NCBI GenBank assembly: GCA_004376375.1 | Contig: SOJX01000009.1 | Location: 17,570 to 81,569, forward strand | DNA from: Planctomycetota bacterium | GTDB lineage: Bacteria > Planctomycetota > E44-bin39 | DNA: 64,000 bases | Direction: 5' to 3' | Shown here: one piece after another, positions 1-64,000 of the stretch | Position numbering within the stretch: the stretch's first letter is position 1 | Layout of the letters: each line of letters opens with the position of its first letter | The notes under the pieces: generated by a model | Database searches by the model: none | The model's input: the letters and a program-made list of their open reading frames with translations, nothing else | What the model was told of the DNA's origin: nothing | Translations under genes and position numbers: made by a program

Positions 1-34
1 CAGTGCAATCGGCTTATCTGTAATACTAATCATT

Positions 35-268
35 GTGTTTGAAATAGTACTCTATAAGCTTCCTTGGACTTGGCTCAGGGACCATTCTAATAGTTATGCC
101 CTACAGGCCGGGGTTTCCTTTGGAGTTGTATCGTTCATGTTGGGTTTGTTTCGGCCTCGTTGGCGTAAGGTATGTTGGCTGATTTTTCTTTTCGGAATCA
201 TTGTTGTTATTATATCACTACTTGGTGGGCCAAATAGTGCTGTTACCCCCATACCCAAGGGTCCATAA
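35..268 (+). CDS. small hypothetical protein with two hydrophobic segments; stop overlaps hsdR start (TAAATG)
   Basis: 77-aa ORF with hydrophobic stretches VSFGVVSFMLGLF and WLIFLFGIIVVIISLL. No recognisable domain. Could be partial or spurious. Confidence 0.3.
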   Translation: MFEIVLYKLPWTWLRDHSNSYALQAGVSFGVVSFMLGLFRPRWRKVCWLIFLFGIIVVIISLLGGPNSAVTPIPKGP

Positions 269-3200
269 ATGACCTTCATCAACGAAAACACTGTCGAGCA
301 GGCGACGCTGGATTATTTCCGAGCGCTCGGTTACGAAATCCTGTACGGGCCTGATATCGGACCGGGCGAACTGCACGCGGAACGGAACGATTGGGGCGAG
401 GTCGTCCTTGCCGGACGTTTGCGGTCCGCGCTTGAGCGTATCAACCCGGACATACCAGCCGATGCAATCGAGGACGCTATACGGAAGCTGCTTCGTACTG
501 AAAGCCCAAGCCTGTATGAGAACAACCACGCATTCCACAAGTTCCTGACCAATGGCGTGCCGGTCGAGTTCCACGCGGACGGCAGAATCAAGCACGATGA
601 TGTCAAGCTGGTAGATTTCAAGGATACTGGTAACAACGACTGGCTGGCCGTCAACCAGTTTACTGTCATCGAGGACAAGAGGAACCGCCGCCCCGATGTG
701 GTGGTATTTGTGAACGGTCTGCCGCTTGCCGTAATCGAACTCAAGAACCCGGCCGACGAGGAAGCCACGATAGAAAAGGCATACAACCAGCTTCAGACAT
801 ACAAAAACGACATACCGGGCCTCTTCCACTTCAACGAATGCCTTATTCTATCCGATGGCATGGAAGCCAGAGCGGGAACATTGACCTCCAACTGGGAATG
901 GTTTATGCCGTGGCGGACCGTCGAGGGCGACGACGTAGCGCCGAAAGGCTCGGTCGAGCTTTCCGTGCTGATAAACGGCATGTTCGAGAAGAGCCGCTTC
1001 CTCGACCTTGTGTGCAACTTCAACGTGTTCGAGGTGGATGGCTCCAGCATTGTCAAGAAAATGGCGGGCTATCACCAGTACCACGCCGTCAATAAGGCTA
1101 TCGAATGCACGGTAAAGGCGTCGTCGCCGAAAGGTGATAAACGTATAGGCGTTGTATGGCATACACAGGGGAGCGGCAAAAGCCTGTCAATGGCGTTCTA
1201 CGCGGGCAAGATTATCCAGCATCCCGCAATGGAGAACCCGACGCTGGTAGTAATAACGGACAGGAACGACCTCGACGAGCAATTACACGGTACGTTCTGC
1301 GACTGCCACGAACTGCTGAGACAAGAGCCGGTGCAGGCGGAATCACGCGACCATGTACGCGAGCTTCTGAAAGTCGCCTCCGGTGGCGTCGTATTCACTA
1401 CGGCGCAGAAATTCTTCCCGGATGAGAAAGGCGACCCGCACCCGCTATTGTCCGACAGGCGGAATATTGTTGTCATCGCGGACGAAGCGCACCGCAGCCA
1501 GTACGGTTTCATAAAGGGTTTTGCAAAGCATATCCGGGAAGCGTTACCGAACGCCTCGTTTATCGGCTTCACGGGAACACCGATTGAATCCACGGACAGG
1601 AGCACCCCGGCTGTCTTTGGCGATTACATAGACATATACGATATCGAACGCGCGGTACTGGACGGGGCCACGGTCAAGATTTTCTACACGGGACGGCTTG
1701 CACGAATCGAGATTGACGAGGCGGAACGCCCGCATATCGACCCGGACTTCGAGGAAGTGACCGAAAGCGAAGAAGCGGAAAAGAAGGAGAAGCTGAAGTC
1801 CAAATGGTCACAGCTTGAGAAAGTCGTCGGTACGCAGAAGCGTATCAACCTGATTGCGGAAGATATTGTAAATCACTTCGACGACCGCCTGTCCGTCATG
1901 GACGGAAAGGGCATGATTGTCTGCATGAGCCGCCGGATATGCGTTGACTTGTATAATGCGATAATAAAACTGTGCCCGGAGTGGCATGACGGGGACGATA
2001 AGAAGGGTTATATCAAAGTCGTGATAACCGGCTCCGCGTCCGATCCGGCAGACTGGCAGCAACATGTCCGCAATAAGATGCGACGAAAAGCGCTGGCCAA
2101 GCGGTTCAAGGACGAGAAAGACTCGATGAAGCTGGTCATCGTCTGTGACATGTGGCTTACCGGCTTTGACGTGCCGTGCCTCCATACGATGTACGTTGAC
2201 AAACCGATGCGCGGTCATGGGCTAATGCAGGCTATAGCGAGAGTAAACCGCGTATTCAGGGACAAGCCGGGTGGCCTTGTCGTGGATTATATCGGCCTTG
2301 CCGACCAGTTGAAGAAGGCGATGCACGAGTACACCGAGAGCGGCGGCAAGGGTGAAACGACGATTGACCAGGAGCAGGTCGTCGCCGTGCTGCTGGAGAA
2401 ATACGAAATCATCAAGGCCATGTTCCACGGGTTCGACTACTCGGTATACTTCCGCGCAAAGGAAACCGCCCAGATGCAGGTTATGGCGAACGCGATACAG
2501 CACATACTGGAAATTGACGAAGGTAAGAACCGCCTCATATCTGCGGTGACTGATATGTCACATGCGTTTGCGCTTTCCGTTCCGCATGATAAAGCGCTTG
2601 CTATACGGGACGAGGTCGGATTCTTTCAGGCGGTAAAGGCCGCCATAATGAAGCGGCTTGTCACCGGCGGAACGCCGCAGGCAAAACTTGACGCAGCAAT
2701 TCGGCAGATAATATCAAAGGCCGTGGTGTCGGATGAGGTTGTGGATATCTTCGACGCCGTGGGGCTGAAGAAGCCAGACATTTCTATATTGTCCGACGAA
2801 TTCCTTGAGGAAGTAAAACATTTACCGCAGAAGACCCTTGCCGTAGAACTCCTGAACCGGTTGCTGAAGGACGAGGTGAAATCCCGGCGCAGGAAAAACG
2901 TCGTGCAGGCGCGGTCGTTTACCGAGCTTCTGGAAAAGACGATACTGCGCTACCAGAACCGGACGATAGAGACTGCCAAAGTCATCGAGGAGCTTATTGG
3001 TCTTGCAAAGGATATGCGGGAAGCGCACAAACGCGGTGGAAAGCTGGGCCTGAAAGAGGATGAGCTTGCGTTTTACGACGCGCTTGAGGTGAACGACAGC
3101 GCCGTCATGGAACTTGGGGACGATGTGCTGAAAACCATCGCCCGCGAACTTGTACAGACCATCCGCGATAACTGGGCGATTGACTGGACCATGAAGGAAA

Positions 3201-3334
3201 ACGTCCGCGCTAAGATGCGCTCGATGGTGAAACGCTTGCTCCGTAAATACAAATACCCGCCGGACAAGCAGGAGAAAGCGACGCAGACCGTGCTCGAACA
3301 GGCGGAACTCCTATGCAAAGACCTAGCGGCGTAA
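269..3334 (+). CDS. hsdR: Type I restriction enzyme R (restriction/translocase) subunit
   Basis: 1021 aa. N-terminal nuclease motif D-x-ELK ([20 protein letters not shown]). Walker A TQGSGKS and DEAH box [10 protein letters not shown]. Helicase motif VI region QAIARVNR. Long C-terminal helical region typical of HsdR. Confidence 0.9.
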
Positions 3335-3604
3335 ACAGGTAAAGTGGCTTGAAAGATTATCACGAGGAAAACTACATCTTCTGCGATAAACCAGTAGGCG
3401 AAAATCCTCCTGACGAACACACATTTCCACAGAATATCTATGGTGTATGGATTACGCATGATGTATACGGTTCATGTAACAGCCGGTTAGGCCACGAGAT
3501 TGATACCCAATTATTGAAGTATCCGCCGGTTACTGAACCGCCCTGGAGATCGGCTTTGGGCAATTGCGGTCTGCGTCCCTAGAATACCGTGGAAGGGAAA
3601 CGGC

Positions 3605-4792
3605 ATGGACTATGTCAATGGCGTCTTCAAAAAAGAAAGGGACTACATTGAGAATGGGACGACGCTTCTCATCTTTCAGTTAGCGTGTCGGGAGGCACTG
3701 CGCCACGATCTAGTAGGAACGGTCGCATTCAAGCAAGGACTATATAGGTTTGTTCCGGATTGGAAAGACAGAGGAGATAAAGCCTACGAGGCACGCAAGA
3801 ACCGCATACTAGGGCTTTTCCAAGCGTGTTTCGGGAGCGTCGACAAGAACGTGGTAAAGCGAGCCGCCAAGATGCTTGCGGATACAATTGGCTACTGCGG
3901 CGGCCACTTTGACGGATGGGCCTTGGCTGAAAGACTCATCAGCCCCAAAGCACTACGGGAATGCCTCGATGCCGTTTTCTCAGAGGAACCGATCTCCGAG
4001 GTAAAGATACTTCTTCGCAAGCATCGCGGAAAGGTAAGAGGATTCACCTTGGCCGGTTTTTCCGAGCTATGTTACCTGTGTCGCGACGACCTGTTTCCTG
4101 TCATCAACAGGCGTGTGACAATCCCGAAGGCATTGCTGAGGCAACTGAAAAGGAAGTGCTTTATCTCCCAAAACAATTATCAGGGCTATCCATACTTAGC
4201 TGAAGTATTGGAAGGATTCCTGGACGAACTCAGATTTCCCAAGGGACGCGACCAGCATAGGTTTGGATATGTTGACCGCTATTTCAGACACAGAGATAAT
4301 GACCGTACCGTAAGGGCATCTGCCAGGAAAGCGTTCTACAAAGAGCTCGCTAAATTCGTTGATAGCCTTCCTGATCGTCCGCCAGCCGTACGTATCGCCA
4401 GAACCATCTGCCCTACTGACCTAGAGATTGAAGGAGGTACAAACCTAGCCACGCATCGTAGGAAAGAGCGAAAATCAGCGAACCGTCAAGCATATCTGAA
4501 CGCCACAAGTAACCCATACCGCTGCAAGATCTGCCACGTTGACCTTGCCGAGGAATATAGCCTAGAAGACGACTACGGCGTGATTGAAGTGCACCACAAG
4601 AGGTTGTTGAAATCTGTTCACAAACCGAATCTTGATGAACTAGTCGGGCTGTGTCCGAATTGCCATGTAATGCTACACAGACACATAGCTGCGTACCTGA
4701 GAAAGAAAGGGCGCAAGGATTTCGCGAGCAAGAAAGAGGCGTTCAAGGTGCACGATGAATTCGTAGGTCACTGTCAGAGGCTATGGCGATGA
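3605..4792 (+). CDS. HNH endonuclease domain protein (unknown N-terminal region, C-terminal HNH)
   Basis: 395 aa. C-terminus CKICHVDL...VIEVHHKRLLKS...CPNCHVMLH matches the CxxC...HH...N...CxxC...H HNH zinc-finger nuclease signature. Confidence 0.7.
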   Translation: MDYVNGVFKKERDYIENGTTLLIFQLACREALRHDLVGTVAFKQGLYRFVPDWKDRGDKAYEARKNRILGLFQACFGSVDKNVVKRAAKMLADTIGYCGGHFDGWALAERLISPKALRECLDAVFSEEPISEVKILLRKHRGKVRGFTLAGFSELCYLCRDDLFPVINRRVTIPKALLRQLKRKCFISQNNYQGYPYLAEVLEGFLDELRFPKGRDQHRFGYVDRYFRHRDNDRTVRASARKAFYKELAKFVDSLPDRPPAVRIARTICPTDLEIEGGTNLATHRRKERKSANRQAYLNATSNPYRCKICHVDLAEEYSLEDDYGVIEVHHKRLLKSVHKPNLDELVGLCPNCHVMLHRHIAAYLRKKGRKDFASKKEAFKVHDEFVGHCQRLWR

Positions 4793-4815
4793 CTCCAGGT
4801 TTATTCCGGATTTCG

Positions 4816-4842
4816 GGGCACCGACCGCAATATGCGGTGCCC
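4816..4842 (+). terminator. GC-rich hairpin downstream of the HNH gene (8-bp stem GGGCACCG / CGGTGCCC, 11-nt loop) with no clear U-tract
   Basis: Inverted repeat seen directly after the stop at 4792. The absent T-run weakens a terminator assignment. Confidence 0.3.
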
Positions 4843-5191
4843 TATCGCCTTCCGTTCCCCCCTCCCGGGCGGCTTGCTCTCTGCCTTCGGTTAGAGCCGT
4901 TGCGGATAAACATTTTCAGGCCTTAGCCGTCTGGACTGAAACTGACTGACCAGACCATATCTCCGTGCCAGCGGAGTGTGGGCAACTCATTTCCTGTTTG
5001 ACATCGTCCTGTGCCAGTGGTTGGCTGCATCGCTAAGAACTTAAGCGACCTTGAAAATATTTACGTTCCACGTAAAAAAGGCTGGACGTTAGTTTAAAAT
5101 CAACATATGATAGAAGGTTGATAACATGTAGTTTTCCTGGAAGAAACGGGGAAGACCTTTCTTTTATATCCAATAAAGTCTGTAGGAGACG

Positions 5192-7555
5192 ATGATGGGC
5201 GATTTATTCGTGCTTATCATTATCATCGTATTTATTGTTGGTATAGTAAAAATTATACAATTTGTACTGGCATTAAAAGAAAAAGCCAAATCTGTCTTTA
5301 CCAAATCACGACATCGTCACCGTTCAGGAATATCAATCGAATTAGGCTCTGGCAGTACACGGGCCAGATTCAGGAATAGACAAGTCAGTCGCCCAATTAA
5401 GTCCGACATGAGATGGATTGGGCTAAATGACGAAATCACTATTCGAACATACAAGATTAACGACCCGCTTACTTATGTTTCTAAATCAAAACCACCGTCC
5501 TCTCACGAATGGATTTCATATGGCGATTTTGAAGAAGATGAAGCATCGTGCATATATACTTCCCTTAAAGTGGGCAGACCTGTTTATGAACCTCCAGGTG
5601 CACTAGGATACTGGCCCAAATACGCCCAGATTTCAGCGGACCAACGGGCAAACTACCTGAGATGGCTAGCCAATGGCAGAAATGACGAACTTGAAGACAT
5701 CGGTTATGCTTTTATATTCTTCTATGGCCTTGAACGGCGTTTATTGGTTGAGAAAAAAGATTTTAGAATCATTATGGGTGAAGTTGTCAGACTGCTGGAT
5801 CGATATACCCATTCTGGTTCGTTCACCGGCTATTTGGCCAGATTTCTTACCTACGTTGCTGCTAAGTATGGACTTGACAAGATTGATGATCCGCTTTTCT
5901 GGATCATTTTTGAAAAATCTCCTGCGCGACGTACAGAAGAAGGTCTTTCGGTGGCGCTTGCATGGATGCATATACATGGTCATCCATTAAGCACAAGTTG
6001 GGCAATGGATGTTGCCCGCATGGACCCCCGGTCTCCGAGAAGCGTTGTAACAAAACGAATCCCAGGCGAATTTAAGAAACTTTTTGATATCAAGTACAAG
6101 GAAAAATATGGCAAAGGATTAGTATTAAAAGCTTCAAAGATTGAGAGGAAACTTGAATATCATCCGGCAAGTCCTTCCCTTGGGACTCTACATAGCGACT
6201 ACGACGATGAATCCGCTGTAATTCAACCTATTCGCATTCCGAATATTATGGGTATTCAAAGCCAATTTAAGGAGTTGGTAGAAATCTGGACTGAGTGTAT
6301 CGACGAGTTGAAACCTCTTGCTCGTAAAGTCGGCAAGGGGATGGATGTTGATACACGGGAAGCCTTTGAAGCCCTTCCAGATGACCTGAGAAAAGAATTG
6401 GATCACCCCGATCACGACAAATGGGAACACCTTGCTCAGGCTAACATGCGCGAGGATGGTGTGGTCTTATTGAGTGTTTCCGACTTGGCAAAGTTGAAAG
6501 AAATTGGCAAACGGGATCGATTGACCAAGAAGCAAGGTGAAAGTATTGCAGAAACAGCCGAGTACATTGGATATGTAATTGAACCTGATATTAGATTAAC
6601 TAATCGCACATATAAATGGGATGATAAAGTCTGCCTGTTGAGGCCGGATATACCTGATAAAATCCTGGATTGCCCTCGATATCTAGGTTCCGCTATAATA
6701 CTTGAATTGGGAATGGCAATTGCGGCGGCAGATGGCGTGATTGAAGATGAGGAGGTTTCACATATAGTAAGTTTTCTGGAAGGGCGGTTTATGCTGGATA
6801 CCAACGAGGAACAGAGAATAAAGGCGTTGAAAGAAGTACTGGTTGCGTCACCTCCTTCCATGAATGGTGTTGCGAGACGATTGCAGAAGGCACTGAAGCC
6901 GGATCAGCTGGAAAAGGTCGGGACATTCCTTGTTGGTGTCGCAGCTGCTGACGGTATTATTGACAAAAATGAGATAAATATACTTAAGAAAGCTTATAAG
7001 GCGTTAGGCCTAACCAATGACAAGCTGAATGAAGTTCTTGATTCCATTGTTATAGCTCCTGATGCACCTGTGGAGGTTCAGCGCGGCAGGAAACGTGACC
7101 GAAAGGGTGAGCTAATCCCTGCACGGAAGGAGAAAGAAGAATTTATAGAAGTAATATTGGATGAAAACAGGATACGTGAAATTCTTGAGGATACCAGAGA
7201 GGTATCGGATATATTGAGCGCTGTCTTCCAAGAAGAGGATTTTGGATTGCCAGAGGGGCAGGAAAATGCTGCTCAGGAACCGGCTCAATGTTTAGAACCA
7301 GCGACAGATCCTCGTTTTGAGGATCTTGATTCCAGATTCCACTCTTTCCTGTGTGAAGTACTTACGAAGGAAGAGTGGGATAGTGATGAATTCACAAATC
7401 TCGCCCGTTCTTATAATCTTATGCCTTCGGGAGCAATTGAGAAAATCAATGAATGGGCTGAGCAAAAATATGACGATCTTCTAATGGAAGAAAGCGATAA
7501 GATTTATATCAACAAGGATATTCTGCCGGAGCACGAAAATGTCAAACAAAATTAG
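5192..7555 (+). CDS. Membrane-anchored protein with two TerB-like repeats (TerB-N/TerB-C type architecture suspected)
   Basis: 787 aa. N-terminal TM helix LFVLIIIIVFIVGIVKIIQFVLAL. Two internal repeats with the TerB signature A(A)ADG-I-x-E (LGMAIAAADGVIEDEEVSHIV and LVGVAAADGIIDKNEINILKKAY). RBS GGAG 8 nt upstream. GC about 41%, lower than its flanks. Confidence 0.6.
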   Translation: MMGDLFVLIIIIVFIVGIVKIIQFVLALKEKAKSVFTKSRHRHRSGISIELGSGSTRARFRNRQVSRPIKSDMRWIGLNDEITIRTYKINDPLTYVSKSKPPSSHEWISYGDFEEDEASCIYTSLKVGRPVYEPPGALGYWPKYAQISADQRANYLRWLANGRNDELEDIGYAFIFFYGLERRLLVEKKDFRIIMGEVVRLLDRYTHSGSFTGYLARFLTYVAAKYGLDKIDDPLFWIIFEKSPARRTEEGLSVALAWMHIHGHPLSTSWAMDVARMDPRSPRSVVTKRIPGEFKKLFDIKYKEKYGKGLVLKASKIERKLEYHPASPSLGTLHSDYDDESAVIQPIRIPNIMGIQSQFKELVEIWTECIDELKPLARKVGKGMDVDTREAFEALPDDLRKELDHPDHDKWEHLAQANMREDGVVLLSVSDLAKLKEIGKRDRLTKKQGESIAETAEYIGYVIEPDIRLTNRTYKWDDKVCLLRPDIPDKILDCPRYLGSAIILELGMAIAAADGVIEDEEVSHIVSFLEGRFMLDTNEEQRIKALKEVLVASPPSMNGVARRLQKALKPDQLEKVGTFLVGVAAADGIIDKNEINILKKAYKALGLTNDKLNEVLDSIVIAPDAPVEVQRGRKRDRKGELIPARKEKEEFIEVILDENRIREILEDTREVSDILSAVFQEEDFGLPEGQENAAQEPAQCLEPATDPRFEDLDSRFHSFLCEVLTKEEWDSDEFTNLARSYNLMPSGAIEKINEWAEQKYDDLLMEESDKIYINKDILPEHENVKQN

Positions 7556-8861
7556 GCGCAGAGAGCGCACCGCTATTATCCAATCGCTGCAGGCCGGTGT
7601 CGTACCGAGGGTCGGGCTGCAACACATCCAGGTCGGGAGGCTAGAGGAAGTTGAAGCAGTATTGCGCGATCTTGAAAACATAAAGGAAGGCGGAGCTTCT
7701 ATAAGATTTATAATCGGACGTTTTGGATCGGGTAAAAGCTTTTTTCTGAACCTTGCAAGAATCGTTGCCCTTGAGCAGAAATTCGTTGTCGTTCAGGCAG
7801 ATATCACACTTGAGCGCAGACTTCATGCTTCCGATGGCAAAGCCAGGAATCTTTACTCTGAGCTAATGCAGAATATGGCAACCCGCTCTAAACCAGCTGG
7901 AGGAGCACTGGCAAGTGTAATTGAAAGATGGGTTTCAGATATTGATTATTCTGTTAGGGACTCTGGAGGAGATGAAGAAGATGTTTCTGATGCTATTCAT
8001 GAGAAGCTGAAGCCGCTTCAGGAGTATGTCAGTGGCTACGATTTTGCTGAGGTTATCTCAAGATATGTTGAAGGATTCCATAAAAGTGACGATCAACTGG
8101 TAAGTTCCGCGATTCGCTGGCTTAAAGGTGAATATGGGACTAAAACCGAGGCCAGGCAAGATTTGGGTGTCCGATCAGTAATTACGGATAAGAATATCTA
8201 TGATTACTTAAAGCTTATGGGCAGATTTATCCAGCTTGCTGGATATAACGGCCTGCTTGTGAACATTGATGAAATGGGGGTCTTGTCACACAGGCTAAAT
8301 CATTCAACCTCAAGAAATAACAACTACGAAAAGCTACTGGCTATTGTGAATGATTGTCTTCAGGGTAACGTAACAGGCATTGGATTTATTTTTGCCGGGA
8401 CGGATGCTTTCCTTGAAGACAAAAGACGCGGTCTTTACTCCTATGAAGCTCTGGCAACCAGACTTGCCGAAAATACTTTTGCCGTAGATGGATTGAAGGA
8501 TTTCTCCAGCCCCATTATAAGACTTGAAAACCTTTCACCTGAAGACTTATTTGTGCTGCTCTGTAATATTCGAAGTGTTTTTGCATCTGATGATTCCGGG
8601 AAACACATAGTTCCTGATGATGCATTAAAAGCCTTTATGCAGCATTGCTCAAATACTTTGGGAGCGGCTTTTTATAGAACTCCAAGGGACACCGTCAAAT
8701 CATTTGTCGGACTGCTTTCTGTACTTGAGCAGAATCCTGGAGCTGACTGGAGAAACCTTCTCAAAGGAGTAACGATCAAAAGTGATCCGACCCCTGAGTC
8801 CGGGGAAAATACTTGTCCAACCGACGGTGATTCCGACGATTTGGCAAAATTCCAACTGTAA
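7539..8861 (+). CDS. P-loop ATPase, BrxD/DUF2791-like
   Basis: 440 aa. Walker A GRFGSGKS and Walker B LLVNIDEMG. Overlaps the upstream gene by 17 nt. Size and partnership with an Lhr-like helicase resemble BREX BrxD. Confidence 0.6.
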   Translation: MSNKIRRRERTAIIQSLQAGVVPRVGLQHIQVGRLEEVEAVLRDLENIKEGGASIRFIIGRFGSGKSFFLNLARIVALEQKFVVVQADITLERRLHASDGKARNLYSELMQNMATRSKPAGGALASVIERWVSDIDYSVRDSGGDEEDVSDAIHEKLKPLQEYVSGYDFAEVISRYVEGFHKSDDQLVSSAIRWLKGEYGTKTEARQDLGVRSVITDKNIYDYLKLMGRFIQLAGYNGLLVNIDEMGVLSHRLNHSTSRNNNYEKLLAIVNDCLQGNVTGIGFIFAGTDAFLEDKRRGLYSYEALATRLAENTFAVDGLKDFSSPIIRLENLSPEDLFVLLCNIRSVFASDDSGKHIVPDDALKAFMQHCSNTLGAAFYRTPRDTVKSFVGLLSVLEQNPGADWRNLLKGVTIKSDPTPESGENTCPTDGDSDDLAKFQL

Positions 8862-8870
8862 ATCACAATA

Positions 8871-11078
8871 ATGGACCATAACGAGGACATTCCGGCTTTC
8901 GAACTTCTCAATCCTAAGATACAGGAACAGCTCTATAAAATGAGATGGGAGGAGTTGCACCCCATCCAGGTCGATGCGATTAAGGAAGTTATTCTCGGCA
9001 ACAATCACATTGTAATCTCCTCGCGGACGGCAGGAGGAAAAACCGAAGCAGCGTTTCTTCCCATTCTCTCAAAATTAATTGACAGGAAAGAATCGGGAAT
9101 TGGCGCGGTTTATGTCGGTCCGCTTAAGGCATTGATTAACGACCAGTTCATGAGGCTTGAAGAACTTTGCAGAAGAACTGAAATCGCGGTTCATAAATGG
9201 CACGGTGATGTAACGGCATCCAAGAAGCGAGCACTGTTAAAGAATCCGTCGGGAGTCCTTCTCATAACTCCTGAATCTATCGAATCCATTTTTATCAATA
9301 AATCCCAGCACCTTCATAAGTTTTTTTCAAACTTGCCGTATATTGTTATTGATGAATTGCATTCTTTTATCGGAACCGAAAGAGGCGCTCATCTTCAGAG
9401 CCTATTGGCCAGAATAAACCAGGTAAATAAGAAACAGCCAAAACTGATCGGGCTCTCCGCGACTCTCGGTGATGTTGAGTTGGCTGGAAAGTGGATGTGC
9501 AAGCCGGTTGAAGGTTGCGCAATCTCAATTTCCGACGCAAGTGAAACTAAAACAGTTCATTATCTTGTCCAGGGTTATCTCAGGATCAAGGAGAAATTGA
9601 CGAAACTTGGGCACAATGAATATGCGAATCATGAAGGCACGGGAAATGCGGCTGATATGAATCTGACGGAAGATATTATTAAATCTTTCGCCAATCGAAC
9701 ATCACTTATTTTCGGAAACAGTAAGTCTTACCTAGAGGAAAAAGCTGACCTGGTCAACCGGATAATGCAAAGAAGGAAGCTTCCGAATTCCTTTGGAATA
9801 CATCACGGCTCACTCGGCAAGATTCAGAGGGAAGAAACTGAAGAAGAACTCAAGTCGAACAGACCGATCAGCGTTTTTTGCTCAAGTACGCTTGAAATGG
9901 GAATAGATGTCGGTGATGTTTCCATTGTAGGGCAACTCGGGCCTCCCTGGTCCGTGAACTCGCTGATTCAGAGACTTGGCCGGAGCGGTCGCAAAGATGA
10001 TGATCCCCAGGTAATGAGGGTATTTATTGAAGAGCTTGAAGCTAGGGATAGCTCATCGATATTACAACGCCTTCATCGTGGCCTGCTTCAAACGGTCGCA
10101 ATGAGTGAACTCATGCTGCAAAAATGGTGCGAACCTCCAGAAATTGATCGTCTGCACCTGTCAACAATGGTTCATCAGATATTGAGCATCATTGCTGAGA
10201 AAGGAGGCACTTATGCAAACCAGCTGTTCGAATCTCTAATTGCCAGAGGAACTTTTTCCAATGTTGACAAGAAAAGCTACAAATCAGTTTTGAAATCACT
10301 CGGAGAAAAAGACGTTATCGAACAAACACCTGAAAAATTACTAATATTGGGACTAAACGGTGAGAGAATTGTCAGAAACTTTGAATTCTATGCCGCCTTT
10401 AAGACTCCCGAAGAATTTAGTGTAATACACAGAGAAAAGACAATAGGTACAATCGTACCAGACCCTTCATTGGAAATAGGCAGCTACCTCATTCTTGCCG
10501 CCAGACGTTGGCAAGTTACAGACATTATTCCAAAACGGAAACAAGTTTTTGTAATGCCCGCAAAAGGTAAAAAATTGCCAATATTTGGAGGAGGATTAGG
10601 ACCTGACGTGCACCCATTTGTTCGAATGAAGATGTATGATATGTTGTTCGATGATAACGTACCCAGATACCTGAACCAAAAAGCAGCGGAACTCCTATTA
10701 GCTTCAAGAGTTTCCGCCAATGAAGCTATGCTTGACGTCGAACAATTCATAAAAGAAGGCAAAGATACGATCTGGTTCACCTGGACGGGAAGTAGAATAA
10801 ACAGAACATTAATGGCTCTCGGCAGTTATTTTTCTGGAATGAATGTTGATGATGAAGGCATTGCTTTGGTTTTTAAAGGGGTATCAGAAAGCGAAATAAA
10901 GGCAGCATATAAATCGTTTTTGCATCAGCATCCGACTCGATTTGAAATAGCAATGAAGTTTCCTGTTCTTGATTTTGAAAAATTTGACGAACTGCTTTCT
11001 AAAGAACTAACGGCAAAAGCCTTTGCTAAAAACTATCTCAACCTTTCTGGTGCTTTAGAGGTAATCAAGAAACTATAA
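8871..11078 (+). CDS. Lhr-like DEAD/DEAH-box SF2 helicase
   Basis: 735 aa. Q motif LHPIQ, motif I SSRTAGGKTEAAF, motif II VIDELHSF, motif III SATLG, motif VI QRLGRSGRKD. Starts 10 nt after the ATPase gene. Confidence 0.8.
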   Translation: MDHNEDIPAFELLNPKIQEQLYKMRWEELHPIQVDAIKEVILGNNHIVISSRTAGGKTEAAFLPILSKLIDRKESGIGAVYVGPLKALINDQFMRLEELCRRTEIAVHKWHGDVTASKKRALLKNPSGVLLITPESIESIFINKSQHLHKFFSNLPYIVIDELHSFIGTERGAHLQSLLARINQVNKKQPKLIGLSATLGDVELAGKWMCKPVEGCAISISDASETKTVHYLVQGYLRIKEKLTKLGHNEYANHEGTGNAADMNLTEDIIKSFANRTSLIFGNSKSYLEEKADLVNRIMQRRKLPNSFGIHHGSLGKIQREETEEELKSNRPISVFCSSTLEMGIDVGDVSIVGQLGPPWSVNSLIQRLGRSGRKDDDPQVMRVFIEELEARDSSSILQRLHRGLLQTVAMSELMLQKWCEPPEIDRLHLSTMVHQILSIIAEKGGTYANQLFESLIARGTFSNVDKKSYKSVLKSLGEKDVIEQTPEKLLILGLNGERIVRNFEFYAAFKTPEEFSVIHREKTIGTIVPDPSLEIGSYLILAARRWQVTDIIPKRKQVFVMPAKGKKLPIFGGGLGPDVHPFVRMKMYDMLFDDNVPRYLNQKAAELLLASRVSANEAMLDVEQFIKEGKDTIWFTWTGSRINRTLMALGSYFSGMNVDDEGIALVFKGVSESEIKAAYKSFLHQHPTRFEIAMKFPVLDFEKFDELLSKELTAKAFAKNYLNLSGALEVIKKL

Positions 11079-11518
11079 GCTATTCTGAAGTATATTAACG
11101 CCAAATGAATCCTAAAATGGTACTCTTAACCTATGCTGCAGGTCTAATGGCTCCATCAATATCCCAGGCCTTCGAGGCCAATGATTCCTTGAGTTTTATT
11201 ATCATATTGCCATCATAGTATCACGTCAATATCTCGGCTGCGGCTCGGAGTTGCCCCCATGTCAGCGGCCTTCTCAGGTAATTCATAACCGAGCTTTCAT
11301 TGCCCAAGCCAAGGTCATAGGACTTCAAAAAATCATACCATTGTCGCAATGTTTCCAGGGCTTGATGTTGCGGCAATATTGGACATGGTTCCGGAGAGCA
11401 GTGGGCGGCCTTTTCGGTGCTTGCGAGCATGACACGGTCAAGTAGAGTCCACCAGGAGTCCGCAGCTACCCGCCTCCAGTGTCTTTCCGCTACACCGTGA
11501 TTCCTTCCTTGCGGTCAA

Positions 11519-12775
11519 CTATGTAGGAAGCAGGAACACCTCGGTGCTTGCTCCCATCGTCGCCACAATCGGAGGACGTTCGTCCTCAATAGACTCTTCA
11601 CTAGGCTTGCTTATGTGAACGTTTAGCAGACGCAACCGTTGATCTGGATGCAGATCAAATCGGAGATTTAAGGTTCGCAACAGAATGGGGCCGCCGGCCT
11701 TCAAGTCTGATGGGGATTGCACCACACCGTCCCAACTGCTGGGTCCGTGTTGACCTGAAAGCTTGATCTGAAGGTCGGCAAACCGACCCTTCGAGGGGTC
11801 TCTGTCTTCGCCCTGGCGGCGGGCATTCCACTGCCAATACTCCTCGCACAGGTGTCGTACGGCGCAGTACTTACAGTTCTCTGCACTTGGTCGCGCCTCA
11901 GGCGGATCAGCCCGGAGATCAGCAAGTGCTGCCGCGGTTCGCTCCTTGAGTTCATCCTCCAGAGAGCGAAGTGCACTGGCCCCTGGGACCGGCACCTCGA
12001 CGTCGCTCTCGTCGTATGAAAGCACGAGTTTGTCTGCAAGTCGGCCCGAGGGGTTCAGATCGCGATCCCGGGCCCAGAGCAGTGCGTACGTCCGAAGTTG
12101 GAACTTGTGCTCCTCCTTCGGAGTCCCAGTCTTGAAGTCTCGGATCTCGCACCAGGTTGGTGAAAGCGTGAGCAAGTCCGCGACACCAAGCCACCCCAAT
12201 TCGGATGCCTGGAGTTCGACCTCTGTATGAGAGCCATGCTGTAGCTCATACCGGAATTCCGCCTCCGGGTGCGTGGTGGGACACCCGGGCCTAGCAACAC
12301 GAGACTCGGGATGAATGCGAGACAAGAACCTCTGAACCCGTGAACGAAGTTCTGGAACTCGGGCAGCAAGCTGATGGCGAATCCCGTCAAGGACTGGAGC
12401 CGCTCGTGGATTTCCGTCGTATGATCGAAGCGCACGTTCCAGGCTACTCCGAATGATTGCCGTATAGCCGCCGAGTTCTCTTAGCGTGCAGATCGCGCTT
12501 TCGTCTACCAACGAGGTGCATCCGCATTCTACAAGAGCCTTCGTGATTTTCTGTAGGGCCAAATGAACGACCGTTCCTTCAAGCGCTGCTGATTGTGGTG
12601 GACGAGGGTACCCGCGGTGTTTCCATACGTCTGGATACACCGCGGTGCTCAGCGCCCACCGTCTCGGACAAGCCTCCAAATCCGAAAGCGTGGAGAAGGA
12701 CATCCACAGCGGTGCTTCGGACCACGCCGATGGGCATGACACGTGCCAAATACTCGTGCTGCTGTTTCCAGACAT
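11519..12775 (-). CDS. Cas4/RecB-family PD-(D/E)xK nuclease with predicted Fe-S cluster
   Basis: 418 aa. RecB-nuclease motifs GVADLL (motif II) and EIRDFKTG (motif III), plus QLRTYALL (QxxxY). N-terminal Cys (EACPRRW) plus C-terminal CKYCAVRHLC (CxxCx5C) gives the four-Cys Cas4 pattern. Starts 5 nt after the upstream helicase gene. Confidence 0.8.
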   Translation of the reverse strand: MSGNSSTSIWHVSCPSAWSEAPLWMSFSTLSDLEACPRRWALSTAVYPDVWKHRGYPRPPQSAALEGTVVHLALQKITKALVECGCTSLVDESAICTLRELGGYTAIIRSSLERALRSYDGNPRAAPVLDGIRHQLAARVPELRSRVQRFLSRIHPESRVARPGCPTTHPEAEFRYELQHGSHTEVELQASELGWLGVADLLTLSPTWCEIRDFKTGTPKEEHKFQLRTYALLWARDRDLNPSGRLADKLVLSYDESDVEVPVPGASALRSLEDELKERTAAALADLRADPPEARPSAENCKYCAVRHLCEEYWQWNARRQGEDRDPSKGRFADLQIKLSGQHGPSSWDGVVQSPSDLKAGGPILLRTLNLRFDLHPDQRLRLLNVHISKPSEESIEDERPPIVATMGASTEVFLLPT

Positions 12776-12780
12776 CGCAC

Positions 12781-15700
12781 CTACCCGATCTGCGAGATAA
12801 GATCGCTCGTTGCCTTCGGCAGGTTTCTCCGTATGACTAATTCGTCACAGAGTAACACTGGGATTGAAAGACAGAACTCTTTGAGGTTTCTGAGTGCATC
12901 GTCAGGAGGATCGTCAGGCGTGAGGGGTCCATAGATGCCGATGATGAATTCGGAGTTGTCGGCTCGCTTCACATAGATGGGAGCGGTTACTGTGCCAAAC
13001 CCAGACAACGTGAGAACCCGATTCCGTTCAATAGTCACTCCTTCAAGGTTCTGCCGACGGAGGTCCTGAAAGAGCAATTCGGTAGACGCGGTAAGCCGCG
13101 CGGAATCCAGGGTGGGATAGGCCCCATGAATTAGGAATCGCAGAAGACTCGCGCCAACGTGGCGATCCAGCAGATCGTGCTCGAACTTGTTTTTGTAACT
13201 CCGCAAGCAACGATAGCAGGAGCGATCACAATTCTCTAGGCAATTTTCGAGAATACGTAGAGCTTCCTCAAAAACCGCTTCGCCCAAGTCACCGACACGG
13301 CGCACGAAACCGGCACCACCTGGGAGCGTGTCGTAGATGTAGATCTCCGCCTCGCGTCCCTCCCGGCCTGCCTCCGTCAGCGCTGGCCGGTATTCGGCCT
13401 GCAGTTCTTGCGCTTCCAGCCCAAGCAGACCGCACCCCGCCTTCGTCAGCGCCTCAGCGACCGTTCTCAACGCCACGTCGGTAGCGAGAAGGCCAGATGC
13501 CAGCATCACGGGCGCTTCGACCCGAAGAGAAATCAGCAGCACATCGGTGATGAAGTCCGTGCCAAGCACGAGGCCTTTGGTCGCCCGACCCCCTGCACAG
13601 TTCGGATCTCGATCATCTGGGTACGGCTTCGGGTGGGCTGCAGCGACGGTTCCCTTCGGTGCCGCCGTAGGCTCGATGCGGCCGCAGCGCGTGCAGTAGG
13701 TGTAGCCTTCCTGACGCGGCCCTCGGTTGGTTACGAGCAGGTGCTGCCGCATGTGGTGGAGACGTATCCTGTCGTTGATATCGCTCCACTCGTCTGGGTC
13801 AGCCGGGGTCGACGCCGTTAGCTTGGCGCGAGTAGCGTAGCTTCGCGCTGGCTGGTCGTCGGGGGTTGTGCCCTCGTCGCGATCCACTGGGTGCGCGAAC
13901 CCGGGTGGACGCATCCAATAGCGCGCCGGACCGAAGGTACCCTCGCTCCCGCACGCCTCGCAGTCACGGGACTCCCCGCGAGTGCCTTCGCCGAGCGGCA
14001 AAGTGCGTGCGTACCTGCAATAATTGCACTCATAATAGAGGCGACGGCGCTGCCACGCGTTGAAACGGTCGTCTTTCATCGGGGAATAGATAGCGCCCGA
14101 TGTCCACAGCTTGCTTGCGATCCACACCTCCTTCCCCGGCGCGTACTGCGACAACGCTACGGGCAGCCCTTGGGACGGCGTGAAACGGAAAGCGGGGCGG
14201 GACCACTTGCTCGCATCGGGGTCGAAGACGTGGAAGGTTGCCACATCGGTCGGAAAGGCATACCGTGGAAGCACTCCCTTGTAGAGGAGACGGTCCAACA
14301 GATTTCCTGACGCAGGATTTCGCCCTGGCCGCTCCTCTCCCACTTCGTCGCTAATCTCCAGGGCCGTTGCCTCCTCACCTTTGGAACTGTCATCAGCCTT
14401 GTCATTCTCGGAGGCCCCTGCATCATCGAGATTTGTTCCTTCCGCGGGCTGGTAGTCGATGGCGGCATCGATTGCCGCCATCGTGTCGTCGACGATTCCA
14501 TCGAGCAGCAAGTCGCGATCCTTTGAAGTGATCTCGGATGGGAGCCACCCAGACACGTCCGCCTTCAGCGCTTCGGCGTTAGACGCAAGCCACTTCGCGA
14601 GGCCCTGCCTGTTCAGAATTGTATCTTCCCTCTTGAAGTCGGACACCGTACCTAACACGGCGAAGAGATGAAGTTGATCTTCCGGAGCGATGTCCGGCAA
14701 TCTCCACTGATGGTAGCGCTGGAGGAGGTACGCCGTGAGGTGGCGACGGATAATATCCAGGTTGTCGAGCGTTAACCTGGGATCAACAACATCTCCGCTG
14801 ATCATTTCATCCGGGTGCGTGAAGTAATGTTCATCATGGCTGTCGGCACTGCCAAACGCGGTGACGGTCGCGACTGCGTTCCCCCGCCGTCCAGCTCGAC
14901 CTGCTCGTTGCTGGTAGTTCGCTCGCGCCGGTGGCATGTTACGTAGCGAAACACCGGTCAATGAGCCAATGTCGATGCCCACTTCCATCGTTGTGGTACA
15001 CGAGAGTACGTCGATAGCCGGGCGATCCTGACCCTTCTCATCGGGACCAAGGTCGATGTCCTGGAACAGCAATTCATGCTCCTCGGCTTTCGAGAAAACC
15101 TCCTCGGCTTGGGCCGCATTGAGTTGAGCAGTATGCTCTGCTGCAATCAAGGCCATCGGAGGCGTCGGCGGGTCCTCCAAAGCGCAAATCGTGCTCGCCC
15201 GGTAATACCCTTTGCGAGCTGCGAATACGGAGTCCGTATCGGGGTCGATTAATATAGCGGAGTCATGTCCGCAGTTCACACAGCGATTGCTGCCAGGGAA
15301 TGGCCGCTGCGTTGTTCGACAGGCCTGACAGTACGCCCAGTCATCGCCAATTAGAAGGGAGAGTTCCCCGCCCTTGAGGCGGCGCTTGTTGGCAGGCATC
15401 GGCTCGGTGAAGAGTTGCAGCAGAGTCGGAAGCCAACTCTTTTCGAAGACCTTCCGGGCGGCCTTCTCGACCAAGCGCCGCTCCATCTTACGGAAACTGC
15501 CTGAACGTGACTTGACTTCATTCAGCCACCAGCCATGGGGCATCCGGCTGAGCCAGAAGCCTGCGCGCTGCCAGCACCGCAGCCATGCGCGGGCAAGCGC
15601 GAGCTTCTGCTCCGTCGTGGTAGCTACATCAGGTACGTCGGGAAGGGCTTGGATCGCGGGCGAGTGTGCAACTCGCTCGACGATTGATGCGAGCGCGAGA

Positions 15701-18339
15701 GACTCCAAGCCGTAAAACCTGTCCGTGAGGCATTTCGTGATGCCGCGAAGCAGTGCCTCGGGCGGTGGCTCATTGCGGACAGTCATGAACAGTTCGAAGA
15801 GCCCGGCGTCAGTACCGAGGGCACCATTTTGGATTTTCTGTTCGACAATCTCTTCGGCGTGAAAGCTCTCGCCGACCTTGAGTTCTGGACGCAGCCTCAC
15901 GCCGAGTTCCTTCGCCGCGATGAGGACCGCCAAGTATAACTCCTCCAGAGAGATGTGTTGGGCGAGGAGAGCAGACTGCTGCAGACGGGCGAATCCAGCG
16001 ACAACCAGAGGGCGGAGGGCGTCCTGTGTAGAGTAGGTCTGCACGTTAGGCGCAAGGCGAGCAGCGGTCTGCCGAGAGTCAGAGAAGATCAGCACCTTCC
16101 GCCCACGAAGCGGTGCGAGCTTTGTCGGCGCGGTCGCGTTGGGAGGCTGAACCTGTAGCTGCCTTGCGATCAGCGCTTGGAAGGGTTGGTCGCCCTTGGT
16201 CTGGTGATCCTGGACGGACGAGCGGCCGAACGCCGCCGACTCATCACAGACAGCGCACGGAATGAACTCCCCACCACGAGTGGCAGACCCCGACGCGTCG
16301 GCGTTTGTGACTGGCGCTCGATTTCGGCGGATGAAAACCTGCCTCACGCGTTCGCCGAGCACCTGAGGGTTTAGACGCCCCGTGACGAGATCATAGTCGG
16401 CGGGCTCCACGTCCGCAATGACGGGCTGCTCTAGCAAAAGGTCCAGCGGTTCGAGTTCATCGAACAGCCCCAATAGCGTGCGAAATGCGCCACCCGCCTC
16501 GGCCCACAGAAAATCCGGCTCGTCCAGATCGTCCGTGTATGCCCGGCCATACGCACTGCCGCAGTTTCGGCAAGTGTAGAATTCCAATACCCGGGCTCCG
16601 CACTCACAGGCATCTCGAGGCTGGCTAAACAGCTTTCCACAGGGCCCACCGCGCTGTTCAGGCTCCAAAGCCGAACAATCCGCATCCATGCAGACCCACA
16701 GGCCTGCGAGTCCGCGGTAAAATGAGTGGACGCGGCATGGTAGGAGTCCAGGTGCTGTCAGGTCCGTGCGCGCGAGGCTGCCCAGCGCGATCAGTGTCGT
16801 CACGGCGCGAGCAGCGGTCGGAGCCTCCACGTCTTTGAAAAGTTTCTCCCCGAGCGTCTCAACCGGCTGCGCCGCCGTCATCGTGATGTTGATCAGGCGC
16901 GCCATTGGCGGGTAGTGTTCCAAAGCCGCGTACAGCGATGGCCCGAGGGTCCACGGTGGCTTCACGCCTCGATACTCCAGGAACACGGCTACCCTCTCAA
17001 GGCGCTCCTGGTCCGACTCGGCAGCGTAGAAGGCGTCCAAATTAACCGCGCACAATGCCTCGGCGTCCTGTCGAGTGCCCACACCCTCGGCTTCTCGGAG
17101 GTATAGTTGGCCTGGCACAGTCTCGAACTCGGCCGTCGCCTTGCCGGTAAGTTGGGCTCCGAAGACAGAGGCGTAAGCTTCGTCCTGAAAGCTCGCGCTG
17201 GTGCAGATCACCTGAAGGCGCTCAGGCGATATACCGAGCCTAGAACGGAGGCGACGGACCAAGAGCGCGACCTCCGCTCCGGCTGCCCCCCGATACAGGT
17301 GCGCCTCGTCGAGCACCAAGAGCAGCCGCTCGTCGGAGTTCGCGCGAAGCCACGCCCGGGTCTTGTCGAAGATCGGGCGCTCGAGCGGCCTCATGAGCAT
17401 GTACTCGAGCATCGAGTAGTTCGTAACCAAGATGTCCGGCGGTGTCTCATGGACTTCATGCCGCGTGAACAGTTCCGGATCGTCCGGTAGTGTCACGCAC
17501 CGCTTGAATTTTCCCGTCTTTCCGTCTCTCCACCTGGAACCCTTCTTCCCGTACCAAGCAAGAAGGTCGGGTTTCGCGGGCCACTTGCCCCGCTTCTTGA
17601 ATTCTTCCACGAGTTTCTCTGCGGCCCTCTGTTCTTCCGACGGGGGACCGGTTGCCTGCTCCAGGTAGCGGACGTAGTAGTGGCCGATGGCGCTGAGCCG
17701 AGTTTGATCCTTCTTTTCGCTCCGCACTCCAGGATATAGTGTGCGGCTCGTATATCGCGCAAATCTGGCGGGGCGACCTGACCACGCCATGAACTTGTGG
17801 ACGATTCGCTGATCTCCAAACAGAAGCCGCAGCCGCCCGAGTTGGTCGTTCACCAGCGCATTCATCGGGTAGAGTACAAGCGCTCGAACTGCTGGCGTGG
17901 ATTTGAACTGCTCGCCTTTTTCGCGCGCTTCCTTGGCCAGCTTGCCCAAGATCGGGAGCAGAAAGCACTCCGTCTTCCCAGAGCCGGTGCCCGTCATCAC
18001 CACGAGGCTACGTCCGTCAACAAGGCACTTCTTCACCGCCGCAGCCTGGTGCTGATAGGGCGGATCGTGGATGAGCTTCGGCAGATCCCCGGAGGACATG
18101 GTCACCGCGCTGAACATCTCCAACACTGAACCTGGGAGCCCGAGGTCCGCGAAGGCCGCGCCGGATCTGTACCGGAGCGTGCTCTCCAAGTAGGGACGCT
18201 GGGAAATGACACCAGGCTGGCTGAGCAATTCCCGACGCTGAGCGACAAGCGTGGGATGGCTCACATGGTACGTCGCTTCGATGTAGTCGCGCAACGCAGC
18301 GTGAAGCTGATCGACGGTCTCTCCTATGGTCAGGGGCAT
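12781..18339 (-). CDS. Giant SF2 DEAH helicase with multiple Zn-ribbons and a C-terminal DUF1998-like Cys cluster (DruE/DrmA-like)
   Basis: 1852 aa. Q motif PYQHQ, motif I MTGTGSGKTE, motif II LVLDEAHLY, motifs V/VI TTTMEVGIDIG...QQRAGRAGRRG. Several CxxC pairs in a roughly 750-aa insert and at the C-terminus (YYECNYC...CEAC, ENCLENCDRSCYRC). Confidence 0.75.
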   Translation of the reverse strand: MPLTIGETVDQLHAALRDYIEATYHVSHPTLVAQRRELLSQPGVISQRPYLESTLRYRSGAAFADLGLPGSVLEMFSAVTMSSGDLPKLIHDPPYQHQAAAVKKCLVDGRSLVVMTGTGSGKTECFLLPILGKLAKEAREKGEQFKSTPAVRALVLYPMNALVNDQLGRLRLLFGDQRIVHKFMAWSGRPARFARYTSRTLYPGVRSEKKDQTRLSAIGHYYVRYLEQATGPPSEEQRAAEKLVEEFKKRGKWPAKPDLLAWYGKKGSRWRDGKTGKFKRCVTLPDDPELFTRHEVHETPPDILVTNYSMLEYMLMRPLERPIFDKTRAWLRANSDERLLLVLDEAHLYRGAAGAEVALLVRRLRSRLGISPERLQVICTSASFQDEAYASVFGAQLTGKATAEFETVPGQLYLREAEGVGTRQDAEALCAVNLDAFYAAESDQERLERVAVFLEYRGVKPPWTLGPSLYAALEHYPPMARLINITMTAAQPVETLGEKLFKDVEAPTAARAVTTLIALGSLARTDLTAPGLLPCRVHSFYRGLAGLWVCMDADCSALEPEQRGGPCGKLFSQPRDACECGARVLEFYTCRNCGSAYGRAYTDDLDEPDFLWAEAGGAFRTLLGLFDELEPLDLLLEQPVIADVEPADYDLVTGRLNPQVLGERVRQVFIRRNRAPVTNADASGSATRGGEFIPCAVCDESAAFGRSSVQDHQTKGDQPFQALIARQLQVQPPNATAPTKLAPLRGRKVLIFSDSRQTAARLAPNVQTYSTQDALRPLVVAGFARLQQSALLAQHISLEELYLAVLIAAKELGVRLRPELKVGESFHAEEIVEQKIQNGALGTDAGLFELFMTVRNEPPPEALLRGITKCLTDRFYGLESLALASIVERVAHSPAIQALPDVPDVATTTEQKLALARAWLRCWQRAGFWLSRMPHGWWLNEVKSRSGSFRKMERRLVEKAARKVFEKSWLPTLLQLFTEPMPANKRRLKGGELSLLIGDDWAYCQACRTTQRPFPGSNRCVNCGHDSAILIDPDTDSVFAARKGYYRASTICALEDPPTPPMALIAAEHTAQLNAAQAEEVFSKAEEHELLFQDIDLGPDEKGQDRPAIDVLSCTTTMEVGIDIGSLTGVSLRNMPPARANYQQRAGRAGRRGNAVATVTAFGSADSHDEHYFTHPDEMISGDVVDPRLTLDNLDIIRRHLTAYLLQRYHQWRLPDIAPEDQLHLFAVLGTVSDFKREDTILNRQGLAKWLASNAEALKADVSGWLPSEITSKDRDLLLDGIVDDTMAAIDAAIDYQPAEGTNLDDAGASENDKADDSSKGEEATALEISDEVGEERPGRNPASGNLLDRLLYKGVLPRYAFPTDVATFHVFDPDASKWSRPAFRFTPSQGLPVALSQYAPGKEVWIASKLWTSGAIYSPMKDDRFNAWQRRRLYYECNYCRYARTLPLGEGTRGESRDCEACGSEGTFGPARYWMRPPGFAHPVDRDEGTTPDDQPARSYATRAKLTASTPADPDEWSDINDRIRLHHMRQHLLVTNRGPRQEGYTYCTRCGRIEPTAAPKGTVAAAHPKPYPDDRDPNCAGGRATKGLVLGTDFITDVLLISLRVEAPVMLASGLLATDVALRTVAEALTKAGCGLLGLEAQELQAEYRPALTEAGREGREAEIYIYDTLPGGAGFVRRVGDLGEAVFEEALRILENCLENCDRSCYRCLRSYKNKFEHDLLDRHVGASLLRFLIHGAYPTLDSARLTASTELLFQDLRRQNLEGVTIERNRVLTLSGFGTVTAPIYVKRADNSEFIIGIYGPLTPDDPPDDALRNLKEFCLSIPVLLCDELVIRRNLPKATSDLISQIG

Positions 18340-18373
18340 CCGAAACCTCCTTTTGACACTTCCGCTTCGCGCC

Positions 18374-19459
18374 TCAACTTATTTCCGTGAGCCATGCGTA
18401 TTCCTTAAGGAAGCGGACCTCCTCGTCAATCTCGTTTTCTCTAAGCCTATAGGAGAACAGGCATCCTGAAGACAAGATGGGGACTCCGACAACATTCCAT
18501 TTCCTCCTCACCCACATCGGAAGAGGTGAGAAGAAGTCGACTACCTCCGTGCCATTGGGCCCGGGCCGAACTCTGAAGATCTGGGGAGTTCCTTGCTCAT
18601 AGTCGATGGCTGCCTGTATTCTCCAGGCCTCGTCACATCCTCGCCAGGTATTGCTCTTCAGCGGAAGATCCACAAACCTGATGGGGTTACCGTCCTTGAC
18701 CTTAACATAACACCAGAGATCCGCCCCATAGGCTTGCGCACGACGGCCAACAAACCGCCCGGTATGGGTTGTCGATTCGACCCAGCGACCTCGGTAGTAT
18801 CGAACGGATCGTCCTGGGTCAAGCAGTACCAACCCTGGAACGTCTCCACCTACCGGTGCGGCATCCAGTAAGCGATTCATTCGCCCAAGATACTCGGCGG
18901 CGGCTTCCGCTTTCGGAGCTTTCAACCATGCGCTGCTCGACAGTTCAATCCAGCCCAACTCTCCCAATTGATCTGCGAACTTTGTTCCTGCGTTGGGTGG
19001 CAGTACTCGAATGTGGTTTATATACTCGACACATTCCACGACTTCGTCAGGGAGTAGAGATACGTCGTCGGGCAGGATCCCCAAGATGACAACCGCGCCA
19101 CTTTGACGTCGCACAAAAGCTGGTGGAGCGAGGTACAGGAGGGCTTTGCACCCGCTACTTTCCTCCTGGCTCGTGTCCGTCAGCTCGAGGAGGTCTCCAT
19201 GCCCGACAAGTGCTTCAAGCGTATCCTCGACCGTCCGTTGTAACTCGTCCAGGTCATCGACCAAGCTCCGAAGAGGTTCAACGACCGCATGGATGAGGGT
19301 ACGAGCAGAACACGGGCACAGGAACCCTGCGGCACGCCGGAGGCAACACGAAACTGCTTCCACGCTGCTGAGATCCAAAGCACTAGGATCGAGGCCCAAC
19401 GCCTCAACCGATGCCTGGTGAACCTCCGCTGTCGATAGAGCTTTCATTCCCATGCCCAC
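18374..19459 (-). CDS. hypothetical protein (third gene of the five-gene operon; DruD-like by position and size only)
   Basis: 361-aa ORF. Tight operon spacing: 16-nt overlap upstream and 34-nt gap downstream. No recognisable motif. Confidence 0.5.
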   Translation of the reverse strand: MGMGMKALSTAEVHQASVEALGLDPSALDLSSVEAVSCCLRRAAGFLCPCSARTLIHAVVEPLRSLVDDLDELQRTVEDTLEALVGHGDLLELTDTSQEESSGCKALLYLAPPAFVRRQSGAVVILGILPDDVSLLPDEVVECVEYINHIRVLPPNAGTKFADQLGELGWIELSSSAWLKAPKAEAAAEYLGRMNRLLDAAPVGGDVPGLVLLDPGRSVRYYRGRWVESTTHTGRFVGRRAQAYGADLWCYVKVKDGNPIRFVDLPLKSNTWRGCDEAWRIQAAIDYEQGTPQIFRVRPGPNGTEVVDFFSPLPMWVRRKWNVVGVPILSSGCLFSYRLRENEIDEEVRFLKEYAWLTEIS

Positions 19460-29178: not shown

Positions 29179-29353
29179 AATAGCTGCGGAATTTCGCCCA
29201 GCGCTATATCACATTTCGGAATAGCTGTTCCTACGCCGGAATGCAGGAAATCATCTGCGCAGAAAAGCAATAGACGTGTATAATAAATAAACTGATCACC
29301 CTCTCCCTTTTATTATGCGTGATAACCTTGCAGCCTTTTGCAGCGGACGAAAT

Positions 29354-29602
29354 CTAAATTTCCGAGCCCGCCCCGTTACGGATAAATGAAATGATTCTTT
29401 TTACCTGTCTTATTGAAAGCCCTACTTCGCGGGCGATTTGTGCATCCGTCAGACCGCTTTGCTTTAACTGCATAATCCTCCGGTTCCTGTCTTCGTAGTA
29501 TTTCGGCTGCGTCTTCGGAACCCAGAGCATGCCTGTATGGAAATTCTGGACACGGCTCAACAAATCGGGCGGTAGAATGCTAGCGGCGTTCTTGTAACCC
29601 AT
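29354..29602 (-). CDS. Mor-family-like small transcription activator (HTH), paralog 2
   Basis: 82 aa. Central G-x-L-W/Y-V/I-P-K motif (HTGMLWVPK) and C-terminal HTH GLTDAQIAREVGLSIRQVKRII. RBS AGGAGG. Confidence 0.5.
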   Translation of the reverse strand: MGYKNAASILPPDLLSRVQNFHTGMLWVPKTQPKYYEDRNRRIMQLKQSGLTDAQIAREVGLSIRQVKRIISFIRNGAGSEI

Positions 29603-29627
29603 CGCGACCTCCTTCTATAAATTTGAC

Positions 29628-29861
29628 TCAAGTCTTTTGCGCCTGCCTGGCTTCGTGGAGTATCTGCTGAACCCTGCGAGCAGAGAGGTAAACGATTTCT
29701 GCGATTTGGGAAGGCTTCAGCCCTTGCTGGCTGAGTTTCATGATTTCCTTGTCGCGCTCCTTACCTTCAGCAGGCGGAATGTAAAGCAGGCCCACGTGGT
29801 ATTCCCGGACTCGCATTAATAATTCAGGTGGTAGAACAATTGCCGCATTTTTATAAGCCAT
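29628..29861 (-). CDS. Mor-family-like small transcription activator (HTH), paralog 1
   Basis: Start moved to MAYKNAA (aligned with the paralog MGYKNAA), with RBS GGAGG 6 nt upstream. HVGLLYIPP motif and HTH LKPSQIAEIVYLSARRVQQIL. The ORF track gives 29628..29894. Confidence 0.5.
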   Translation of the reverse strand: MAYKNAAIVLPPELLMRVREYHVGLLYIPPAEGKERDKEIMKLSQQGLKPSQIAEIVYLSARRVQQILHEARQAQKT

Positions 29862-29994
29862 AACGACCTCCTTCCAAAACAAAAGTCGAAGCATTTTTAC
29901 CGTGGAGGTCTCGTGGAATTCTCGTGTGGGTCCCGGCTTCTTTTGAAAGCGCAGGTAGTGAACGTTCTGGTCTCGATAGGTTCTCGTCGAAAAT

Positions 29995-30783
29995 CTATCC
30001 GTCGCAAGGACGTGGTTTCTTGTTGCGAACTTTCATGATGTTGGCCGAGCGGTCAATATTAGCGCTGACCTTGAAGCCTCGCTTCTTGGCCGCGCCTTTG
30101 AGTACACCGGTCACGGCTTGAATCATCTCGGTCGAAGCATTGATGTTTCGGGCAAGCTGCTGGATGTCGCGGGTTTCGTAAAACTCGCCGTCGTCGTGGA
30201 CACGCTTTAGTATTCCAGAGTCCTGGCAAAGGTCCAGCATCTCAGCCACGGCCAAGTGACATGTGAGGAAGTGAACCGCGTACTGCGTCTTTGTGAATCC
30301 TTGGCCGCGCCAGAGGTTACCATTGCCAAGCCGCCCGAGCATGATGTCAAAGGACTCGCATCCTTCACCCACGTCAACGGCAAGCAGTATGCCATTGCCC
30401 AATTTCTTTATCCTGTCAGCGCGCCGCTGTGAGACTTCTCCTGTCTTGATGCGCAAGCGATGGTAGCGCCGCCTGTCACGCGGCGAAAGCTTGCCAACAT
30501 TTCCTGTGCCGCCGATGCGCATGACAATCTCCATCAGCGCTTTGTCCGCTTTCGTTTGGCGGAAGTATGATAACATCATCGTCAGCCCCAGCATGTTCTC
30601 GAGGGCACGCTTCTCGCTTTGCCGCGCGAACCCTCTCTCCAGCCTGGCACGCTTGATTTCGACGATTTCCCCGACCGATTCCACGGGAAAATCCCCGAAT
30701 CGGCTTCTTAGCCATTCCAGTTTCTTCAGGAGCGCGGTCTTTGTGCCCCTGAACTCGAACGTGTAGAATATGCTCAGTCCCAT
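29995..30783 (-). CDS. hypothetical protein
   Basis: 262-aa ORF in the same orientation as, and upstream of, the Mor-like pair. No recognisable domain. Confidence 0.5.
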   Translation of the reverse strand: MGLSIFYTFEFRGTKTALLKKLEWLRSRFGDFPVESVGEIVEIKRARLERGFARQSEKRALENMLGLTMMLSYFRQTKADKALMEIVMRIGGTGNVGKLSPRDRRRYHRLRIKTGEVSQRRADRIKKLGNGILLAVDVGEGCESFDIMLGRLGNGNLWRGQGFTKTQYAVHFLTCHLAVAEMLDLCQDSGILKRVHDDGEFYETRDIQQLARNINASTEMIQAVTGVLKGAAKKRGFKVSANIDRSANIMKVRNKKPRPCDG

Positions 30784-30812
30784 TCCGCCTCCCTACGGTC
30801 ATCTCCATTAGC

Positions 30813-31259
30813 TTATTCGTCGAATTTCCAGATTCTCATGTGCTCGAAGCGCGGCGCAAGTGTCTCCATGCGCTTCTGGACTTCCCCGGCGCTACGGCAC
30901 TCGGTAAATGTCTGCGCAAGCGCAAGGCGGCCCTCTACAATGTTCGTCAGCTTTTTTTCTGCATAAACGTCATCGAGCAGGCGAGTATCGAACCGCTTCG
31001 GCTCCTCATCGCGGTCGAGAAACAGGAACTCCTCCAGCGCGTTCCGAAGGCCGAGCTTTATGGTCCAGTTCCCATCTGCACGGCGCAACGTCAGCACCGG
31101 ATTCACTATGCCGTCCTCGTAACGTTCCACTGTTTTTTCGACAACCTCGAATCCCATAGCCTGTACTCCGGCCTCAAACCGCTTTGCCAACTCCGGCAGC
31201 CAGCAGGTAAGAATGAGCATTGCACCGGTCGTTTCCTCGGAATTTCCGAATTTGAGCAT
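30813..31259 (-). CDS. hypothetical protein (start chosen at MLKFGN, translationally coupled to the upstream small ORF; the ORF track offers 31295)
   Basis: ATG lies 1 nt after the TAA of the 50-aa ORF. No RBS for the 31295 start. Confidence 0.45.
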   Translation of the reverse strand: MLKFGNSEETTGAMLILTCWLPELAKRFEAGVQAMGFEVVEKTVERYEDGIVNPVLTLRRADGNWTIKLGLRNALEEFLFLDRDEEPKRFDTRLLDDVYAEKKLTNIVEGRLALAQTFTECRSAGEVQKRMETLAPRFEHMRIWKFDE

Positions 31260-31260
31260 G

Positions 31261-31413
31261 TTAAACCTCGAGCATGTCCGCGACGAAGCGTACAACTTCG
31301 GGTCGGTCGCAGTACTCGCGCAGAAGCTCCACGACCTCGTTGACTAAATAATAGCCTTCTTCTATTCCCAACTCGTTGTTGGGTATGTACAAGGTGCCCG
31401 AAAACTCACTCAT
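31261..31413 (-). CDS. small 50-aa protein (below the ORF-track cutoff)
   Basis: Reverse-strand ORF MSEFSGTLYIPNNELGIEEGYYLVNEVVELLREYCDRPEVVRFVADMLEV. RBS AAAGGAGG 9 nt upstream. Acidic. Confidence 0.4.
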   Translation of the reverse strand: MSEFSGTLYIPNNELGIEEGYYLVNEVVELLREYCDRPEVVRFVADMLEV

Positions 31414-31725
31414 TGCCTCAACCTCCTTTGATATAACAGGTTACGCACATATGGGCATTATCCGACGACGAAGTCAAGATATTTACATCATTTGGGTTTT
31501 GGGTCGATCTAACTCGTTTTTCCGGATTTTAACGCTTAAAAACCTCCCAACGCATTCATCTTTGTCAAGTAATGCACTCGGCCTCGAAAAAACAAGCCAA
31601 AGCATTATCGATTATTCTATGCGCAGGCTATGACTCGCGAAATCCTCCGTTATTCACCGGCAAAACACTCTAACCAGTTTTGCATAAACCGGTTACGACG
31701 ATTCAAAGCGGCGTCCGTCATAATT

Positions 31726-32469
31726 TCAGTGTAGCCAAGAAGTTATGCTTATGTCGGGCCAGCGCAAACAAAGGTGTTGGCTTTTCGGCAGGTACGACAT
31801 AACGGGCACACGAAAACGGCTTCGACGTAACTGTTCCATATGCATACATTTACGCCTCTCCGACCCCATGGGTTTTGGCGCGGCGGTCGGGCCGTGCGCA
31901 TAACCGCCGTTACTGAGCTGGTGCGTTTCGAGCATCCCTATCCCGCTTTCGAGCTCGCTCTTGTAGCCTCCCGTATGGAGGGCCATCTCGGAAAGGAACC
32001 ACGAGCCGATTGAAAAACCCCAGTTGTCGAAATCGTTCCCGCCGCCGCCGCGGTCGGTGATGTGTGCGGCCACGTAATCGGCAGCGTCTTTCAAAGCACC
32101 GGACTTGGGATCGTCGCCGGCCGCGAGCATGGCGAGCCCGCAATAACTCGCCGATACAATCGGTCCCGCCGGCGGCGGATATCCGCTGTTCTTCCAGTTG
32201 CTGCGGATGTAATCCAGTCCTTTGCTCGATGCCCCGGACCAGCTCGCGGGCTTGTTGGGTGAATTGGAGATTTTCCCGTTTATAGTCCCCGGTCCGGTAC
32301 CGGTGCCGGTCCCGGTTCCCGAGCCTGTTCCTCCACCGCCGCCACCGCCGGAACGGGAAGATTTATGCCCGTCAGAGCAGGACGGGATTAACGTCAAACC
32401 GATAGCCGCTATCAATATTATTATGAAGTGTGTTATGCTTACGGCGTTGAATGAATGTTTGTGTTTCAT
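31726..32469 (-). CDS. secreted lipoprotein with Gly/Thr-rich linker; possibly 3'-truncated
   Basis: Start set at MKHKHSF, with RBS GGGAG upstream. Signal peptide plus LIPSC. Linker (G)7TGSGTGTGTGTGPGT. Repeat-like GGYAHG / NWGFS segments. The last 45 or so codons look non-protein-like and run into a lower-GC region. Confidence 0.45.
   Translation of the reverse strand: MKHKHSFNAVSITHFIIILIAAIGLTLIPSCSDGHKSSRSGGGGGGGTGSGTGTGTGTGPGTINGKISNSPNKPASWSGASSKGLDYIRSNWKNSGYPPPAGPIVSASYCGLAMLAAGDDPKSGALKDAADYVAAHITDRGGGGNDFDNWGFSIGSWFLSEMALHTGGYKSELESGIGMLETHQLSNGGYAHGPTAAPKPMGSERRKCMHMEQLRRSRFRVPVMSYLPKSQHLCLRWPDISITSWLH
32285..32345. repeat. GGN/ACN-type hexanucleotide low-complexity coding repeat (Gly-Thr linker)
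   Basis: ccggtaccggtgccggtcccggttcc... encodes the TGSGTGTGTG linker. Confidence 0.7.
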
Positions 32470-32529
32470 TCCCTTTTCTCCCTTCCGTGCTTGCGTATGT
32501 GTCATGGACAGCCTCGTTACACTCTGATG

Positions 32530-35028
32530 TTATTTCTTCTTTGACAGGACCACCGTGAGCGCGACAACCTTCGTAGTTGCAACGCAGTCCTCGTTAGAAA
32601 GAATGACAAACCAGTCATCGTTGGATGGGATAATGAAATCCCCCGACTTTGAAGATATGTTATGAGAGATTTCATGGGCATCGAACGAGGCGCCGCCGGC
32701 GTAGGCCATGAAGTTTGCGGAATCGCAGATGAAGAAATCCGCGTGCGCGTTACTGCGGACGTAGCTGAAAGTTTTGGCGTGCAGTGGCTCCGGAACGCTG
32801 TCGACGGGGCAGGTTCCGTGCATCATTTCCGACGGCACCTCAACCGCGAAATCGAGTTTGTAGTTGTCGAGAGGACTTGGCAGCTGACCCGCCGCGCCCG
32901 GCTTCGGCACGGGTATGCTCCCGCTGAGGGTCGCCGAGCGGGATACCGTCCCCTTGTCTTCGACTTTTACCGATTCGGTCGTGCCGTCTCCAACGATGCT
33001 GTTGATTTTGATTCCGAAACTTTTCGCTGATGCAAGCGCAACGTTGCATTTGCCGGAAGTGTCGGTATAGCCGATTCCGGCGTACTGCGGCCTCGGGTGC
33101 CCCGCGCTGGAAATCTTCAGCTGCACGCCGTCGACCGGGTTGCCGTCCGCGTCCGTGACGGTCATGTCGAGCCTTTTGACGCTGGTGTATCTTTCGGTGA
33201 TGGTCTCCGAATACCCGTCGCCGCGCCACGACAGGACGGCCGAGATCGGCATCCACTCCCAGCCCCAGTCGTCGTAAGCGCGGGGGTCGTCAATCATAAA
33301 ACCGTTCCACTCCGACTTCGAGGGCTCCCACTGGACCCATCTTCTATCGTAGAACTCGTTCCACTTGTGGTTGTTCGCGTGACTGCCCGTCGCGGCCCCC
33401 GGGATAAGCGCGGTTCTTGTCGCCGCGGCCGTGACAATTGCATGCGGCGTGCAGGAGCCGCTGTGCGTGTGATGTATCGAAAGAGGCTGAGTGGGATCAG
33501 GTTTGCCGCCGCCGCCAACGAAACTGATGTTTATCCATTCGGCAACCGCGGCGATAGCGTCGTTATCGTCACTGTTTTTCTTGCACTTCCATACGCTTTG
33601 ACATCCGATAAGCACGTCTTTCAGCGGGAAATAAGTAACCCTGTCCGGCGGATCGCAGAGATTGAAGAAAAAGTCGCGCCAGAAATAGCCGTCGATATAC
33701 TGCGGCTCTTCCACCATGACGACGGGATGCACAATGTAGTAGTAGTATATATCTCTCGGAAGCTCTACCTGTTTGCGGACTCCCCCCTCTTCGACCCAGT
33801 ACCTTGTGGTGGAGTAGTAATTCGGATCGCTGCCCGAAGTTCCGTAATCGATAACATCGACATAATCAAGCACGTCATCGGCCGAGTAGATATGCTCGGC
33901 ATTCTCCCTGATAATCGCGAGGTCCATTACGGCGAGGTCTTCATGCGCGATGTGGGCCACGCAGAAAACTATCTCGTCGAGGTATGGGTCGGACGCGTCC
34001 AGTATCAGCCGGGCGCACGAATCCTGAATGCTGCTGCCCAGGAATGAGAAATTCTCCGCCAGCTCGTGTGCAAGCCATTTTGGCGCTTTCTCAACCGCGT
34101 CTTTCGCAAGCGAAGTCAGGTTCTCCTGCGGGCGCAGGACCTCGAGGGCCGAACTGCTGCTGTTGAAACGGACGCAGACGCGCTCGCCGGCCGGTATCCT
34201 TACTTCCAGGCTTACCGAGTCCAGTTTCTCCCACGCGGGGTCGGTTACGGTTATCGAAAACTCCTCGCCCGCGGTCTTTTGCGGCGAGCTTGAATCCTCG
34301 ACCCGGACCGCGAAATCGAAAATACCGGCCGTGCCGGGCGTACCGGAGATTTCGCCGGTCGACGGGCTGAGGCTGAGGCCGTCGGGAAGCGAGCCGCTAA
34401 GGATCGACCATGCATAAGGAGTCGTACCTCCTGCCGCACTTAGCGTTCCGCTGTACGCGACTCCAAGTACGGCGTCCGGGAGCGATTCGGTCTCGAGCGT
34501 CAGCGCGCTTCCGGGCTCCTCAATAATTATGGAAAACTCCTTCGTCGCCTCCTGCAACGGCGCACTGCCGTCAGTAACTTTTACGGTGAAATCGAAACTA
34601 CCCGCTGCGGTGGGGGTACCTGAAATTCTTCCTGTCGATGGTGTAAGGTTAAGACCGCTCGGCAGAAAGCCGCTTGAGATGGACCATGTGAAGGGAGAAG
34701 TACCCCCTGCCGCAGTGAGAATTCTGCTGTATGGAATTCCAACCGTACCGCCCCAGAGCGAATCAGTCGCTATCCAGAGCGGATTCGCACCTGTTCCGGT
34801 TCCGGATCCTGTGCCGCTGCCCGTTCCTGTGCCTGTTCCCGTGCCGGTGCCTGTTCCCGTTCCTGTTCCTGTTCCCGTGCCGGGGCCCGTCCCTGTGCCA
34901 GGCCCGGTTCCCGTACCGGGTGGGTTCTGGCTGCTGCCTGATTTCTTGTTACTGCCGCACCCCGGCAGGCAAAATGTCAAGCCGAATACGGTTACGATTA
35001 CGATGAGAATAAAATAGACCCGTTTCAT
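32530..35028 (-). CDS. transglutaminase-like lipoprotein with two putative Ig-like repeats and a long (GT)n linker
   Basis: 832 aa. Signal peptide with lipobox LPGC. Linker of about 45 residues of GTG/PGT. Two repeats P(F/Y)(T/A)WSI(S/L)SG(F/S)LP(S/D)GL(N/S)L(T/S)PSTG(R/E)ISGTP. Transglutaminase core GSCTPHAIVTAAATRTALIPGAATGSHANNHKWNEFYDRRW (Cys...His...Asp). ATGA overlap with the STAS gene. Confidence 0.7.
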   Translation of the reverse strand: MKRVYFILIVIVTVFGLTFCLPGCGSNKKSGSSQNPPGTGTGPGTGTGPGTGTGTGTGTGTGTGTGTGTGSGTGSGTGTGANPLWIATDSLWGGTVGIPYSRILTAAGGTSPFTWSISSGFLPSGLNLTPSTGRISGTPTAAGSFDFTVKVTDGSAPLQEATKEFSIIIEEPGSALTLETESLPDAVLGVAYSGTLSAAGGTTPYAWSILSGSLPDGLSLSPSTGEISGTPGTAGIFDFAVRVEDSSSPQKTAGEEFSITVTDPAWEKLDSVSLEVRIPAGERVCVRFNSSSSALEVLRPQENLTSLAKDAVEKAPKWLAHELAENFSFLGSSIQDSCARLILDASDPYLDEIVFCVAHIAHEDLAVMDLAIIRENAEHIYSADDVLDYVDVIDYGTSGSDPNYYSTTRYWVEEGGVRKQVELPRDIYYYYIVHPVVMVEEPQYIDGYFWRDFFFNLCDPPDRVTYFPLKDVLIGCQSVWKCKKNSDDNDAIAAVAEWINISFVGGGGKPDPTQPLSIHHTHSGSCTPHAIVTAAATRTALIPGAATGSHANNHKWNEFYDRRWVQWEPSKSEWNGFMIDDPRAYDDWGWEWMPISAVLSWRGDGYSETITERYTSVKRLDMTVTDADGNPVDGVQLKISSAGHPRPQYAGIGYTDTSGKCNVALASAKSFGIKINSIVGDGTTESVKVEDKGTVSRSATLSGSIPVPKPGAAGQLPSPLDNYKLDFAVEVPSEMMHGTCPVDSVPEPLHAKTFSYVRSNAHADFFICDSANFMAYAGGASFDAHEISHNISSKSGDFIIPSNDDWFVILSNEDCVATTKVVALTVVLSKKK
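34786..34925. repeat. long hexanucleotide low-complexity coding repeat encoding the (GT)n linker
   Basis: About 23 tandem degenerate copies of ccnGTn; the opposite frame reads PVPVPVPV. Confidence 0.75.
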
Positions 35029-35387
35029 GCTGTATTCTCCTTTTGTGATTCTGGACGACGATAACTATGTGCATTTTCGGAAAATTTGCCCAGCGCAGCA
35101 GAGGCGAGCCACTCGACGCCGAGGCTCCGGACAGGTGGAAAGATATCGACGCTCAGGTTTCCGTTTTGACACTTAACCCAGTCGAGAACCGTAACGCCGA
35201 TAGAGTCAATCGATGTTATTTTACGAAGGTCGAGCATGATTTCCCGACTCTGGAATTCTACCGCGGACTGCAGAAGCTCCAGAATCCTCCTGGCAGTATG
35301 GCCGGTGAACTTGCCTGCAACCTGCAACCGTAACTTTCCGTTTTCGTAACAGAATAGGGTAAATGCGACTTTCATGATAATTTCCAT
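35025..35387 (-). CDS. STAS-domain protein (anti-sigma-factor antagonist, SpoIIAA-like)
   Basis: 120 aa. LDLRKITSIDSIGVTVLDWVKC fits the STAS signature. Directly downstream of a sigma-54 promoter. Confidence 0.6.
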   Translation of the reverse strand: MEIIMKVAFTLFCYENGKLRLQVAGKFTGHTARRILELLQSAVEFQSREIMLDLRKITSIDSIGVTVLDWVKCQNGNLSVDIFPPVRSLGVEWLASAALGKFSENAHSYRRPESQKENTA

Positions 35388-35427
35388 ATTTTAGAGCAAA
35401 AATTATTGGAATCGCTACTATTGATTT

Positions 35428-35443
35428 AGCAAGATTTGAGCCA
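35428..35443 (-). promoter_or_regulatory. sigma-54 (-24/-12) promoter TGGCTC-N5-TTGCT driving the STAS / transglutaminase-lipoprotein operon
   Basis: Minus-strand read TGGCTCAAATCTTGCT against the consensus TGGCACGnnnnTTGCW: two mismatches, exact GG-GC spacing. About 40 nt upstream of the STAS start codon. Confidence 0.55.
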
Positions 35444-35540
35444 AATGGTTTTTAGATGGCCGAGATTCGTATAACTAGTGTGTGTTCAATGTGTTAGGTG
35501 GTGTGCAAGTGATAGTTCATGGAGATTGCCAGGAAGGGGA

Positions 35541-35588
35541 GTGTCAACTGTATTGACACATTACGGTCTGTGTCAATGTAGTTTACAC
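35541..35588. promoter_or_regulatory. two tandem palindromic candidate enhancer (UAS) sites GTGTCAA-N5-TTGACAC and GTGTCAA-N5-TTTACAC
   Basis: Perfect 7-bp IR at 35541-35559 and a one-mismatch copy at 35570-35588. Centres 29 bp apart. 100-150 bp upstream of the sigma-54 promoter and directly beside the sigma-54 activator gene. Confidence 0.45.
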
Positions 35589-38500
35589 TATCTTGGGCGT
35601 TGGATTCCCCACTCTTTTCTCTTCTTGAAAATCTGCTGTCGGCTGACACCGAGCAGTTTTGCCAGTTGGGTTTCATTGTGATTATGCTGGTGAGCGAGAA
35701 TGAATTCTTTCATATAATTTTCAAGTGAAAGTTTACGGCTGATTATGCTTTCCGGTTCAGGCTGATGTTCCCGGCTGCTCATTACTTTCACAATGTCACC
35801 GGTAGTAATGCGGTTGCCGGCCATTACGAACGCCTGCTGGAGTATGTTTCGCAGTTGTCGCACATTGCCGGGATAATTGTAGCCGGACATTTTCGCAAGC
35901 GCCTCCGATTCAAGCGGTTTTTCAGGCACGTCCAGATCACCGGCAAGTTCATTGAGAATGTGCTTTACAAGAAGCGGGATATCTTCGCGCCGCTCGCGAA
36001 GAGGCGGCAGCTCGATGCGGACAACGTTTAATCTGTAGAAAAGATCTTCACGGAACGCGCCCTGCTCCACAAGCTTTTCGAGCGGCATGTTGGTCGAGCA
36101 CACCAGGCGGATGTCAATGGGAATCGGCATCGCGGTGCCTATCCGCCTGACCTCCCGTTCTTCGATGACGCGGAGAAGCTTAACCTGCATTCCGAGCGGC
36201 ATGGAGGCTATTTCGTCCAGGAACAGAGTACCGCCGTCCGCCGACTCAATAAGTCCTGTTTTATCGGAGCCCGCGCCCGTGAAGGCGCCTTTAACGTGCC
36301 CGAAAAGCTCGCCTTCAAGCAGCGATTCCGTCATGGCGCCGCAATTGATCGAAACGAACGGCCCTTCCTTCCGGCTGCTGTTGTAGTGGAGCGCTTTTGC
36401 GACAAGCTCCTTCCCCGTCCCCGTTTCGCCGTAGATGTAGGCGGTCAGGTCGGTATCGGTAACGGAATCGAGGAGGCTGAAGAGTTCGCGCATCGGTTTC
36501 GACTGCCCTACGATGCTGGTGTAGGCGTACCGTGTCCGCACCTCTTTCTGAAGGGAGCTAAGCCTTGTCCGCATCTTTTCCTGCTCGACGGCGTTGGAGA
36601 TAATAGGCGCGATACGCTCGGCGAGTGCTTCGACGAAATGGAGATCGGCTTCGGTGAAACTGCGGGCGAGCGACGTGGTATCGAGATAGACCACCCCCAT
36701 CGTCCGGCCTTCGCTTTTAATCGGCACGCAGAGCACCGAGCAGAGGCTGAGGTCTACCACGCTTTTCGCGTCGCGAAGCGATTCGTCCATGTTAACGTTG
36801 GCGACAAGCCTTGACTGGCCGCTATTGATGACTTCTCCAACCATGGTGTGGCTTGTCTGGTATTCGGGCGAAGTGATTTCCCTGTCGCGAATGTTACGCA
36901 CCGACAGGTGTTTGAGGCCGGCACCCTCATCGACAAGGATGATAAAACCGCGCTCGGCCTGGATAGTGTCAAGCACCATAGCGAGTGCGAGGTCAAGCAG
37001 CTTTTCAACGTCAAGCTCGGTCGCGGCGAGGCGCGCGATCATCTCGAGGAGCGCCATCTCCCGCCGCGCTACATGACTATCGTATACGCCGTGGATATCC
37101 AGGACCTGTTGATCGAGTGTAAAATCCTCTTCGGGGAACTCGGTTATTTTTTCTTTTCCAGGCGGTCCTTTCCGGAAGGGGTCAACGTCATCCAACGGGC
37201 TGAAGAACGGAGATTCCCTCAGCTGCTGCCTGTCGTACCCTTCGGGCAGCACATCGGCAATGAGTTTATAGGCATTTTCCGCTTCATTGAAATGCCCGGC
37301 CGCGAGCTCGAGATTATCCTGAGTGGAGGCGGCGAGCGCGGCGGTGAGCGCGGCCTCGAAGACGAGTGCGATGTTATCGGTCCGGTATGCGGTTTTCAGG
37401 GCCTCGGCTGCGATTTCCCGGGCCTTTCCAGCCTTGCCGATTCTCAGGCTGCATCGCGCTTTCAGGATAGTGGTTTCGATTCCGGCAGCCATGCTGAGTT
37501 TTTCATTTTCAAGCCGTGCAAGGATTTTTTGCGCTGCCGGGATTCTTCCGGTTGTTATGAGTACCCCGGCCCCGGCCAGTTCGATGCCCCACCCGACCTG
37601 TCCGGTGATTTTCAATTCCTGCGCCTGTTCTATCAGACGGCGGGCGCGTTTGATATCTCCCGTGATCATGGCGTGCCTCGCGGAGAGGGCCAGCGCTTCG
37701 CCGAGCCTTGCAGGGCTCTGCGGCCCGGCAAGCTCCCGGGATTCGGACAGGTCCCGCTCGGCGGCTTCGAAATCACCGCAGAGGAACGCGAGCGCTTCCG
37801 CCCTGAGATTCAGGACCGTTGTTTCCAGCGGCGTTATGCCGGCTTTACGGGCAATCTGAAGGGCCTCTTCGAAGTATGCGAGCGCGTCGGCGGTCCTTCC
37901 GAGTACGGTGCACACCGTTCCGAGAGAGATGGGGCAATGCCGCTTGAGAGTAGAGCTTGCTGTTTTCCCCGCCACTTCACTGGCCTGCTCGAATGAGGAA
38001 AGGGCTTCCCTTGTTCGTCCCGAGGCGAGGTGGACGTCACCTATGTTTATCATCACGGCGCCGATACTTACTTCATCACCCGAAATCTCGAAGAACCGCT
38101 TGGCCGCGGTGTAGGCGTCGAGTGCTTCGTCGTACTGCCCGAAATCCTTGAGCACGTTGCCGATATTTCCCTGGGTGTATGCAACACCCATGAGGTTGCC
38201 TCTTTTTTCATAAGCATCGAGGGCGATATAGTAATGCACAAGCGCTTTTTCCGGTTTCCCTTTTTCCAGATCGATACCGGCCAGCAGGACGTGCATGCGC
38301 TCGAAATGGTCTTTCGCGGATTTCCGCCGCAGTATCCGGTTGGCGCGCTTCACGGCATCGGCATATTTTCCGCGCCCGTAATCAGAACTTGCGAGATGAC
38401 TGTCTATGGTATTAATTTTTTCCTTGTCTTTGAGAGACTTGAAGATGTCCCTTGCCTCGGACAATAACTTTCGTGCTTTCTCAGGCTCGCCTTTGTGCCC

Positions 38501-40921
38501 CGCGACGCGCCCCAGATGAATAAGCAACTCTCCCTTCAGGGGTTTTGAGTTTTTCACCCCCGGTCTGTCCTGCGCTTCCTGAAGGAAGAGTTCGGCTTCG
38601 TCCGCTTTTCCCGACCGCAGGCGAAGAGTAGTATGAAACCACGCAACGGTGGCGGCGTACTCCGGATATTTCCACAGCTCGTCGCTTGAAGCGGCGGTAA
38701 TGCAGTCAAAGACTCTCTCGAGCCTCGCGCGGCGCCAGTAACACTTGGCCAACCAGTCAAGCGCCTCGAACCATCCTTCCGTTCGGCCGGGCAGGCGTTT
38801 CTTGAGCGCTTCGAAAAGCCGGACAGCGGACGATATCACTCCGGTCACCGCTGCATGCTTCGCCCCATCCCAGAGCAGTGGCAGCAGTTCGTCTTCACCG
38901 ACGCCGGCTTTCTCCGCGTGTATCGCGCGCTCTATGAGCTCGGTATTTTTCTTTTTCAGATAAGAATATATCTGTCCGTGCATTGCGCGGCACTGCTCAC
39001 GAGGTATAATACGCAGGACAACTTCACCCAGACGACCGCTCGCGAATGCGTAGTTACCTTCTTCATCGGCCCAGAGCAGTCCACGCGAAAGCAGATGCTT
39101 AACCGCGGCGGCGCATGCGTCGGGCGGTATCGCGGACGCTTCCTGCAGCAGGTCGAATTCGGCGGGGCGTTCGACGCATGCGAGCGCGTCAACGACGACA
39201 CGCTCATCTTCGACCAGCGATTTGATTCTGCGCTGGAGCGCTTCTTCACCTTTTGCCGGCGGTTTCAGGCCGGCAAATGCCGCGGTTGTACGCCATTTCC
39301 CCGCCTCAAAGAAAAGGAGCCCGGTCTCAAAAAGCTGCTGAACGGTCTGCTCTATGATAAGCGGGTTCCCCCCGGCCGCATCAAGCACGGTAGACAGCAC
39401 ATTCGCGGGCAATTCGGAGCCGCCCAGCATGGCGGAAAGCAGTCCTGCCGCGGCTTCCCTGGTAAGCGGAGACAGCGAAACCTGCCCGGCGATTCCCTGT
39501 GCGCTCGAGCGGTCCATATACCCGATCACGGTTTTGGCGGTTTCCACCTCGGTATTGCACGCGCACAGAACAAGCAGAGGCACGTGCTTACCTTCCTGCA
39601 ATCCGAGCCAGAGCACCCGTGCGAGATGTTCGAGAAAGGAAAGGGTGTCTTCGTCAGCATTTTCCAGGTCGTCAATCGAAATAACCAGCGGCCGCAGGGC
39701 CGCTGTTTCCATGAGCAGGAGCGCAATATCGTGCATGACTCTGCCGTGCTTTACCATATCCGGGTCCCGCTCTTCCCCGGCAAGCATGCCCAGAGTTTCC
39801 TCGAACTCATCCAGAGTTTCTTTCGGAAGTGCCTGGATAATATTGCCGATAACTTCCGCAAAGGGACCGTAAGGCCGACGGCGCGAGGCCGAGCATCTGC
39901 ATTTTATGAGCAGGTTGCCTTTCAGTTGGGCAAAGTAGCCTGCTTCGCGCAGAAGGCGGCTTTTTCCGATTCCGGTCTCACCGGTAATAAACCATAGCGA
40001 AGGTTTGCCCGGACCCTCCCTGAGTGAATCCATCAGGGCCCTGAAATGGTCCAGCTCTTCCTCTCTTCCGATAAAACCGCCGCCGAGAAGATATGCAAGC
40101 GCTGTCTCGACCGTCTCCTCTTCCAGTGAAATATCCATGGCCTGGGAGAGCGCGCGATTGACCTCGTTGGCCGTATAATATCTCAAGCCGGGCTCGCGCT
40201 CGAGGAGGCGCAGGACAATACGCTCCAGCTCGACCGGGACATCTATTTTGAATTTACGCGGCGGCTCGGGCTCCGTCGCGGCCTGCAATCTGAGCACCTC
40301 GAGAATTGAATCGTCCTCGTACGGGCGCTTGCCCGCAATGGCTTCATAAAAGACGACGCCCAGCGAATACAGATCGGAGCGCGGATCGCCGAGCTCTCCG
40401 CGGACGACTTCAGGTGCGGCATAGCCTATCGTCCCGCGCATCGAGCCCGATATCGGCGTTTCGGTAGTCGCAAGGCCGAAGTCGATCAGCCTCGCGACCC
40501 GGTTCGTATCGACTATGATGTTGCCGGGCTTGACATCGTAATGAATTATTCCGCGGGAATGTATATGCTGAAGTGCGCGAAAGACCTGAGCGAAAAGACG
40601 GGACCCGTCTGCGAAGTCGAGACCTTTGCACATCTCAACGATATTACTTCCTTCGATGTACTCGGAAGTGTAGAACCACAGGCCGGATTTCTCGTCAAGG
40701 CCGAAATCGTAAACCCGCGCGATATTCGGGTGACGGATTTTGGTGAGGGTCGAAAACTCGTGCCGCATGAGCTCGAGGTGCCGCGTGCCCGGCGTCTCGA
40801 GCAGCTTCAGCGCAAGAAGTCTTTTGTCTTCAAGCCTGTCCCTTACCAGATAAACCTTCCCCGCAGCTCCCTTGCCGAGAAGCTTTTCAACTTTATAACG
40901 GTTTGCGACAACTTTTGGCAA
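35588..40921 (-). CDS. Multidomain regulator: Ser/Thr protein kinase / STAND-type P-loop NTPase / TPR repeats / GAF / sigma-54-interaction AAA+ / Fis-type HTH
   Basis: 1777 aa. Kinase motifs GKGAAGKVY, LALKLL, HYDVKPGNI, DFGLA, GTIGYAAPE. P-loop GETGIGKSRLL. Long TPR-like region. Sigma-54 AAA+ motifs GETGTGKELVAKALH, ELFGHVKGAFTGA, GGTLFLDEI. C-terminal HTH LAKLLGVSRQQIFKKRKEWGI. Confidence 0.85.
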   Translation of the reverse strand: MPKVVANRYKVEKLLGKGAAGKVYLVRDRLEDKRLLALKLLETPGTRHLELMRHEFSTLTKIRHPNIARVYDFGLDEKSGLWFYTSEYIEGSNIVEMCKGLDFADGSRLFAQVFRALQHIHSRGIIHYDVKPGNIIVDTNRVARLIDFGLATTETPISGSMRGTIGYAAPEVVRGELGDPRSDLYSLGVVFYEAIAGKRPYEDDSILEVLRLQAATEPEPPRKFKIDVPVELERIVLRLLEREPGLRYYTANEVNRALSQAMDISLEEETVETALAYLLGGGFIGREEELDHFRALMDSLREGPGKPSLWFITGETGIGKSRLLREAGYFAQLKGNLLIKCRCSASRRRPYGPFAEVIGNIIQALPKETLDEFEETLGMLAGEERDPDMVKHGRVMHDIALLLMETAALRPLVISIDDLENADEDTLSFLEHLARVLWLGLQEGKHVPLLVLCACNTEVETAKTVIGYMDRSSAQGIAGQVSLSPLTREAAAGLLSAMLGGSELPANVLSTVLDAAGGNPLIIEQTVQQLFETGLLFFEAGKWRTTAAFAGLKPPAKGEEALQRRIKSLVEDERVVVDALACVERPAEFDLLQEASAIPPDACAAAVKHLLSRGLLWADEEGNYAFASGRLGEVVLRIIPREQCRAMHGQIYSYLKKKNTELIERAIHAEKAGVGEDELLPLLWDGAKHAAVTGVISSAVRLFEALKKRLPGRTEGWFEALDWLAKCYWRRARLERVFDCITAASSDELWKYPEYAATVAWFHTTLRLRSGKADEAELFLQEAQDRPGVKNSKPLKGELLIHLGRVAGHKGEPEKARKLLSEARDIFKSLKDKEKINTIDSHLASSDYGRGKYADAVKRANRILRRKSAKDHFERMHVLLAGIDLEKGKPEKALVHYYIALDAYEKRGNLMGVAYTQGNIGNVLKDFGQYDEALDAYTAAKRFFEISGDEVSIGAVMINIGDVHLASGRTREALSSFEQASEVAGKTASSTLKRHCPISLGTVCTVLGRTADALAYFEEALQIARKAGITPLETTVLNLRAEALAFLCGDFEAAERDLSESRELAGPQSPARLGEALALSARHAMITGDIKRARRLIEQAQELKITGQVGWGIELAGAGVLITTGRIPAAQKILARLENEKLSMAAGIETTILKARCSLRIGKAGKAREIAAEALKTAYRTDNIALVFEAALTAALAASTQDNLELAAGHFNEAENAYKLIADVLPEGYDRQQLRESPFFSPLDDVDPFRKGPPGKEKITEFPEEDFTLDQQVLDIHGVYDSHVARREMALLEMIARLAATELDVEKLLDLALAMVLDTIQAERGFIILVDEGAGLKHLSVRNIRDREITSPEYQTSHTMVGEVINSGQSRLVANVNMDESLRDAKSVVDLSLCSVLCVPIKSEGRTMGVVYLDTTSLARSFTEADLHFVEALAERIAPIISNAVEQEKMRTRLSSLQKEVRTRYAYTSIVGQSKPMRELFSLLDSVTDTDLTAYIYGETGTGKELVAKALHYNSSRKEGPFVSINCGAMTESLLEGELFGHVKGAFTGAGSDKTGLIESADGGTLFLDEIASMPLGMQVKLLRVIEEREVRRIGTAMPIPIDIRLVCSTNMPLEKLVEQGAFREDLFYRLNVVRIELPPLRERREDIPLLVKHILNELAGDLDVPEKPLESEALAKMSGYNYPGNVRQLRNILQQAFVMAGNRITTGDIVKVMSSREHQPEPESIISRKLSLENYMKEFILAHQHNHNETQLAKLLGVSRQQIFKKRKEWGIQRPR

Positions 40922-41242
40922 AGTAACCTCACAGGCTCCAAAGCAAAGTACATTCTATCATCACCAGATTCAAGCCAAAAAATTCTCGCGTACTGGGGGG
41001 GGTCTTTCTTTCCGCGTAGATGTGTTTCGGGAAAAACTATTTCTGATAACTATAAACCATGTTGTGTGATAACAAACGTAACATCCCGCCTGCATTATCG
41101 CCTTGTTACCCCGGCCATCGCAGGGGTTCTCTCTTGCGTCACCCTTGCGCACACAGGTTTCTCTGAACTGCTTCGGATTGCTTTGAACTGCATATTCGAG
41201 GAGGGTGGGTGAAAAATAAAAGGAACAGCCTGTTACAGAGCA

Positions 41243-41328
41243 CTGCATAAACAGGTTGACATCCGGCCCCACCGAACCCCGGGAAAATGGAAGGGCGTTT
41301 TTAACCGCGTGTCAACCTGTTTATGCAG
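41243..41328. repeat. perfect 19-bp inverted repeat pair (CTGCATAAACAGGTTGACA ... TGTCAACCTGTTTATGCAG) separated by 48 bp
   Basis: Seen directly, about 320-400 bp upstream of the sigma-54 activator start. Contains the GTCAAC/TGTTTAT core shared with the 35.5-kb UAS sites. Confidence 0.6.
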
Positions 41329-41457
41329 GATTCTTTAGTTGCCGTGTCTATGCGTTTTCTTTTCCCTTCGAGCCGTATCTCCCATTTTCATTTGAATTTC
41401 CCCAATCCTCGCATATAATTCATCTATAAGGAAGTAAACCTAGAAATTATCCTTACT

Positions 41458-41520
41458 ATGTCCCCGAAATACAATGTCCCCGAAATACACATGTCCCCGA
41501 AATACACCCCGGAATACACC
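41458..41520. repeat. tandem direct repeat, about 3.7 copies of a 16-17-bp unit ATGTCCCCGAAATACA(C)
   Basis: Seen directly. Sits exactly where homology between the two GT-like paralog loci ends. Confidence 0.75.
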
Positions 41521-41710
41521 GTTCTTCAAAGGTATTTCTCAATTTTTCTCATTATTTTTTTGAAATGTTTTTCGAACCGGAGATGCTCTTCGAATGTTTT
41601 ATAAGCCATTTCAGAATATTGCCCGTAATTGCTTTCGATTTTCCGTAAAGCACTTCCTGTTTCGGATGCGGTCTCGACACAAACGCCACATCCCGTTTTT
41701 TGCACAAACT
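41519..41710. repeat. about 190-bp segment roughly 93-95% identical to 46065..46260 (3' ends of paralogous genes, same orientation)
   Basis: Direct comparison of the two loci: near-identity through the last 60 or so codons, then decay to about 70%. Confidence 0.7.
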
Positions 41711-42824
41711 CTCCCAGCGTCGTTTCGTTGTTAACAATCACAGGCAGCCCTGACCTCAGGGCATAAGCGACTTTGCCGGAAGACAAGCCGATTACCTTGA
41801 TATTACTCCATCCACTGCGTCTTGAGCGGACAGGCTTATAAAAAGCTATAATCGCATCCGCGCTTGAAATAAGCTGATCAAATAATTTTCTGGAAGCCGG
41901 TTTTTCAGAAAAGATTACTCTTGAATTTCCTTCAGCAATATCTTTAAGATATTCCCATCGATATTTGTTTTCCTCTCCCATTTTATTAGCATGAAAGTGT
42001 GTATGGATTACCAGGACCCAATTGGCGGGCCATTTCCTCGAAGCCGGAATGATATCCTCAAGCATCGTCCATTCGCTTAAACCCCCGGCATGAAGCAGGA
42101 TTTTTTTTCTTTTGTCAATGTCAAGCATTTCGTGCCAGAAATTGAATCTTTTCTTCATCAAAGGCCCGCCAGGCGAGTTGGGGAGGTATTGGAGCTTATG
42201 GATGGGGATTAAATTATCCTGCGCAAACAGATCACCTCTTTCCTTGTCCTGTATAATTACAAAACGCGCTCTCCTGCTGTAGGTTTTTTCGATATTTTTA
42301 AATAGCTTCTCTCTCGGCTCCGTGATTTCTCCAGACAGCAGCAATTCCAGGGAAATATATATAAAGGGTATGCCAAGAATGCGATACAGCGCCGAAGACC
42401 TGTATGCTATATCTTTCATTGGCAAAATTCCTTCAGGTTCAATAACGATAAATAAAGAATATGGCTTTTTCTTCCAAAGCCTATACAAGCACATTTGCTC
42501 AGAATTTCTGCTGATAAAATCCTGGATTTTTATTAGCCACCGTTTGAGCTTGTTGGAAAATGGTATTGCAGGTTCCTTATTTGTTTTTGTCAGCTTTTTC
42601 TTATCATTATTCTGTCGAATTTCAAAATATCGCACCTTATTTGCATCGAAATCGGGAGATACTGCAAAAGGCGTTTTAATTGAATATATGTCAACAGAAT
42701 ATCCTTCTTTTGCCAGATAATCAATCATGCAATGAAGCGTAGGTACCGAATCAAGGTAAGCATGTGGACATATAATACATATTTGTCTTATACTCAACGG
42801 TATATCCTCAGCAAATATTTTCAA
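41526..42824 (-). CDS. putative GT-B-fold glycosyltransferase-like protein, paralog A
   Basis: 432 aa. C-terminal GLSSGKVAYALRSGLPVIVNNETTLGEFV resembles GT1/GT4 nucleotide-sugar binding regions. C-terminal 60 aa nearly identical to the protein at 46072..47343. Confidence 0.45.
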   Translation of the reverse strand: MKIFAEDIPLSIRQICIICPHAYLDSVPTLHCMIDYLAKEGYSVDIYSIKTPFAVSPDFDANKVRYFEIRQNNDKKKLTKTNKEPAIPFSNKLKRWLIKIQDFISRNSEQMCLYRLWKKKPYSLFIVIEPEGILPMKDIAYRSSALYRILGIPFIYISLELLLSGEITEPREKLFKNIEKTYSRRARFVIIQDKERGDLFAQDNLIPIHKLQYLPNSPGGPLMKKRFNFWHEMLDIDKRKKILLHAGGLSEWTMLEDIIPASRKWPANWVLVIHTHFHANKMGEENKYRWEYLKDIAEGNSRVIFSEKPASRKLFDQLISSADAIIAFYKPVRSRRSGWSNIKVIGLSSGKVAYALRSGLPVIVNNETTLGEFVQKTGCGVCVETASETGSALRKIESNYGQYSEMAYKTFEEHLRFEKHFKKIMRKIEKYL

Positions 42825-43178
42825 CCGTTTTTAAAATCTAGCAATATATAATGAAATTGTCAATAGATATTCCCCGGAGGCATTTGCGCTGTAGGGTTTG
42901 GCGGCCGTGGCGAGCGGCAGGAGTTTACCGCTGGAGGCGCCAAGACCTCTGTAAAAACCACGAATTCATGTGCCGGGCATCTCAATCCGCTGATTGTACC
43001 GTCAATTGCCTCCGTAGATGAACGAATTGAGAAATGTCCTTGCCAAACGCGGGTTGGAAAGTTAAAATCATACACGCCAGAAGATTACAGGAAGCTGCTG
43101 TTTGCCATGATTGATGAAGCAAAGGAATTGGTGCTGCATAAGTAGAAGGGCAATTCCTCGGAACACGGAGAGCCAGGC

Positions 43179-43586
43179 ATGGATCATGTGGAAAAAATAA
43201 CCCACGACGAAAAAGTATTGGCCCTTATAGTCCGGAAGGAGTTCCGCCCGGAAAAAACCACCTTCCTCACTCCGGAAAGTTTCAACATACAATTGGGGTT
43301 TGTGATATATCCTGAAAACGGCGAGATCACGCCCCATGCACATAAGCCCCTCAAGAGAGAAATCATCGGCACTGCAGAAGTTCTAATCGTCCAGAAGGGT
43401 AAGTGCATTGTCGACATTTACACTAACCAGGGCGAACCGGTAGCCAGCAGCACCCTGGCTCAGGGAGACATACTTTTTCTGGTTGACGGCGGCCATGGTT
43501 TCAGGATGTTAGAGGATACCGTTCTCCTTGAAGTTAAACAGGGGCCGTACATCGGCCTGGACGAGAAAGAGCGATTCCGGAAATGA
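43179..43586 (+). CDS. cupin-fold protein, candidate NDP-hexose 3,4-ketoisomerase (Tyl1a/FdtA-like)
   Basis: 135 aa, beta-rich, with His residues (HAHKP). Sits immediately before a DegT aminotransferase and a TylM1-like methyltransferase; 4-nt overlap. Confidence 0.45.
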   Translation: MDHVEKITHDEKVLALIVRKEFRPEKTTFLTPESFNIQLGFVIYPENGEITPHAHKPLKREIIGTAEVLIVQKGKCIVDIYTNQGEPVASSTLAQGDILFLVDGGHGFRMLEDTVLLEVKQGPYIGLDEKERFRK

Positions 43587-44713
43587 TTCCCGTAAACGAA
43601 CCGCTTTTCGGAGAGAAAGAACTTGCGTACGTGACAGATTGCGTCCGTACGGGCTGGGTTTCTTCTGCCGGGAAGTACATCAACGAGTTTGAGGAAAAGT
43701 GGTCTGCCTATTGCGGAAGAAAATACGGAGTTGCAGTGGCAAACGGCACGGTAGCGCTTCAGCTTGCAGTGGCTGCGCTTGAACTGGAGTCGGGGAGCGA
43801 GATTATTATGCCGAGCTTTACGATAATCTCCTGCGCTGCCGCAGCCATCTACAACAATTGCATTCCCGTGTTTGCCGACTGTGATCCTGAGACATGGTGC
43901 ATAACGGTCGATGAAATAGTGCCTGGAATAACAGAAAAAACGCGTGCAATAATGCCTGTTCATATTTACGGCCACCCGGCTGAAATGGACCCGATAATTA
44001 ACGTAGCCAAAAAGCACGGACTGGCCGTGATAGAAGATGCGGCAGAAGCACACGGTGCGGAATATCTATCGAATTGCGGCGGTAAGGAAACCTGGAAACG
44101 GTGCGGCAGCTTTGGAGATGTTAGCTGTTTCAGTTTCTACGCCAATAAGCTCGTTACAACCGGCGAAGGCGGAATGTTAGTCACAGATAACGGGCAACTT
44201 GCAGAGCGAGCAAGGCTATTACGTAATCTTGCTTTCGAGCCTGACCGCAGGTTTCATCACGCTGAATTGGGATTCAATTTCCGCTTTACAAATATTCAGG
44301 CTGCTCTCGGCCTTGCACAGGTAGAGCGGATGGATGAAATTATTGAGCGGAAACGCCGAATGGCAAATTATTACTCCAACAACCTGGCCGGGATCGATGG
44401 CCTTCAACTCCCTGTCGAAAGGGATTGGGCAAGAAGCGTTTACTGGATGTATGGGATCGTTATCCATGAAGATACCGGAATGAACGCTGCTCAATTTGCG
44501 GCAAAACTGAAGGAGCGCGAAGTCGATACTCGCCCATTCTTTCTGGGGTTGCATGCCCAGCCTGCCTTGAAAAGTTATATGAATTTTACTGAAAACGACT
44601 TTCCAGTTACAAACCGAATTGCCCGCCAGGGTCTTTACCTGCCTTCGGGGCTCGCCCTCACCGAAGAGCAGCAGGCAGTCGTCTGCAAAGCTGTCCGAGA
44701 GGTTCTGAGTTGA
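43583..44713 (+). CDS. DegT/DnrJ/EryC1/StrS-family PLP-dependent sugar aminotransferase
   Basis: 376 aa. GRKYGVAVANGTVALQLA, and SFYANKLVTTGEGGMLVTDN carrying the PLP Lys. Confidence 0.8.
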   Translation: MIPVNEPLFGEKELAYVTDCVRTGWVSSAGKYINEFEEKWSAYCGRKYGVAVANGTVALQLAVAALELESGSEIIMPSFTIISCAAAAIYNNCIPVFADCDPETWCITVDEIVPGITEKTRAIMPVHIYGHPAEMDPIINVAKKHGLAVIEDAAEAHGAEYLSNCGGKETWKRCGSFGDVSCFSFYANKLVTTGEGGMLVTDNGQLAERARLLRNLAFEPDRRFHHAELGFNFRFTNIQAALGLAQVERMDEIIERKRRMANYYSNNLAGIDGLQLPVERDWARSVYWMYGIVIHEDTGMNAAQFAAKLKEREVDTRPFFLGLHAQPALKSYMNFTENDFPVTNRIARQGLYLPSGLALTEEQQAVVCKAVREVLS

Positions 44714-45483
44714 AAGAAGCCTTTGGAAAAACATATTCAGAGGCATACGACGCTTTTTACAGAGAAAAGGATTACGGTGCCGAATGCGACCTTATTCAAC
44801 TGATTTTCAATAAATATGGTCAGGGCAAAATCACACGAGTTCTTGACCTGGGGTCCGGCACGGGAAATCACGCCTGTCACCTGGCAGCACGAGGATACAG
44901 GGTAACCGGGGTAGATGCCTCCGAGCACATGCTGAATTATGCCCGGGAAAAATGTGCCGCTACCGATCAGAAAAACCCGCCGGAGTTTCACCAGGGCGAC
45001 ATACGGTCAGTCAAACTCGGGGAAAAGTATGGCGCCGTTTTGATGATGTTTGCCGTGCTTGGTTACCAGGTTACCGACGCGGATGTCCTTGCCGCTTTAA
45101 AAACTGCAAGAAATCATACGGATGCAGGCGGACTTCTCGTTTTTGACACATGGTATGGTCCGGCCGTCCTCAATGAAAAGCCGGGCAGGCGCGTATTAAA
45201 GATCCCGACCGGCGATGGTTATTGTTTGAGAACGGGTGAAGGTACTTTGAATGTCGAGCAGCATATTTGCACGGTAAATTATCATTTGCAGTATTTTACC
45301 GAAGACAAGATGATTTCCGAATCCCGGGAAACGCATCTGATGCGCTATTTTTTCGGGGATGAGGTCAAGTTATTCCTCCGGGAAGCAGGTTTCTCGTTTT
45401 TGCGGATGGGCGCATTTCCGGATTTTGACAAGGAACCAAGTGAGGATACCTGGAATGTAATTACTGTTGCGAAAGCCGAATAA
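44710..45483 (+). CDS. SAM-dependent methyltransferase resembling TylM1/DesVI NDP-3-amino-sugar N,N-dimethyltransferases
   Basis: 257 aa. AYDAFYREKDYGAECDLI, VLDLGSGTGNHA, HQGDIRSVKLGEKYGAVLMMFAVLGY parallel the TylM1 pattern YDLFY..KDYAAEA / LDVACGTG / HQGDMRDF.LGRKFSAV..MFSS.GY as I recall it. Confidence 0.6.
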   Translation: MKEAFGKTYSEAYDAFYREKDYGAECDLIQLIFNKYGQGKITRVLDLGSGTGNHACHLAARGYRVTGVDASEHMLNYAREKCAATDQKNPPEFHQGDIRSVKLGEKYGAVLMMFAVLGYQVTDADVLAALKTARNHTDAGGLLVFDTWYGPAVLNEKPGRRVLKIPTGDGYCLRTGEGTLNVEQHICTVNYHLQYFTEDKMISESRETHLMRYFFGDEVKLFLREAGFSFLRMGAFPDFDKEPSEDTWNVITVAKAE

Positions 45484-46071
45484 AATGGCAGATCAGAATG
45501 CCCGTTGCCGTTATTTATTATGCACTCTTGGCAGGCAAATTGGGAGCGAAGTACGAAACGATTACCGAAGTTGAAGAGCACGCCGCGGACACATACGTCG
45601 CATAGGTTCCGCCACATAACGATAAAAAAAGGAGCGGCCGCGCTCTCACGGCTGGGCCTGTTTCCCGGCCGGCAGCGAAGGGTTTGTTGGCAAGTTGGAG
45701 AAGCTTTTCAGCACAAGACTCCGTCCCGAATGCGCGCGTACGGGCCGGTCCTAGAGACTGGCGGTTATGCGGTTTGAAAGAATCGCATCTTTTGCCGCGA
45801 TTATGTATGGGCGGCGGGCACGCGAATTATACAATGCACGGGCCGATTGAGGAGTAATTCGGTCACGGTGCGAATGGGTGTCTGTATCGTCAGTAAGCTT
45901 CCACCCTTTTTTGCTTCTGGCCATCTTTCACCCCCTCCTGACAGCCAGTTAAGCAAATCTAACTCCTGATTAAAAGCCAATTTATAAAAATTCTTAGGTT
46001 ATGAAATGGTTTCTAGTATTCAAAAGGTGATCTATTAAAAAATGACTGGGCTCTCTAACCGTTATTGTTCT

Positions 46072-47343
46072 TCAAAGGTATTTCTCAATTCTTCTCAGTA
46101 TTTTTTTGAAATGTTTTTCGAACTGGAGATGCTCTTCGAATGTTTTATAAGCCATTTCAGAATATTGCTTGTAATTGCTTTCGATTTTCCGTAAAGCGCT
46201 TCCTATTTCGGATGCGGTCTCGACACTAACGCCACACCCCGTTTCTGTTACAAACTTCCCCAGTGTCGTCTTATTGTTCACTATTACAGGCAACCCTGAC
46301 CTTAAAGCATAAGAAGCTTTACCAGAAGACAAACCAATTACTCTCATATTAGTTAGTAAATGACGCGCATTGCCTGTGGGAGTTGGAAAAGCAATTATTA
46401 CATCAGCGCTCGAAACAAGCTTGTCATATTTCTGTCTGCTTGCAGGGTGTTGAGAAAAAACTACCTTTGGATTACCTGAAGCAAGTTTTTTAAGAAATTC
46501 CCAACGAATAAGCTTAGCCTCAGGCATTTTGTCATTGATTAATGTTGTATGAATAACCAATATCCAACCTGTTGGCCATAATTGAGTAGATGAAATGACA
46601 TCTTCAAGCGTAGTCCATTCCGCGAAGTCTCCTGGATGAAGTACAACTTTAATATTATCCTCTAAGCCAAATTCCTGATGCCAATATCTAGATTTCGATT
46701 TTTCCGCTAACATAAGAGGCGAGTTCGGAAGGTATTCAAGCTTATGCATAGGAATAAAGTTATCTTGCGCAAACAATTTTCCCCTATCTTTATCCTGGAT
46801 AATATTAAAAAAACTTCTTTTACTATAAACACGTTCCAGTTTTTTAAATACGGATTCTCTCGGGTTGAATAATTCATAGGACAATATAAGCTCAAGAGAC
46901 AAATAAATAAAAGGGATACCTAAAAATCGATATAGGATTGACGATTTATAGGCGATATGCTTCAAAAAGGGAATTCCTTCCGGTTCTACAACTATAAAAA
47001 AAGAATATGGGCGAGTAGTCCATATTTTATATAAACGATTTATTTCCGCGAATCCCCCGATAAAATTAAAAAGTTTCCTGATTGCTCGCTTAAATAGAAT
47101 CCAAAGGCGCGATATTTTCAAGTTGTTCTTTTTTAATCCGGCAGACTCCTCTATTATGTTAGTAATATCGATGAATCTTACGTTTCTAGATTCAAACTTA
47201 GGGGTTGTAGTATGAGGAGACAAAAATGAAAAGACGTCTATAGAATATCCGTTTCTTGTCATTAAATCAATTAACCCGTGCAGAGTTGGCACGGAATCCA
47301 AATAAGCGCTCCGGAAAATTAGGCAAACGGATTTTTTTTTCAT
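46072..47343 (-). CDS. putative GT-B-fold glycosyltransferase-like protein, paralog B
   Basis: 423 aa. Same architecture as 41526..42824. N-termini diverged; C-termini nearly identical. Confidence 0.45.
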   Translation of the reverse strand: MKKKSVCLIFRSAYLDSVPTLHGLIDLMTRNGYSIDVFSFLSPHTTTPKFESRNVRFIDITNIIEESAGLKKNNLKISRLWILFKRAIRKLFNFIGGFAEINRLYKIWTTRPYSFFIVVEPEGIPFLKHIAYKSSILYRFLGIPFIYLSLELILSYELFNPRESVFKKLERVYSKRSFFNIIQDKDRGKLFAQDNFIPMHKLEYLPNSPLMLAEKSKSRYWHQEFGLEDNIKVVLHPGDFAEWTTLEDVISSTQLWPTGWILVIHTTLINDKMPEAKLIRWEFLKKLASGNPKVVFSQHPASRQKYDKLVSSADVIIAFPTPTGNARHLLTNMRVIGLSSGKASYALRSGLPVIVNNKTTLGKFVTETGCGVSVETASEIGSALRKIESNYKQYSEMAYKTFEEHLQFEKHFKKILRRIEKYL

Positions 47344-47667
47344 TCAAAAAGATCCATAGCTACCCGCCGGCATGTACAACGGAGATCTGAATGAGTTACT
47401 CCTAATCCAGCAAATACTGTTTTATTATACTTGAAGTCAGGATATTTGTCCAGCTAGTGAAACGGATTACCCCCGAAGATCGTGAAACCATTGAAACCAT
47501 GAGACCTCTCGAGGTCAACCGTCAGGAGTTCAGTGGGGCGCTTGTTATTAAACTGGCCCGAGGAATCTCCCTGGCATCAGTTATTTATTCTGCTCTATGC
47601 TGTTTTACCGCGTAGTCAAATATAATCGACAAATAGAACGTAGTTGCATAAATTATATAATAATCTG

Positions 47668-47699
47668 GACGATAAGATTCCAAGACGATAAGATTCCAA
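47668..47699. repeat. perfect 16-bp tandem duplication GACGATAAGATTCCAA x2 in a divergent AT-rich promoter region
   Basis: Seen directly between the divergently transcribed genes at 47343 and 47803. Confidence 0.7.
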
Positions 47700-47802
47700 T
47701 ATCAATAGCCTCTAGATGCAGATAATCGGGAATGACTTAATAAACGCGCTTACTTCCACAGTATGGAAAAGTTGTACGTTATCCTGAAGAGAGATATTTC
47801 TG

Positions 47803-48708
47803 ATGACAGTGGGGTCTGCAGCTGTGAGTAATTTTGTCGAGAGCAATGGGAAAGACATGAGAAAACTTGAGTTAGCCATTGTAATGGGCATAACCGACAA
47901 TTGGGCCTTCGCTGTAGCGACTATTCTATTCGCCCTGCGGAAAGATGCGAAGAGAATCAATTTTGACGTCATCGTATTTCATGACGGCTTGTCCCGGCGC
48001 TCTAAGAACCTTTTATCTGGGATTCATCCTTGTATGTTTTTGGACTATGAACTCGATCTAATAGACGCTGACAAGTTTGCTCGTGTATCTAAGATGGCTT
48101 TTGCGCGTTACGAATGCTTTGCATTGCTTGAAAAGTATTGCCAGGTATTGTGGATTGATGCCGATGCGCTTCTCAAAAGCAGTATTTTACCACAGGTGAA
48201 TAGTGAAAACTCAGGCATATCAATGTATTGCCACAAGGATACACCTATTAGCGTAAGCTTTACGGATGTCGTTGCAGGTTATAACATGGAAAAAGAATGT
48301 TACAACGATGGCATATTGTTATTGTCCGATAAATTGCCGAAATACGAGCAGCTCAGGCAGTGGTGTTACGAAAAAACAAACGAATGGGCAACCAAAATAA
48401 GTTCAGACCAGGCGATAATCAACCTGATGCTCCAGGAATTCGATCTGGATGTTACGGAGCTCGATATCAAGTTCAACTGCCCTCCGGAGAAGGAAACCAA
48501 CAGTACGGTCATAATCCATCCCTGGGGAGAAAGAAAATTCTGGAACAGGCTTGTTCACCCTCTTTGGGACAAGTATTATTACAAGTGGAGAAAGATGGGG
48601 GGGGATGGTCCTGAAATCAAACGCGGGCGCCGATCGAGATACGTGAACCTGAGACTGGTGAAACACCGGCTCCGCCTTTTCTGGAAAGAATTCAAGTCTT
48701 CGGACTAA
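47803..48708 (+). CDS. putative GT8-like glycosyltransferase
   Basis: 301 aa. N-terminal ITDNWAFAVATILFAL, DxD-like WIDADALL, and general GT-A layout. A weak call. Confidence 0.4.
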   Translation: MTVGSAAVSNFVESNGKDMRKLELAIVMGITDNWAFAVATILFALRKDAKRINFDVIVFHDGLSRRSKNLLSGIHPCMFLDYELDLIDADKFARVSKMAFARYECFALLEKYCQVLWIDADALLKSSILPQVNSENSGISMYCHKDTPISVSFTDVVAGYNMEKECYNDGILLLSDKLPKYEQLRQWCYEKTNEWATKISSDQAIINLMLQEFDLDVTELDIKFNCPPEKETNSTVIIHPWGERKFWNRLVHPLWDKYYYKWRKMGGDGPEIKRGRRSRYVNLRLVKHRLRLFWKEFKSSD

Positions 48709-48733
48709 TTACCCGAGGGCCAAAGGCTCTGGT

Positions 48734-49630
48734 ATGACTGTAAATCAAACACGCTACGACTACTTCCTCATCTGGGGCAACGGCCTCAAGTATACAAGGA
48801 ATATTATTGATTTTATCCGCGGCAGGCCGGAGTTCGATATCCTGAAGATAATCCGGCATAAACCTGAGAGCATAGACGAATTTGTAAAGAGAGTATATGA
48901 AAACGATGCTGTTCCATGGCGTCACCTCGTCGCCAAAACGGAATACCTCCTCGAATCCGAGTCGGACGTGCTGGTTATTTTCGTTAAGAACCTTCAGCCG
49001 CGGGAGGAAATCGTAGGAGACGAGGATTTCCGCCACCCTCAATGCATGCTCATGAAAGAGATGAAGGATGAGATAAGGAATAAATATAACCCCCGCGTGG
49101 ACGGCCGCCGAACCGAGGAACACGTAATTCACGGCTCCGATTTCGAGTCTCAGACCAACCACATGCTGAAACTGCTTGGGTGCGAAGAAGGGCTGGAGTA
49201 TTTGGCAAAAGTTCCCAATCCCGTAATTGAAGTGCCGCACCATATCTTCACGTTTGACCGGTTCAGGATACGGTCCGTGAAGACTTCCGAAGTATACTGC
49301 AACATCCTCCGCGGAGATGCCGAAGAGTGGTCAAAAGACCGCCTGCCGATTAAGGAAACCCCCCACTACGGATATTTGAAGGGCGTTCGTGAACCTTACC
49401 GGCTCTATTGGAAAAAATTTGGGGGGAAACTGCTTCTCGACGACCATACCCCTGAGGGATTTGACCAGCTTGCAGGCGATTTCGACTACCTTATGCCGCC
49501 ATACGAGACTTCCTACATTCTTGTTGAAAAAAGCAGTCTGGGTGGTTATACAATACTTGACGGAGTACACAGGGCCAGTATATTGGCGGCATCAGGCGTG
49601 GAAATGTGGATCGCGGCAGTGGTAGGTTAA
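48734..49630 (+). CDS. hypothetical protein in glycan operon
   Basis: 298-aa ORF, co-directional with a 25-nt gap. No motif recognised. Confidence 0.45.
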   Translation: MTVNQTRYDYFLIWGNGLKYTRNIIDFIRGRPEFDILKIIRHKPESIDEFVKRVYENDAVPWRHLVAKTEYLLESESDVLVIFVKNLQPREEIVGDEDFRHPQCMLMKEMKDEIRNKYNPRVDGRRTEEHVIHGSDFESQTNHMLKLLGCEEGLEYLAKVPNPVIEVPHHIFTFDRFRIRSVKTSEVYCNILRGDAEEWSKDRLPIKETPHYGYLKGVREPYRLYWKKFGGKLLLDDHTPEGFDQLAGDFDYLMPPYETSYILVEKSSLGGYTILDGVHRASILAASGVEMWIAAVVG

Positions 49631-49631
49631 A

Positions 49632-50366
49632 ATGCCCCCCCTTGATCTTCATAACTTCTTTCTCGAGTTCCAAGATGAGGATTATGTAATCATTAAGTTT
49701 CCGAGCTGGTTCCCGGATTACAGCCCGGGCTCGGATATAGATATATTCTGCAAGGACGCGGGAAGCGTCGCACGCAAGATATTACGACTTGGCAACGCCT
49801 GTGTTGCTGACGGATTTGAAATAGAAGTAACTATCCAGGAAAGCGAGAGCCATACTTTCATTGACTTTTACAGTGGAGAGATATTAAATTTCAGGTTCGA
49901 CCTCTACCAGAAGATACCACGCTATGCGAAGCTAAGAATAAAAAGTACGTATTTCGACAGCATCCTCAAAAATCGGAAGCCACGGGGAGCCGGACATGCT
50001 AGAGCGGACTATCCGTTGTATGTGCCGGACCAGTCGGATGACCTTGTGCTCAGATATATTGAGTACTACGAATGGCGCCACCGCCGGCCCGAGAAGATCA
50101 GGCATCTTGAATACGTGCGCAGGGCAGTATCAGATAACCAAGTCAGGCAGAGATTCGTTGAACGACTGAACGAATTCGTATCACGCATCCCGAGGAAAGA
50201 GCTGCGAAAACATACGAGGCTGTCCGCGGGCCTGAGGAAAATCGTGCGCAGACTTAAAAGAGCGATAAAGCACAGTGGTCTTCTGCCCGGCTTCCTGATA
50301 CGCTCACATTTAGCTGGACGGGCCTATGGAATATTTGTAACATCTATCCGTAAGGTTCTCGGCTGA
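49632..50366 (+). CDS. hypothetical protein in glycan operon
   Basis: 244-aa ORF starting 2 nt after the previous stop. Basic C-terminus. Confidence 0.45.
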   Translation: MPPLDLHNFFLEFQDEDYVIIKFPSWFPDYSPGSDIDIFCKDAGSVARKILRLGNACVADGFEIEVTIQESESHTFIDFYSGEILNFRFDLYQKIPRYAKLRIKSTYFDSILKNRKPRGAGHARADYPLYVPDQSDDLVLRYIEYYEWRHRRPEKIRHLEYVRRAVSDNQVRQRFVERLNEFVSRIPRKELRKHTRLSAGLRKIVRRLKRAIKHSGLLPGFLIRSHLAGRAYGIFVTSIRKVLG

Positions 50367-50398
50367 TATCCCTGAATGTATTTTATGAAAGCACTCCC

Positions 50399-51559
50399 GT
50401 GAGGCTTTTTTACGCATCGGAAAGCTCGGCGAACGCCGCTCTTGGGTGGTCGAGCGTCTGGTATAACAATTTATACCTTTCGCTTGCAGACCTTGGCATT
50501 GAAATCGTGGATTTCGATTTTGACCTCGAGCCATTTTCCGTCCACATGGACCCCGCTTTCCCTGAAAATGAAGAGTTTATAGAAAAAAACCGGCCGCGGC
50601 TGGAAGAGAAGTTGCTGGAACAGATTCGGGCCTCGCATGAGAAAAAACCCATCGATGTCTTCTTCAGCTACTTTTACGGGGCGCACTGCAGACCAGAGGT
50701 CATAAGACAGGTAAGCGATATGGGCATTTGTACCGTCAACTGGTACTGCAATGCATCATACCAGTTTCACCTCGTCAAAGAGATTGCTCCCGCGTACGAC
50801 TACTGCCTCGTGCCCGAGAAATTCCGGCTCGACGATTACCGGGCGGTCGGCGCGAACCCTCTTTATGTGCAGGAGGCCGCGAATCCGAATATTTACAAAC
50901 CGTACGACCTCGAGCGCGAATATGATGTTACGTTCGTGGGCCAGAAGTACGGCAACCGGGAAGAATACCTGAACGATATCTGCAAAGCCGGTGTAAGGGT
51001 AAATGTCTGGGGCCCGGGGTGGAAACCCGCGGGAAAACAGGGGCCGCAGGCCTCGTTTCTAAAAAAAACCGCCCGGACGCTAAAAGGAGGCAGACTGCTG
51101 GACGCCGCGAAGCGACGAATACGGAATATCTTTGGGAGCAGGAAGCAGGAAAGTGATTCCCGCCTGCCACCGGAGGCGCTTGGAGGGCCGCTCTCGGATG
51201 AAGAAATGATAAAAATGTATTCGCGCAGCAGGATAAGCCTCGGCTTTTCCGCCTGCGGCGAAACGCATAAAACAGACAACCCAATACTTCAGGTGCGGCT
51301 GAGGGATTTCGAGGCGCCGATGAGCGGCGCTTTTTACATGGTCGAATATATGCATGAGCTGGAAGAGTTTTTTGATATCGGCAAAGAAATAGTCTGCTAC
51401 CATGATGGAAACGACCTTGCTGAAAAGGCGAAGTATTATCTTTCGCACGAAAGTGAAAGGGAAAAAATCAGACAAGCGGGATATAGACGCGCCGTAAATG
51501 AGCACACATGGCAAAAAAGATTCAGCGAGGCATTTAAAAAAATGGGTATAGCTATATAG
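50399..51559 (+). CDS. CgeB-like glycosyltransferase family protein
   Basis: 386 aa. C-terminal RDFEAPMSGAFYMVEY...YYLSHESEREKIRQAGYRRAVNEHTWQKRF resembles CgeB / GT1-like C-terminal domains. Confidence 0.5.
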   Translation: MRLFYASESSANAALGWSSVWYNNLYLSLADLGIEIVDFDFDLEPFSVHMDPAFPENEEFIEKNRPRLEEKLLEQIRASHEKKPIDVFFSYFYGAHCRPEVIRQVSDMGICTVNWYCNASYQFHLVKEIAPAYDYCLVPEKFRLDDYRAVGANPLYVQEAANPNIYKPYDLEREYDVTFVGQKYGNREEYLNDICKAGVRVNVWGPGWKPAGKQGPQASFLKKTARTLKGGRLLDAAKRRIRNIFGSRKQESDSRLPPEALGGPLSDEEMIKMYSRSRISLGFSACGETHKTDNPILQVRLRDFEAPMSGAFYMVEYMHELEEFFDIGKEIVCYHDGNDLAEKAKYYLSHESEREKIRQAGYRRAVNEHTWQKRFSEAFKKMGIAI

Positions 51560-51576
51560 AGTCATCACGAGTTCAT

Positions 51577-52413
51577 TTGGAGGGACAGATGCTGCGAAGG
51601 TTGATTAGGCGATATATAGGGCGTATTGCACGACGACAAGCCCCTCAAGATTTTTTTGAGGAACTCCAATTGCTTGCGCTAAAAGGTTTGAATATAGGAG
51701 AAGCCTTTTCAATACACAACAGTGGTGAATTTAATGATAAAATTGTTAACCTCCTGCGGGAAAGCAGATCTAACATTATTTTCGATGTTGGAGCCAATGT
51801 TGGCGAGTATTCTCGCCAAATGCACCTTATAACAGGTGGCAAATATAAAATTTATGCCTTTGAACCTGCAGCGGAAACTTTTATTAAACTTTCTGAAAAC
51901 CTTAAAAATATAAATGTCCATTTGTATAATATTGGATTCGGGCTGAATGATGAAAAGCTGACTCTCTATTCTGACAATCCGACCTCTGGCCTTGCATCGC
52001 TTTATAACAGAAGGCTCAACCATTTTGGGATTTCGATGAAGCATCCACAGGAAGTTCAAATCAGGAGGCTCGATGGTTTTTGCTCTGAAATGGGAATTGA
52101 TCATATAGGATTCCTGAAATTGGATGTAGAGGGGCATGAGTTGGCCGTTCTCCGGGGCAGCTCCAGCTTGCTTAAAAACAACAAGATTGATTTAATCCAA
52201 TTTGAATTTGGAGGCTGCAATATTGATTCAAGAACATTCTTCCAGGATTTTTTCTATTTGCTTGACTCTAATTATGAAATATTCAGGATTACCAGAAACG
52301 GCCTTCAATACATTCGCAAATACAAGGAAACACATGAGGTTTTCATAACCACCAACTATCTGGCAGTTACACGAGACATGGCGGACAAGAGTGACATTAA
52401 ATGTAATATATAA
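51577..52413 (+). CDS. FkbM-family methyltransferase
   Basis: 278 aa. IFDVGANVGEYS and KIYAFEP motifs are typical of FkbM-domain methyltransferases. Confidence 0.6.
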   Translation: MEGQMLRRLIRRYIGRIARRQAPQDFFEELQLLALKGLNIGEAFSIHNSGEFNDKIVNLLRESRSNIIFDVGANVGEYSRQMHLITGGKYKIYAFEPAAETFIKLSENLKNINVHLYNIGFGLNDEKLTLYSDNPTSGLASLYNRRLNHFGISMKHPQEVQIRRLDGFCSEMGIDHIGFLKLDVEGHELAVLRGSSSLLKNNKIDLIQFEFGGCNIDSRTFFQDFFYLLDSNYEIFRITRNGLQYIRKYKETHEVFITTNYLAVTRDMADKSDIKCNI

Positions 52414-52659
52414 ATCGGTTGATACGACGTTTAACCACCGTTGGGGATTTCCTACAAAGCTACTCTTTTCAGAATTTAAAAAGGCGAAATAGTCAGGACA
52501 ACTTAAACTGACATTCACAAAATATCAGGAGGTTGACCGAGTTGAGCCCTGTAAAGCTCAAGCAAGACAAGGCCGGCCAACGAAAGGAAAAATGTCAGCA
52601 TCCTGCTCTCAGGCAGACGGTAATTCAACTTTTCTAAATCAAGTTCTGGACAGAAATAT

Positions 52660-53610
52660 TTGGCAATGAAACCTGAAACCGCCGACATTTCGGTAATCAT
52701 CCCGGCATATAATGCAGAAAAGCATATCTCAAGGGCGCTGAACAGCATTGCCCTTCAAACGCGGGTACCCGACGAAGTTATTGTAGTTGATGATGGATCA
52801 AGTGACGGTACTGCAGATGCTGTCCGGTGTTGGGCGCGCGAAACCGGCATCACGACAAAATTGCTGTGCCAACGCAACAAGGGCGCCGCAGCCGCGCGCA
52901 ATGCGGGTATTTCCGTCGCCGGCGGAAGATACATTGCCTTCCTTGATGCGGATGATTCCTGGCGTCCCGAGAAATTAGCGCGCCAGGCGGAATTTATGAA
53001 CAGCCATCCCGAGTGTGATATTCTGTTTTCCGATTTTGAATTCTTCGATGAGTCTGGTGCAAGCCGCAGCTATCACGATACGGTTGTTTCTCCCGCGCGC
53101 GGCGATATATTCCTCCCGCTTTATACTACGGATTGCTTCTGTTGGAGCAGCACCGTGTTTGCCCGCCGACGTGTTTTTGATAATAGTTTTCGCTTTGATA
53201 CGCGATATACCGTTGCCGAGGACTACGACCTTTGGCTGCGATTGAGCCTCCATTACCGTTTTGACTATCTTCCAGACATTCTTGCCAGATATCACTGGGT
53301 ATCGGACAGCCTGTCCCGGCGTACTGCAACAATTTTTATTGCACAAGCTTCCGTTTTCCGCCGCATCGCCGATCTGGCCGGGGCGCGGTTGTCAAGTAGT
53401 GTAATAGCGAAACGGCTTCGGAAATCTTATACAAGAGCGTTCACATCATTATGGCAATCCAAATGTAAAGTTGGCGCTTTAGCCTACTTCATCCGCGTGC
53501 TCACGATAGACGGTTGGCAGTTGCGTATTTCGCTACCGTTTTCTCGGTACGTATTCGTAACCATCGTCAGGAGCATTATCGGTGGGAGGAAACATACGCG
53601 GAATAAGTGA
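52660..53610 (+). CDS. family 2 glycosyltransferase
   Basis: 316 aa. ISVIIPAYNAEKHI, VIVVDDGSSDGT, FLDADD (DxD) indicate a GT-A fold. Confidence 0.75.
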   Translation: MAMKPETADISVIIPAYNAEKHISRALNSIALQTRVPDEVIVVDDGSSDGTADAVRCWARETGITTKLLCQRNKGAAAARNAGISVAGGRYIAFLDADDSWRPEKLARQAEFMNSHPECDILFSDFEFFDESGASRSYHDTVVSPARGDIFLPLYTTDCFCWSSTVFARRRVFDNSFRFDTRYTVAEDYDLWLRLSLHYRFDYLPDILARYHWVSDSLSRRTATIFIAQASVFRRIADLAGARLSSSVIAKRLRKSYTRAFTSLWQSKCKVGALAYFIRVLTIDGWQLRISLPFSRYVFVTIVRSIIGGRKHTRNK

Positions 53611-53680
53611 TCATGCCCTTATATTGATATGCGCAGGAGGGTTTATTCCTGCGATTCTAATATTTATACATATGCCTCGA

Positions 53681-53950
53681 TCACATCGGGATCGTTAACG
53701 GATCAATTGGCAGGTCAAATCTGGTAAAGGGTAAATCTGTTCTGAATATATCTCGATCCTCCCGAAACTTATCCCAATAATTGTCATATTCACTATAGGA
53801 TGGCTTAGGGGTTCTTTTGTTCTTGTTGAAAAAATATCTGGTAAACAATTTCGGCAACACAAAAAATGCTCTTACGTATATCTGTCTGAGATTGTGTAAT
53901 ATTTCATATTCTAGCTGCTTCTTAGCCAGTCTATCCCTGGAGTTCATAGC
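53681..53950 (-). CDS. small Lys-rich hypothetical ORF starting 4 nt after the ABC ATPase stop
   Basis: 89 aa from the internal Met of the 173-aa ORF-track entry. No RBS evaluated. Low confidence. Confidence 0.2.
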   Translation of the reverse strand, partial: AMNSRDRLAKKQLEYEILHNLRQIYVRAFFVLPKLFTRYFFNKNKRTPKPSYSEYDNYWDKFREDRDIFRTDLPFTRFDLPIDPLTIPM

Positions 53951-53951
53951 T

Positions 53952-55223
53952 TTAGTCTTCCTTGATGGGAACGGGCATCTTGGCTTCCATGGGCACACCA
54001 AGCGGTCCGCCTCCGGCACTAAAAAAACGAGCGGCTTGTCCCCAGTATCCAGCAGTGCTGATTTCAAAAGGACACAGGGATGGGTGGTGAAAATACTGAC
54101 TGCCTGTTCCGGCCCCCAGCGCGAGCAGATAGTTTCTCGGCTTAAGCACGTTTGCCGGAGCGATGCATTCATAGACCCAGGTTCCTGCAAGACGTTTTTC
54201 ATAGAGTTCCGGAAAAAGATCCAAATCGCTCATGCCCCACAAGGATTGGCCTAACGCATCCGTAATATTTGTTACAACCGAAAGGCCGCTAATGTCCTTT
54301 TCTATACGATAGGTGATTCGAAATTTGATTGGTTCATCTGCCCTGAAAACACTTGTTGGTTCATCTTTGCTATTAAGCATCTCCAGCCGCAGGAATTGAA
54401 CTGCATGCTCCGCACCATCGTCGAACGTATATGCACCCGATTTAACCCCCATACCCATAAATAAATACTTCTCACAAATTGACTCCGAGTCACCGATTTT
54501 ATTAACTTTTCCTTCTTCAAGCCAGATCGTTTTCGGGCAAAGCCTTGTTATTGCGGACATGTTATGACTCACAAAAAGAATAGTCCTGCCTTCTTCGGCA
54601 ACAGAGTCCATTCTCCCCAAACACTTTTTCTGAAACTCCACATCACCAACGGCAAGAACTTCGTCAATAAGCAATATTTCCGGCTGCAGGTGTGCGGCAA
54701 CCGCGAACGCGAGCCGAACGTACATACCGCTCGAATAGCGCTTGACCGGCGTGTCGATGAACTTCTCGATGCCGCTGAAATCCACTATCTCGTCGAAATT
54801 TGCCTTGATCTCTGCTCGCTTCATGCCGAGTATCGCGCCGTTGAGAAATATATTCTCCCTGCCCGTTAGCTCGGGGTGGAAACCGGTACCCACTTCGAGC
54901 AGGCTAGCCACTCGACCATTTATTTCCGCGCGCCCTTTCGTCGGCTCGGTTATGCGGGATAGTATCTTGAGGAGTGTGCTTTTCCCGGAGCCATTTTTTC
55001 CTATTATGCCGAGAATCTCGCCGCGCTTCATCTCGAACGATACATCCTTCAGCGCCCATATCGTGTCCTTGGCGTCTTCATCGAGCAGGCTCTTGCCGGT
55101 AAGCCGCCTGAAGCGGGAAAATAACCAGTCCGAGGCCATTTCACGGAATGAATCGTGTTTTTTCCGCATACCGATCCGGTACACTTTGGAAAGGTCTTCG
55201 ACTTTAATAACGATGTCCGACAA
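53952..55223 (-). CDS. polysaccharide-export ABC transporter ATP-binding protein (Wzt/KpsT/TagH-like) with C-terminal extension
   Basis: 423 aa. Walker A GKNGSGKSTLLK, signature YSSGMYVRLAFA, Walker B LLIDEVLAVGD, H-loop SHNM. Extra C-terminal domain of about 150 aa, as in O-antigen-binding Wzt. Confidence 0.85.
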   Translation of the reverse strand: MSDIVIKVEDLSKVYRIGMRKKHDSFREMASDWLFSRFRRLTGKSLLDEDAKDTIWALKDVSFEMKRGEILGIIGKNGSGKSTLLKILSRITEPTKGRAEINGRVASLLEVGTGFHPELTGRENIFLNGAILGMKRAEIKANFDEIVDFSGIEKFIDTPVKRYSSGMYVRLAFAVAAHLQPEILLIDEVLAVGDVEFQKKCLGRMDSVAEEGRTILFVSHNMSAITRLCPKTIWLEEGKVNKIGDSESICEKYLFMGMGVKSGAYTFDDGAEHAVQFLRLEMLNSKDEPTSVFRADEPIKFRITYRIEKDISGLSVVTNITDALGQSLWGMSDLDLFPELYEKRLAGTWVYECIAPANVLKPRNYLLALGAGTGSQYFHHPSLCPFEISTAGYWGQAARFFSAGGGPLGVPMEAKMPVPIKED

Positions 55224-55243
55224 ACGATACCTCGGAAATGAGA

Positions 55244-56260
55244 TTAAATAACGTCCGCGAAAGTCCGTTCAACCTTCATGAAGTACTTGTACCCGGCAAC
55301 CATCATGACGAGCGTGAAGGCCAAAGTGATGAGAAGCGGGATGGCCGGGAACTTTCCTCCCACCAGCGACCAGCGGAATCCTTCCATCATCCCGACAAAC
55401 GGGTTGCATGCGACAAGCAGGCGGTACTTCTCAGGAATTTTGGCAAGCGGCCACCACACGGCGCTGGCGTGCATACCCATCGACATAAGGTAGCCGAGTA
55501 TAACGTTTGCGTCACGATAACGCACGTTTACCGCTCCGAAAAAAAGCCCAATGCTTACCGCCAAAATAAAACTTAAAACGACAAATGGTGCAAACAAAAG
55601 TATCTGCCAGCCGGGGTTAATACCGGATGCCGGCAGGAAAGCTCCATATATTAAGAATGCAATGACGATGAGCATTCCGATAGCGAAATCGACCAGTCCC
55701 GCCAGTGCAGACGCCAACGGAATTATGATTCGGGGGAAATACACTTTTGTAATCAAGGCGCTGCTTCCGGTAAGGCTGCTGCTCGCCCTGCTGAGCGACT
55801 TGGAAAAAAACGCCCAGGGAACCATGCCGCAGAGAACAATTATGAAAACTTCTGGACCCTTTTCAGTGCCGGTGTCCCTTCCGAGCATCAGACGGATAAG
55901 TGTGAAAAGCCCGGCCGACATGAGGGGCGTTACAATGATCCATAAGACCCCGAATATTGTCTGCTTGTACCTTACCGATATGTCACGCCAGAAGAGAAAA
56001 AAGAAAAGCTCCTTGTAGCGTCGGGCTTCGGATAATGTGCTGAGCAGGCCGAGCCCACCGGGCTTAATTTCGGTTTTTTGGGAAACCGAATTATGGAGAT
56101 TTTTCGGGGTCAACTGGTCCAAACCGAGCGGCCTTTCACGTAGAGAAGCTCTTTCCAGACATTTCAACCGAGATTTCCCAGACAGAATTCCCCGCGACCG
56201 CCGCGATGTAATTTTATTGTATTTTACCTCTGCTTGCAGGCACTCAGCAAGTAAAATCAA
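55244..56260 (-). CDS. ABC-2 type polysaccharide export permease (Wzm-like); true start probably downstream of the annotated Met
   Basis: Six or more hydrophobic helices. KELFFFLFWRDISVRYKQTIFGVLW fits the ABC-2 N-terminal motif. The first 80 or so residues look non-native. Confidence 0.7.
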   Translation of the reverse strand: MILLAECLQAEVKYNKITSRRSRGILSGKSRLKCLERASLRERPLGLDQLTPKNLHNSVSQKTEIKPGGLGLLSTLSEARRYKELFFFLFWRDISVRYKQTIFGVLWIIVTPLMSAGLFTLIRLMLGRDTGTEKGPEVFIIVLCGMVPWAFFSKSLSRASSSLTGSSALITKVYFPRIIIPLASALAGLVDFAIGMLIVIAFLIYGAFLPASGINPGWQILLFAPFVVLSFILAVSIGLFFGAVNVRYRDANVILGYLMSMGMHASAVWWPLAKIPEKYRLLVACNPFVGMMEGFRWSLVGGKFPAIPLLITLAFTLVMMVAGYKYFMKVERTFADVI

Positions 56261-56411
56261 AGCCGAAATGCCGTTTCTGGCTCCAAGCCGCTTCGAATTT
56301 CCCCTGTTGAGCCGTCATAACCTCTTTTTCAGCAAGCTCATTACATACAGTCTCTGCCGATCCCGAATATTGAACAAGGTTTTACCTTCTCTTTTCGTCA
56401 ACCTGTTTCCG

Positions 56412-57620
56412 CTATTGCTCCATGAAGGCAATAATTTCTTCGATCACTCTAATCTGATCAATCGAGTTCAAGCCAATAGAACAGGGAATGCTGACAGCCT
56501 TCCGCCAGATGCTCTCGGCAATAGGGCACTGTGTCTGATTGTGCAAGTCCGCATGCGCGGGACTCAGGTGTATCGGTTGCCACAAAGGGCGCGTCTGAAT
56601 GCCCCTCTCGTTCATCCTCTTAATCATATTCCGCGGAGATTTGCCGGGCTCTTCACTTTCAAGCAAGAAGGTGTACATCCAGAAGGTGCTCCCGGCCCAA
56701 TCCGCTTCCTTCATTATGCTGATGCCGTCTACATCCCGAAAAGCTTCATCATACTTACGGGCAATCTCTCTTTTTCCCGATACGTGCTCGTTCAGGATTT
56801 CAAGTTGGGCGCATCCAATGGCGGCCGACACGTTGCTTAATCTGTAGTTGTACCCTATCTCCCTGTGAATATATTCGAGCGGGTCGTCCTTGGCCTGCGT
56901 TGTCAGGTACCCGGCCTTTTTTGCCCATGCCTCATTGTCTGTGAGTATAGCGCCACCGCCGCCACAGGTGATAATTTTATTTCCATTAAAACTCAGGCAC
57001 GCGATACCGCCGAATAACCCAACGGGTTTCTCCCTGTAGCGTGCGCCAAGGCTCTCCGATGCATCGTCAATAACAGGCAGGTTAAATCGTCCGGCCAGTT
57101 CTGCGATGCGATCATGGTCGACCGGATGCCCGAGAATATCGACCGGCATCACCGCCTTAACGGTCCGTCCCGTAGACTTGTTCACGGTCTCACCGCTTCT
57201 GTTCTCGCATTGATTCTCCAGGAAATCCCTCAGGCTGTCCGGACCCATCTGCCAGTAATCCGGCTCGGCGTCGATGAAAACCGGCCATGCGCCGACATAC
57301 CTGATAGCGTTCACGGGAGCGATAAACGTAAGGTCACTGACCAGGACTTCGTCATCAGGTCTGATGCCGGCAACGAGTAGCGCAATATGCAGAGCAGCAG
57401 TACCGTTTATAGTAGCCACGGCATACTTGCGTCCGGCGTAATCCGCAAGCATGCTTTCAAATTTATCAACATACTGGCCGACGGACGAAACCCAGCCCGT
57501 ATCGAGACATTCTTTTACATATTTCCATTCGTTACCATGGATATATGGGACGGCAAGAGGAATGAAACCTTCCGGAGATGCTCCCGGTTCCAGGTTGGAG
57601 TGATTTACGAGTTGGCCCAT
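56412..57620 (-). CDS. DegT-family PLP-dependent aminotransferase (PseC/LegC-type candidate)
   Basis: 402 aa. LSFNGNKIITCGGGGAILTDN with Lys. Typical DegT N-terminal region. Confidence 0.8.
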   Translation of the reverse strand: MGQLVNHSNLEPGASPEGFIPLAVPYIHGNEWKYVKECLDTGWVSSVGQYVDKFESMLADYAGRKYAVATINGTAALHIALLVAGIRPDDEVLVSDLTFIAPVNAIRYVGAWPVFIDAEPDYWQMGPDSLRDFLENQCENRSGETVNKSTGRTVKAVMPVDILGHPVDHDRIAELAGRFNLPVIDDASESLGARYREKPVGLFGGIACLSFNGNKIITCGGGGAILTDNEAWAKKAGYLTTQAKDDPLEYIHREIGYNYRLSNVSAAIGCAQLEILNEHVSGKREIARKYDEAFRDVDGISIMKEADWAGSTFWMYTFLLESEEPGKSPRNMIKRMNERGIQTRPLWQPIHLSPAHADLHNQTQCPIAESIWRKAVSIPCSIGLNSIDQIRVIEEIIAFMEQ

Positions 57621-57625
57621 TTCAT

Positions 57626-58621
57626 TTACACCATGTACTTACCGGGATCATATAAGGAAATGTTGCTCTCGAACCATTTAATTGTCTTTTTGAGTCCGTC
57701 TTCAAAAGAGGTGCAAGGCTCCCACGAAAGAATTTTCTTAGCCTTGTCATTGGACGCGCAAAGCCGGTCAACTTCGCTCTTATCCGGCCTTGTCCGCTCG
57801 CCTTCGGAGATAATTTCAACCTTTTTACACATTATTGACGAAATCAATTCAGCCAGTTCCTTTATGGAAATTTCTTTGCCGGAACCCAGATTGATTACTT
57901 CACCGACTGCGTGATCGGCTTTTGCGGCGCAAAGGAAACCGCTGACCGTGTCATCAACGAATGTGAAATCCCGGGTCGGTTCGAGATTCCCCAGTTTCAC
58001 GATCTTACCGTTTCTGCACTGCGTAATAATTGTCGGGATAATGGCTCTTGCGGACTGGCGCGGCCCATACGTATTAAATGGTCGAACAGTAACCACGTTC
58101 AATCCGAAAGACCGGTAGAAGGATTCAGCCAGCTTATCGGCCCCTATCTTGGATGCAGAGTAAGGGCTTTGCCCCTTCAGAGGGTGCTTCTCATCAATTG
58201 GGATATACTCCGCAGTCCCGTATGTCTCGCTGGTGGAGGTGTGGATCAGACGCCCGACTCCCGCCGACAATGCCGCCTGCATAACATTCAACGTGCCTTC
58301 TATATTGGTTCTAATATAGGAAATCGGTGCATGGTATGAATAGGGTATTCCGATCAATGCGGCAAGATGGAATACTATATCCACACCATCCGCAGCTTTC
58401 AGCATGCAATCCGGATCGCAGATATCACCATGAATAATCTGTAATTCACTTTTTGTATCAGAAAAATCCAGCCAGCCGCAGCGGCCCATTGAATTATAGT
58501 GAAACAGAGCGCGGGTTTCTGCTCCGCACTCAACCAGCGCCTCAGCAAGATGGCTTCCAACAAAACCACCGGCGCCGGTTACGAGAACTTTCTTCCCGTC
58601 GAAATTGGGCCCGTCAGCCAT
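57626..58621 (-). CDS. NAD-dependent sugar-nucleotide 4,6-dehydratase/epimerase (extended SDR; PseB/LegB-size)
   Basis: 331 aa. VLVTGAGGFVGSHL Rossmann motif and YSASK catalytic YxxxK. Confidence 0.8.
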   Translation of the reverse strand: MADGPNFDGKKVLVTGAGGFVGSHLAEALVECGAETRALFHYNSMGRCGWLDFSDTKSELQIIHGDICDPDCMLKAADGVDIVFHLAALIGIPYSYHAPISYIRTNIEGTLNVMQAALSAGVGRLIHTSTSETYGTAEYIPIDEKHPLKGQSPYSASKIGADKLAESFYRSFGLNVVTVRPFNTYGPRQSARAIIPTIITQCRNGKIVKLGNLEPTRDFTFVDDTVSGFLCAAKADHAVGEVINLGSGKEISIKELAELISSIMCKKVEIISEGERTRPDKSEVDRLCASNDKAKKILSWEPCTSFEDGLKKTIKWFESNISLYDPGKYMV

Positions 58622-58705
58622 TTCTAGCCCCTTAGTCTGCTATTGCATCTCTAATTATCGGGTACGCTACGACAACAGGTTCAATAGATTATCGTTACCA
58701 TGCGA

Positions 58706-59767
58706 TTAACCGTCATTAAAATCATCCTGTGCGCGCCTGTAATCTTCAAACCCGCCAATATCAAGCCAGTACTCATATATGGGAAAGTTAATTACATTCT
58801 TTCCATCGTTTACCAGCCGCTGAATCAGGTCCGGCATATCGTGAGGCTCACCCGCAGGTACGTAACTACAGACCGCAGGATTCAACAGATAGATGCCGGC
58901 CAATATGAAATGATGGATCTCCGGTTTCTCTCTAACGCTCGAAATCTTCATGCCATCCGTATCCACAACACCGAAGGGCATTTTGAAATCGTACCCCCGC
59001 GTTGCCACGGTCATATCCGCATTGTGCTTGCGGTGAAAACCAAGCATCGCGGAGAAGTCAACATTCGTAACTATATCGCCGTTAATAACGAGTATCGGCT
59101 CAGTAGATGAATCTATCAGACCCAGAGCCCCGGCTGTTCCCAGGGGTTTGGTCTCTTCGACGTACTGAATACTGACACCGAACTCCTCGCCGTCGCCGAA
59201 ATGTTCCTTGATTTTTTCTTTAAGGTAATGGGTAGCGATATTTATCTGTTGAATTCCGGAATGGCGAAGATTTTCAACAGTCTTCTCCAGGAGCGGGCTA
59301 ACACCTACAGGCAACATCGGCTTGGGCATATCTTCGGTCAGGGGCCGCAGACGCGTGCCCTTTCCGCCTGCCATTATCATTGCACGAAGATTAAGTGACT
59401 CTTCCGAGATCAGGTCCTTGCGAAGAATAAGATCAATAACACGGTTTTCCTCATCGACAACGGGAAGATGGTTTACAGGGAAACTTTTCCCCGTGTCCAT
59501 CAGATGTAGGGCCTGCATTTCCGATAGACCTTTTTTCGCAAAGAGAAGCTTTTTATTTGCGATATCAATGCACGGCTTGTCGAACGACACTCGATTGATT
59601 ATTGCCCGGCGAATATCGCCATCGGTCATTAATGCAAGGAGCTTCCGGTCTCCATCACAAATCAAGAGAACCCCAAGCCCCGCATCATTGAGAACCGGGA
59701 CAGCATCCTGGATCGTGGTGGCCGGACTTATAATGGTTTTTTTAAGGCGGCCCTCAATTTCGTACAT
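58706..59767 (-). CDS. sugar-phosphate nucleotidyltransferase with N-terminal CBS pair (PtmE-like)
   Basis: 353 aa. CBS-like repeats, then MIMAGGKGTRLRPLTEDMPKPMLPV nucleotidyltransferase G-x-G-T-R motif. Confidence 0.75.
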   Translation of the reverse strand: MYEIEGRLKKTIISPATTIQDAVPVLNDAGLGVLLICDGDRKLLALMTDGDIRRAIINRVSFDKPCIDIANKKLLFAKKGLSEMQALHLMDTGKSFPVNHLPVVDEENRVIDLILRKDLISEESLNLRAMIMAGGKGTRLRPLTEDMPKPMLPVGVSPLLEKTVENLRHSGIQQINIATHYLKEKIKEHFGDGEEFGVSIQYVEETKPLGTAGALGLIDSSTEPILVINGDIVTNVDFSAMLGFHRKHNADMTVATRGYDFKMPFGVVDTDGMKISSVREKPEIHHFILAGIYLLNPAVCSYVPAGEPHDMPDLIQRLVNDGKNVINFPIYEYWLDIGGFEDYRRAQDDFNDG

Positions 59768-59796
59768 GGCTGCAGGCTCTTTCCATTTCTCGTCCC

Positions 59797-60432
59797 TTAA
59801 TCCACAACTCCCGCGGGAACTCCAACAACGGTCGCTCCGGGTGAAACATCTTTCGTTACGACTGCGCCTGCGCCAACGACGGCACCATCGGCAATCTTTC
59901 TGTAATTAAGTATTGTTGCTCCAGTGCCAATCAGGCATTCGTTTTCAATTTCAACTCCACCGGAGATATTTAATCCCGGGTTGAGTACATTGTAGTTGCC
60001 GATTCTGACATCATGGCCGTAAGTGCAATTCAGATTAAATATATTGAACGAACCTATTTCTATGTCAGTCGTAAATATGTTGCCGGCACATATAATATTG
60101 CCTTTTCCCATGCTGAATCTGTCCACGTCCATTATTGTATCGGGATGAATCAGATTCGGAAACATTAAATTGTCGTTTTGCTCAAAGCCTTTTATAATTC
60201 TGGAAATTAATTGAGGGTTGCCGATGCCCATCGCAACGGAAACCTGCATATCACGTAGTTCGTCATCAGTGCAATACACCGTATATTTACCTATTTCATT
60301 TCCGGTTTCTTTACCTGTGCTTTCGCAGAAACCCAAAATGCTCCATTTGTTTTGAGTTTTATTGATTTCCTCTATCAGGAAACAGACTTCTCTCGCAAAT
60401 CCTCCGGCACCTATTATGACGATGTCTTTCAT
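59797..60432 (-). CDS. NeuD/PglD-family hexapeptide-repeat sugar N-acetyltransferase
   Basis: 211 aa. N-terminal IVIIGAGGFAREV and C-terminal left-handed beta-helix repeats. Confidence 0.75.
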   Translation of the reverse strand: MKDIVIIGAGGFAREVCFLIEEINKTQNKWSILGFCESTGKETGNEIGKYTVYCTDDELRDMQVSVAMGIGNPQLISRIIKGFEQNDNLMFPNLIHPDTIMDVDRFSMGKGNIICAGNIFTTDIEIGSFNIFNLNCTYGHDVRIGNYNVLNPGLNISGGVEIENECLIGTGATILNYRKIADGAVVGAGAVVTKDVSPGATVVGVPAGVVD

Positions 60433-60433
60433 T

Positions 60434-61132
60434 CTACTTGCTTATTTCTCTAAGAAGGATAAAGGCTTCAGCATACTTACAGTTTATTGTCGCGCCTCGA
60501 TAGCGGGCCAGAGCCTTGATACCGGATTCCGATCTCGGCATCGGCTCTGGCTGGACTTCGGTCTGGTACATCCGAAACAGTTCGATTTTTCTATCAATCG
60601 TTGTGCTGATGTCTTCAAACACATTTGGCGTAAAGGTTGTTTCCCTAAATTGAAAAGATGCTTCTGTTTCTGATAACGTTTCATAAGCCAAAATCTTTCT
60701 TATGCCATATCGGCTCATATAGAAGGATTTGAAAGCCGAAGCAGACGCCTCCGCAACCAAGCGGTGATCCGAGTGAACGTCATGGGCCCAGGGAATAAAT
60801 ACGATTTCCGGCTTGACCTCATCAGCAATACTGCTGAATGCTTCAATCGGCGTCGTAATCGGTGTTTCTTCGAGCCGAGTAGTTGGATATTTTAACCAGT
60901 GTAGCTTTTTAAAAGGATAAGCTTCTTTCACCTGTTTAACCTGGGTTTCTTGCGTTCTTATTGCATCTGTTGAATACTCATTCTCATCGCAAGCTGTAAC
61001 CAGCAGCCAGTGAAGCTTCACGCCCTGCGATGCATACTTCAGTAGTGTACCTCCGCAGCCAAGCGTTTCGTCGTCCGGATGTGGGGAAATAACCAAGATG
61101 TTCCCTGTCTGGCCCTCGTATTCAATAGACAT
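60434..61132 (-). CDS. PIG-L/LmbE-family N-acetylglucosaminyl deacetylase
   Basis: 232 aa. LVISPHPDDETLGCGGTLLKY matches the HPDDE signature. Confidence 0.75.
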   Translation of the reverse strand: MSIEYEGQTGNILVISPHPDDETLGCGGTLLKYASQGVKLHWLLVTACDENEYSTDAIRTQETQVKQVKEAYPFKKLHWLKYPTTRLEETPITTPIEAFSSIADEVKPEIVFIPWAHDVHSDHRLVAEASASAFKSFYMSRYGIRKILAYETLSETEASFQFRETTFTPNVFEDISTTIDRKIELFRMYQTEVQPEPMPRSESGIKALARYRGATINCKYAEAFILLREISK

Positions 61133-62147
61133 CAGAGTCTCCCATAGTTAGATGCCAGTTCTTGAAGTTGTATATTTCTGACCCGTCCGGTTTTGATTGC
61201 AGAATCCTTCCACCAAAATACGTGATTGGCTCGCCGTTATAGAAGCCGAATCCTTCCAGTTTGCGATATAGAGGAGTCGTGAAGTTAAGCCACATGTTAA
61301 TGGCCTCGGCTTTCCTGGCTGTTGCCCACTTGGCCACACCACAAACCAGGTCAAAGCCGACCGCATCGTCCATACTCAGAATGTCTACTAAATCTATATC
61401 GTTCAGGTAGTGTTTGCAGATAGCATAACCCAACAATAGGTCGTCTGTTACATGGCCGAATAAAGTATATTCATGCATAGGATTCCTCTCGTAACGCCAG
61501 TTCAGATAAGACATGTCCCGTTTTGCAAGAATTCGATATTTACCTTTTGCCTGACTCCACAGCAGGTCAAATCTTGCGTCAACGTTTGCCAGTTCTATTA
61601 GATTATTGGTCGGTTCAGGAAAAGGTCTGCCTTCAGTCAAGAGCTTTCGGAAATTAGGTACCAGATGTATATCTTCCCATTCAAGGTCACGGACTATTCG
61701 TCGATGTGAAAAGGTGTTATTTGGAAAACCCCAAACCATGGCCATGCCTTCGCTGGCCATCCGAGCATAAGTGCGTTCTGCTAAAGTCGGAAACAATGCT
61801 CGTCTCCGGTAGTCTGGATGTGTCATTGTGGTCCCAGAAAGCCCCGTGGTATACTCCATCCCTTGCACAGATAAGATGACCGGCGAAACAGAATAATGAC
61901 TGGCCAATACATCGTTGTCCCACGCCATGTCGATTATAGCCTTACGAGTTGGATTACCCATAAATCGCCACTGCCAGTAATCCATAGACATCTGTTTACC
62001 GAAAGTATCTTCGAAAAGTTTCAAAATTGCATATTCATCACCTTGCTTATAGCTTTTGATTGCCAGATTCTCTGACACACCATTACTCCTTAAGCAGCGA
62101 TGCTTCAATAGCCCGAATAATTCGTTTTGCGCCGCCCCCATCAACAA
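61122..62147 (-). CDS. hypothetical protein (possible acyltransferase-fold); start may be internal
   Basis: 341-aa ORF overlapping the upstream gene by 65 nt. No confident motif. Confidence 0.35.
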   Translation of the reverse strand: MLMGAAQNELFGLLKHRCLRSNGVSENLAIKSYKQGDEYAILKLFEDTFGKQMSMDYWQWRFMGNPTRKAIIDMAWDNDVLASHYSVSPVILSVQGMEYTTGLSGTTMTHPDYRRRALFPTLAERTYARMASEGMAMVWGFPNNTFSHRRIVRDLEWEDIHLVPNFRKLLTEGRPFPEPTNNLIELANVDARFDLLWSQAKGKYRILAKRDMSYLNWRYERNPMHEYTLFGHVTDDLLLGYAICKHYLNDIDLVDILSMDDAVGFDLVCGVAKWATARKAEAINMWLNFTTPLYRKLEGFGFYNGEPITYFGGRILQSKPDGSEIYNFKNWHLTMGDSDVY

Positions 62148-63201
62148 GTTTCTTACCTTGCCGCCCCATCTGTTTGCGGCGGGCTACATCATCAACAAGG
62201 CTGCAAACTGCCCGACGAAGTTGATTCTCACTAACCTTCCTTCCTGATCCCATATTAACTGCCGTGCCGTTTTCCTCAAAATAAACGGCATATTCATGTT
62301 GTCTTTCGCGCAGGCACAACACGACACACGGCGTTCCTATGGCGGCTAATTCAAACAAGGTATTACCACCCGCTGTAATGGCCAAGTCAGTATCAAACAG
62401 GTATTCTGCCACGCTGGGCACCGCTTGATGCACCGTAACCCCTAATTCATTTAACTTGGTGGCAACATCTTCAGGCCTGTCTACTGCCGGTCCCAAGATT
62501 GCGAAAAGGTTAATATCATCGAGTTTTTGCAGCGCACGAGCCGTTTTTATCGAGCAACCAAACAGGTCCGAACCGCCGAACATCATTAACACTTGAATAT
62601 TTATCTGCCTATGACTTTTCTCCTTCGTAATATAGGGAATAAAGTCACGACCCACCAGGAAAAAGTCAGGTCCAAGTAGAAACTTAGTCTCGTTCACGGT
62701 TGCATAATCGGCGGATCGCTGATGGTGATGGCAATTAATAACGATATTGGGGCGTATTTCAATAGGAGTACCCTGGTCAGAGAAAGATATGACGGGAAAT
62801 CCCCAGGATCGAACCTCTGCAATGTAACGCACCGCAACGTCGGCAGAGAAATGTTCGGCCAGCAAGTCAGTATCAGACTCATCTGGTACGACCAAGTCCG
62901 TGACTACCCATCGGGCGGCAAGGTTATTGAGTAATCGGCGGGTAATACTCATATCTTCACGCTCGGCGTCAATTGCTGCCGAAACCACATGTGTTTCAAA
63001 GCCGTGTGCTTTAATGAAATCTGCTGCTCCATGCATCGCGCTATGTTGTAAATGTAAAAAATGTGGGGTAACGTCGAAATGTAACGCCATCTCTTCAGCT
63101 AGATTAACGCAACGGGAGAGATGGCCCATCCCAACCATTGGACCTGCGTCAACGCGAAAACCTATTGATTTACGTGTCATGGCTGTAAAAATGTTTCTCA
63201 A
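62083..63201 (-). CDS. PseG-like UDP-sugar hydrolase / GT28-fold protein (nonulosonic acid pathway)
   Basis: 372 aa. N-terminal IGFRVDAGPMVGMGHLSRCVNLAEEM resembles the PseG pattern RaDgs..iGmGH..R.l.LA. Confidence 0.5.
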   Translation of the reverse strand: MRNIFTAMTRKSIGFRVDAGPMVGMGHLSRCVNLAEEMALHFDVTPHFLHLQHSAMHGAADFIKAHGFETHVVSAAIDAEREDMSITRRLLNNLAARWVVTDLVVPDESDTDLLAEHFSADVAVRYIAEVRSWGFPVISFSDQGTPIEIRPNIVINCHHHQRSADYATVNETKFLLGPDFFLVGRDFIPYITKEKSHRQINIQVLMMFGGSDLFGCSIKTARALQKLDDINLFAILGPAVDRPEDVATKLNELGVTVHQAVPSVAEYLFDTDLAITAGGNTLFELAAIGTPCVVLCLRERQHEYAVYFEENGTAVNMGSGRKVSENQLRRAVCSLVDDVARRKQMGRQGKKLVDGGGAKRIIRAIEASLLKE

Positions 63202-64000
63202 GACTCAGCAATTCATCAACCTTGATATCTCGTTTAGCACAGCGTCCGATAACCAGCTTCAAGTCCGCAGGTGAGATGCCGGTTCCCGGTCGTTTGAAAG
63301 ATAGCATTTCCTGTGTAACAATTATGCCTGCCGGGATTCGTTGCTTTCCCACAATACTACGGCGCATGGCGCTTTTGCTCTCCAGCTCGGGCTTCATTGG
63401 AGTTTTTCGACCGGTTCCCAGAGCCTTTTCAACGTCTCGGATAGCATGTATTAATTCTACCAAATGAGCCGGATCAATCGAGCAAGAATGGTCCGGGCCA
63501 ACCATAGCCCTGTCGAGTGTGAAATGTTTCTCGATAACGCATGCGCCACGCGCCACTGCCGCAACTGCAATCGTATTTCCAATCGAATGATCCGAGAACC
63601 CCACAGGCAAGTTAAAAGCCACACGCATTGTATCGATTGCCCGTAGGTTGGCATACTGCGATTCAAGTGGATACAGAGACACGCAATGCATTAAAACAAT
63701 ATCATTTCCACCTGCACCATAAATTGCATCCAGGGCTCGATCAACTTCCGCCAATGTACTCATCCCTGTTGATAGCAATATAGGTAACTGCTTACCTGCA
63801 ACATGCTTCAGCAAAGGAATGTTGTCAAGGTCACCAGACGCGATTTTATATGCTGAAACGCCTATTTCTTCCAAAAAATCTACTTCTTCAGGAGTGCAGG
63901 CAGTTGAAAGAAAATGAATGTTCATCTCTTTGCACTCATTCTGTAAAATATAATGATCCTCCGGGCTTAATGCAACGCGATCAGCAAAACTGTACAAATC
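63170..64000 (-). CDS. NeuB-family nonulosonic acid synthase (PseI/LegI/NeuB-like), N-terminus outside window
   Basis: Partial ORF. TIM-barrel region GFSDHSIGNTIAVAAVARGACVIEKHFTLDR and C-terminal SAF-like domain RRSIVGKQRIPAGIIVTQEMLSFKRPGTG. Confidence 0.75.
   Translation of the reverse strand, partial: DLYSFADRVALSPEDHYILQNECKEMNIHFLSTACTPEEVDFLEEIGVSAYKIASGDLDNIPLLKHVAGKQLPILLSTGMSTLAEVDRALDAIYGAGGNDIVLMHCVSLYPLESQYANLRAIDTMRVAFNLPVGFSDHSIGNTIAVAAVARGACVIEKHFTLDRAMVGPDHSCSIDPAHLVELIHAIRDVEKALGTGRKTPMKPELESKSAMRRSIVGKQRIPAGIIVTQEMLSFKRPGTGISPADLKLVIGRCAKRDIKVDELLSLEKHFYSHDT

Follow-up and report, generated by a model that had tools for sequence, protein, structure and literature searches.

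From its sequence, the 1777-residue protein encoded in the 64-kb window (the whole stretch of Planctomycetota DNA analysed here) appears to be a cytoplasmic one-component regulator made of two known machines, a model that we hold as a whole with moderate confidence. Residues 1 to ~1290 would constitute a PknK/MalT-like STAND kinase, composed of a non-RD Hanks kinase, a P-loop nucleotide-binding oligomerisation domain (NOD) and a TPR sensor, while residues ~1290-1777 would form a complete NifA-like sigma-54 activator (EBP) with GAF domain, AAA+ domain carrying the GAFTGA loop, and HTH. The likely target of this regulator is found immediately downstream of its gene, where two dyads, a -24/-12 promoter and a STAS-lipoprotein operon follow one another (Table 1). 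The adjoining predicted site, promoter and operon give the kinase-EBP family a directly testable target.

Table 1. Position of the kinase-EBP gene, of its domains and of the neighbouring elements in the window.
Feature	Coordinates	Strand	Details
Kinase-STAND-TPR-GAF-EBP gene	35588..40921	-	1777 aa; identical to NCBI TET39252.1
Hanks-type Ser/Thr kinase domain	40175..40897	-	residues 9-249; Pfam Pkinase, E 1e-41
STAND nucleotide-binding oligomerisation domain	39359..40075	-	AAA_16, residues 283-439, E 1e-27
TPR sensor array	37604..38620	-	Pfam TPR_12 / TPR_MalT, residues ~768-1106
GAF domain	36599..37015	-	residues 1303-1441; next to the AAA+ module on its N-terminal side, an order shared with NifA
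Sigma-54 interaction AAA+ domain and lid	35759..36514	-	residues 1470-1721
C-terminal Fis-type HTH	35609..35689	-	residues 1745-1771; Pfam HTH_8
Two overlapping perfect dyads (proposed upstream activator sequence)	35541..35577	.	start 11 nt past the stop codon
Sigma-54-type -24/-12 element	35427..35443	-	TGGCTCAAATCTTGCTA; TGGCTC-N5-TTGCT
STAS-domain protein	35025..35387	-	120 aa; NCBI locus tag E3J72_00990
Lipoprotein	32530..35028	-	832 aa; signal peptide and lipobox LPGC, (Gly-Thr/Pro)n linker
259-aa protein	31726..32505	-	lipoprotein-type signal LIPSC, Gly/Thr linker
Sigma-70-type promoter of the kinase-EBP gene	40945..40973	-	TTGAAT 40973-40968, 17-nt spacer, TACTTT 40950-40945
Conserved upstream boxes	41008..41055	-	GAAACACATCTACGCGGAAAG 41028-41008; TTATAGTTATCAGAAATAG 41055-41037
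19-bp perfect inverted repeat	41243..41328	arms + and -	CTGCATAAACAGGTTGACA; arms 41243-41261 (+), 41310-41328 (-); 48-nt spacer

The gene is a single unbroken ORF of 1777 codons plus stop, annotated at NCBI as 'tetratricopeptide repeat protein', nothing more. It starts with a TTG codon preceded by GTGAGG, and its paralogues start at the equivalent position with ATG (MPK...). Since these paralogues measure 1754-1785 aa and share the start position, no sign of a frameshift or of a mis-joined assembly is seen, and the single fusion protein proposed in the sequence-only reading is upheld. The domain order given there (kinase, P-loop NTPase, TPR, GAF, sigma-54 AAA+, Fis HTH) was recovered by Pfam domain annotation, and the idea that several inputs are gathered in one polypeptide holds, with kinase, STAND, TPR, GAF and EBP module all present.

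In the kinase domain, the motifs GKGAAGKV (16-23), K39, E55, HYDVKPGN (127-134), DFG (147-149) and APE (169-171) are found. An alignment of 40 family members, spanning 24-57% overall identity, shows H127, D129, K131, N134, D147, G149, E171, D183 and R247 to be invariant and K39 and E55 to be kept in 39 of 40; no catalytic residue is non-conserved, in agreement with the earlier description of the kinase motifs as intact. The replacement of the arginine of HRD in the window protein had raised the suspicion of a pseudokinase, that is, of a catalytically dead scaffold in which HRD has become HYD. This reading is extremely improbable: the G-loop, K39, E55, the catalytic-loop residues H127, D129, K131 and N134, DFG, APE, D183 and R247 are all invariant or nearly so, the kinase is the best-conserved domain between paralogues (72-75% identity), and the arginine alone of HRD varies. 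Position 128 is occupied by Y (16 members), G (10), H (5), N, C or R (2 each), F, S or Q (1 each), and is therefore non-R in 38 of 40 members, a non-RD signature and not one of decay. HYD is thus, as judged from the alignment, the norm of the family, marking a family of non-RD kinases rather than a degenerate enzyme.

The kinase is followed by a STAND module with Walker A GETGIGKS (314-321), Walker B VISIDD (413-418) and the GxP motif GGNPL (517-521). In the predicted structure all-helical repeats extend from ~640 to at least 1110, and to ~1290 in the list of parts, so that the previous figure of about 700 aa for the TPR array was a fair estimate. The best structural match of the middle region is the STAND-TPR protein PH0952 (6mfv; E 9e-12 over 814 columns), with a TM-score of only 0.20-0.25 and a low-confidence NBD part in the predicted structure; at the sequence level, the kinase-EBP protein matched none of the solved STAND structures. 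With MalT, PH0952 and PknK it shares an AAA_16 P-loop NOD with Walker A/B and GxP, an arm and a MalT-like TPR. PknK of Mycobacterium tuberculosis has, like the kinase-EBP protein, a Hanks kinase as N-terminal effector, and one relative has been named 'PknK' by JGI. The STANDs of bacteria are for the most part activators of transcription and Ser/Thr kinases (PMC6468293). Unlike MalT, PH0952 and PknK, the window protein combines the two kinds of effector, and its transcriptional output is a second oligomerising ATPase, the sigma-54 AAA+ domain, instead of a LuxR-type HTH.

The C-terminal part is a complete sigma-54 activator module, as had been described: Sigma54_activat (1470-1637, E 2e-69) and AAA_lid_14 (1642-1721) were identified by Pfam, and Walker A GETGTGKE (1498-1505), GAFTGA (1545-1550), Walker B LFLDEI (1566-1571), FREDLFYRL (1623-1631) and GNVRQL (1685-1690) were all located. 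The terminal HTH_8 match is close to its threshold (E 8e-5, 22.7 bits vs a cut-off of 22). Full-length NifA (PDB 9qq6_C) can be aligned with residues 1289-1765 (E 1e-81), and the NifA model TIGR01817 is matched with E 3e-105, yet at 353 bits vs an equivalog cut-off of 529. The resemblance to NifA-type EBPs (also NorR and FhlA) extends from the GAF domain directly before AAA+, the GAFTGA loop and the Fis-type HTH to the presence of TGT-Nx-ACA dyads ~110 nt upstream of a -24/-12 promoter. Unlike the NifA case, nif genes are absent, kinase, STAND and TPR add ~1290 residues on the N-terminal side of GAF, the dyads are spaced by N9-N12 and not by N10, and several paralogous -12 elements read TTGT.

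Downstream of the gene, both dyad centres lie ahead of the -24 GG, that of ATTGACAC-N8-GTGTCAAT (35577-35552) by 123 nt and that of GTGTCAA-N5-TTGACAC (35559-35541), of TGT-N11-ACA form, by 108 nt; three of the nine TTGACAC heptamers of the window fall within 36 nt here. The -24/-12 element is the sole GG-N10-GC in the 200-nt spacer that follows the kinase-EBP gene, agrees with the canonical consensus at 10/12 positions and ends 40 nt short of the STAS start codon, ATG, or 43 nt if only the 16-nt core is counted. With a matrix built from the paralogous sites alone, it ranks 2nd of 128,000 positions in the window. Canonical -24/-12 matches are at chance level window-wide (5 vs 4.1 in shuffles), and the weight of this element therefore comes from its position and from its replication at the paralogues. 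The dyads, the promoter and the STAS-lipoprotein operon had been left out of the earlier note.

Dyad, -24/-12 element and cassette are arranged in the same way at nine paralogous sites, which belong to eight loci and each have a dyad of their own. At loci L077, L078, L002, L001 and L003 the centre of a perfect dyad lies 108-124 nt ahead of the -24 GG, with the promoter 43-70 nt in front of the cassette start at five of six sites, the exception being a distance of 176 nt at L002 after P0003. The predicted layout was tested on, and found in, three held-out loci, where the top matrix scores were 16.0 bits vs 0.0 for the next best (L079), 18.3 vs 3.1 (L080) and 14.1 vs 11.0 (L081), with dyads at 108-120 nt; in 248 kb, 19 matches reach 13.5 bits or more, vs 3.6 in shuffles. 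In many paralogues the -12 element is TTGT or TTGA, as opposed to the near-universal TTGC. The dyads, which in five loci start 3-36 nt past the cognate stop codon, differ between paralogues, as do the HTHs (~40% identity); TGT-N12-ACA dyads accompany the canonical HTH_8 in 3/3 of the paralogues that have it. Hardly any paralogue-specific half-sites occur outside the first 50 nt past the cognate stop codon, a zone that holds both occurrences in 25 kb at L080 and three of four at L079. All replicate loci are paralogues of one genome or population, so that common descent, rather than independent conservation, may account for part of what they share, although their flanks have diverged.

The cassette begins with the STAS protein, whose D61-S62 corresponds in the alignment to the serine that is phosphorylated in SpoIIAA and RsbV. 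The 832-aa lipoprotein has He_PIG, transglutaminase-like and Big_1 domains; its gene shares its first 4 nt with the end of the STAS gene, an overlap indicative of translational coupling, and the 259-aa gene, 24 nt further on, probably belongs to the same operon. STAS homologues (28-55% identity), with an invariant DS[IL]G motif, were found in all the paralogue loci checked by sequence (L001-L003, L077, L078), genes of STAS size (98-110 aa) are present in L079-L081, and the 4-nt overlap with the lipoprotein gene is seen in four loci. The locus tables list no SpoIIAB-type kinase and no PP2C. The lipoproteins of the cassettes carry Ig-like, CAP and protease domains. Regulator, private dyad, sigma-54 promoter and STAS-lipoprotein cassette form a unit that this genome has duplicated ten times or more.

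A rather unlikely alternative is that the adjoining operon is not under the kinase-EBP protein, the cassettes being driven by other EBPs or by sigma-70 and the adjacency reflecting co-duplication only. Shorter TPR-GAF-EBP paralogues without kinase and NOD do exist in L001, L002, L003 and L080 and, near several cassettes, could be the true activators there; moreover, the TTGACA of the window dyads is also the sigma-70 -35 consensus, a sigma-70-like TTGACA-18-TACAGT match overlaps them, and the window -24/-12 score is unexceptional on its own. Nevertheless, the kinase-EBP protein is the sole EBP within the window, the dyads lie just past the cognate stop codons and are paralogue-specific, the HTH type co-varies with the dyad type, and the 108-124-nt spacing is the classical distance from activator site to sigma-54 promoter.

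On the upstream side, the regulator gene itself seems to be read from a conserved sigma-70-type promoter and not from a sigma-54 promoter, as suggested by the TTGAAT-N17-TAyTTT/TATGTT arrangement, which also precedes five paralogues. Box GAAACACATCTACGCGGAAAG recurs in L001 and L002 and box TTATAGTTATCAGAAATAG in L001, and both are possible operator sites for another regulator. Further upstream, 270-355 nt from the -35 box, is the inverted repeat for which a role in autoregulation had been suggested. The repeat is real and perfect, has no second copy in the window (0.01 expected by chance) and, folded as RNA, reaches -56.9 kcal/mol (z = -3.7); the autoregulatory role is without support. That it represents the binding site of the protein, autoregulating a sigma-54-dependent gene, is very unlikely, even if both arms end in ACAGGTTGACA(C/T), close to ACAGTTGACAC of the downstream dyad, and four of the nine TTGACAC copies of the window fall in the two spacers flanking the gene. 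No GG-N10-GC element above 6/12 was found in the 604 nt upstream, where the sigma-70-type promoter lies instead, and the centres of the two arms are separated by 67 nt, unlike the compact dyads at all cassettes. L003 keeps only a single arm and the loop, before a cassette and not a regulator gene. The specific half-sites of the paralogues cluster downstream of the EBP gene, and in four of seven paralogue loci the 1 kb ahead of the regulator gene holds no further copy.

The mechanism that we consider reasonably probable is a STAND-driven oligomerisation, gated by GAF, that assembles the NifA-like activator on the adjoining operon. At rest, by analogy with MalT and PH0952, the NOD would be ADP-bound and closed by the arm and the TPR. 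Binding of a paralogue-specific ligand to the fast-evolving TPR sensor would cause the NOD to swap its nucleotide and oligomerise, and this step, over which the GAF domain would act as a further gate like that of NifA and NorR, would gather AAA+ modules on the dyads at 35541-35577. The AAA+ ring could then remodel the sigma-54 holoenzyme at the promoter 35427-35443, 108 nt away, and so activate the operon that encodes the STAS protein and the surface lipoproteins with (Gly-Thr)n linkers. The sites and their geometry are observed; binding and activation by the kinase-EBP protein are inferred. The clustered kinases, which need no activation-loop phosphorylation because they are non-RD, might phosphorylate a shared substrate. 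More speculatively, this may be the STAS protein of the cassette, with S62 as the most economical candidate, and such phosphorylation would supply feedback or a second output. PknD and the anti-anti-sigma homologue Rv0516c in M. tuberculosis reportedly offer a precedent, and a route, for the action of a Hanks kinase on a STAS protein, and the FHA-domain EBPs of Myxococcus xanthus are a known route from Hanks kinases to sigma-54 activators. In both of these systems kinase and target are separate proteins, whereas here the kinase is fused to the EBP; unlike in the PknD/Rv0516c pair, the STAS gene is also the presumed transcriptional target of the kinase-EBP protein.

The combination of STAND and TPR sensor, the latter being the most diverged part between paralogues (38-39% identity), and the large paralogous repertoire recall an NLR/Avs-like defence or conflict sensor, in which a phage or competitor protein would be sensed by the STAND-TPR part, with the kinase as effector and with EBP and cassette as an induced defence or surface-remodelling response. 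At a distance of 12 kb there is a defence island that includes a type I restriction subunit and Druantia genes, and the kinase resembles the PADLOC PD-T4-6 and Mad6 kinases (E 1e-59 to 1e-55) and matches NCBIfam MADS6. We regard this reading as unlikely: PADLOC matches of this kind would be given by any Hanks kinase or EBP, the best 25 of them include neither an Avs nor another STAND model, the MADS6 match (162 bits) is far under the cut-off of 460, and the cassette encodes lipoproteins with the domains listed above, not known toxic effectors. It is compatible with the oligomerisation model and does not exclude it.

The fusion of a eukaryotic-like kinase to an EBP had been called rare, a view contradicted by its frequency in the sequence databases. 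All of the best 120 database clusters have the Pkinase, AAA_16, TPR, GAF and Sigma54_activat architecture, and the sources named among them are Planctomycetota, Myxococcota, Acidobacteriota, Deltaproteobacteria, Spirochaetales and Limnocylindria. At least 14 paralogues, the window copy included, are present in the Planctomycetota genome of the window, and the closest relatives of the window protein (at least 13) are paralogues from this same MAG. Among these paralogues, the sensor and the DNA-binding parts have diversified, and the kinase, GAF and AAA+ parts have been conserved. The N-terminal scaffold of 1300 residues is shared with other Pkinase-AAA_16-TPR-GAF-X proteins, of which no characterised member was found in the literature searched or is known to us. 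A 1679-aa Pkinase-AAA_16-TPR-MalT_TPR-GAF-SpoIIE protein of Ca. Uabimicrobium amorphum (PMC11032199, supplement) has a SpoIIE/PP2C output where the window protein has a sigma-54 activator. In P0017, P0018, P0028, P0043 and P0097 an extra GGDEF domain (PF00990) is added to the EBP module.

The kinase-EBP of the window, a Ser/Thr kinase fused to a sigma-54 enhancer-binding protein (EBP), is encoded by a single 1777-codon open reading frame, and its product is identical to NCBI TET39252.1. The gene starts with a TTG codon preceded by GTGAGG, and its paralogues, 1754-1785 aa long, have ATG at the equivalent residue; because start position and length agree, nothing hints at a frameshift or at a chimeric assembly, the error by which the fusion might have dissolved into separate genes. 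Pfam finds the kinase, AAA_16, TPR, GAF, Sigma54_activat and HTH_8 domains in this order (see the table), the last of them when the final 70 residues are scanned alone, and the motif strings of the sequence-only reading are all located where it had placed them. Its observation of a multi-domain fusion in one reading frame is therefore confirmed, while its interpretation proved right in part only. Judged by its sequence, the protein is a NifA-like EBP with a PknK/MalT-like STAND kinase as regulatory region.

The best PDB relatives of the kinase domain are StkP, PknA and PknB (E 1e-35). In an alignment of 40 family members, 24-57% identical overall to the window protein, the G-loop, the VAIK lysine, the alpha-C glutamate, the D..K..N, DFG and APE motifs, the subdomain IX aspartate and the subdomain XI arginine are all present and are invariant or nearly so: H127, D129, K131, P132, N134, D147, G149, E171, D183 and R247 are found in 40/40 members, K39 and E55 in 39/40. 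The arginine of HRD, at position 128, is absent in 38/40 (Y16, G10, H5, N2, C2, R2, F1, S1, Q1), and the window protein reads HYD. This variant had raised the suspicion of a pseudokinase, a reading that is very unlikely; since the other catalytic residues are conserved and only position 128 varies, HYD is instead read from the alignment as the signature of a non-RD kinase family. The missing arginine alters the expected mode of regulation, not the membership in the Hanks superfamily. Kinases of the RD class are regulated by activation-loop phosphorylation; non-RD kinases are usually independent of it and tend toward control by localisation or oligomerisation.

The middle region is assigned by its motifs to the STAND class of NTPases, because Walker A (GETGIGKS, 314-321), Walker B (VISIDD, of the form hhhhDD, 413-418) and the conserved GxP of the helical domain (GGNPL, 517-521) are all present; in the same alignment G314, G317, G319 and K320 are conserved, and G518 and P520 are at least 90% conserved. 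Sequence search of this region against solved structures gave generic TPR matches only and none to solved STANDs. An AlphaFold (AF2) model of residues 270-1110, which rests on only six paralogues, has a mean pLDDT of 76 with a poorly predicted nucleotide-binding part, and its best Foldseek match in the PDB is PH0952 (6mfv_A; E 9e-12 over 814 columns, with a TM-score of only 0.20-0.25), a STAND protein whose sensor consists of TPRs. The match is supportive of a STAND-TPR assignment, not conclusive. In the model everything from residue ~640 onward consists of helical repeats, placing a predicted repeat sensor C-terminal of the nucleotide-binding oligomerisation domain (NOD). The region is fast-evolving, with full-length matches in only three of 1.84 billion representatives. 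Among bacterial STANDs, transcription activators and Ser/Thr kinases predominate, and the class is marked by double autoinhibition (PMC6468293). That the kinase-EBP acts in defence, as a sensor of the Avs type, is a less likely reading: in PADLOC the 25 top-scoring models are all kinase-only or EBP-only (RtcR/PspF, PD-T4-6, Mad6), and no STAND model is among them.

The C-terminal part, seen as a sigma-54 activator, is complete, as had been claimed. Residues 1289-1765 can be aligned over the full length of NifA (9qq6_C, E 1e-81), and the AAA+ essentials, namely Walker A (GETGTGKE, 1498-1505), Walker B (D1569/E1570), the arginine fingers (R1624/R1630) and sensor II (N1686/R1688), vary little or not at all among the 40 members; GAFTGA lies at 1545-1550, with F1547, T1548, G1549 and A1550 at least 90% conserved. 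The three enzymatic modules of the protein all retain their catalytic motifs. The module is classed as NifA-like, not NifA, because TIGR01817 scores 353 bits (E 3e-105), below its equivalog cut-off of 528.85. No nif gene is found among the genes of the window.

The fusion had been regarded as rare. The best 120 clusters (90% identity) of a protein search carry without exception Pkinase, AAA_16, TPR, GAF and Sigma54_activat, and their named sources include Planctomycetota, Myxococcota, Acidobacteriota, Deltaproteobacteria, Spirochaetales and Limnocylindria, so that by these domain assignments the architecture is common; some relatives have an added GGDEF domain. It is already public, but under uninformative names such as "tetratricopeptide repeat protein" or "sigma 54-interacting transcriptional regulator". 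Full-text literature searches found no description of any member of the kinase-EBP fusion family. Such proteins are possibly mentioned for myxobacteria by Perez et al. 2008. In a protein of Ca. Uabimicrobium amorphum this scaffold ends in a SpoIIE/PP2C output in place of the EBP (PMC11032199 supplement).

At least 13 closest relatives, 48-57% identical, have TET3xxxx accessions (ten checked), several of them on common contigs, and are paralogues within one genome or population. The loci L001-L003, L077 and L078, which carry such paralogues, were accordingly rejected as independent orthologues: they belong to the same MAG or population, and "conservation" among loci is therefore re-read as within-genome replication. 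Among GTDB species representatives, where the lineage is absent, the nearest kinase domains are only 37-38% identical. Across 14 paralogues the mean identity is 72-75% for the kinase, 69-70% for AAA+, 63-65% for GAF, about 50% for the NOD, about 40% for the HTH and 38-39% for the TPR. These values indicate that the TPR input and the HTH DNA-recognition parts have diversified and the enzymatic modules have not. The whole module has been duplicated ten-fold or more in one Planctomycetota genome. Shorter paralogues of 827-926 aa, with TPR, sometimes GAF, and EBP and without kinase and NOD, lie near several STAS-lipoprotein cassettes of the same genome (see the table). At L002, sigma-54-type elements (TGGCATGCCTTTCGCT) precede a STAS-like gene and a CAP-domain gene adjoining the short EBP paralogue. 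In L079 the paralogue P0007 is immediately preceded by two more Hanks kinases (4284-9415), one of 424 aa and a TPR-containing one of 1264 aa, which suggests a wider Ser/Thr kinase expansion in this genome; such an expansion has been reported in Ca. Uabimicrobium amorphum (PMC11032199).

The regulator gene is itself preceded by a sigma-70-type promoter. Its -35 box, its -10 box and the distance between them recur before five paralogues, and two more upstream boxes are common to the window, L001 and L002. A scan for GG-N10-GC over the 604 nt upstream of the gene gave nothing above 6/12, on which sigma-54 autoregulation was rejected; a -24/-12 look-alike, TGGCTTGAATCTGGT, is actually the -35 region of the conserved promoter. 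The 19-bp inverted repeat which had been proposed to mediate autoregulation is real, perfect and single-copy in the window, with 48 nt between its arms and an RNA fold z of -3.7, and lies 270-355 nt upstream of the promoter. Its arms contain ACAGGTTGACA(C/T), which resembles one half of the downstream dyad, so that the protein may bind there; but there is no -24/-12 element upstream, and in 4/7 paralogue loci (L079, L080, L081, L002) the 1 kb preceding the regulator gene has no further half-site, and autoregulation through the repeat is rated unlikely. A repeated or mobile element was rejected too, there being no further copy in the window. A scan of metagenome contigs gave three single-arm matches, about the chance level for a 19-mer, and Rfam returned no family for the repeat at E <= 1. 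The first arm with the loop (~50 nt, window 41265-41330) recurs once, before a STAS cassette at L003 18190-18250, as a conserved non-coding element, GCATAAA..GGTTGACACGCGG..AAAAACGCC.TTCCA.TT.CC, without Rfam match; the second arm is confined to the window. The stop codon of the neighbouring 432-aa gene is directly followed by 3-4 tandem copies of a 16-17-nt unit (ATGTCCCCGAAATACAC; 41458-41519), whose core CCCGAAAYACA occurs inverted at 41021-41031, within a conserved box upstream of the kinase-EBP promoter.

The spacer of 200 nt that follows the kinase-EBP stop holds two overlapping perfect dyads, of which the first base is 11 nt after the stop, then a candidate -24/-12 element whose GG-N10-GC core is the sole one in the spacer, and, 43 nt past this core, the ATG of a STAS gene. 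Throughout the window matches to -24/-12 occur at chance frequency (5 hits vs 4.1 in shuffles), and stand-alone significance was rejected; because the match alone is not significant, the case for the element rests on its position and its replication. With a matrix built from paralogous sites only, the window element ranks second of 128,000 positions. The distance from element to cassette start is 43-70 nt at 5/6 sites and 176 nt at L002, after the paralogue P0003; a perfect dyad is centred 108-124 nt upstream of GG in 5/6 regions, and L002 after P0003 has an imperfect dyad only, ~136 nt upstream. Three loci fetched later (L079, L080, L081) served as a held-out test, in which the spacer after each regulator was scanned blind with the matrix (see the table); the dyad of L080 is the only one in its spacer. 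Across eight loci, the three held-out ones included, nine paralogous sites show this geometry. In 248 kb the matrix yields 19 hits that reach 13.5 bits or more, vs 3.6 in shuffles, and 7/11 of those outside the training set sit 45-160 nt upstream of a co-oriented gene.

The dyad sequences differ between paralogues, as do the HTHs, and the three paralogues with canonical HTH_8 all have TGT-N12-ACA dyads. NifA binds TGT-N10-ACA, and the TGT-Nx-ACA form of the family dyads fits a NifA-like C-terminal module. Nearly all paralogue-specific half-sites fall in the 50 nt that follow the cognate stop, a stretch which holds 2/2 of the occurrences in 25 kb for L080 and 3/4 for L079. A less probable alternative is that other EBPs, or sigma-70, drive the cassettes, that is the STAS and lipoprotein genes downstream of each regulator; the kinase-EBP is the only EBP in the window. 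At the sequence level, position and replication point to a -24/-12 promoter with upstream activator sites as candidate target of the kinase-EBP.

The cassette of the window consists of a 120-aa STAS protein, an 832-aa lipoprotein with He_PIG, transglutaminase-like and Big_1 domains, whose gene shares its first 4 nt with the end of the STAS gene, and a 259-aa lipoprotein-like protein. All eight fetched paralogue loci have a cassette of the same type downstream of the regulator, with a STAS homologue of 94-116 aa (28-55% identity; sequence-checked in L001-L003, L077 and L078), and the 4-nt gene overlap is found in four loci. The layout of dyad, -24/-12 element and STAS-lipoprotein genes is replicated nine-fold. 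Several cassette lipoproteins have a common signal peptide and Gly/Thr linkers, and some have CAP, peptidase C25/M10 or Kelch domains. At least 19 STAS paralogues with E3J72_ tags, the locus tags of this MAG, came up in a profile search. The DS[IL]G motif is kept in 7/7 aligned STAS proteins, and D61-S62 of the window copy presumably aligns with the phosphorylated serine of SpoIIAA (S58) and RsbV (S56). The locus tables examined list neither a SpoIIAB-type kinase nor a PP2C phosphatase. Long (Gly-Thr)n or (Gly-Thr-Gly-Pro)n linkers follow the lipobox in the window (~34800-34950 and 32300-32400) and in L077 and L078 cassette genes; they are encoded by simple DNA repeats, and their length could vary through slippage.

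Features of the window and of the paralogue loci (window positions unless a locus or residues are named)
Feature	Position	Strand	Details
Kinase-EBP gene	35588..40921	-
Pkinase	residues 9-249		Pfam PF00069, E 1e-41
AAA_16	residues 283-439		Pfam, E 1e-27
TPR_12 (five stretches) and TPR_MalT	residues ~768-1106		Pfam; TPR_MalT E 8e-13
GAF	residues 1303-1441		Pfam
Sigma54_activat	residues 1470-1637		Pfam PF00158, full-length match, E 2e-69
AAA_lid_14	residues 1642-1721		Pfam
HTH_8	residues 1745-1771		Pfam, E 8e-5, 22.7 bits vs cut-off 22
Sigma-70-type promoter	40973-40945	-	TTGAAT-N17-TACTTT, immediately upstream of kinase-EBP start
Inverted repeat arms	41243-41261 and 41310-41328		19 bp each
Dyads	35577-35541		ATTGACAC-N8-GTGTCAAT and GTGTCAA-N5-TTGACAC; centres 123 and 108 nt upstream of -24 GG
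Candidate -24/-12 element, window	35427-35443		TGGCTC-N5-TTGC; core TGGCTCAAATCTTGCT at 35443-35428
Candidate -24/-12 element, L077			AGGTAT-N5-TTGC
Candidate -24/-12 element, L078			TGGCAT-N5-TTGT
Candidate -24/-12 element, L002			AGGCAC-N5-TTGT
Candidate -24/-12 element, L001			TGGTAT-N5-TTGT
Candidate -24/-12 element, L003			TGGCAC-N5-TTGA
Held-out top hit, L079 (P0007)			CGGTATGTATTTTGCGA, 16.0 bits (next 0.0); dyad TGTCTT-N6-AAGACA, centre 110 nt from GG
Held-out top hit, L080 (P0014)			CGGCATATCTATTGCTA, 18.3 bits (next 3.1); dyad TGTAGGC-N4-GCCTACA, 108 nt
Held-out top hit, L081 (P0010)			CGGCATGTGTGTTGCTA, 14.1 bits (next 11.0); dyad TGTTGCT-N4-AGCAACA, 109 nt
STAS protein, E3J72_00990	35025..35387	-	PF01740, 23.5 bits vs cut-off 22.6
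832-aa lipoprotein	32530..35028	-	signal peptide, lipobox LPGC, (Gly-Thr/Pro)n linker
259-aa lipoprotein-like protein	downstream of kinase-EBP gene	-
Shorter EBP paralogue, L001	6357-8840
Shorter EBP paralogue, L002	304-2913
Shorter EBP paralogue, L003	2626-5403
Shorter EBP paralogue, L080	1-2372
432-aa protein	41526..42824	-	no Pfam match
DegT aminotransferase	43583..44713
Methyltransferase	44710..45483
423-aa protein	46072..47343	-	no Pfam match
GT8 glycosyltransferase	47803..48708
Type I restriction R subunit	269..3334
TerB_N/TerB/TerB_C protein	5192..7555
BrxC/D-like ATPase	7539..8861
DEAD helicase	8871..11078
PD-(D/E)XK nuclease	11519..12775
DruE1	12781..18339		Druantia type I set, 1958 bits
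DruD	18374..19459		Druantia type I set
976-aa protein	19444..22374		Druantia type I set, no hit
DruA	22368..23561		Druantia type I set

From what is known of these families, a mechanism can be proposed in which the resting NOD would be ADP-bound and autoinhibited, a ligand at the TPR sensor would lead to nucleotide exchange and then to oligomerisation, the AAA+ module would be gated by the GAF domain, and the AAA+ ring, assembled on the dyads, would remodel the sigma-54 holoenzyme. More speculatively, the clustered non-RD kinase might phosphorylate S62 of the cassette STAS protein. PknD with Rv0516c is reportedly a precedent for a kinase acting on a STAS protein. Behind this speculative step stand the kinase being the most conserved part, no other STAS kinase or phosphatase nearby, and the relative ending in SpoIIE.

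It is conceivable, if rather improbable as a whole, that the ~14-16 paralogous modules make up a repertoire of NLR-like receptors with a transcriptional output, in which each STAND-TPR sensor would have its own external cue (a prey, phage or kin molecule), a private dyad and sigma-54 promoter would lead to its own set of surface lipoproteins, and the conserved kinase, phosphorylating STAS, would provide a common channel for feedback or cross-talk. If true, this would be a bacterial system where the oligomerising STAND part itself nucleates the enhancer-binding AAA+ ring, and STAS partner switching would exist in a new form, driven by a Hanks kinase.

The kinase-EBP is built of familiar domains only, and databases already contain the fusion in uncharacterised form; the added value lies in the predicted cis-regulatory wiring and in the massive within-genome duplication of the module. 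The wiring is family-wide and falsifiable, running from the sigma-70-type promoter of the regulator to a dyad after its stop, a -24/-12 element ~110 nt further on and, as predicted target, a STAS-plus-lipoprotein operon, the dyads being paralogue-specific and of the form TGT-Nx-ACA. With short DNA and truncated proteins it opens to test whether STAND oligomerisation is an assembly switch for the AAA+ ring, and how the Hanks kinase of the fusion is linked to transcription by sigma-54 and possibly to STAS partner switching. Whole-module duplication with diversified sensors and DNA-binding helices offers a clean natural experiment in the evolution of regulator-operator specificity.

Short tandem repeats (gggataa/gggatac, cggtac/tcggtac, ggaaaaccg) and GC-rich hairpins (gcgccgcttgcggcgc) abound in the spacers around the paralogues at L001 15360-15720, L077 7850-7960 and L078 7600-7950; they look like genome-wide REP-like elements. 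In the window, two mutually paralogous proteins of 432 and 423 aa, 56% identical, flank a sugar-modification cluster of DegT aminotransferase and methyltransferase, just past which, beyond the 423-aa gene, lies a GT8 glycosyltransferase. The stretch 269-23561 is a defence island that includes a Druantia type I set, and GC is 0.55-0.62 across 12-24 kb vs 0.44-0.46 alongside.

Follow-up and report, generated by a model that had tools for sequence, protein, structure and literature searches.

On the evidence presented here, we lean toward the view that a cassette of three genes, encoding a cupin, an aminotransferase, and a methyltransferase, makes an N-methylated or N,N-dimethylated amino-dideoxyhexose from GDP-4-keto-6-deoxymannose for a surface glycan exported by Wzm/Wzt. 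The results support assignment of the three genes as a nucleotide-sugar amination and N-methylation cassette within a surface-glycan locus, and the conserved trio is linked to Gmd and to dedicated glycosyltransferases in some related loci. Antibiotics are the main known source of N-methylated amino sugars; the cassette would put such a sugar in cell-surface glycans.

The cassette, its neighbors, and its recurrence

The sequence-only reading had described an operon of a cupin, a DegT aminotransferase, and a methyltransferase set among glycosyltransferase and Wzm/Wzt genes, and both the gene order and the setting were confirmed. The coordinates of the three open reading frames agree exactly with that reading, and the features of interest in the window (the whole 64-kb stretch of DNA that was analyzed) are as follows.

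41526-42824, - strand, divergent GT-B (GT4-like) glycosyltransferase, paralog 1 (432 aa)
43179-43586, + strand, cupin of a tightly conserved, unclassified family (135 aa)
43583-44713, + strand, DegT/DnrJ/EryC1-fold PLP-dependent sugar aminotransferase, GDP-perosamine-synthase-like (376 aa)
44710-45483, + strand, class I SAM-dependent N-methyltransferase of the DesVI/TylM1/KedS8/CalS10 clade (257 aa, TTG start)
46072-47343, - strand, divergent GT-B (GT4-like) glycosyltransferase, paralog 2 (423 aa)
53952-55223, - strand, Wzt, ABC ATPase with a Wzt_C glycan-binding domain (PF00005 and PF14524)
55244-56260, - strand, Wzm, ABC-2 permease (PF01061, ABC2_membrane)

The three genes form one operon in which both junctions are 4-bp overlaps (ATGA and TTGA), and the cupin, whose ATG is preceded at 6-11 nt by a Shine-Dalgarno-like GGAGAG, is translationally coupled to the aminotransferase. 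The NCBI names of the three proteins are generic only.

The two flanking glycosyltransferases are 56% identical overall, with their C-terminal ~90 residues visibly more alike than the remainder. Paralog 1 has no Pfam match and matches sugar-transferase models weakly at its C terminus, and one member of the family to which both paralogs belong has a weak Glycos_transf_1 match. This family adjoins the cassette in 21 loci; in 26 others a GT4 family stands beside it, and hhalign relates the two families over 269 columns (Prob 97.6%, E 3e-12). Paralog 1 is a candidate transferase for the sugar made by the cassette. GC content reaches its minimum for the window (0.383) in the stretch that holds paralog 2. 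The genomic context suggests that Wzm/Wzt is the probable exporter of the glycan receiving the sugar, and a Wzt-type ATPase lies near the cassette in 8 other loci too. The window also holds a LegB/LegC/PtmE-like/NeuB cluster, 11-20 kb from the cassette.

Of about 185,600 species-level genomes, 292 contain relatives of the cupin, nearly all of these being MAGs, and the cupin and methyltransferase families each have >1000 metagenomic members. The cassette is spread almost entirely over uncultured lineages. Among 80 cupin-anchored loci fetched from many phyla, 65 have the aminotransferase no more than 3 kb from the cupin, and 58 have the methyltransferase no more than 5 kb away; both are present in 32 of the 44 loci with full context. 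The arrangement is not chance: the same-order trio recurs in most of the 80 loci, across many phyla. Four long loci (L021, L023, L065, and L076) keep the cupin-aminotransferase pair without the methyltransferase, which speaks for a role of the cupin in amination.

Relatives of the methyltransferase and the aminotransferase

The methyltransferase matches the Pfam families Methyltransf_25, 11, 23, 12, and 31. As the sequence-only reading had claimed, it contains the segments YDAFYREKDYGAECD and HQGDIRSVKLGEKYGAV..MF..LGY, which align with DesVI, KedS8, and TylM1. A single-sequence search of the PDB returned DesVI (8.6e-20), KedS8 (5e-16), TylM1 (about 2e-15, over methyltransferase residues 7-232), and CalS10 (1.4e-12), and the family profile returned DesVI at 1.4e-28 (residues 4-230), TylM1 at 7.5e-24, KedS8 at 1.4e-23, and CalS10 at 1e-19, with the next characterized classes at 1e-17 or weaker. 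Two methyltransferases of unknown function, 1wzn and 3d2l, score as well as the sugar N-methyltransferases, and 1wzn is the top profile match, over the N-terminal half of the protein. The AF2 model (pLDDT 91.2) superposes on TylM1, DesVI, and CalS10 through the Rossmann core and the C-terminal beta-strand cap (TM 0.81-0.88, 2.2-2.6 Å); it superposes similarly on 3d2l, 1y8c, 1wzn, PsmD, CcbJ, and CypM, so the fold match is not exclusive. Sequence, family profile, and superposition thus all bear out the proposed grouping with TylM1 and DesVI. Residue by residue, the alignment with TylM1 held in part: the GxGxG SAM loop aligns (LDLGSGTGNH with LDVACGTGMH of TylM1), but the TylM1 residues found in PDB mutant entries (Y14, S120, and H123) are not kept, the aligned residues being F5, V116, and Y119. 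F5 is an invariant Phe across the family, and DesVI likewise has Tyr at the position of TylM1 H123. These three differences weigh against the pathway favored below.

KedS8 and CalS10, which methylate C4-amino sugars, belong to the same clade and share the four-strand cap (PMC12719100), but are secondary-metabolite enzymes without a cupin or Per-like partner. Because the clade includes such C4-amine enzymes (PMC12719100), membership in it does not tell which carbon bears the amine. The substrate of KedS8 is a dTDP-linked sugar (PMC12719100); TylM1, DesVI, and KedS8 are all dTDP-sugar users, which counts against a GDP-linked substrate here.

The aminotransferase scores 382 bits on PF01041. Its top PDB match is the Caulobacter GDP-perosamine synthase Per (3bn1; E 7e-83, 40% identity over 372 residues; E 7e-97 in the pairwise comparison), and the PLP lysine is conserved, the K of FSFYANK aligning with that of FSFFGNK in Per. 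A 3dr4 chain has Ala at this position (GNA for GNK) and is presumably an active-site lysine mutant. The sequence-only reading had expected a TylB-like enzyme. With QdtB and DesV as stand-ins for TylB, GDP-perosamine synthase (about 281-282 bits) was ~100 bits ahead of QdtB (180 bits, 5e-52) and DesV (167 bits, 4.5e-48), and a C3 aminotransferase of the TylB/DesV/QdtB type was rejected as the closest relative. The best NCBIfam match is the LegC-family model (TIGR04181) at 333.8 bits, below its cutoff of 420; a true LegC lies elsewhere in the window (56412-57620, 456.6 bits) and is 34% identical to the aminotransferase, so LegC identity was likewise rejected.

The nearest known pathway for such an aminotransferase is the Gmd-Per route to GDP-perosamine (Caulobacter, Vibrio cholerae O1, and E. 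coli O157), and in several related loci Gmd is found by or within the cassette. The known pathway has no cupin and its amine is N-acylated, not N-methylated; here, in contrast, a conserved cupin and methyltransferase are obligate partners in most cassette loci. We know of no perosamine gene cluster with such a cupin. The same family also serves the GDP-mycosamine pathway of polyene macrolides (AmphDIII/AmphDII and NysDIII/NysDII), in which Gmd and a perosamine-synthase-like aminotransferase achieve C3 amination after a 3,4-keto shift (PMC8944477). The mycosamine aminotransferase is 36-40% identical to the LPS perosamine synthases (PMC8944477), and the present enzyme stands at the same distance from Per (40%). 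Sequence cannot separate GDP-perosamine (C4) from GDP-mycosamine (C3) synthases (PMC8944477), so the assignment does not establish the 3-amino position.

The cupin

The cupin had been proposed as a Tyl1a-type 3,4-ketoisomerase. It has no Pfam match at E<=0.01, nor at E<=10 (PF05523 included), and no match among PDB sequences with either the single sequence or the profile (2pa7, 4o9e, 4zu4, and 5tpv included). When a 33-sequence cupin alignment was compared by hhalign with 21 genuine PF05523 proteins, the probability was 7.2% and only 20 columns aligned. By sequence, the cupin is thus not a member of the Tyl1a/FdtA/QdtA family. Within the short match, the invariant H53-x-H55-K/R-x-L aligns with HAHKKLEQ of FdtA, which holds the catalytic His49/His51; H-x-H is the generic cupin motif 1. 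The sole family model that the cupin touches is that of WbuC (TIGR04366; 33.1 bits, E 4e-8, below the cutoff of 42), and the scores of two homologs taken from other loci are 30-32 bits. The cupin is at most a distant relative of WbuC, for which we found no function reported in the papers listed.

The 1395 homologs of the cupin, all unnamed and ~133 aa long, are 57-65% identical across phyla, which makes it the most conserved member of the cassette. Invariant residues include H53, H55, R60, E67, H106, R109, and K120, and the third His (H106) suggests a metal site; to our knowledge, FdtA has none. The AF2 model is a beta-barrel (pLDDT 82.8) whose best Foldseek matches, all weak (best E 3.5e-3, TM ~0.45), are the sugar 3,4-ketoisomerases FdtD, WlaRA, and FdtA together with the epimerases RmlC and WbcA. 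WbcA, like DdahB and MlghB, is a GDP-keto-sugar cupin epimerase, and cupins that epimerize GDP-4-keto-6-deoxy sugars are established (PMC7949155). The RmlC-type epimerases among the matches are longer (about 175-197 residues) and share no significant sequence similarity with the cupin. Judged from these weak matches, the cupin may act on an NDP-4-keto-6-deoxyhexose before transamination, as an isomerase or an epimerase.

The arrangement resembles that of FdtA-FdtB-FdtC and QdtA-QdtB-QdtC (dTDP-Fuc3NAc and dTDP-Qui3NAc, in S-layer glycans and O-antigens), where a ~135-aa cupin likewise lies directly upstream of a DegT aminotransferase and an N-modifying enzyme comes next. There is a local alignment of the H-x-H-K motif, and FdtD, WlaRA, and FdtA are the top fold matches. 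However, significant PF05523 homology is lacking, the amine would be methylated here and is acetylated there, and the precursor genes here point to GDP-mannose. The cupin family is unclassified by Pfam, NCBIfam, and PDB sequence searches; if it is a GDP-keto-sugar isomerase or epimerase, it would be a new enzyme family in deoxysugar biosynthesis.

Nucleotide carrier and product

A tblastn search over all 64 kb of the window found no rmlA, rmlB, or gmd homolog, in agreement with the sequence-only reading as regards rmlA and rmlB. The 7 kb beyond the window also lack rmlA and rmlB but contain, within the same locus, a Gmd-family gene, ~3 kb past the right end and ~21.5 kb from the cassette, which scores 340 bits on gmd (equivalog cutoff 415) versus 78 on the dTDP-glucose dehydratase. 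In the 80 loci, a gene was called Gmd if it shared at least 45% identity with a TIGR01472 reference (558 bits), and the same identity threshold was applied to RmlB. Gmd lies within 10 kb in 13 loci, a raw count that carries no background rate of Gmd versus RmlB in glycan loci, and ~2 kb or less from the cupin in 6 (L010, L053, L054, L074, L081, and L082); in L074, the order aminotransferase-Gmd-methyltransferase-cupin places it between the cassette genes. A clear Fcl-like reductase, a possible independent reason for Gmd, occurs in only 3 Gmd-bearing loci. Two of the 80 loci contain RmlB, 6-8 kb off and never adjacent. Counting against a GDP carrier are the sub-cutoff score and the distance of the Gmd-like gene in this genome, as well as the absence of both Gmd and RmlB within 10 kb in most loci.

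In the pathway that we favor, a 4,6-dehydratase encoded elsewhere would supply an NDP-4-keto-6-deoxyhexose, most probably GDP-4-keto-6-deoxy-D-mannose made by Gmd. The cupin would rearrange this keto-sugar, either by moving the keto group to C3 or by epimerizing a neighboring carbon, the perosamine-synthase-like PLP aminotransferase would install the amine at C3 or C4, and the DesVI/TylM1-like methyltransferase would methylate it once or twice. One or both of the flanking GT4-like transferases would then add the GDP-linked (di)methylamino-dideoxyhexose to the presumed acceptor, a surface glycan exported by Wzm/Wzt. The order cupin, aminotransferase, methyltransferase may operate on a GDP-sugar. 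On a surface sugar, such an amine, whether secondary or tertiary, is positive at neutral pH and would alter surface charge and possibly recognition by phage, antimicrobial peptides, and the immune system.

A more specific form of this pathway is a tentative possibility. No 3,4-ketoisomerase has ever come to light in the GDP-mycosamine pathway, where a spontaneous shift is presumed (PMC8944477), whereas a dedicated cupin is present here; mycosamine, in addition, is not N-methylated. Conceivably, the cupin is the first dedicated GDP-4-keto-6-deoxy-D-mannose 3,4-ketoisomerase, possibly metal-dependent (H53, H55, and H106), and the product is GDP-3-(dimethylamino)-3,6-dideoxy-mannose (N,N-dimethylmycosamine). 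We found no description of N,N-dimethylmycosamine as a surface-glycan sugar. If this version is true, the sugar would occur widely among uncultured Chloroflexota, Acidobacteriota, Gemmatimonadota, Planctomycetota, and Deltaproteobacteria and in some archaea, and the cupin might supply the missing enzyme and so be useful for glycoengineering of polyene antibiotics.

The sequence-only reading had instead proposed a route like that to dTDP-mycaminose, in which RmlA/RmlB, a Tyl1a/FdtA-type cupin, a TylB-type C3 aminotransferase, and TylM1 would give a dTDP-3-dimethylamino-3,6-dideoxyhexose. The logic of keto rearrangement, PLP transamination, and SAM N-methylation is indeed that of Tyl1a-TylB-TylM1 (dTDP-mycaminose) and DesV-DesVI (dTDP-desosamine) in macrolide producers, the gene order mirrors isomerase, aminotransferase, and modifier, and the methyltransferase is a relative in sequence and structure of DesVI and TylM1, its nearest characterized relatives, which use dTDP-3-amino sugars. 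The top fold matches of the cupin are dTDP-sugar 3,4-ketoisomerases, and its H53-x-H55 aligns with the catalytic motif of FdtA. Moreover, on one separately found contig (L001), genes for genuine RmlA (462 bits) and RmlB (475 bits) and an RmlD-like gene immediately precede the cassette, and on a second, RmlA-like, dehydratase, and RmlC genes lie 6.5 kb away; some lineages, at least, may therefore use a dTDP substrate. Against this route stand the cupin, which lies outside the Tyl1a/FdtA family, the aminotransferase, nearer to GDP-perosamine synthase, and the dehydratases: RmlB is adjacent in none of the 80 loci, Gmd is the one met near or inside the cassette in related loci, and a Gmd-family gene lies just outside the window. 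The DesVI/TylM1-like methyltransferase in a sugar cassette thus stood, the cupin family and the TylB likeness did not, and an origin from dTDP-glucose is unlikely. Whereas the macrolide systems use dTDP within polyketide clusters, the likely carrier here is GDP, in a Wzm/Wzt surface-glycan context; the F/V/Y residues at the positions of TylM1 Y14/S120/H123 are a further difference.

Equally improbable, to our minds, is plain GDP-N-methyl- or N,N-dimethyl-perosamine, formed by a C4 Per acting directly on the product of Gmd, with the cupin accessory, regulatory, or later-acting. Per is the closest solved relative of the aminotransferase, KedS8 and CalS10 show that C4 amines are methylated within the clade, and three loci (L008, L043, and L072) pair the cupin with the methyltransferase while the aminotransferase is displaced or not detected nearby. 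An accessory role fits poorly with the conservation of the cupin, with its coupling to the aminotransferase and the retention of that pair without the methyltransferase, and with its nearest folds, which are NDP-keto-sugar isomerases and epimerases; characterized perosamine clusters need no cupin. Such a product would be a modest extension of known chemistry.

We regard as highly unlikely a branch of nonulosonic acid synthesis, in which the LegB/PseB product (NDP-2-acetamido-4-keto-2,6-dideoxyhexose) would be the substrate of the aminotransferase and N-methylation of the 4-amine would give a bacillosamine-like sugar or a modified legionaminic/pseudaminic acid. The LegC model is the best NCBIfam match of the aminotransferase (334 bits), the nonulosonic acid cluster shares the window, and in L030 the gene right after the methyltransferase is a genuine PseB (505 bits). 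But the LegC score falls short of the cutoff, the window has its own true LegC (457 bits), tblastn showed no LegB or LegC relatives near the cassette in most of the 80 loci, PseB was identified at one locus only in a screen limited to these among the nonulosonic acid genes, and the recurrent embedded dehydratase is Gmd. Finally, a non-carbohydrate substrate, such as a lipid or metabolite that the cassette would aminate and then N-methylate, its place in glycan loci being a coincidence, is scarcely credible: the non-sugar enzymes CypM, CcbJ, PsmD, and NmbA share the methyltransferase fold at similar TM and 1wzn tops its profile, but the aminotransferase belongs to the DegT sugar-aminotransferase family, and in dozens of loci across phyla the cassette sits among glycosyltransferases, Wzm/Wzt, and NDP-sugar dehydratases.

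Architecture and distribution of the cassette

The cassette consists of three open reading frames, all of which proved real and lie exactly where the sequence-only reading had placed them:

43179–43586, plus strand: cupin, 135 aa (NCBI: hypothetical protein TET39254.1)
43583–44713, plus strand: DegT aminotransferase, 376 aa (NCBI: DegT-family aminotransferase TET39255.1)
44710–45483, plus strand: methyltransferase (METHYLTRANSFERASE), 257 aa, TTG start (NCBI: class I methyltransferase TET39256.1)

Because both junctions are 4-bp overlaps (ATGA and TTGA) and a GGAGAG motif lies upstream of the first ATG, at the cupin start, the three genes form one translationally coupled operon. Around it, scans for promoters and terminators performed no better than on shuffled sequence. 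The source is a 95-kb contig of a Planctomycetota metagenome-assembled genome (MAG), in which the NCBI product names are generic.

For the methyltransferase, 1843 homologs were found at E ≤ 1e-10, and contigs carrying them, one from a Methanomethyliaceae archaeon, show the same trio of small protein, DegT protein and methyltransferase. When species-representative genomes were searched with the cupin alignment, relatives of the cupin came up in 292 species, nearly all MAGs, with carriers among Chloroflexota, Acidobacteriota, Gemmatimonadota, Planctomycetota, Deltaproteobacteria, Verrucomicrobiota, Actinomycetota and Bacillota. We fetched 80 of these cupin-carrying loci, 44 with full context, and counted neighbors by tblastn and open reading frame analysis. 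The aminotransferase lay within 3 kb of the cupin in 65 of the 80 loci (37 of the 44 with full context) and the methyltransferase within 5 kb in 58 (36 of the 44); both were near the cupin in 32 of the 44, the set in which joint occurrence was counted. Some long loci (L021, L023, L065 and L076) keep the cupin-aminotransferase pair without the methyltransferase.

The two genes that bracket the cassette, formerly "unknown", encode paralogous GT4-like glycosyltransferases:

41526–42824, minus strand: flanking glycosyltransferase paralog 1 (TRANSFERASES)
46072–47343, minus strand: flanking glycosyltransferase paralog 2 (TRANSFERASES)

The paralogs share 56% identity overall, with visibly greater likeness over the C-terminal ∼90 residues than in the rest, a pattern that points to gene conversion or to a donor-binding module held in common. 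Paralog 2 lies where the GC content of the window is lowest (0.383 versus 0.45–0.58 elsewhere). This family stands beside the cassette in 21 loci, and a standard GT4 family takes the same position in 26 others. Since hhalign shows these families to be related by homology (Prob 97.6%, E 3e-12), the module is effectively glycosyltransferase, cupin, aminotransferase and methyltransferase.

Several related loci have an extra gene inside the cassette. In L001 (5428–6339) it is an RmlD-like SDR that immediately precedes the cupin (66 bits on rmlD), and in L004 (10484–11446) it belongs to the divergent family of the flanking paralogs. In L059 (10400–11380), L047 and L060, proteins of ∼250–330 aa with no identified family lie between cupin and aminotransferase; the Pfam scan covered the one in L059. 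Such genes may be a sign that the end product of the module varies between loci.

Aminotransferase, methyltransferase and sugar carrier

The sequence-only reading had proposed a Tyl1a/TylB/TylM1-like route of the dTDP-mycaminose type. Its placement of the methyltransferase was borne out: the peptide motifs it quoted are present, and the best characterized matches by sequence are DesVI, TylM1, KedS8 and CalS10 rather than unrelated methyltransferases. The single-sequence search of the PDB ranked DesVI first (8.6e-20), followed by KedS8 (5e-16), TylM1 (∼2e-15, aligned over residues 7–232 of 257) and CalS10. Similarly, a 30-sequence family profile gave DesVI at 1.4e-28 (positions 4–230), TylM1 at 7.5e-24, KedS8 at 1.4e-23 and CalS10 at 1e-19, compared with 1e-17 or weaker for other characterized classes. 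The AF2 model, of high confidence (pLDDT 91.2), superposes on TylM1, DesVI and CalS10 at TM 0.81–0.88 and 2.2–2.6 Å, a fold matched equally well by 1wzn, 3d2l and 1y8c, of unknown function, and by the non-sugar enzymes PsmD, CcbJ and CypM. TylM1 residues Tyr14, Ser120 and His123, which PDB mutant entries name in their titles, align with Phe5, Val116 and Tyr119. Because the clade also takes in C4-amine enzymes (PMC12719100), likeness to TylM1 speaks for neither a C3 amine nor dimethylation. The bacillithiol N-methyltransferase NmbA was rejected as an identity for this protein, being a weaker structural match (TM 0.62–0.72) whose context does not fit.

The likeness to TylB proposed for the aminotransferase was not supported. 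The protein clearly has the DegT fold (382 bits), and among enzymes of solved structure by far its nearest relative is the GDP-perosamine synthase (Per) of Caulobacter (7e-83; 40% identity over 372 residues, with the PLP lysine kept), and the C3 aminotransferases QdtB (5e-52) and DesV (4.5e-48) score far lower. In polyene producers, GDP-perosamine (C4) and GDP-mycosamine (C3) synthases are 69–73% identical without diagnostic motifs, and only 36–40% identical to LPS perosamine synthases (PMC8944477); thus the position of the amine is not readable from the aminotransferase sequence. The best NCBIfam model for the protein is of the LegC family, but its 334 bits fall below the cutoff of 420, and the genuine LegC of the locus (56412–57620; 457 bits) is a separate gene, 34% identical to the cassette enzyme. 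Our literature search found nothing linking perosamine to an N-methyltransferase. Overall, the cassette is very probably an NDP-sugar amination and N-methylation module, and its chemistry is of a known kind, from keto-sugar to amino sugar to N-methyl sugar.

With regard to the carrier, tblastn with genuine RmlA and RmlB, the dTDP-glucose enzymes, gave no match in the window, as the sequence-only reading had noted. Among the 80 cupin-anchored loci, genuine RmlB occurred in two, 6–8 kb off and never adjacent, and the proposed dTDP route is therefore not supported. The counter-example is L001, a locus found via the methyltransferase, in which RmlA (462 bits), RmlB (475 bits) and the RmlD-like gene directly precede the cassette and Gmd lies 8 kb downstream.

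GDP-mannose dehydratase (Gmd) was identified by comparison with a reference that itself has 558 bits on TIGR01472; it was found within 10 kb in 13 of the 80 loci and at ∼2 kb or less from the cupin in six. The gene order is cupin-aminotransferase-methyltransferase-Gmd in L010 and L054, aminotransferase-cupin-methyltransferase-Gmd in L053, and aminotransferase-Gmd-methyltransferase-cupin in L074; in L081 and L082, Gmd lies beside the cupin. A clear Fcl-like reductase, able to explain Gmd independently, was present in only three Gmd-bearing loci (L010, L067 and L069). In the genome under study, a sibling contig (L083) matches window positions 55165–64000 at 100% identity and runs 7.1 kb further, encoding a PseF-type cytidylyltransferase just outside the window (212 bits, above cutoff), a glycosyltransferase and, at window-equivalent position ∼66,990–67,950, a Gmd-family dehydratase of 320 aa. 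With 340 bits, this dehydratase stays below the cutoff of the gmd model (415), and the model for dTDP-glucose dehydratase gives it 78 bits. It is a likely GDP-mannose dehydratase encoded in the same locus. If the cassette is an amination and N-methylation module, its substrate probably derives from GDP-mannose.

The O-antigen literature we searched yielded no dimethylamino GDP-sugar. A 174.09-Da residue of the S-layer glycan of Kuenenia, another member of the Planctomycetota, was rejected as the cassette product: it fits a di-O-methyl-deoxyhexose (174.089), and the calculated residue mass of a dimethylamino-dideoxyhexose is 173.105.

The cupin and its candidate reactions

The cupin had been read as a candidate 3,4-ketoisomerase like Tyl1a, and every sequence comparison for membership in the FdtA/Tyl1a family was negative. 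It matched nothing in Pfam, even at E ≤ 10, and no PDB sequence, either singly or as a family profile. An FdtA comparison set was assembled by checking FdtA against PDB 2pa7 and gathering genuine PF05523 homologs, of which 21 were aligned. In hhalign the cupin profile matched this alignment with a probability of 7%, and the sole match was 20 columns with the pattern H-x-H-K/R-x-L-E...G-x-C at the region of the FdtA catalytic His49/His51. By these comparisons the cupin is placed outside the FdtA/QdtA/Tyl1a family. The sole family model it touched was the WbuC-family cupin (33 bits versus a cutoff of 42); the WbuC literature found concerns only mcr-9 and blaCTX-M neighborhoods and gives no function. 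Its own family is large and tightly conserved (1395 clusters of ∼133 aa, 57–65% identical, all "hypothetical"), with invariant residues that include His53, His55, Arg60, Glu67, His106, Arg109 and Lys120. The top Foldseek matches of its AF2 model (pLDDT 82.8) were FdtD, WlaRA and FdtA, then RmlC-type and WbcA epimerases, all of them weak (best E 3.5e-3, TM ∼0.45). The cupin may act like an NDP-keto-sugar isomerase or epimerase.

To our knowledge, the cupin is absent from perosamine clusters. This absence and its tight coupling to the aminotransferase suggest that the cupin would prepare the keto-sugar for that enzyme. In one scheme it would shift the keto group between C4 and C3, so that the amine ends up at C3 in a mycosamine-type sugar, an outcome we hold to be possible at somewhat less than even chance. 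In the other it would epimerize C3/C5, giving a C4 amine in a non-manno configuration. WbcA (5buv), among the fold matches, is presumably one GDP-sugar case. Precedent also comes from DdahB and MlghB, cupins that epimerize GDP-keto-sugars (PMC7949155). By analogy with cupin-type sugar isomerases, the three invariant histidines would allow a metal-assisted enediol mechanism. A GDP-4-keto-6-deoxymannose 3,4-ketoisomerase has never been identified (PMC8944477), and that the cupin is this enzyme seems to us rather unlikely. The novelty lies in the combination: a Per-like aminotransferase together with a cupin of an unclassified family, GDP as the probable carrier, and a surface glycan as the setting in many uncultured phyla.

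Neighboring genes

Downstream of the cassette, the glycan locus includes two adjoining genes without a Pfam match (the first also without an NCBIfam match):

47803–48708: GT8
48734–49630, plus strand: ORF, 298 aa
49632–50366, plus strand: ORF, 244 aa
50399–51559: Glyco_trans_1_2 protein
51577–52413: FkbM methyltransferase
52660–53610: GT2

A nonulosonic-acid cluster with mixed legionaminic/pseudaminic features occupies 56412–63997 (minus strand) and continues beyond the right end of the window as L083 1–7132. Besides LegC, it encodes a LegB-like dehydratase (451 bits, cutoff 475), a PseG-like hydrolase (118 bits, below cutoff), a CBS-nucleotidyltransferase (PtmE-like), a NeuD/PglD acetyltransferase, a PIG-L deacetylase, a GNAT protein and NeuB. 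This Leg/Pse hybrid make-up, together with the deacetylase, is unusual. A second case of the cassette adjoining nonulosonic-acid genes is L030, from an Anaerolineae MAG, in which a genuine PseB (12299–13294; 505 bits, above cutoff) directly follows the cassette methyltransferase.

Immediately upstream of the glycan locus, a single 1777-aa polypeptide (35588–40921, minus strand) unites Ser/Thr protein kinase, AAA_16 ATPase, GAF and sigma-54 activator AAA+ domains with TPR repeats, and could regulate the locus. At the left of the window lies a defense island (269–12775, possibly on to 23561), listed here with two large unannotated ORFs:

269–3334: type I restriction HsdR
5192–7555: TerB-N/TerB/TerB-C protein
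7539–8861: BrxC/BrxD-like ATPase
8871–11078: DEAD-box helicase
11519–12775, minus strand: PD-(D/E)XK nuclease
12781–18339, minus strand: unannotated ORF, 1852 aa
19444–22374, minus strand: unannotated ORF, 976 aa

The TerB, BrxC/BrxD-like and helicase trio looks like a compact defense system.
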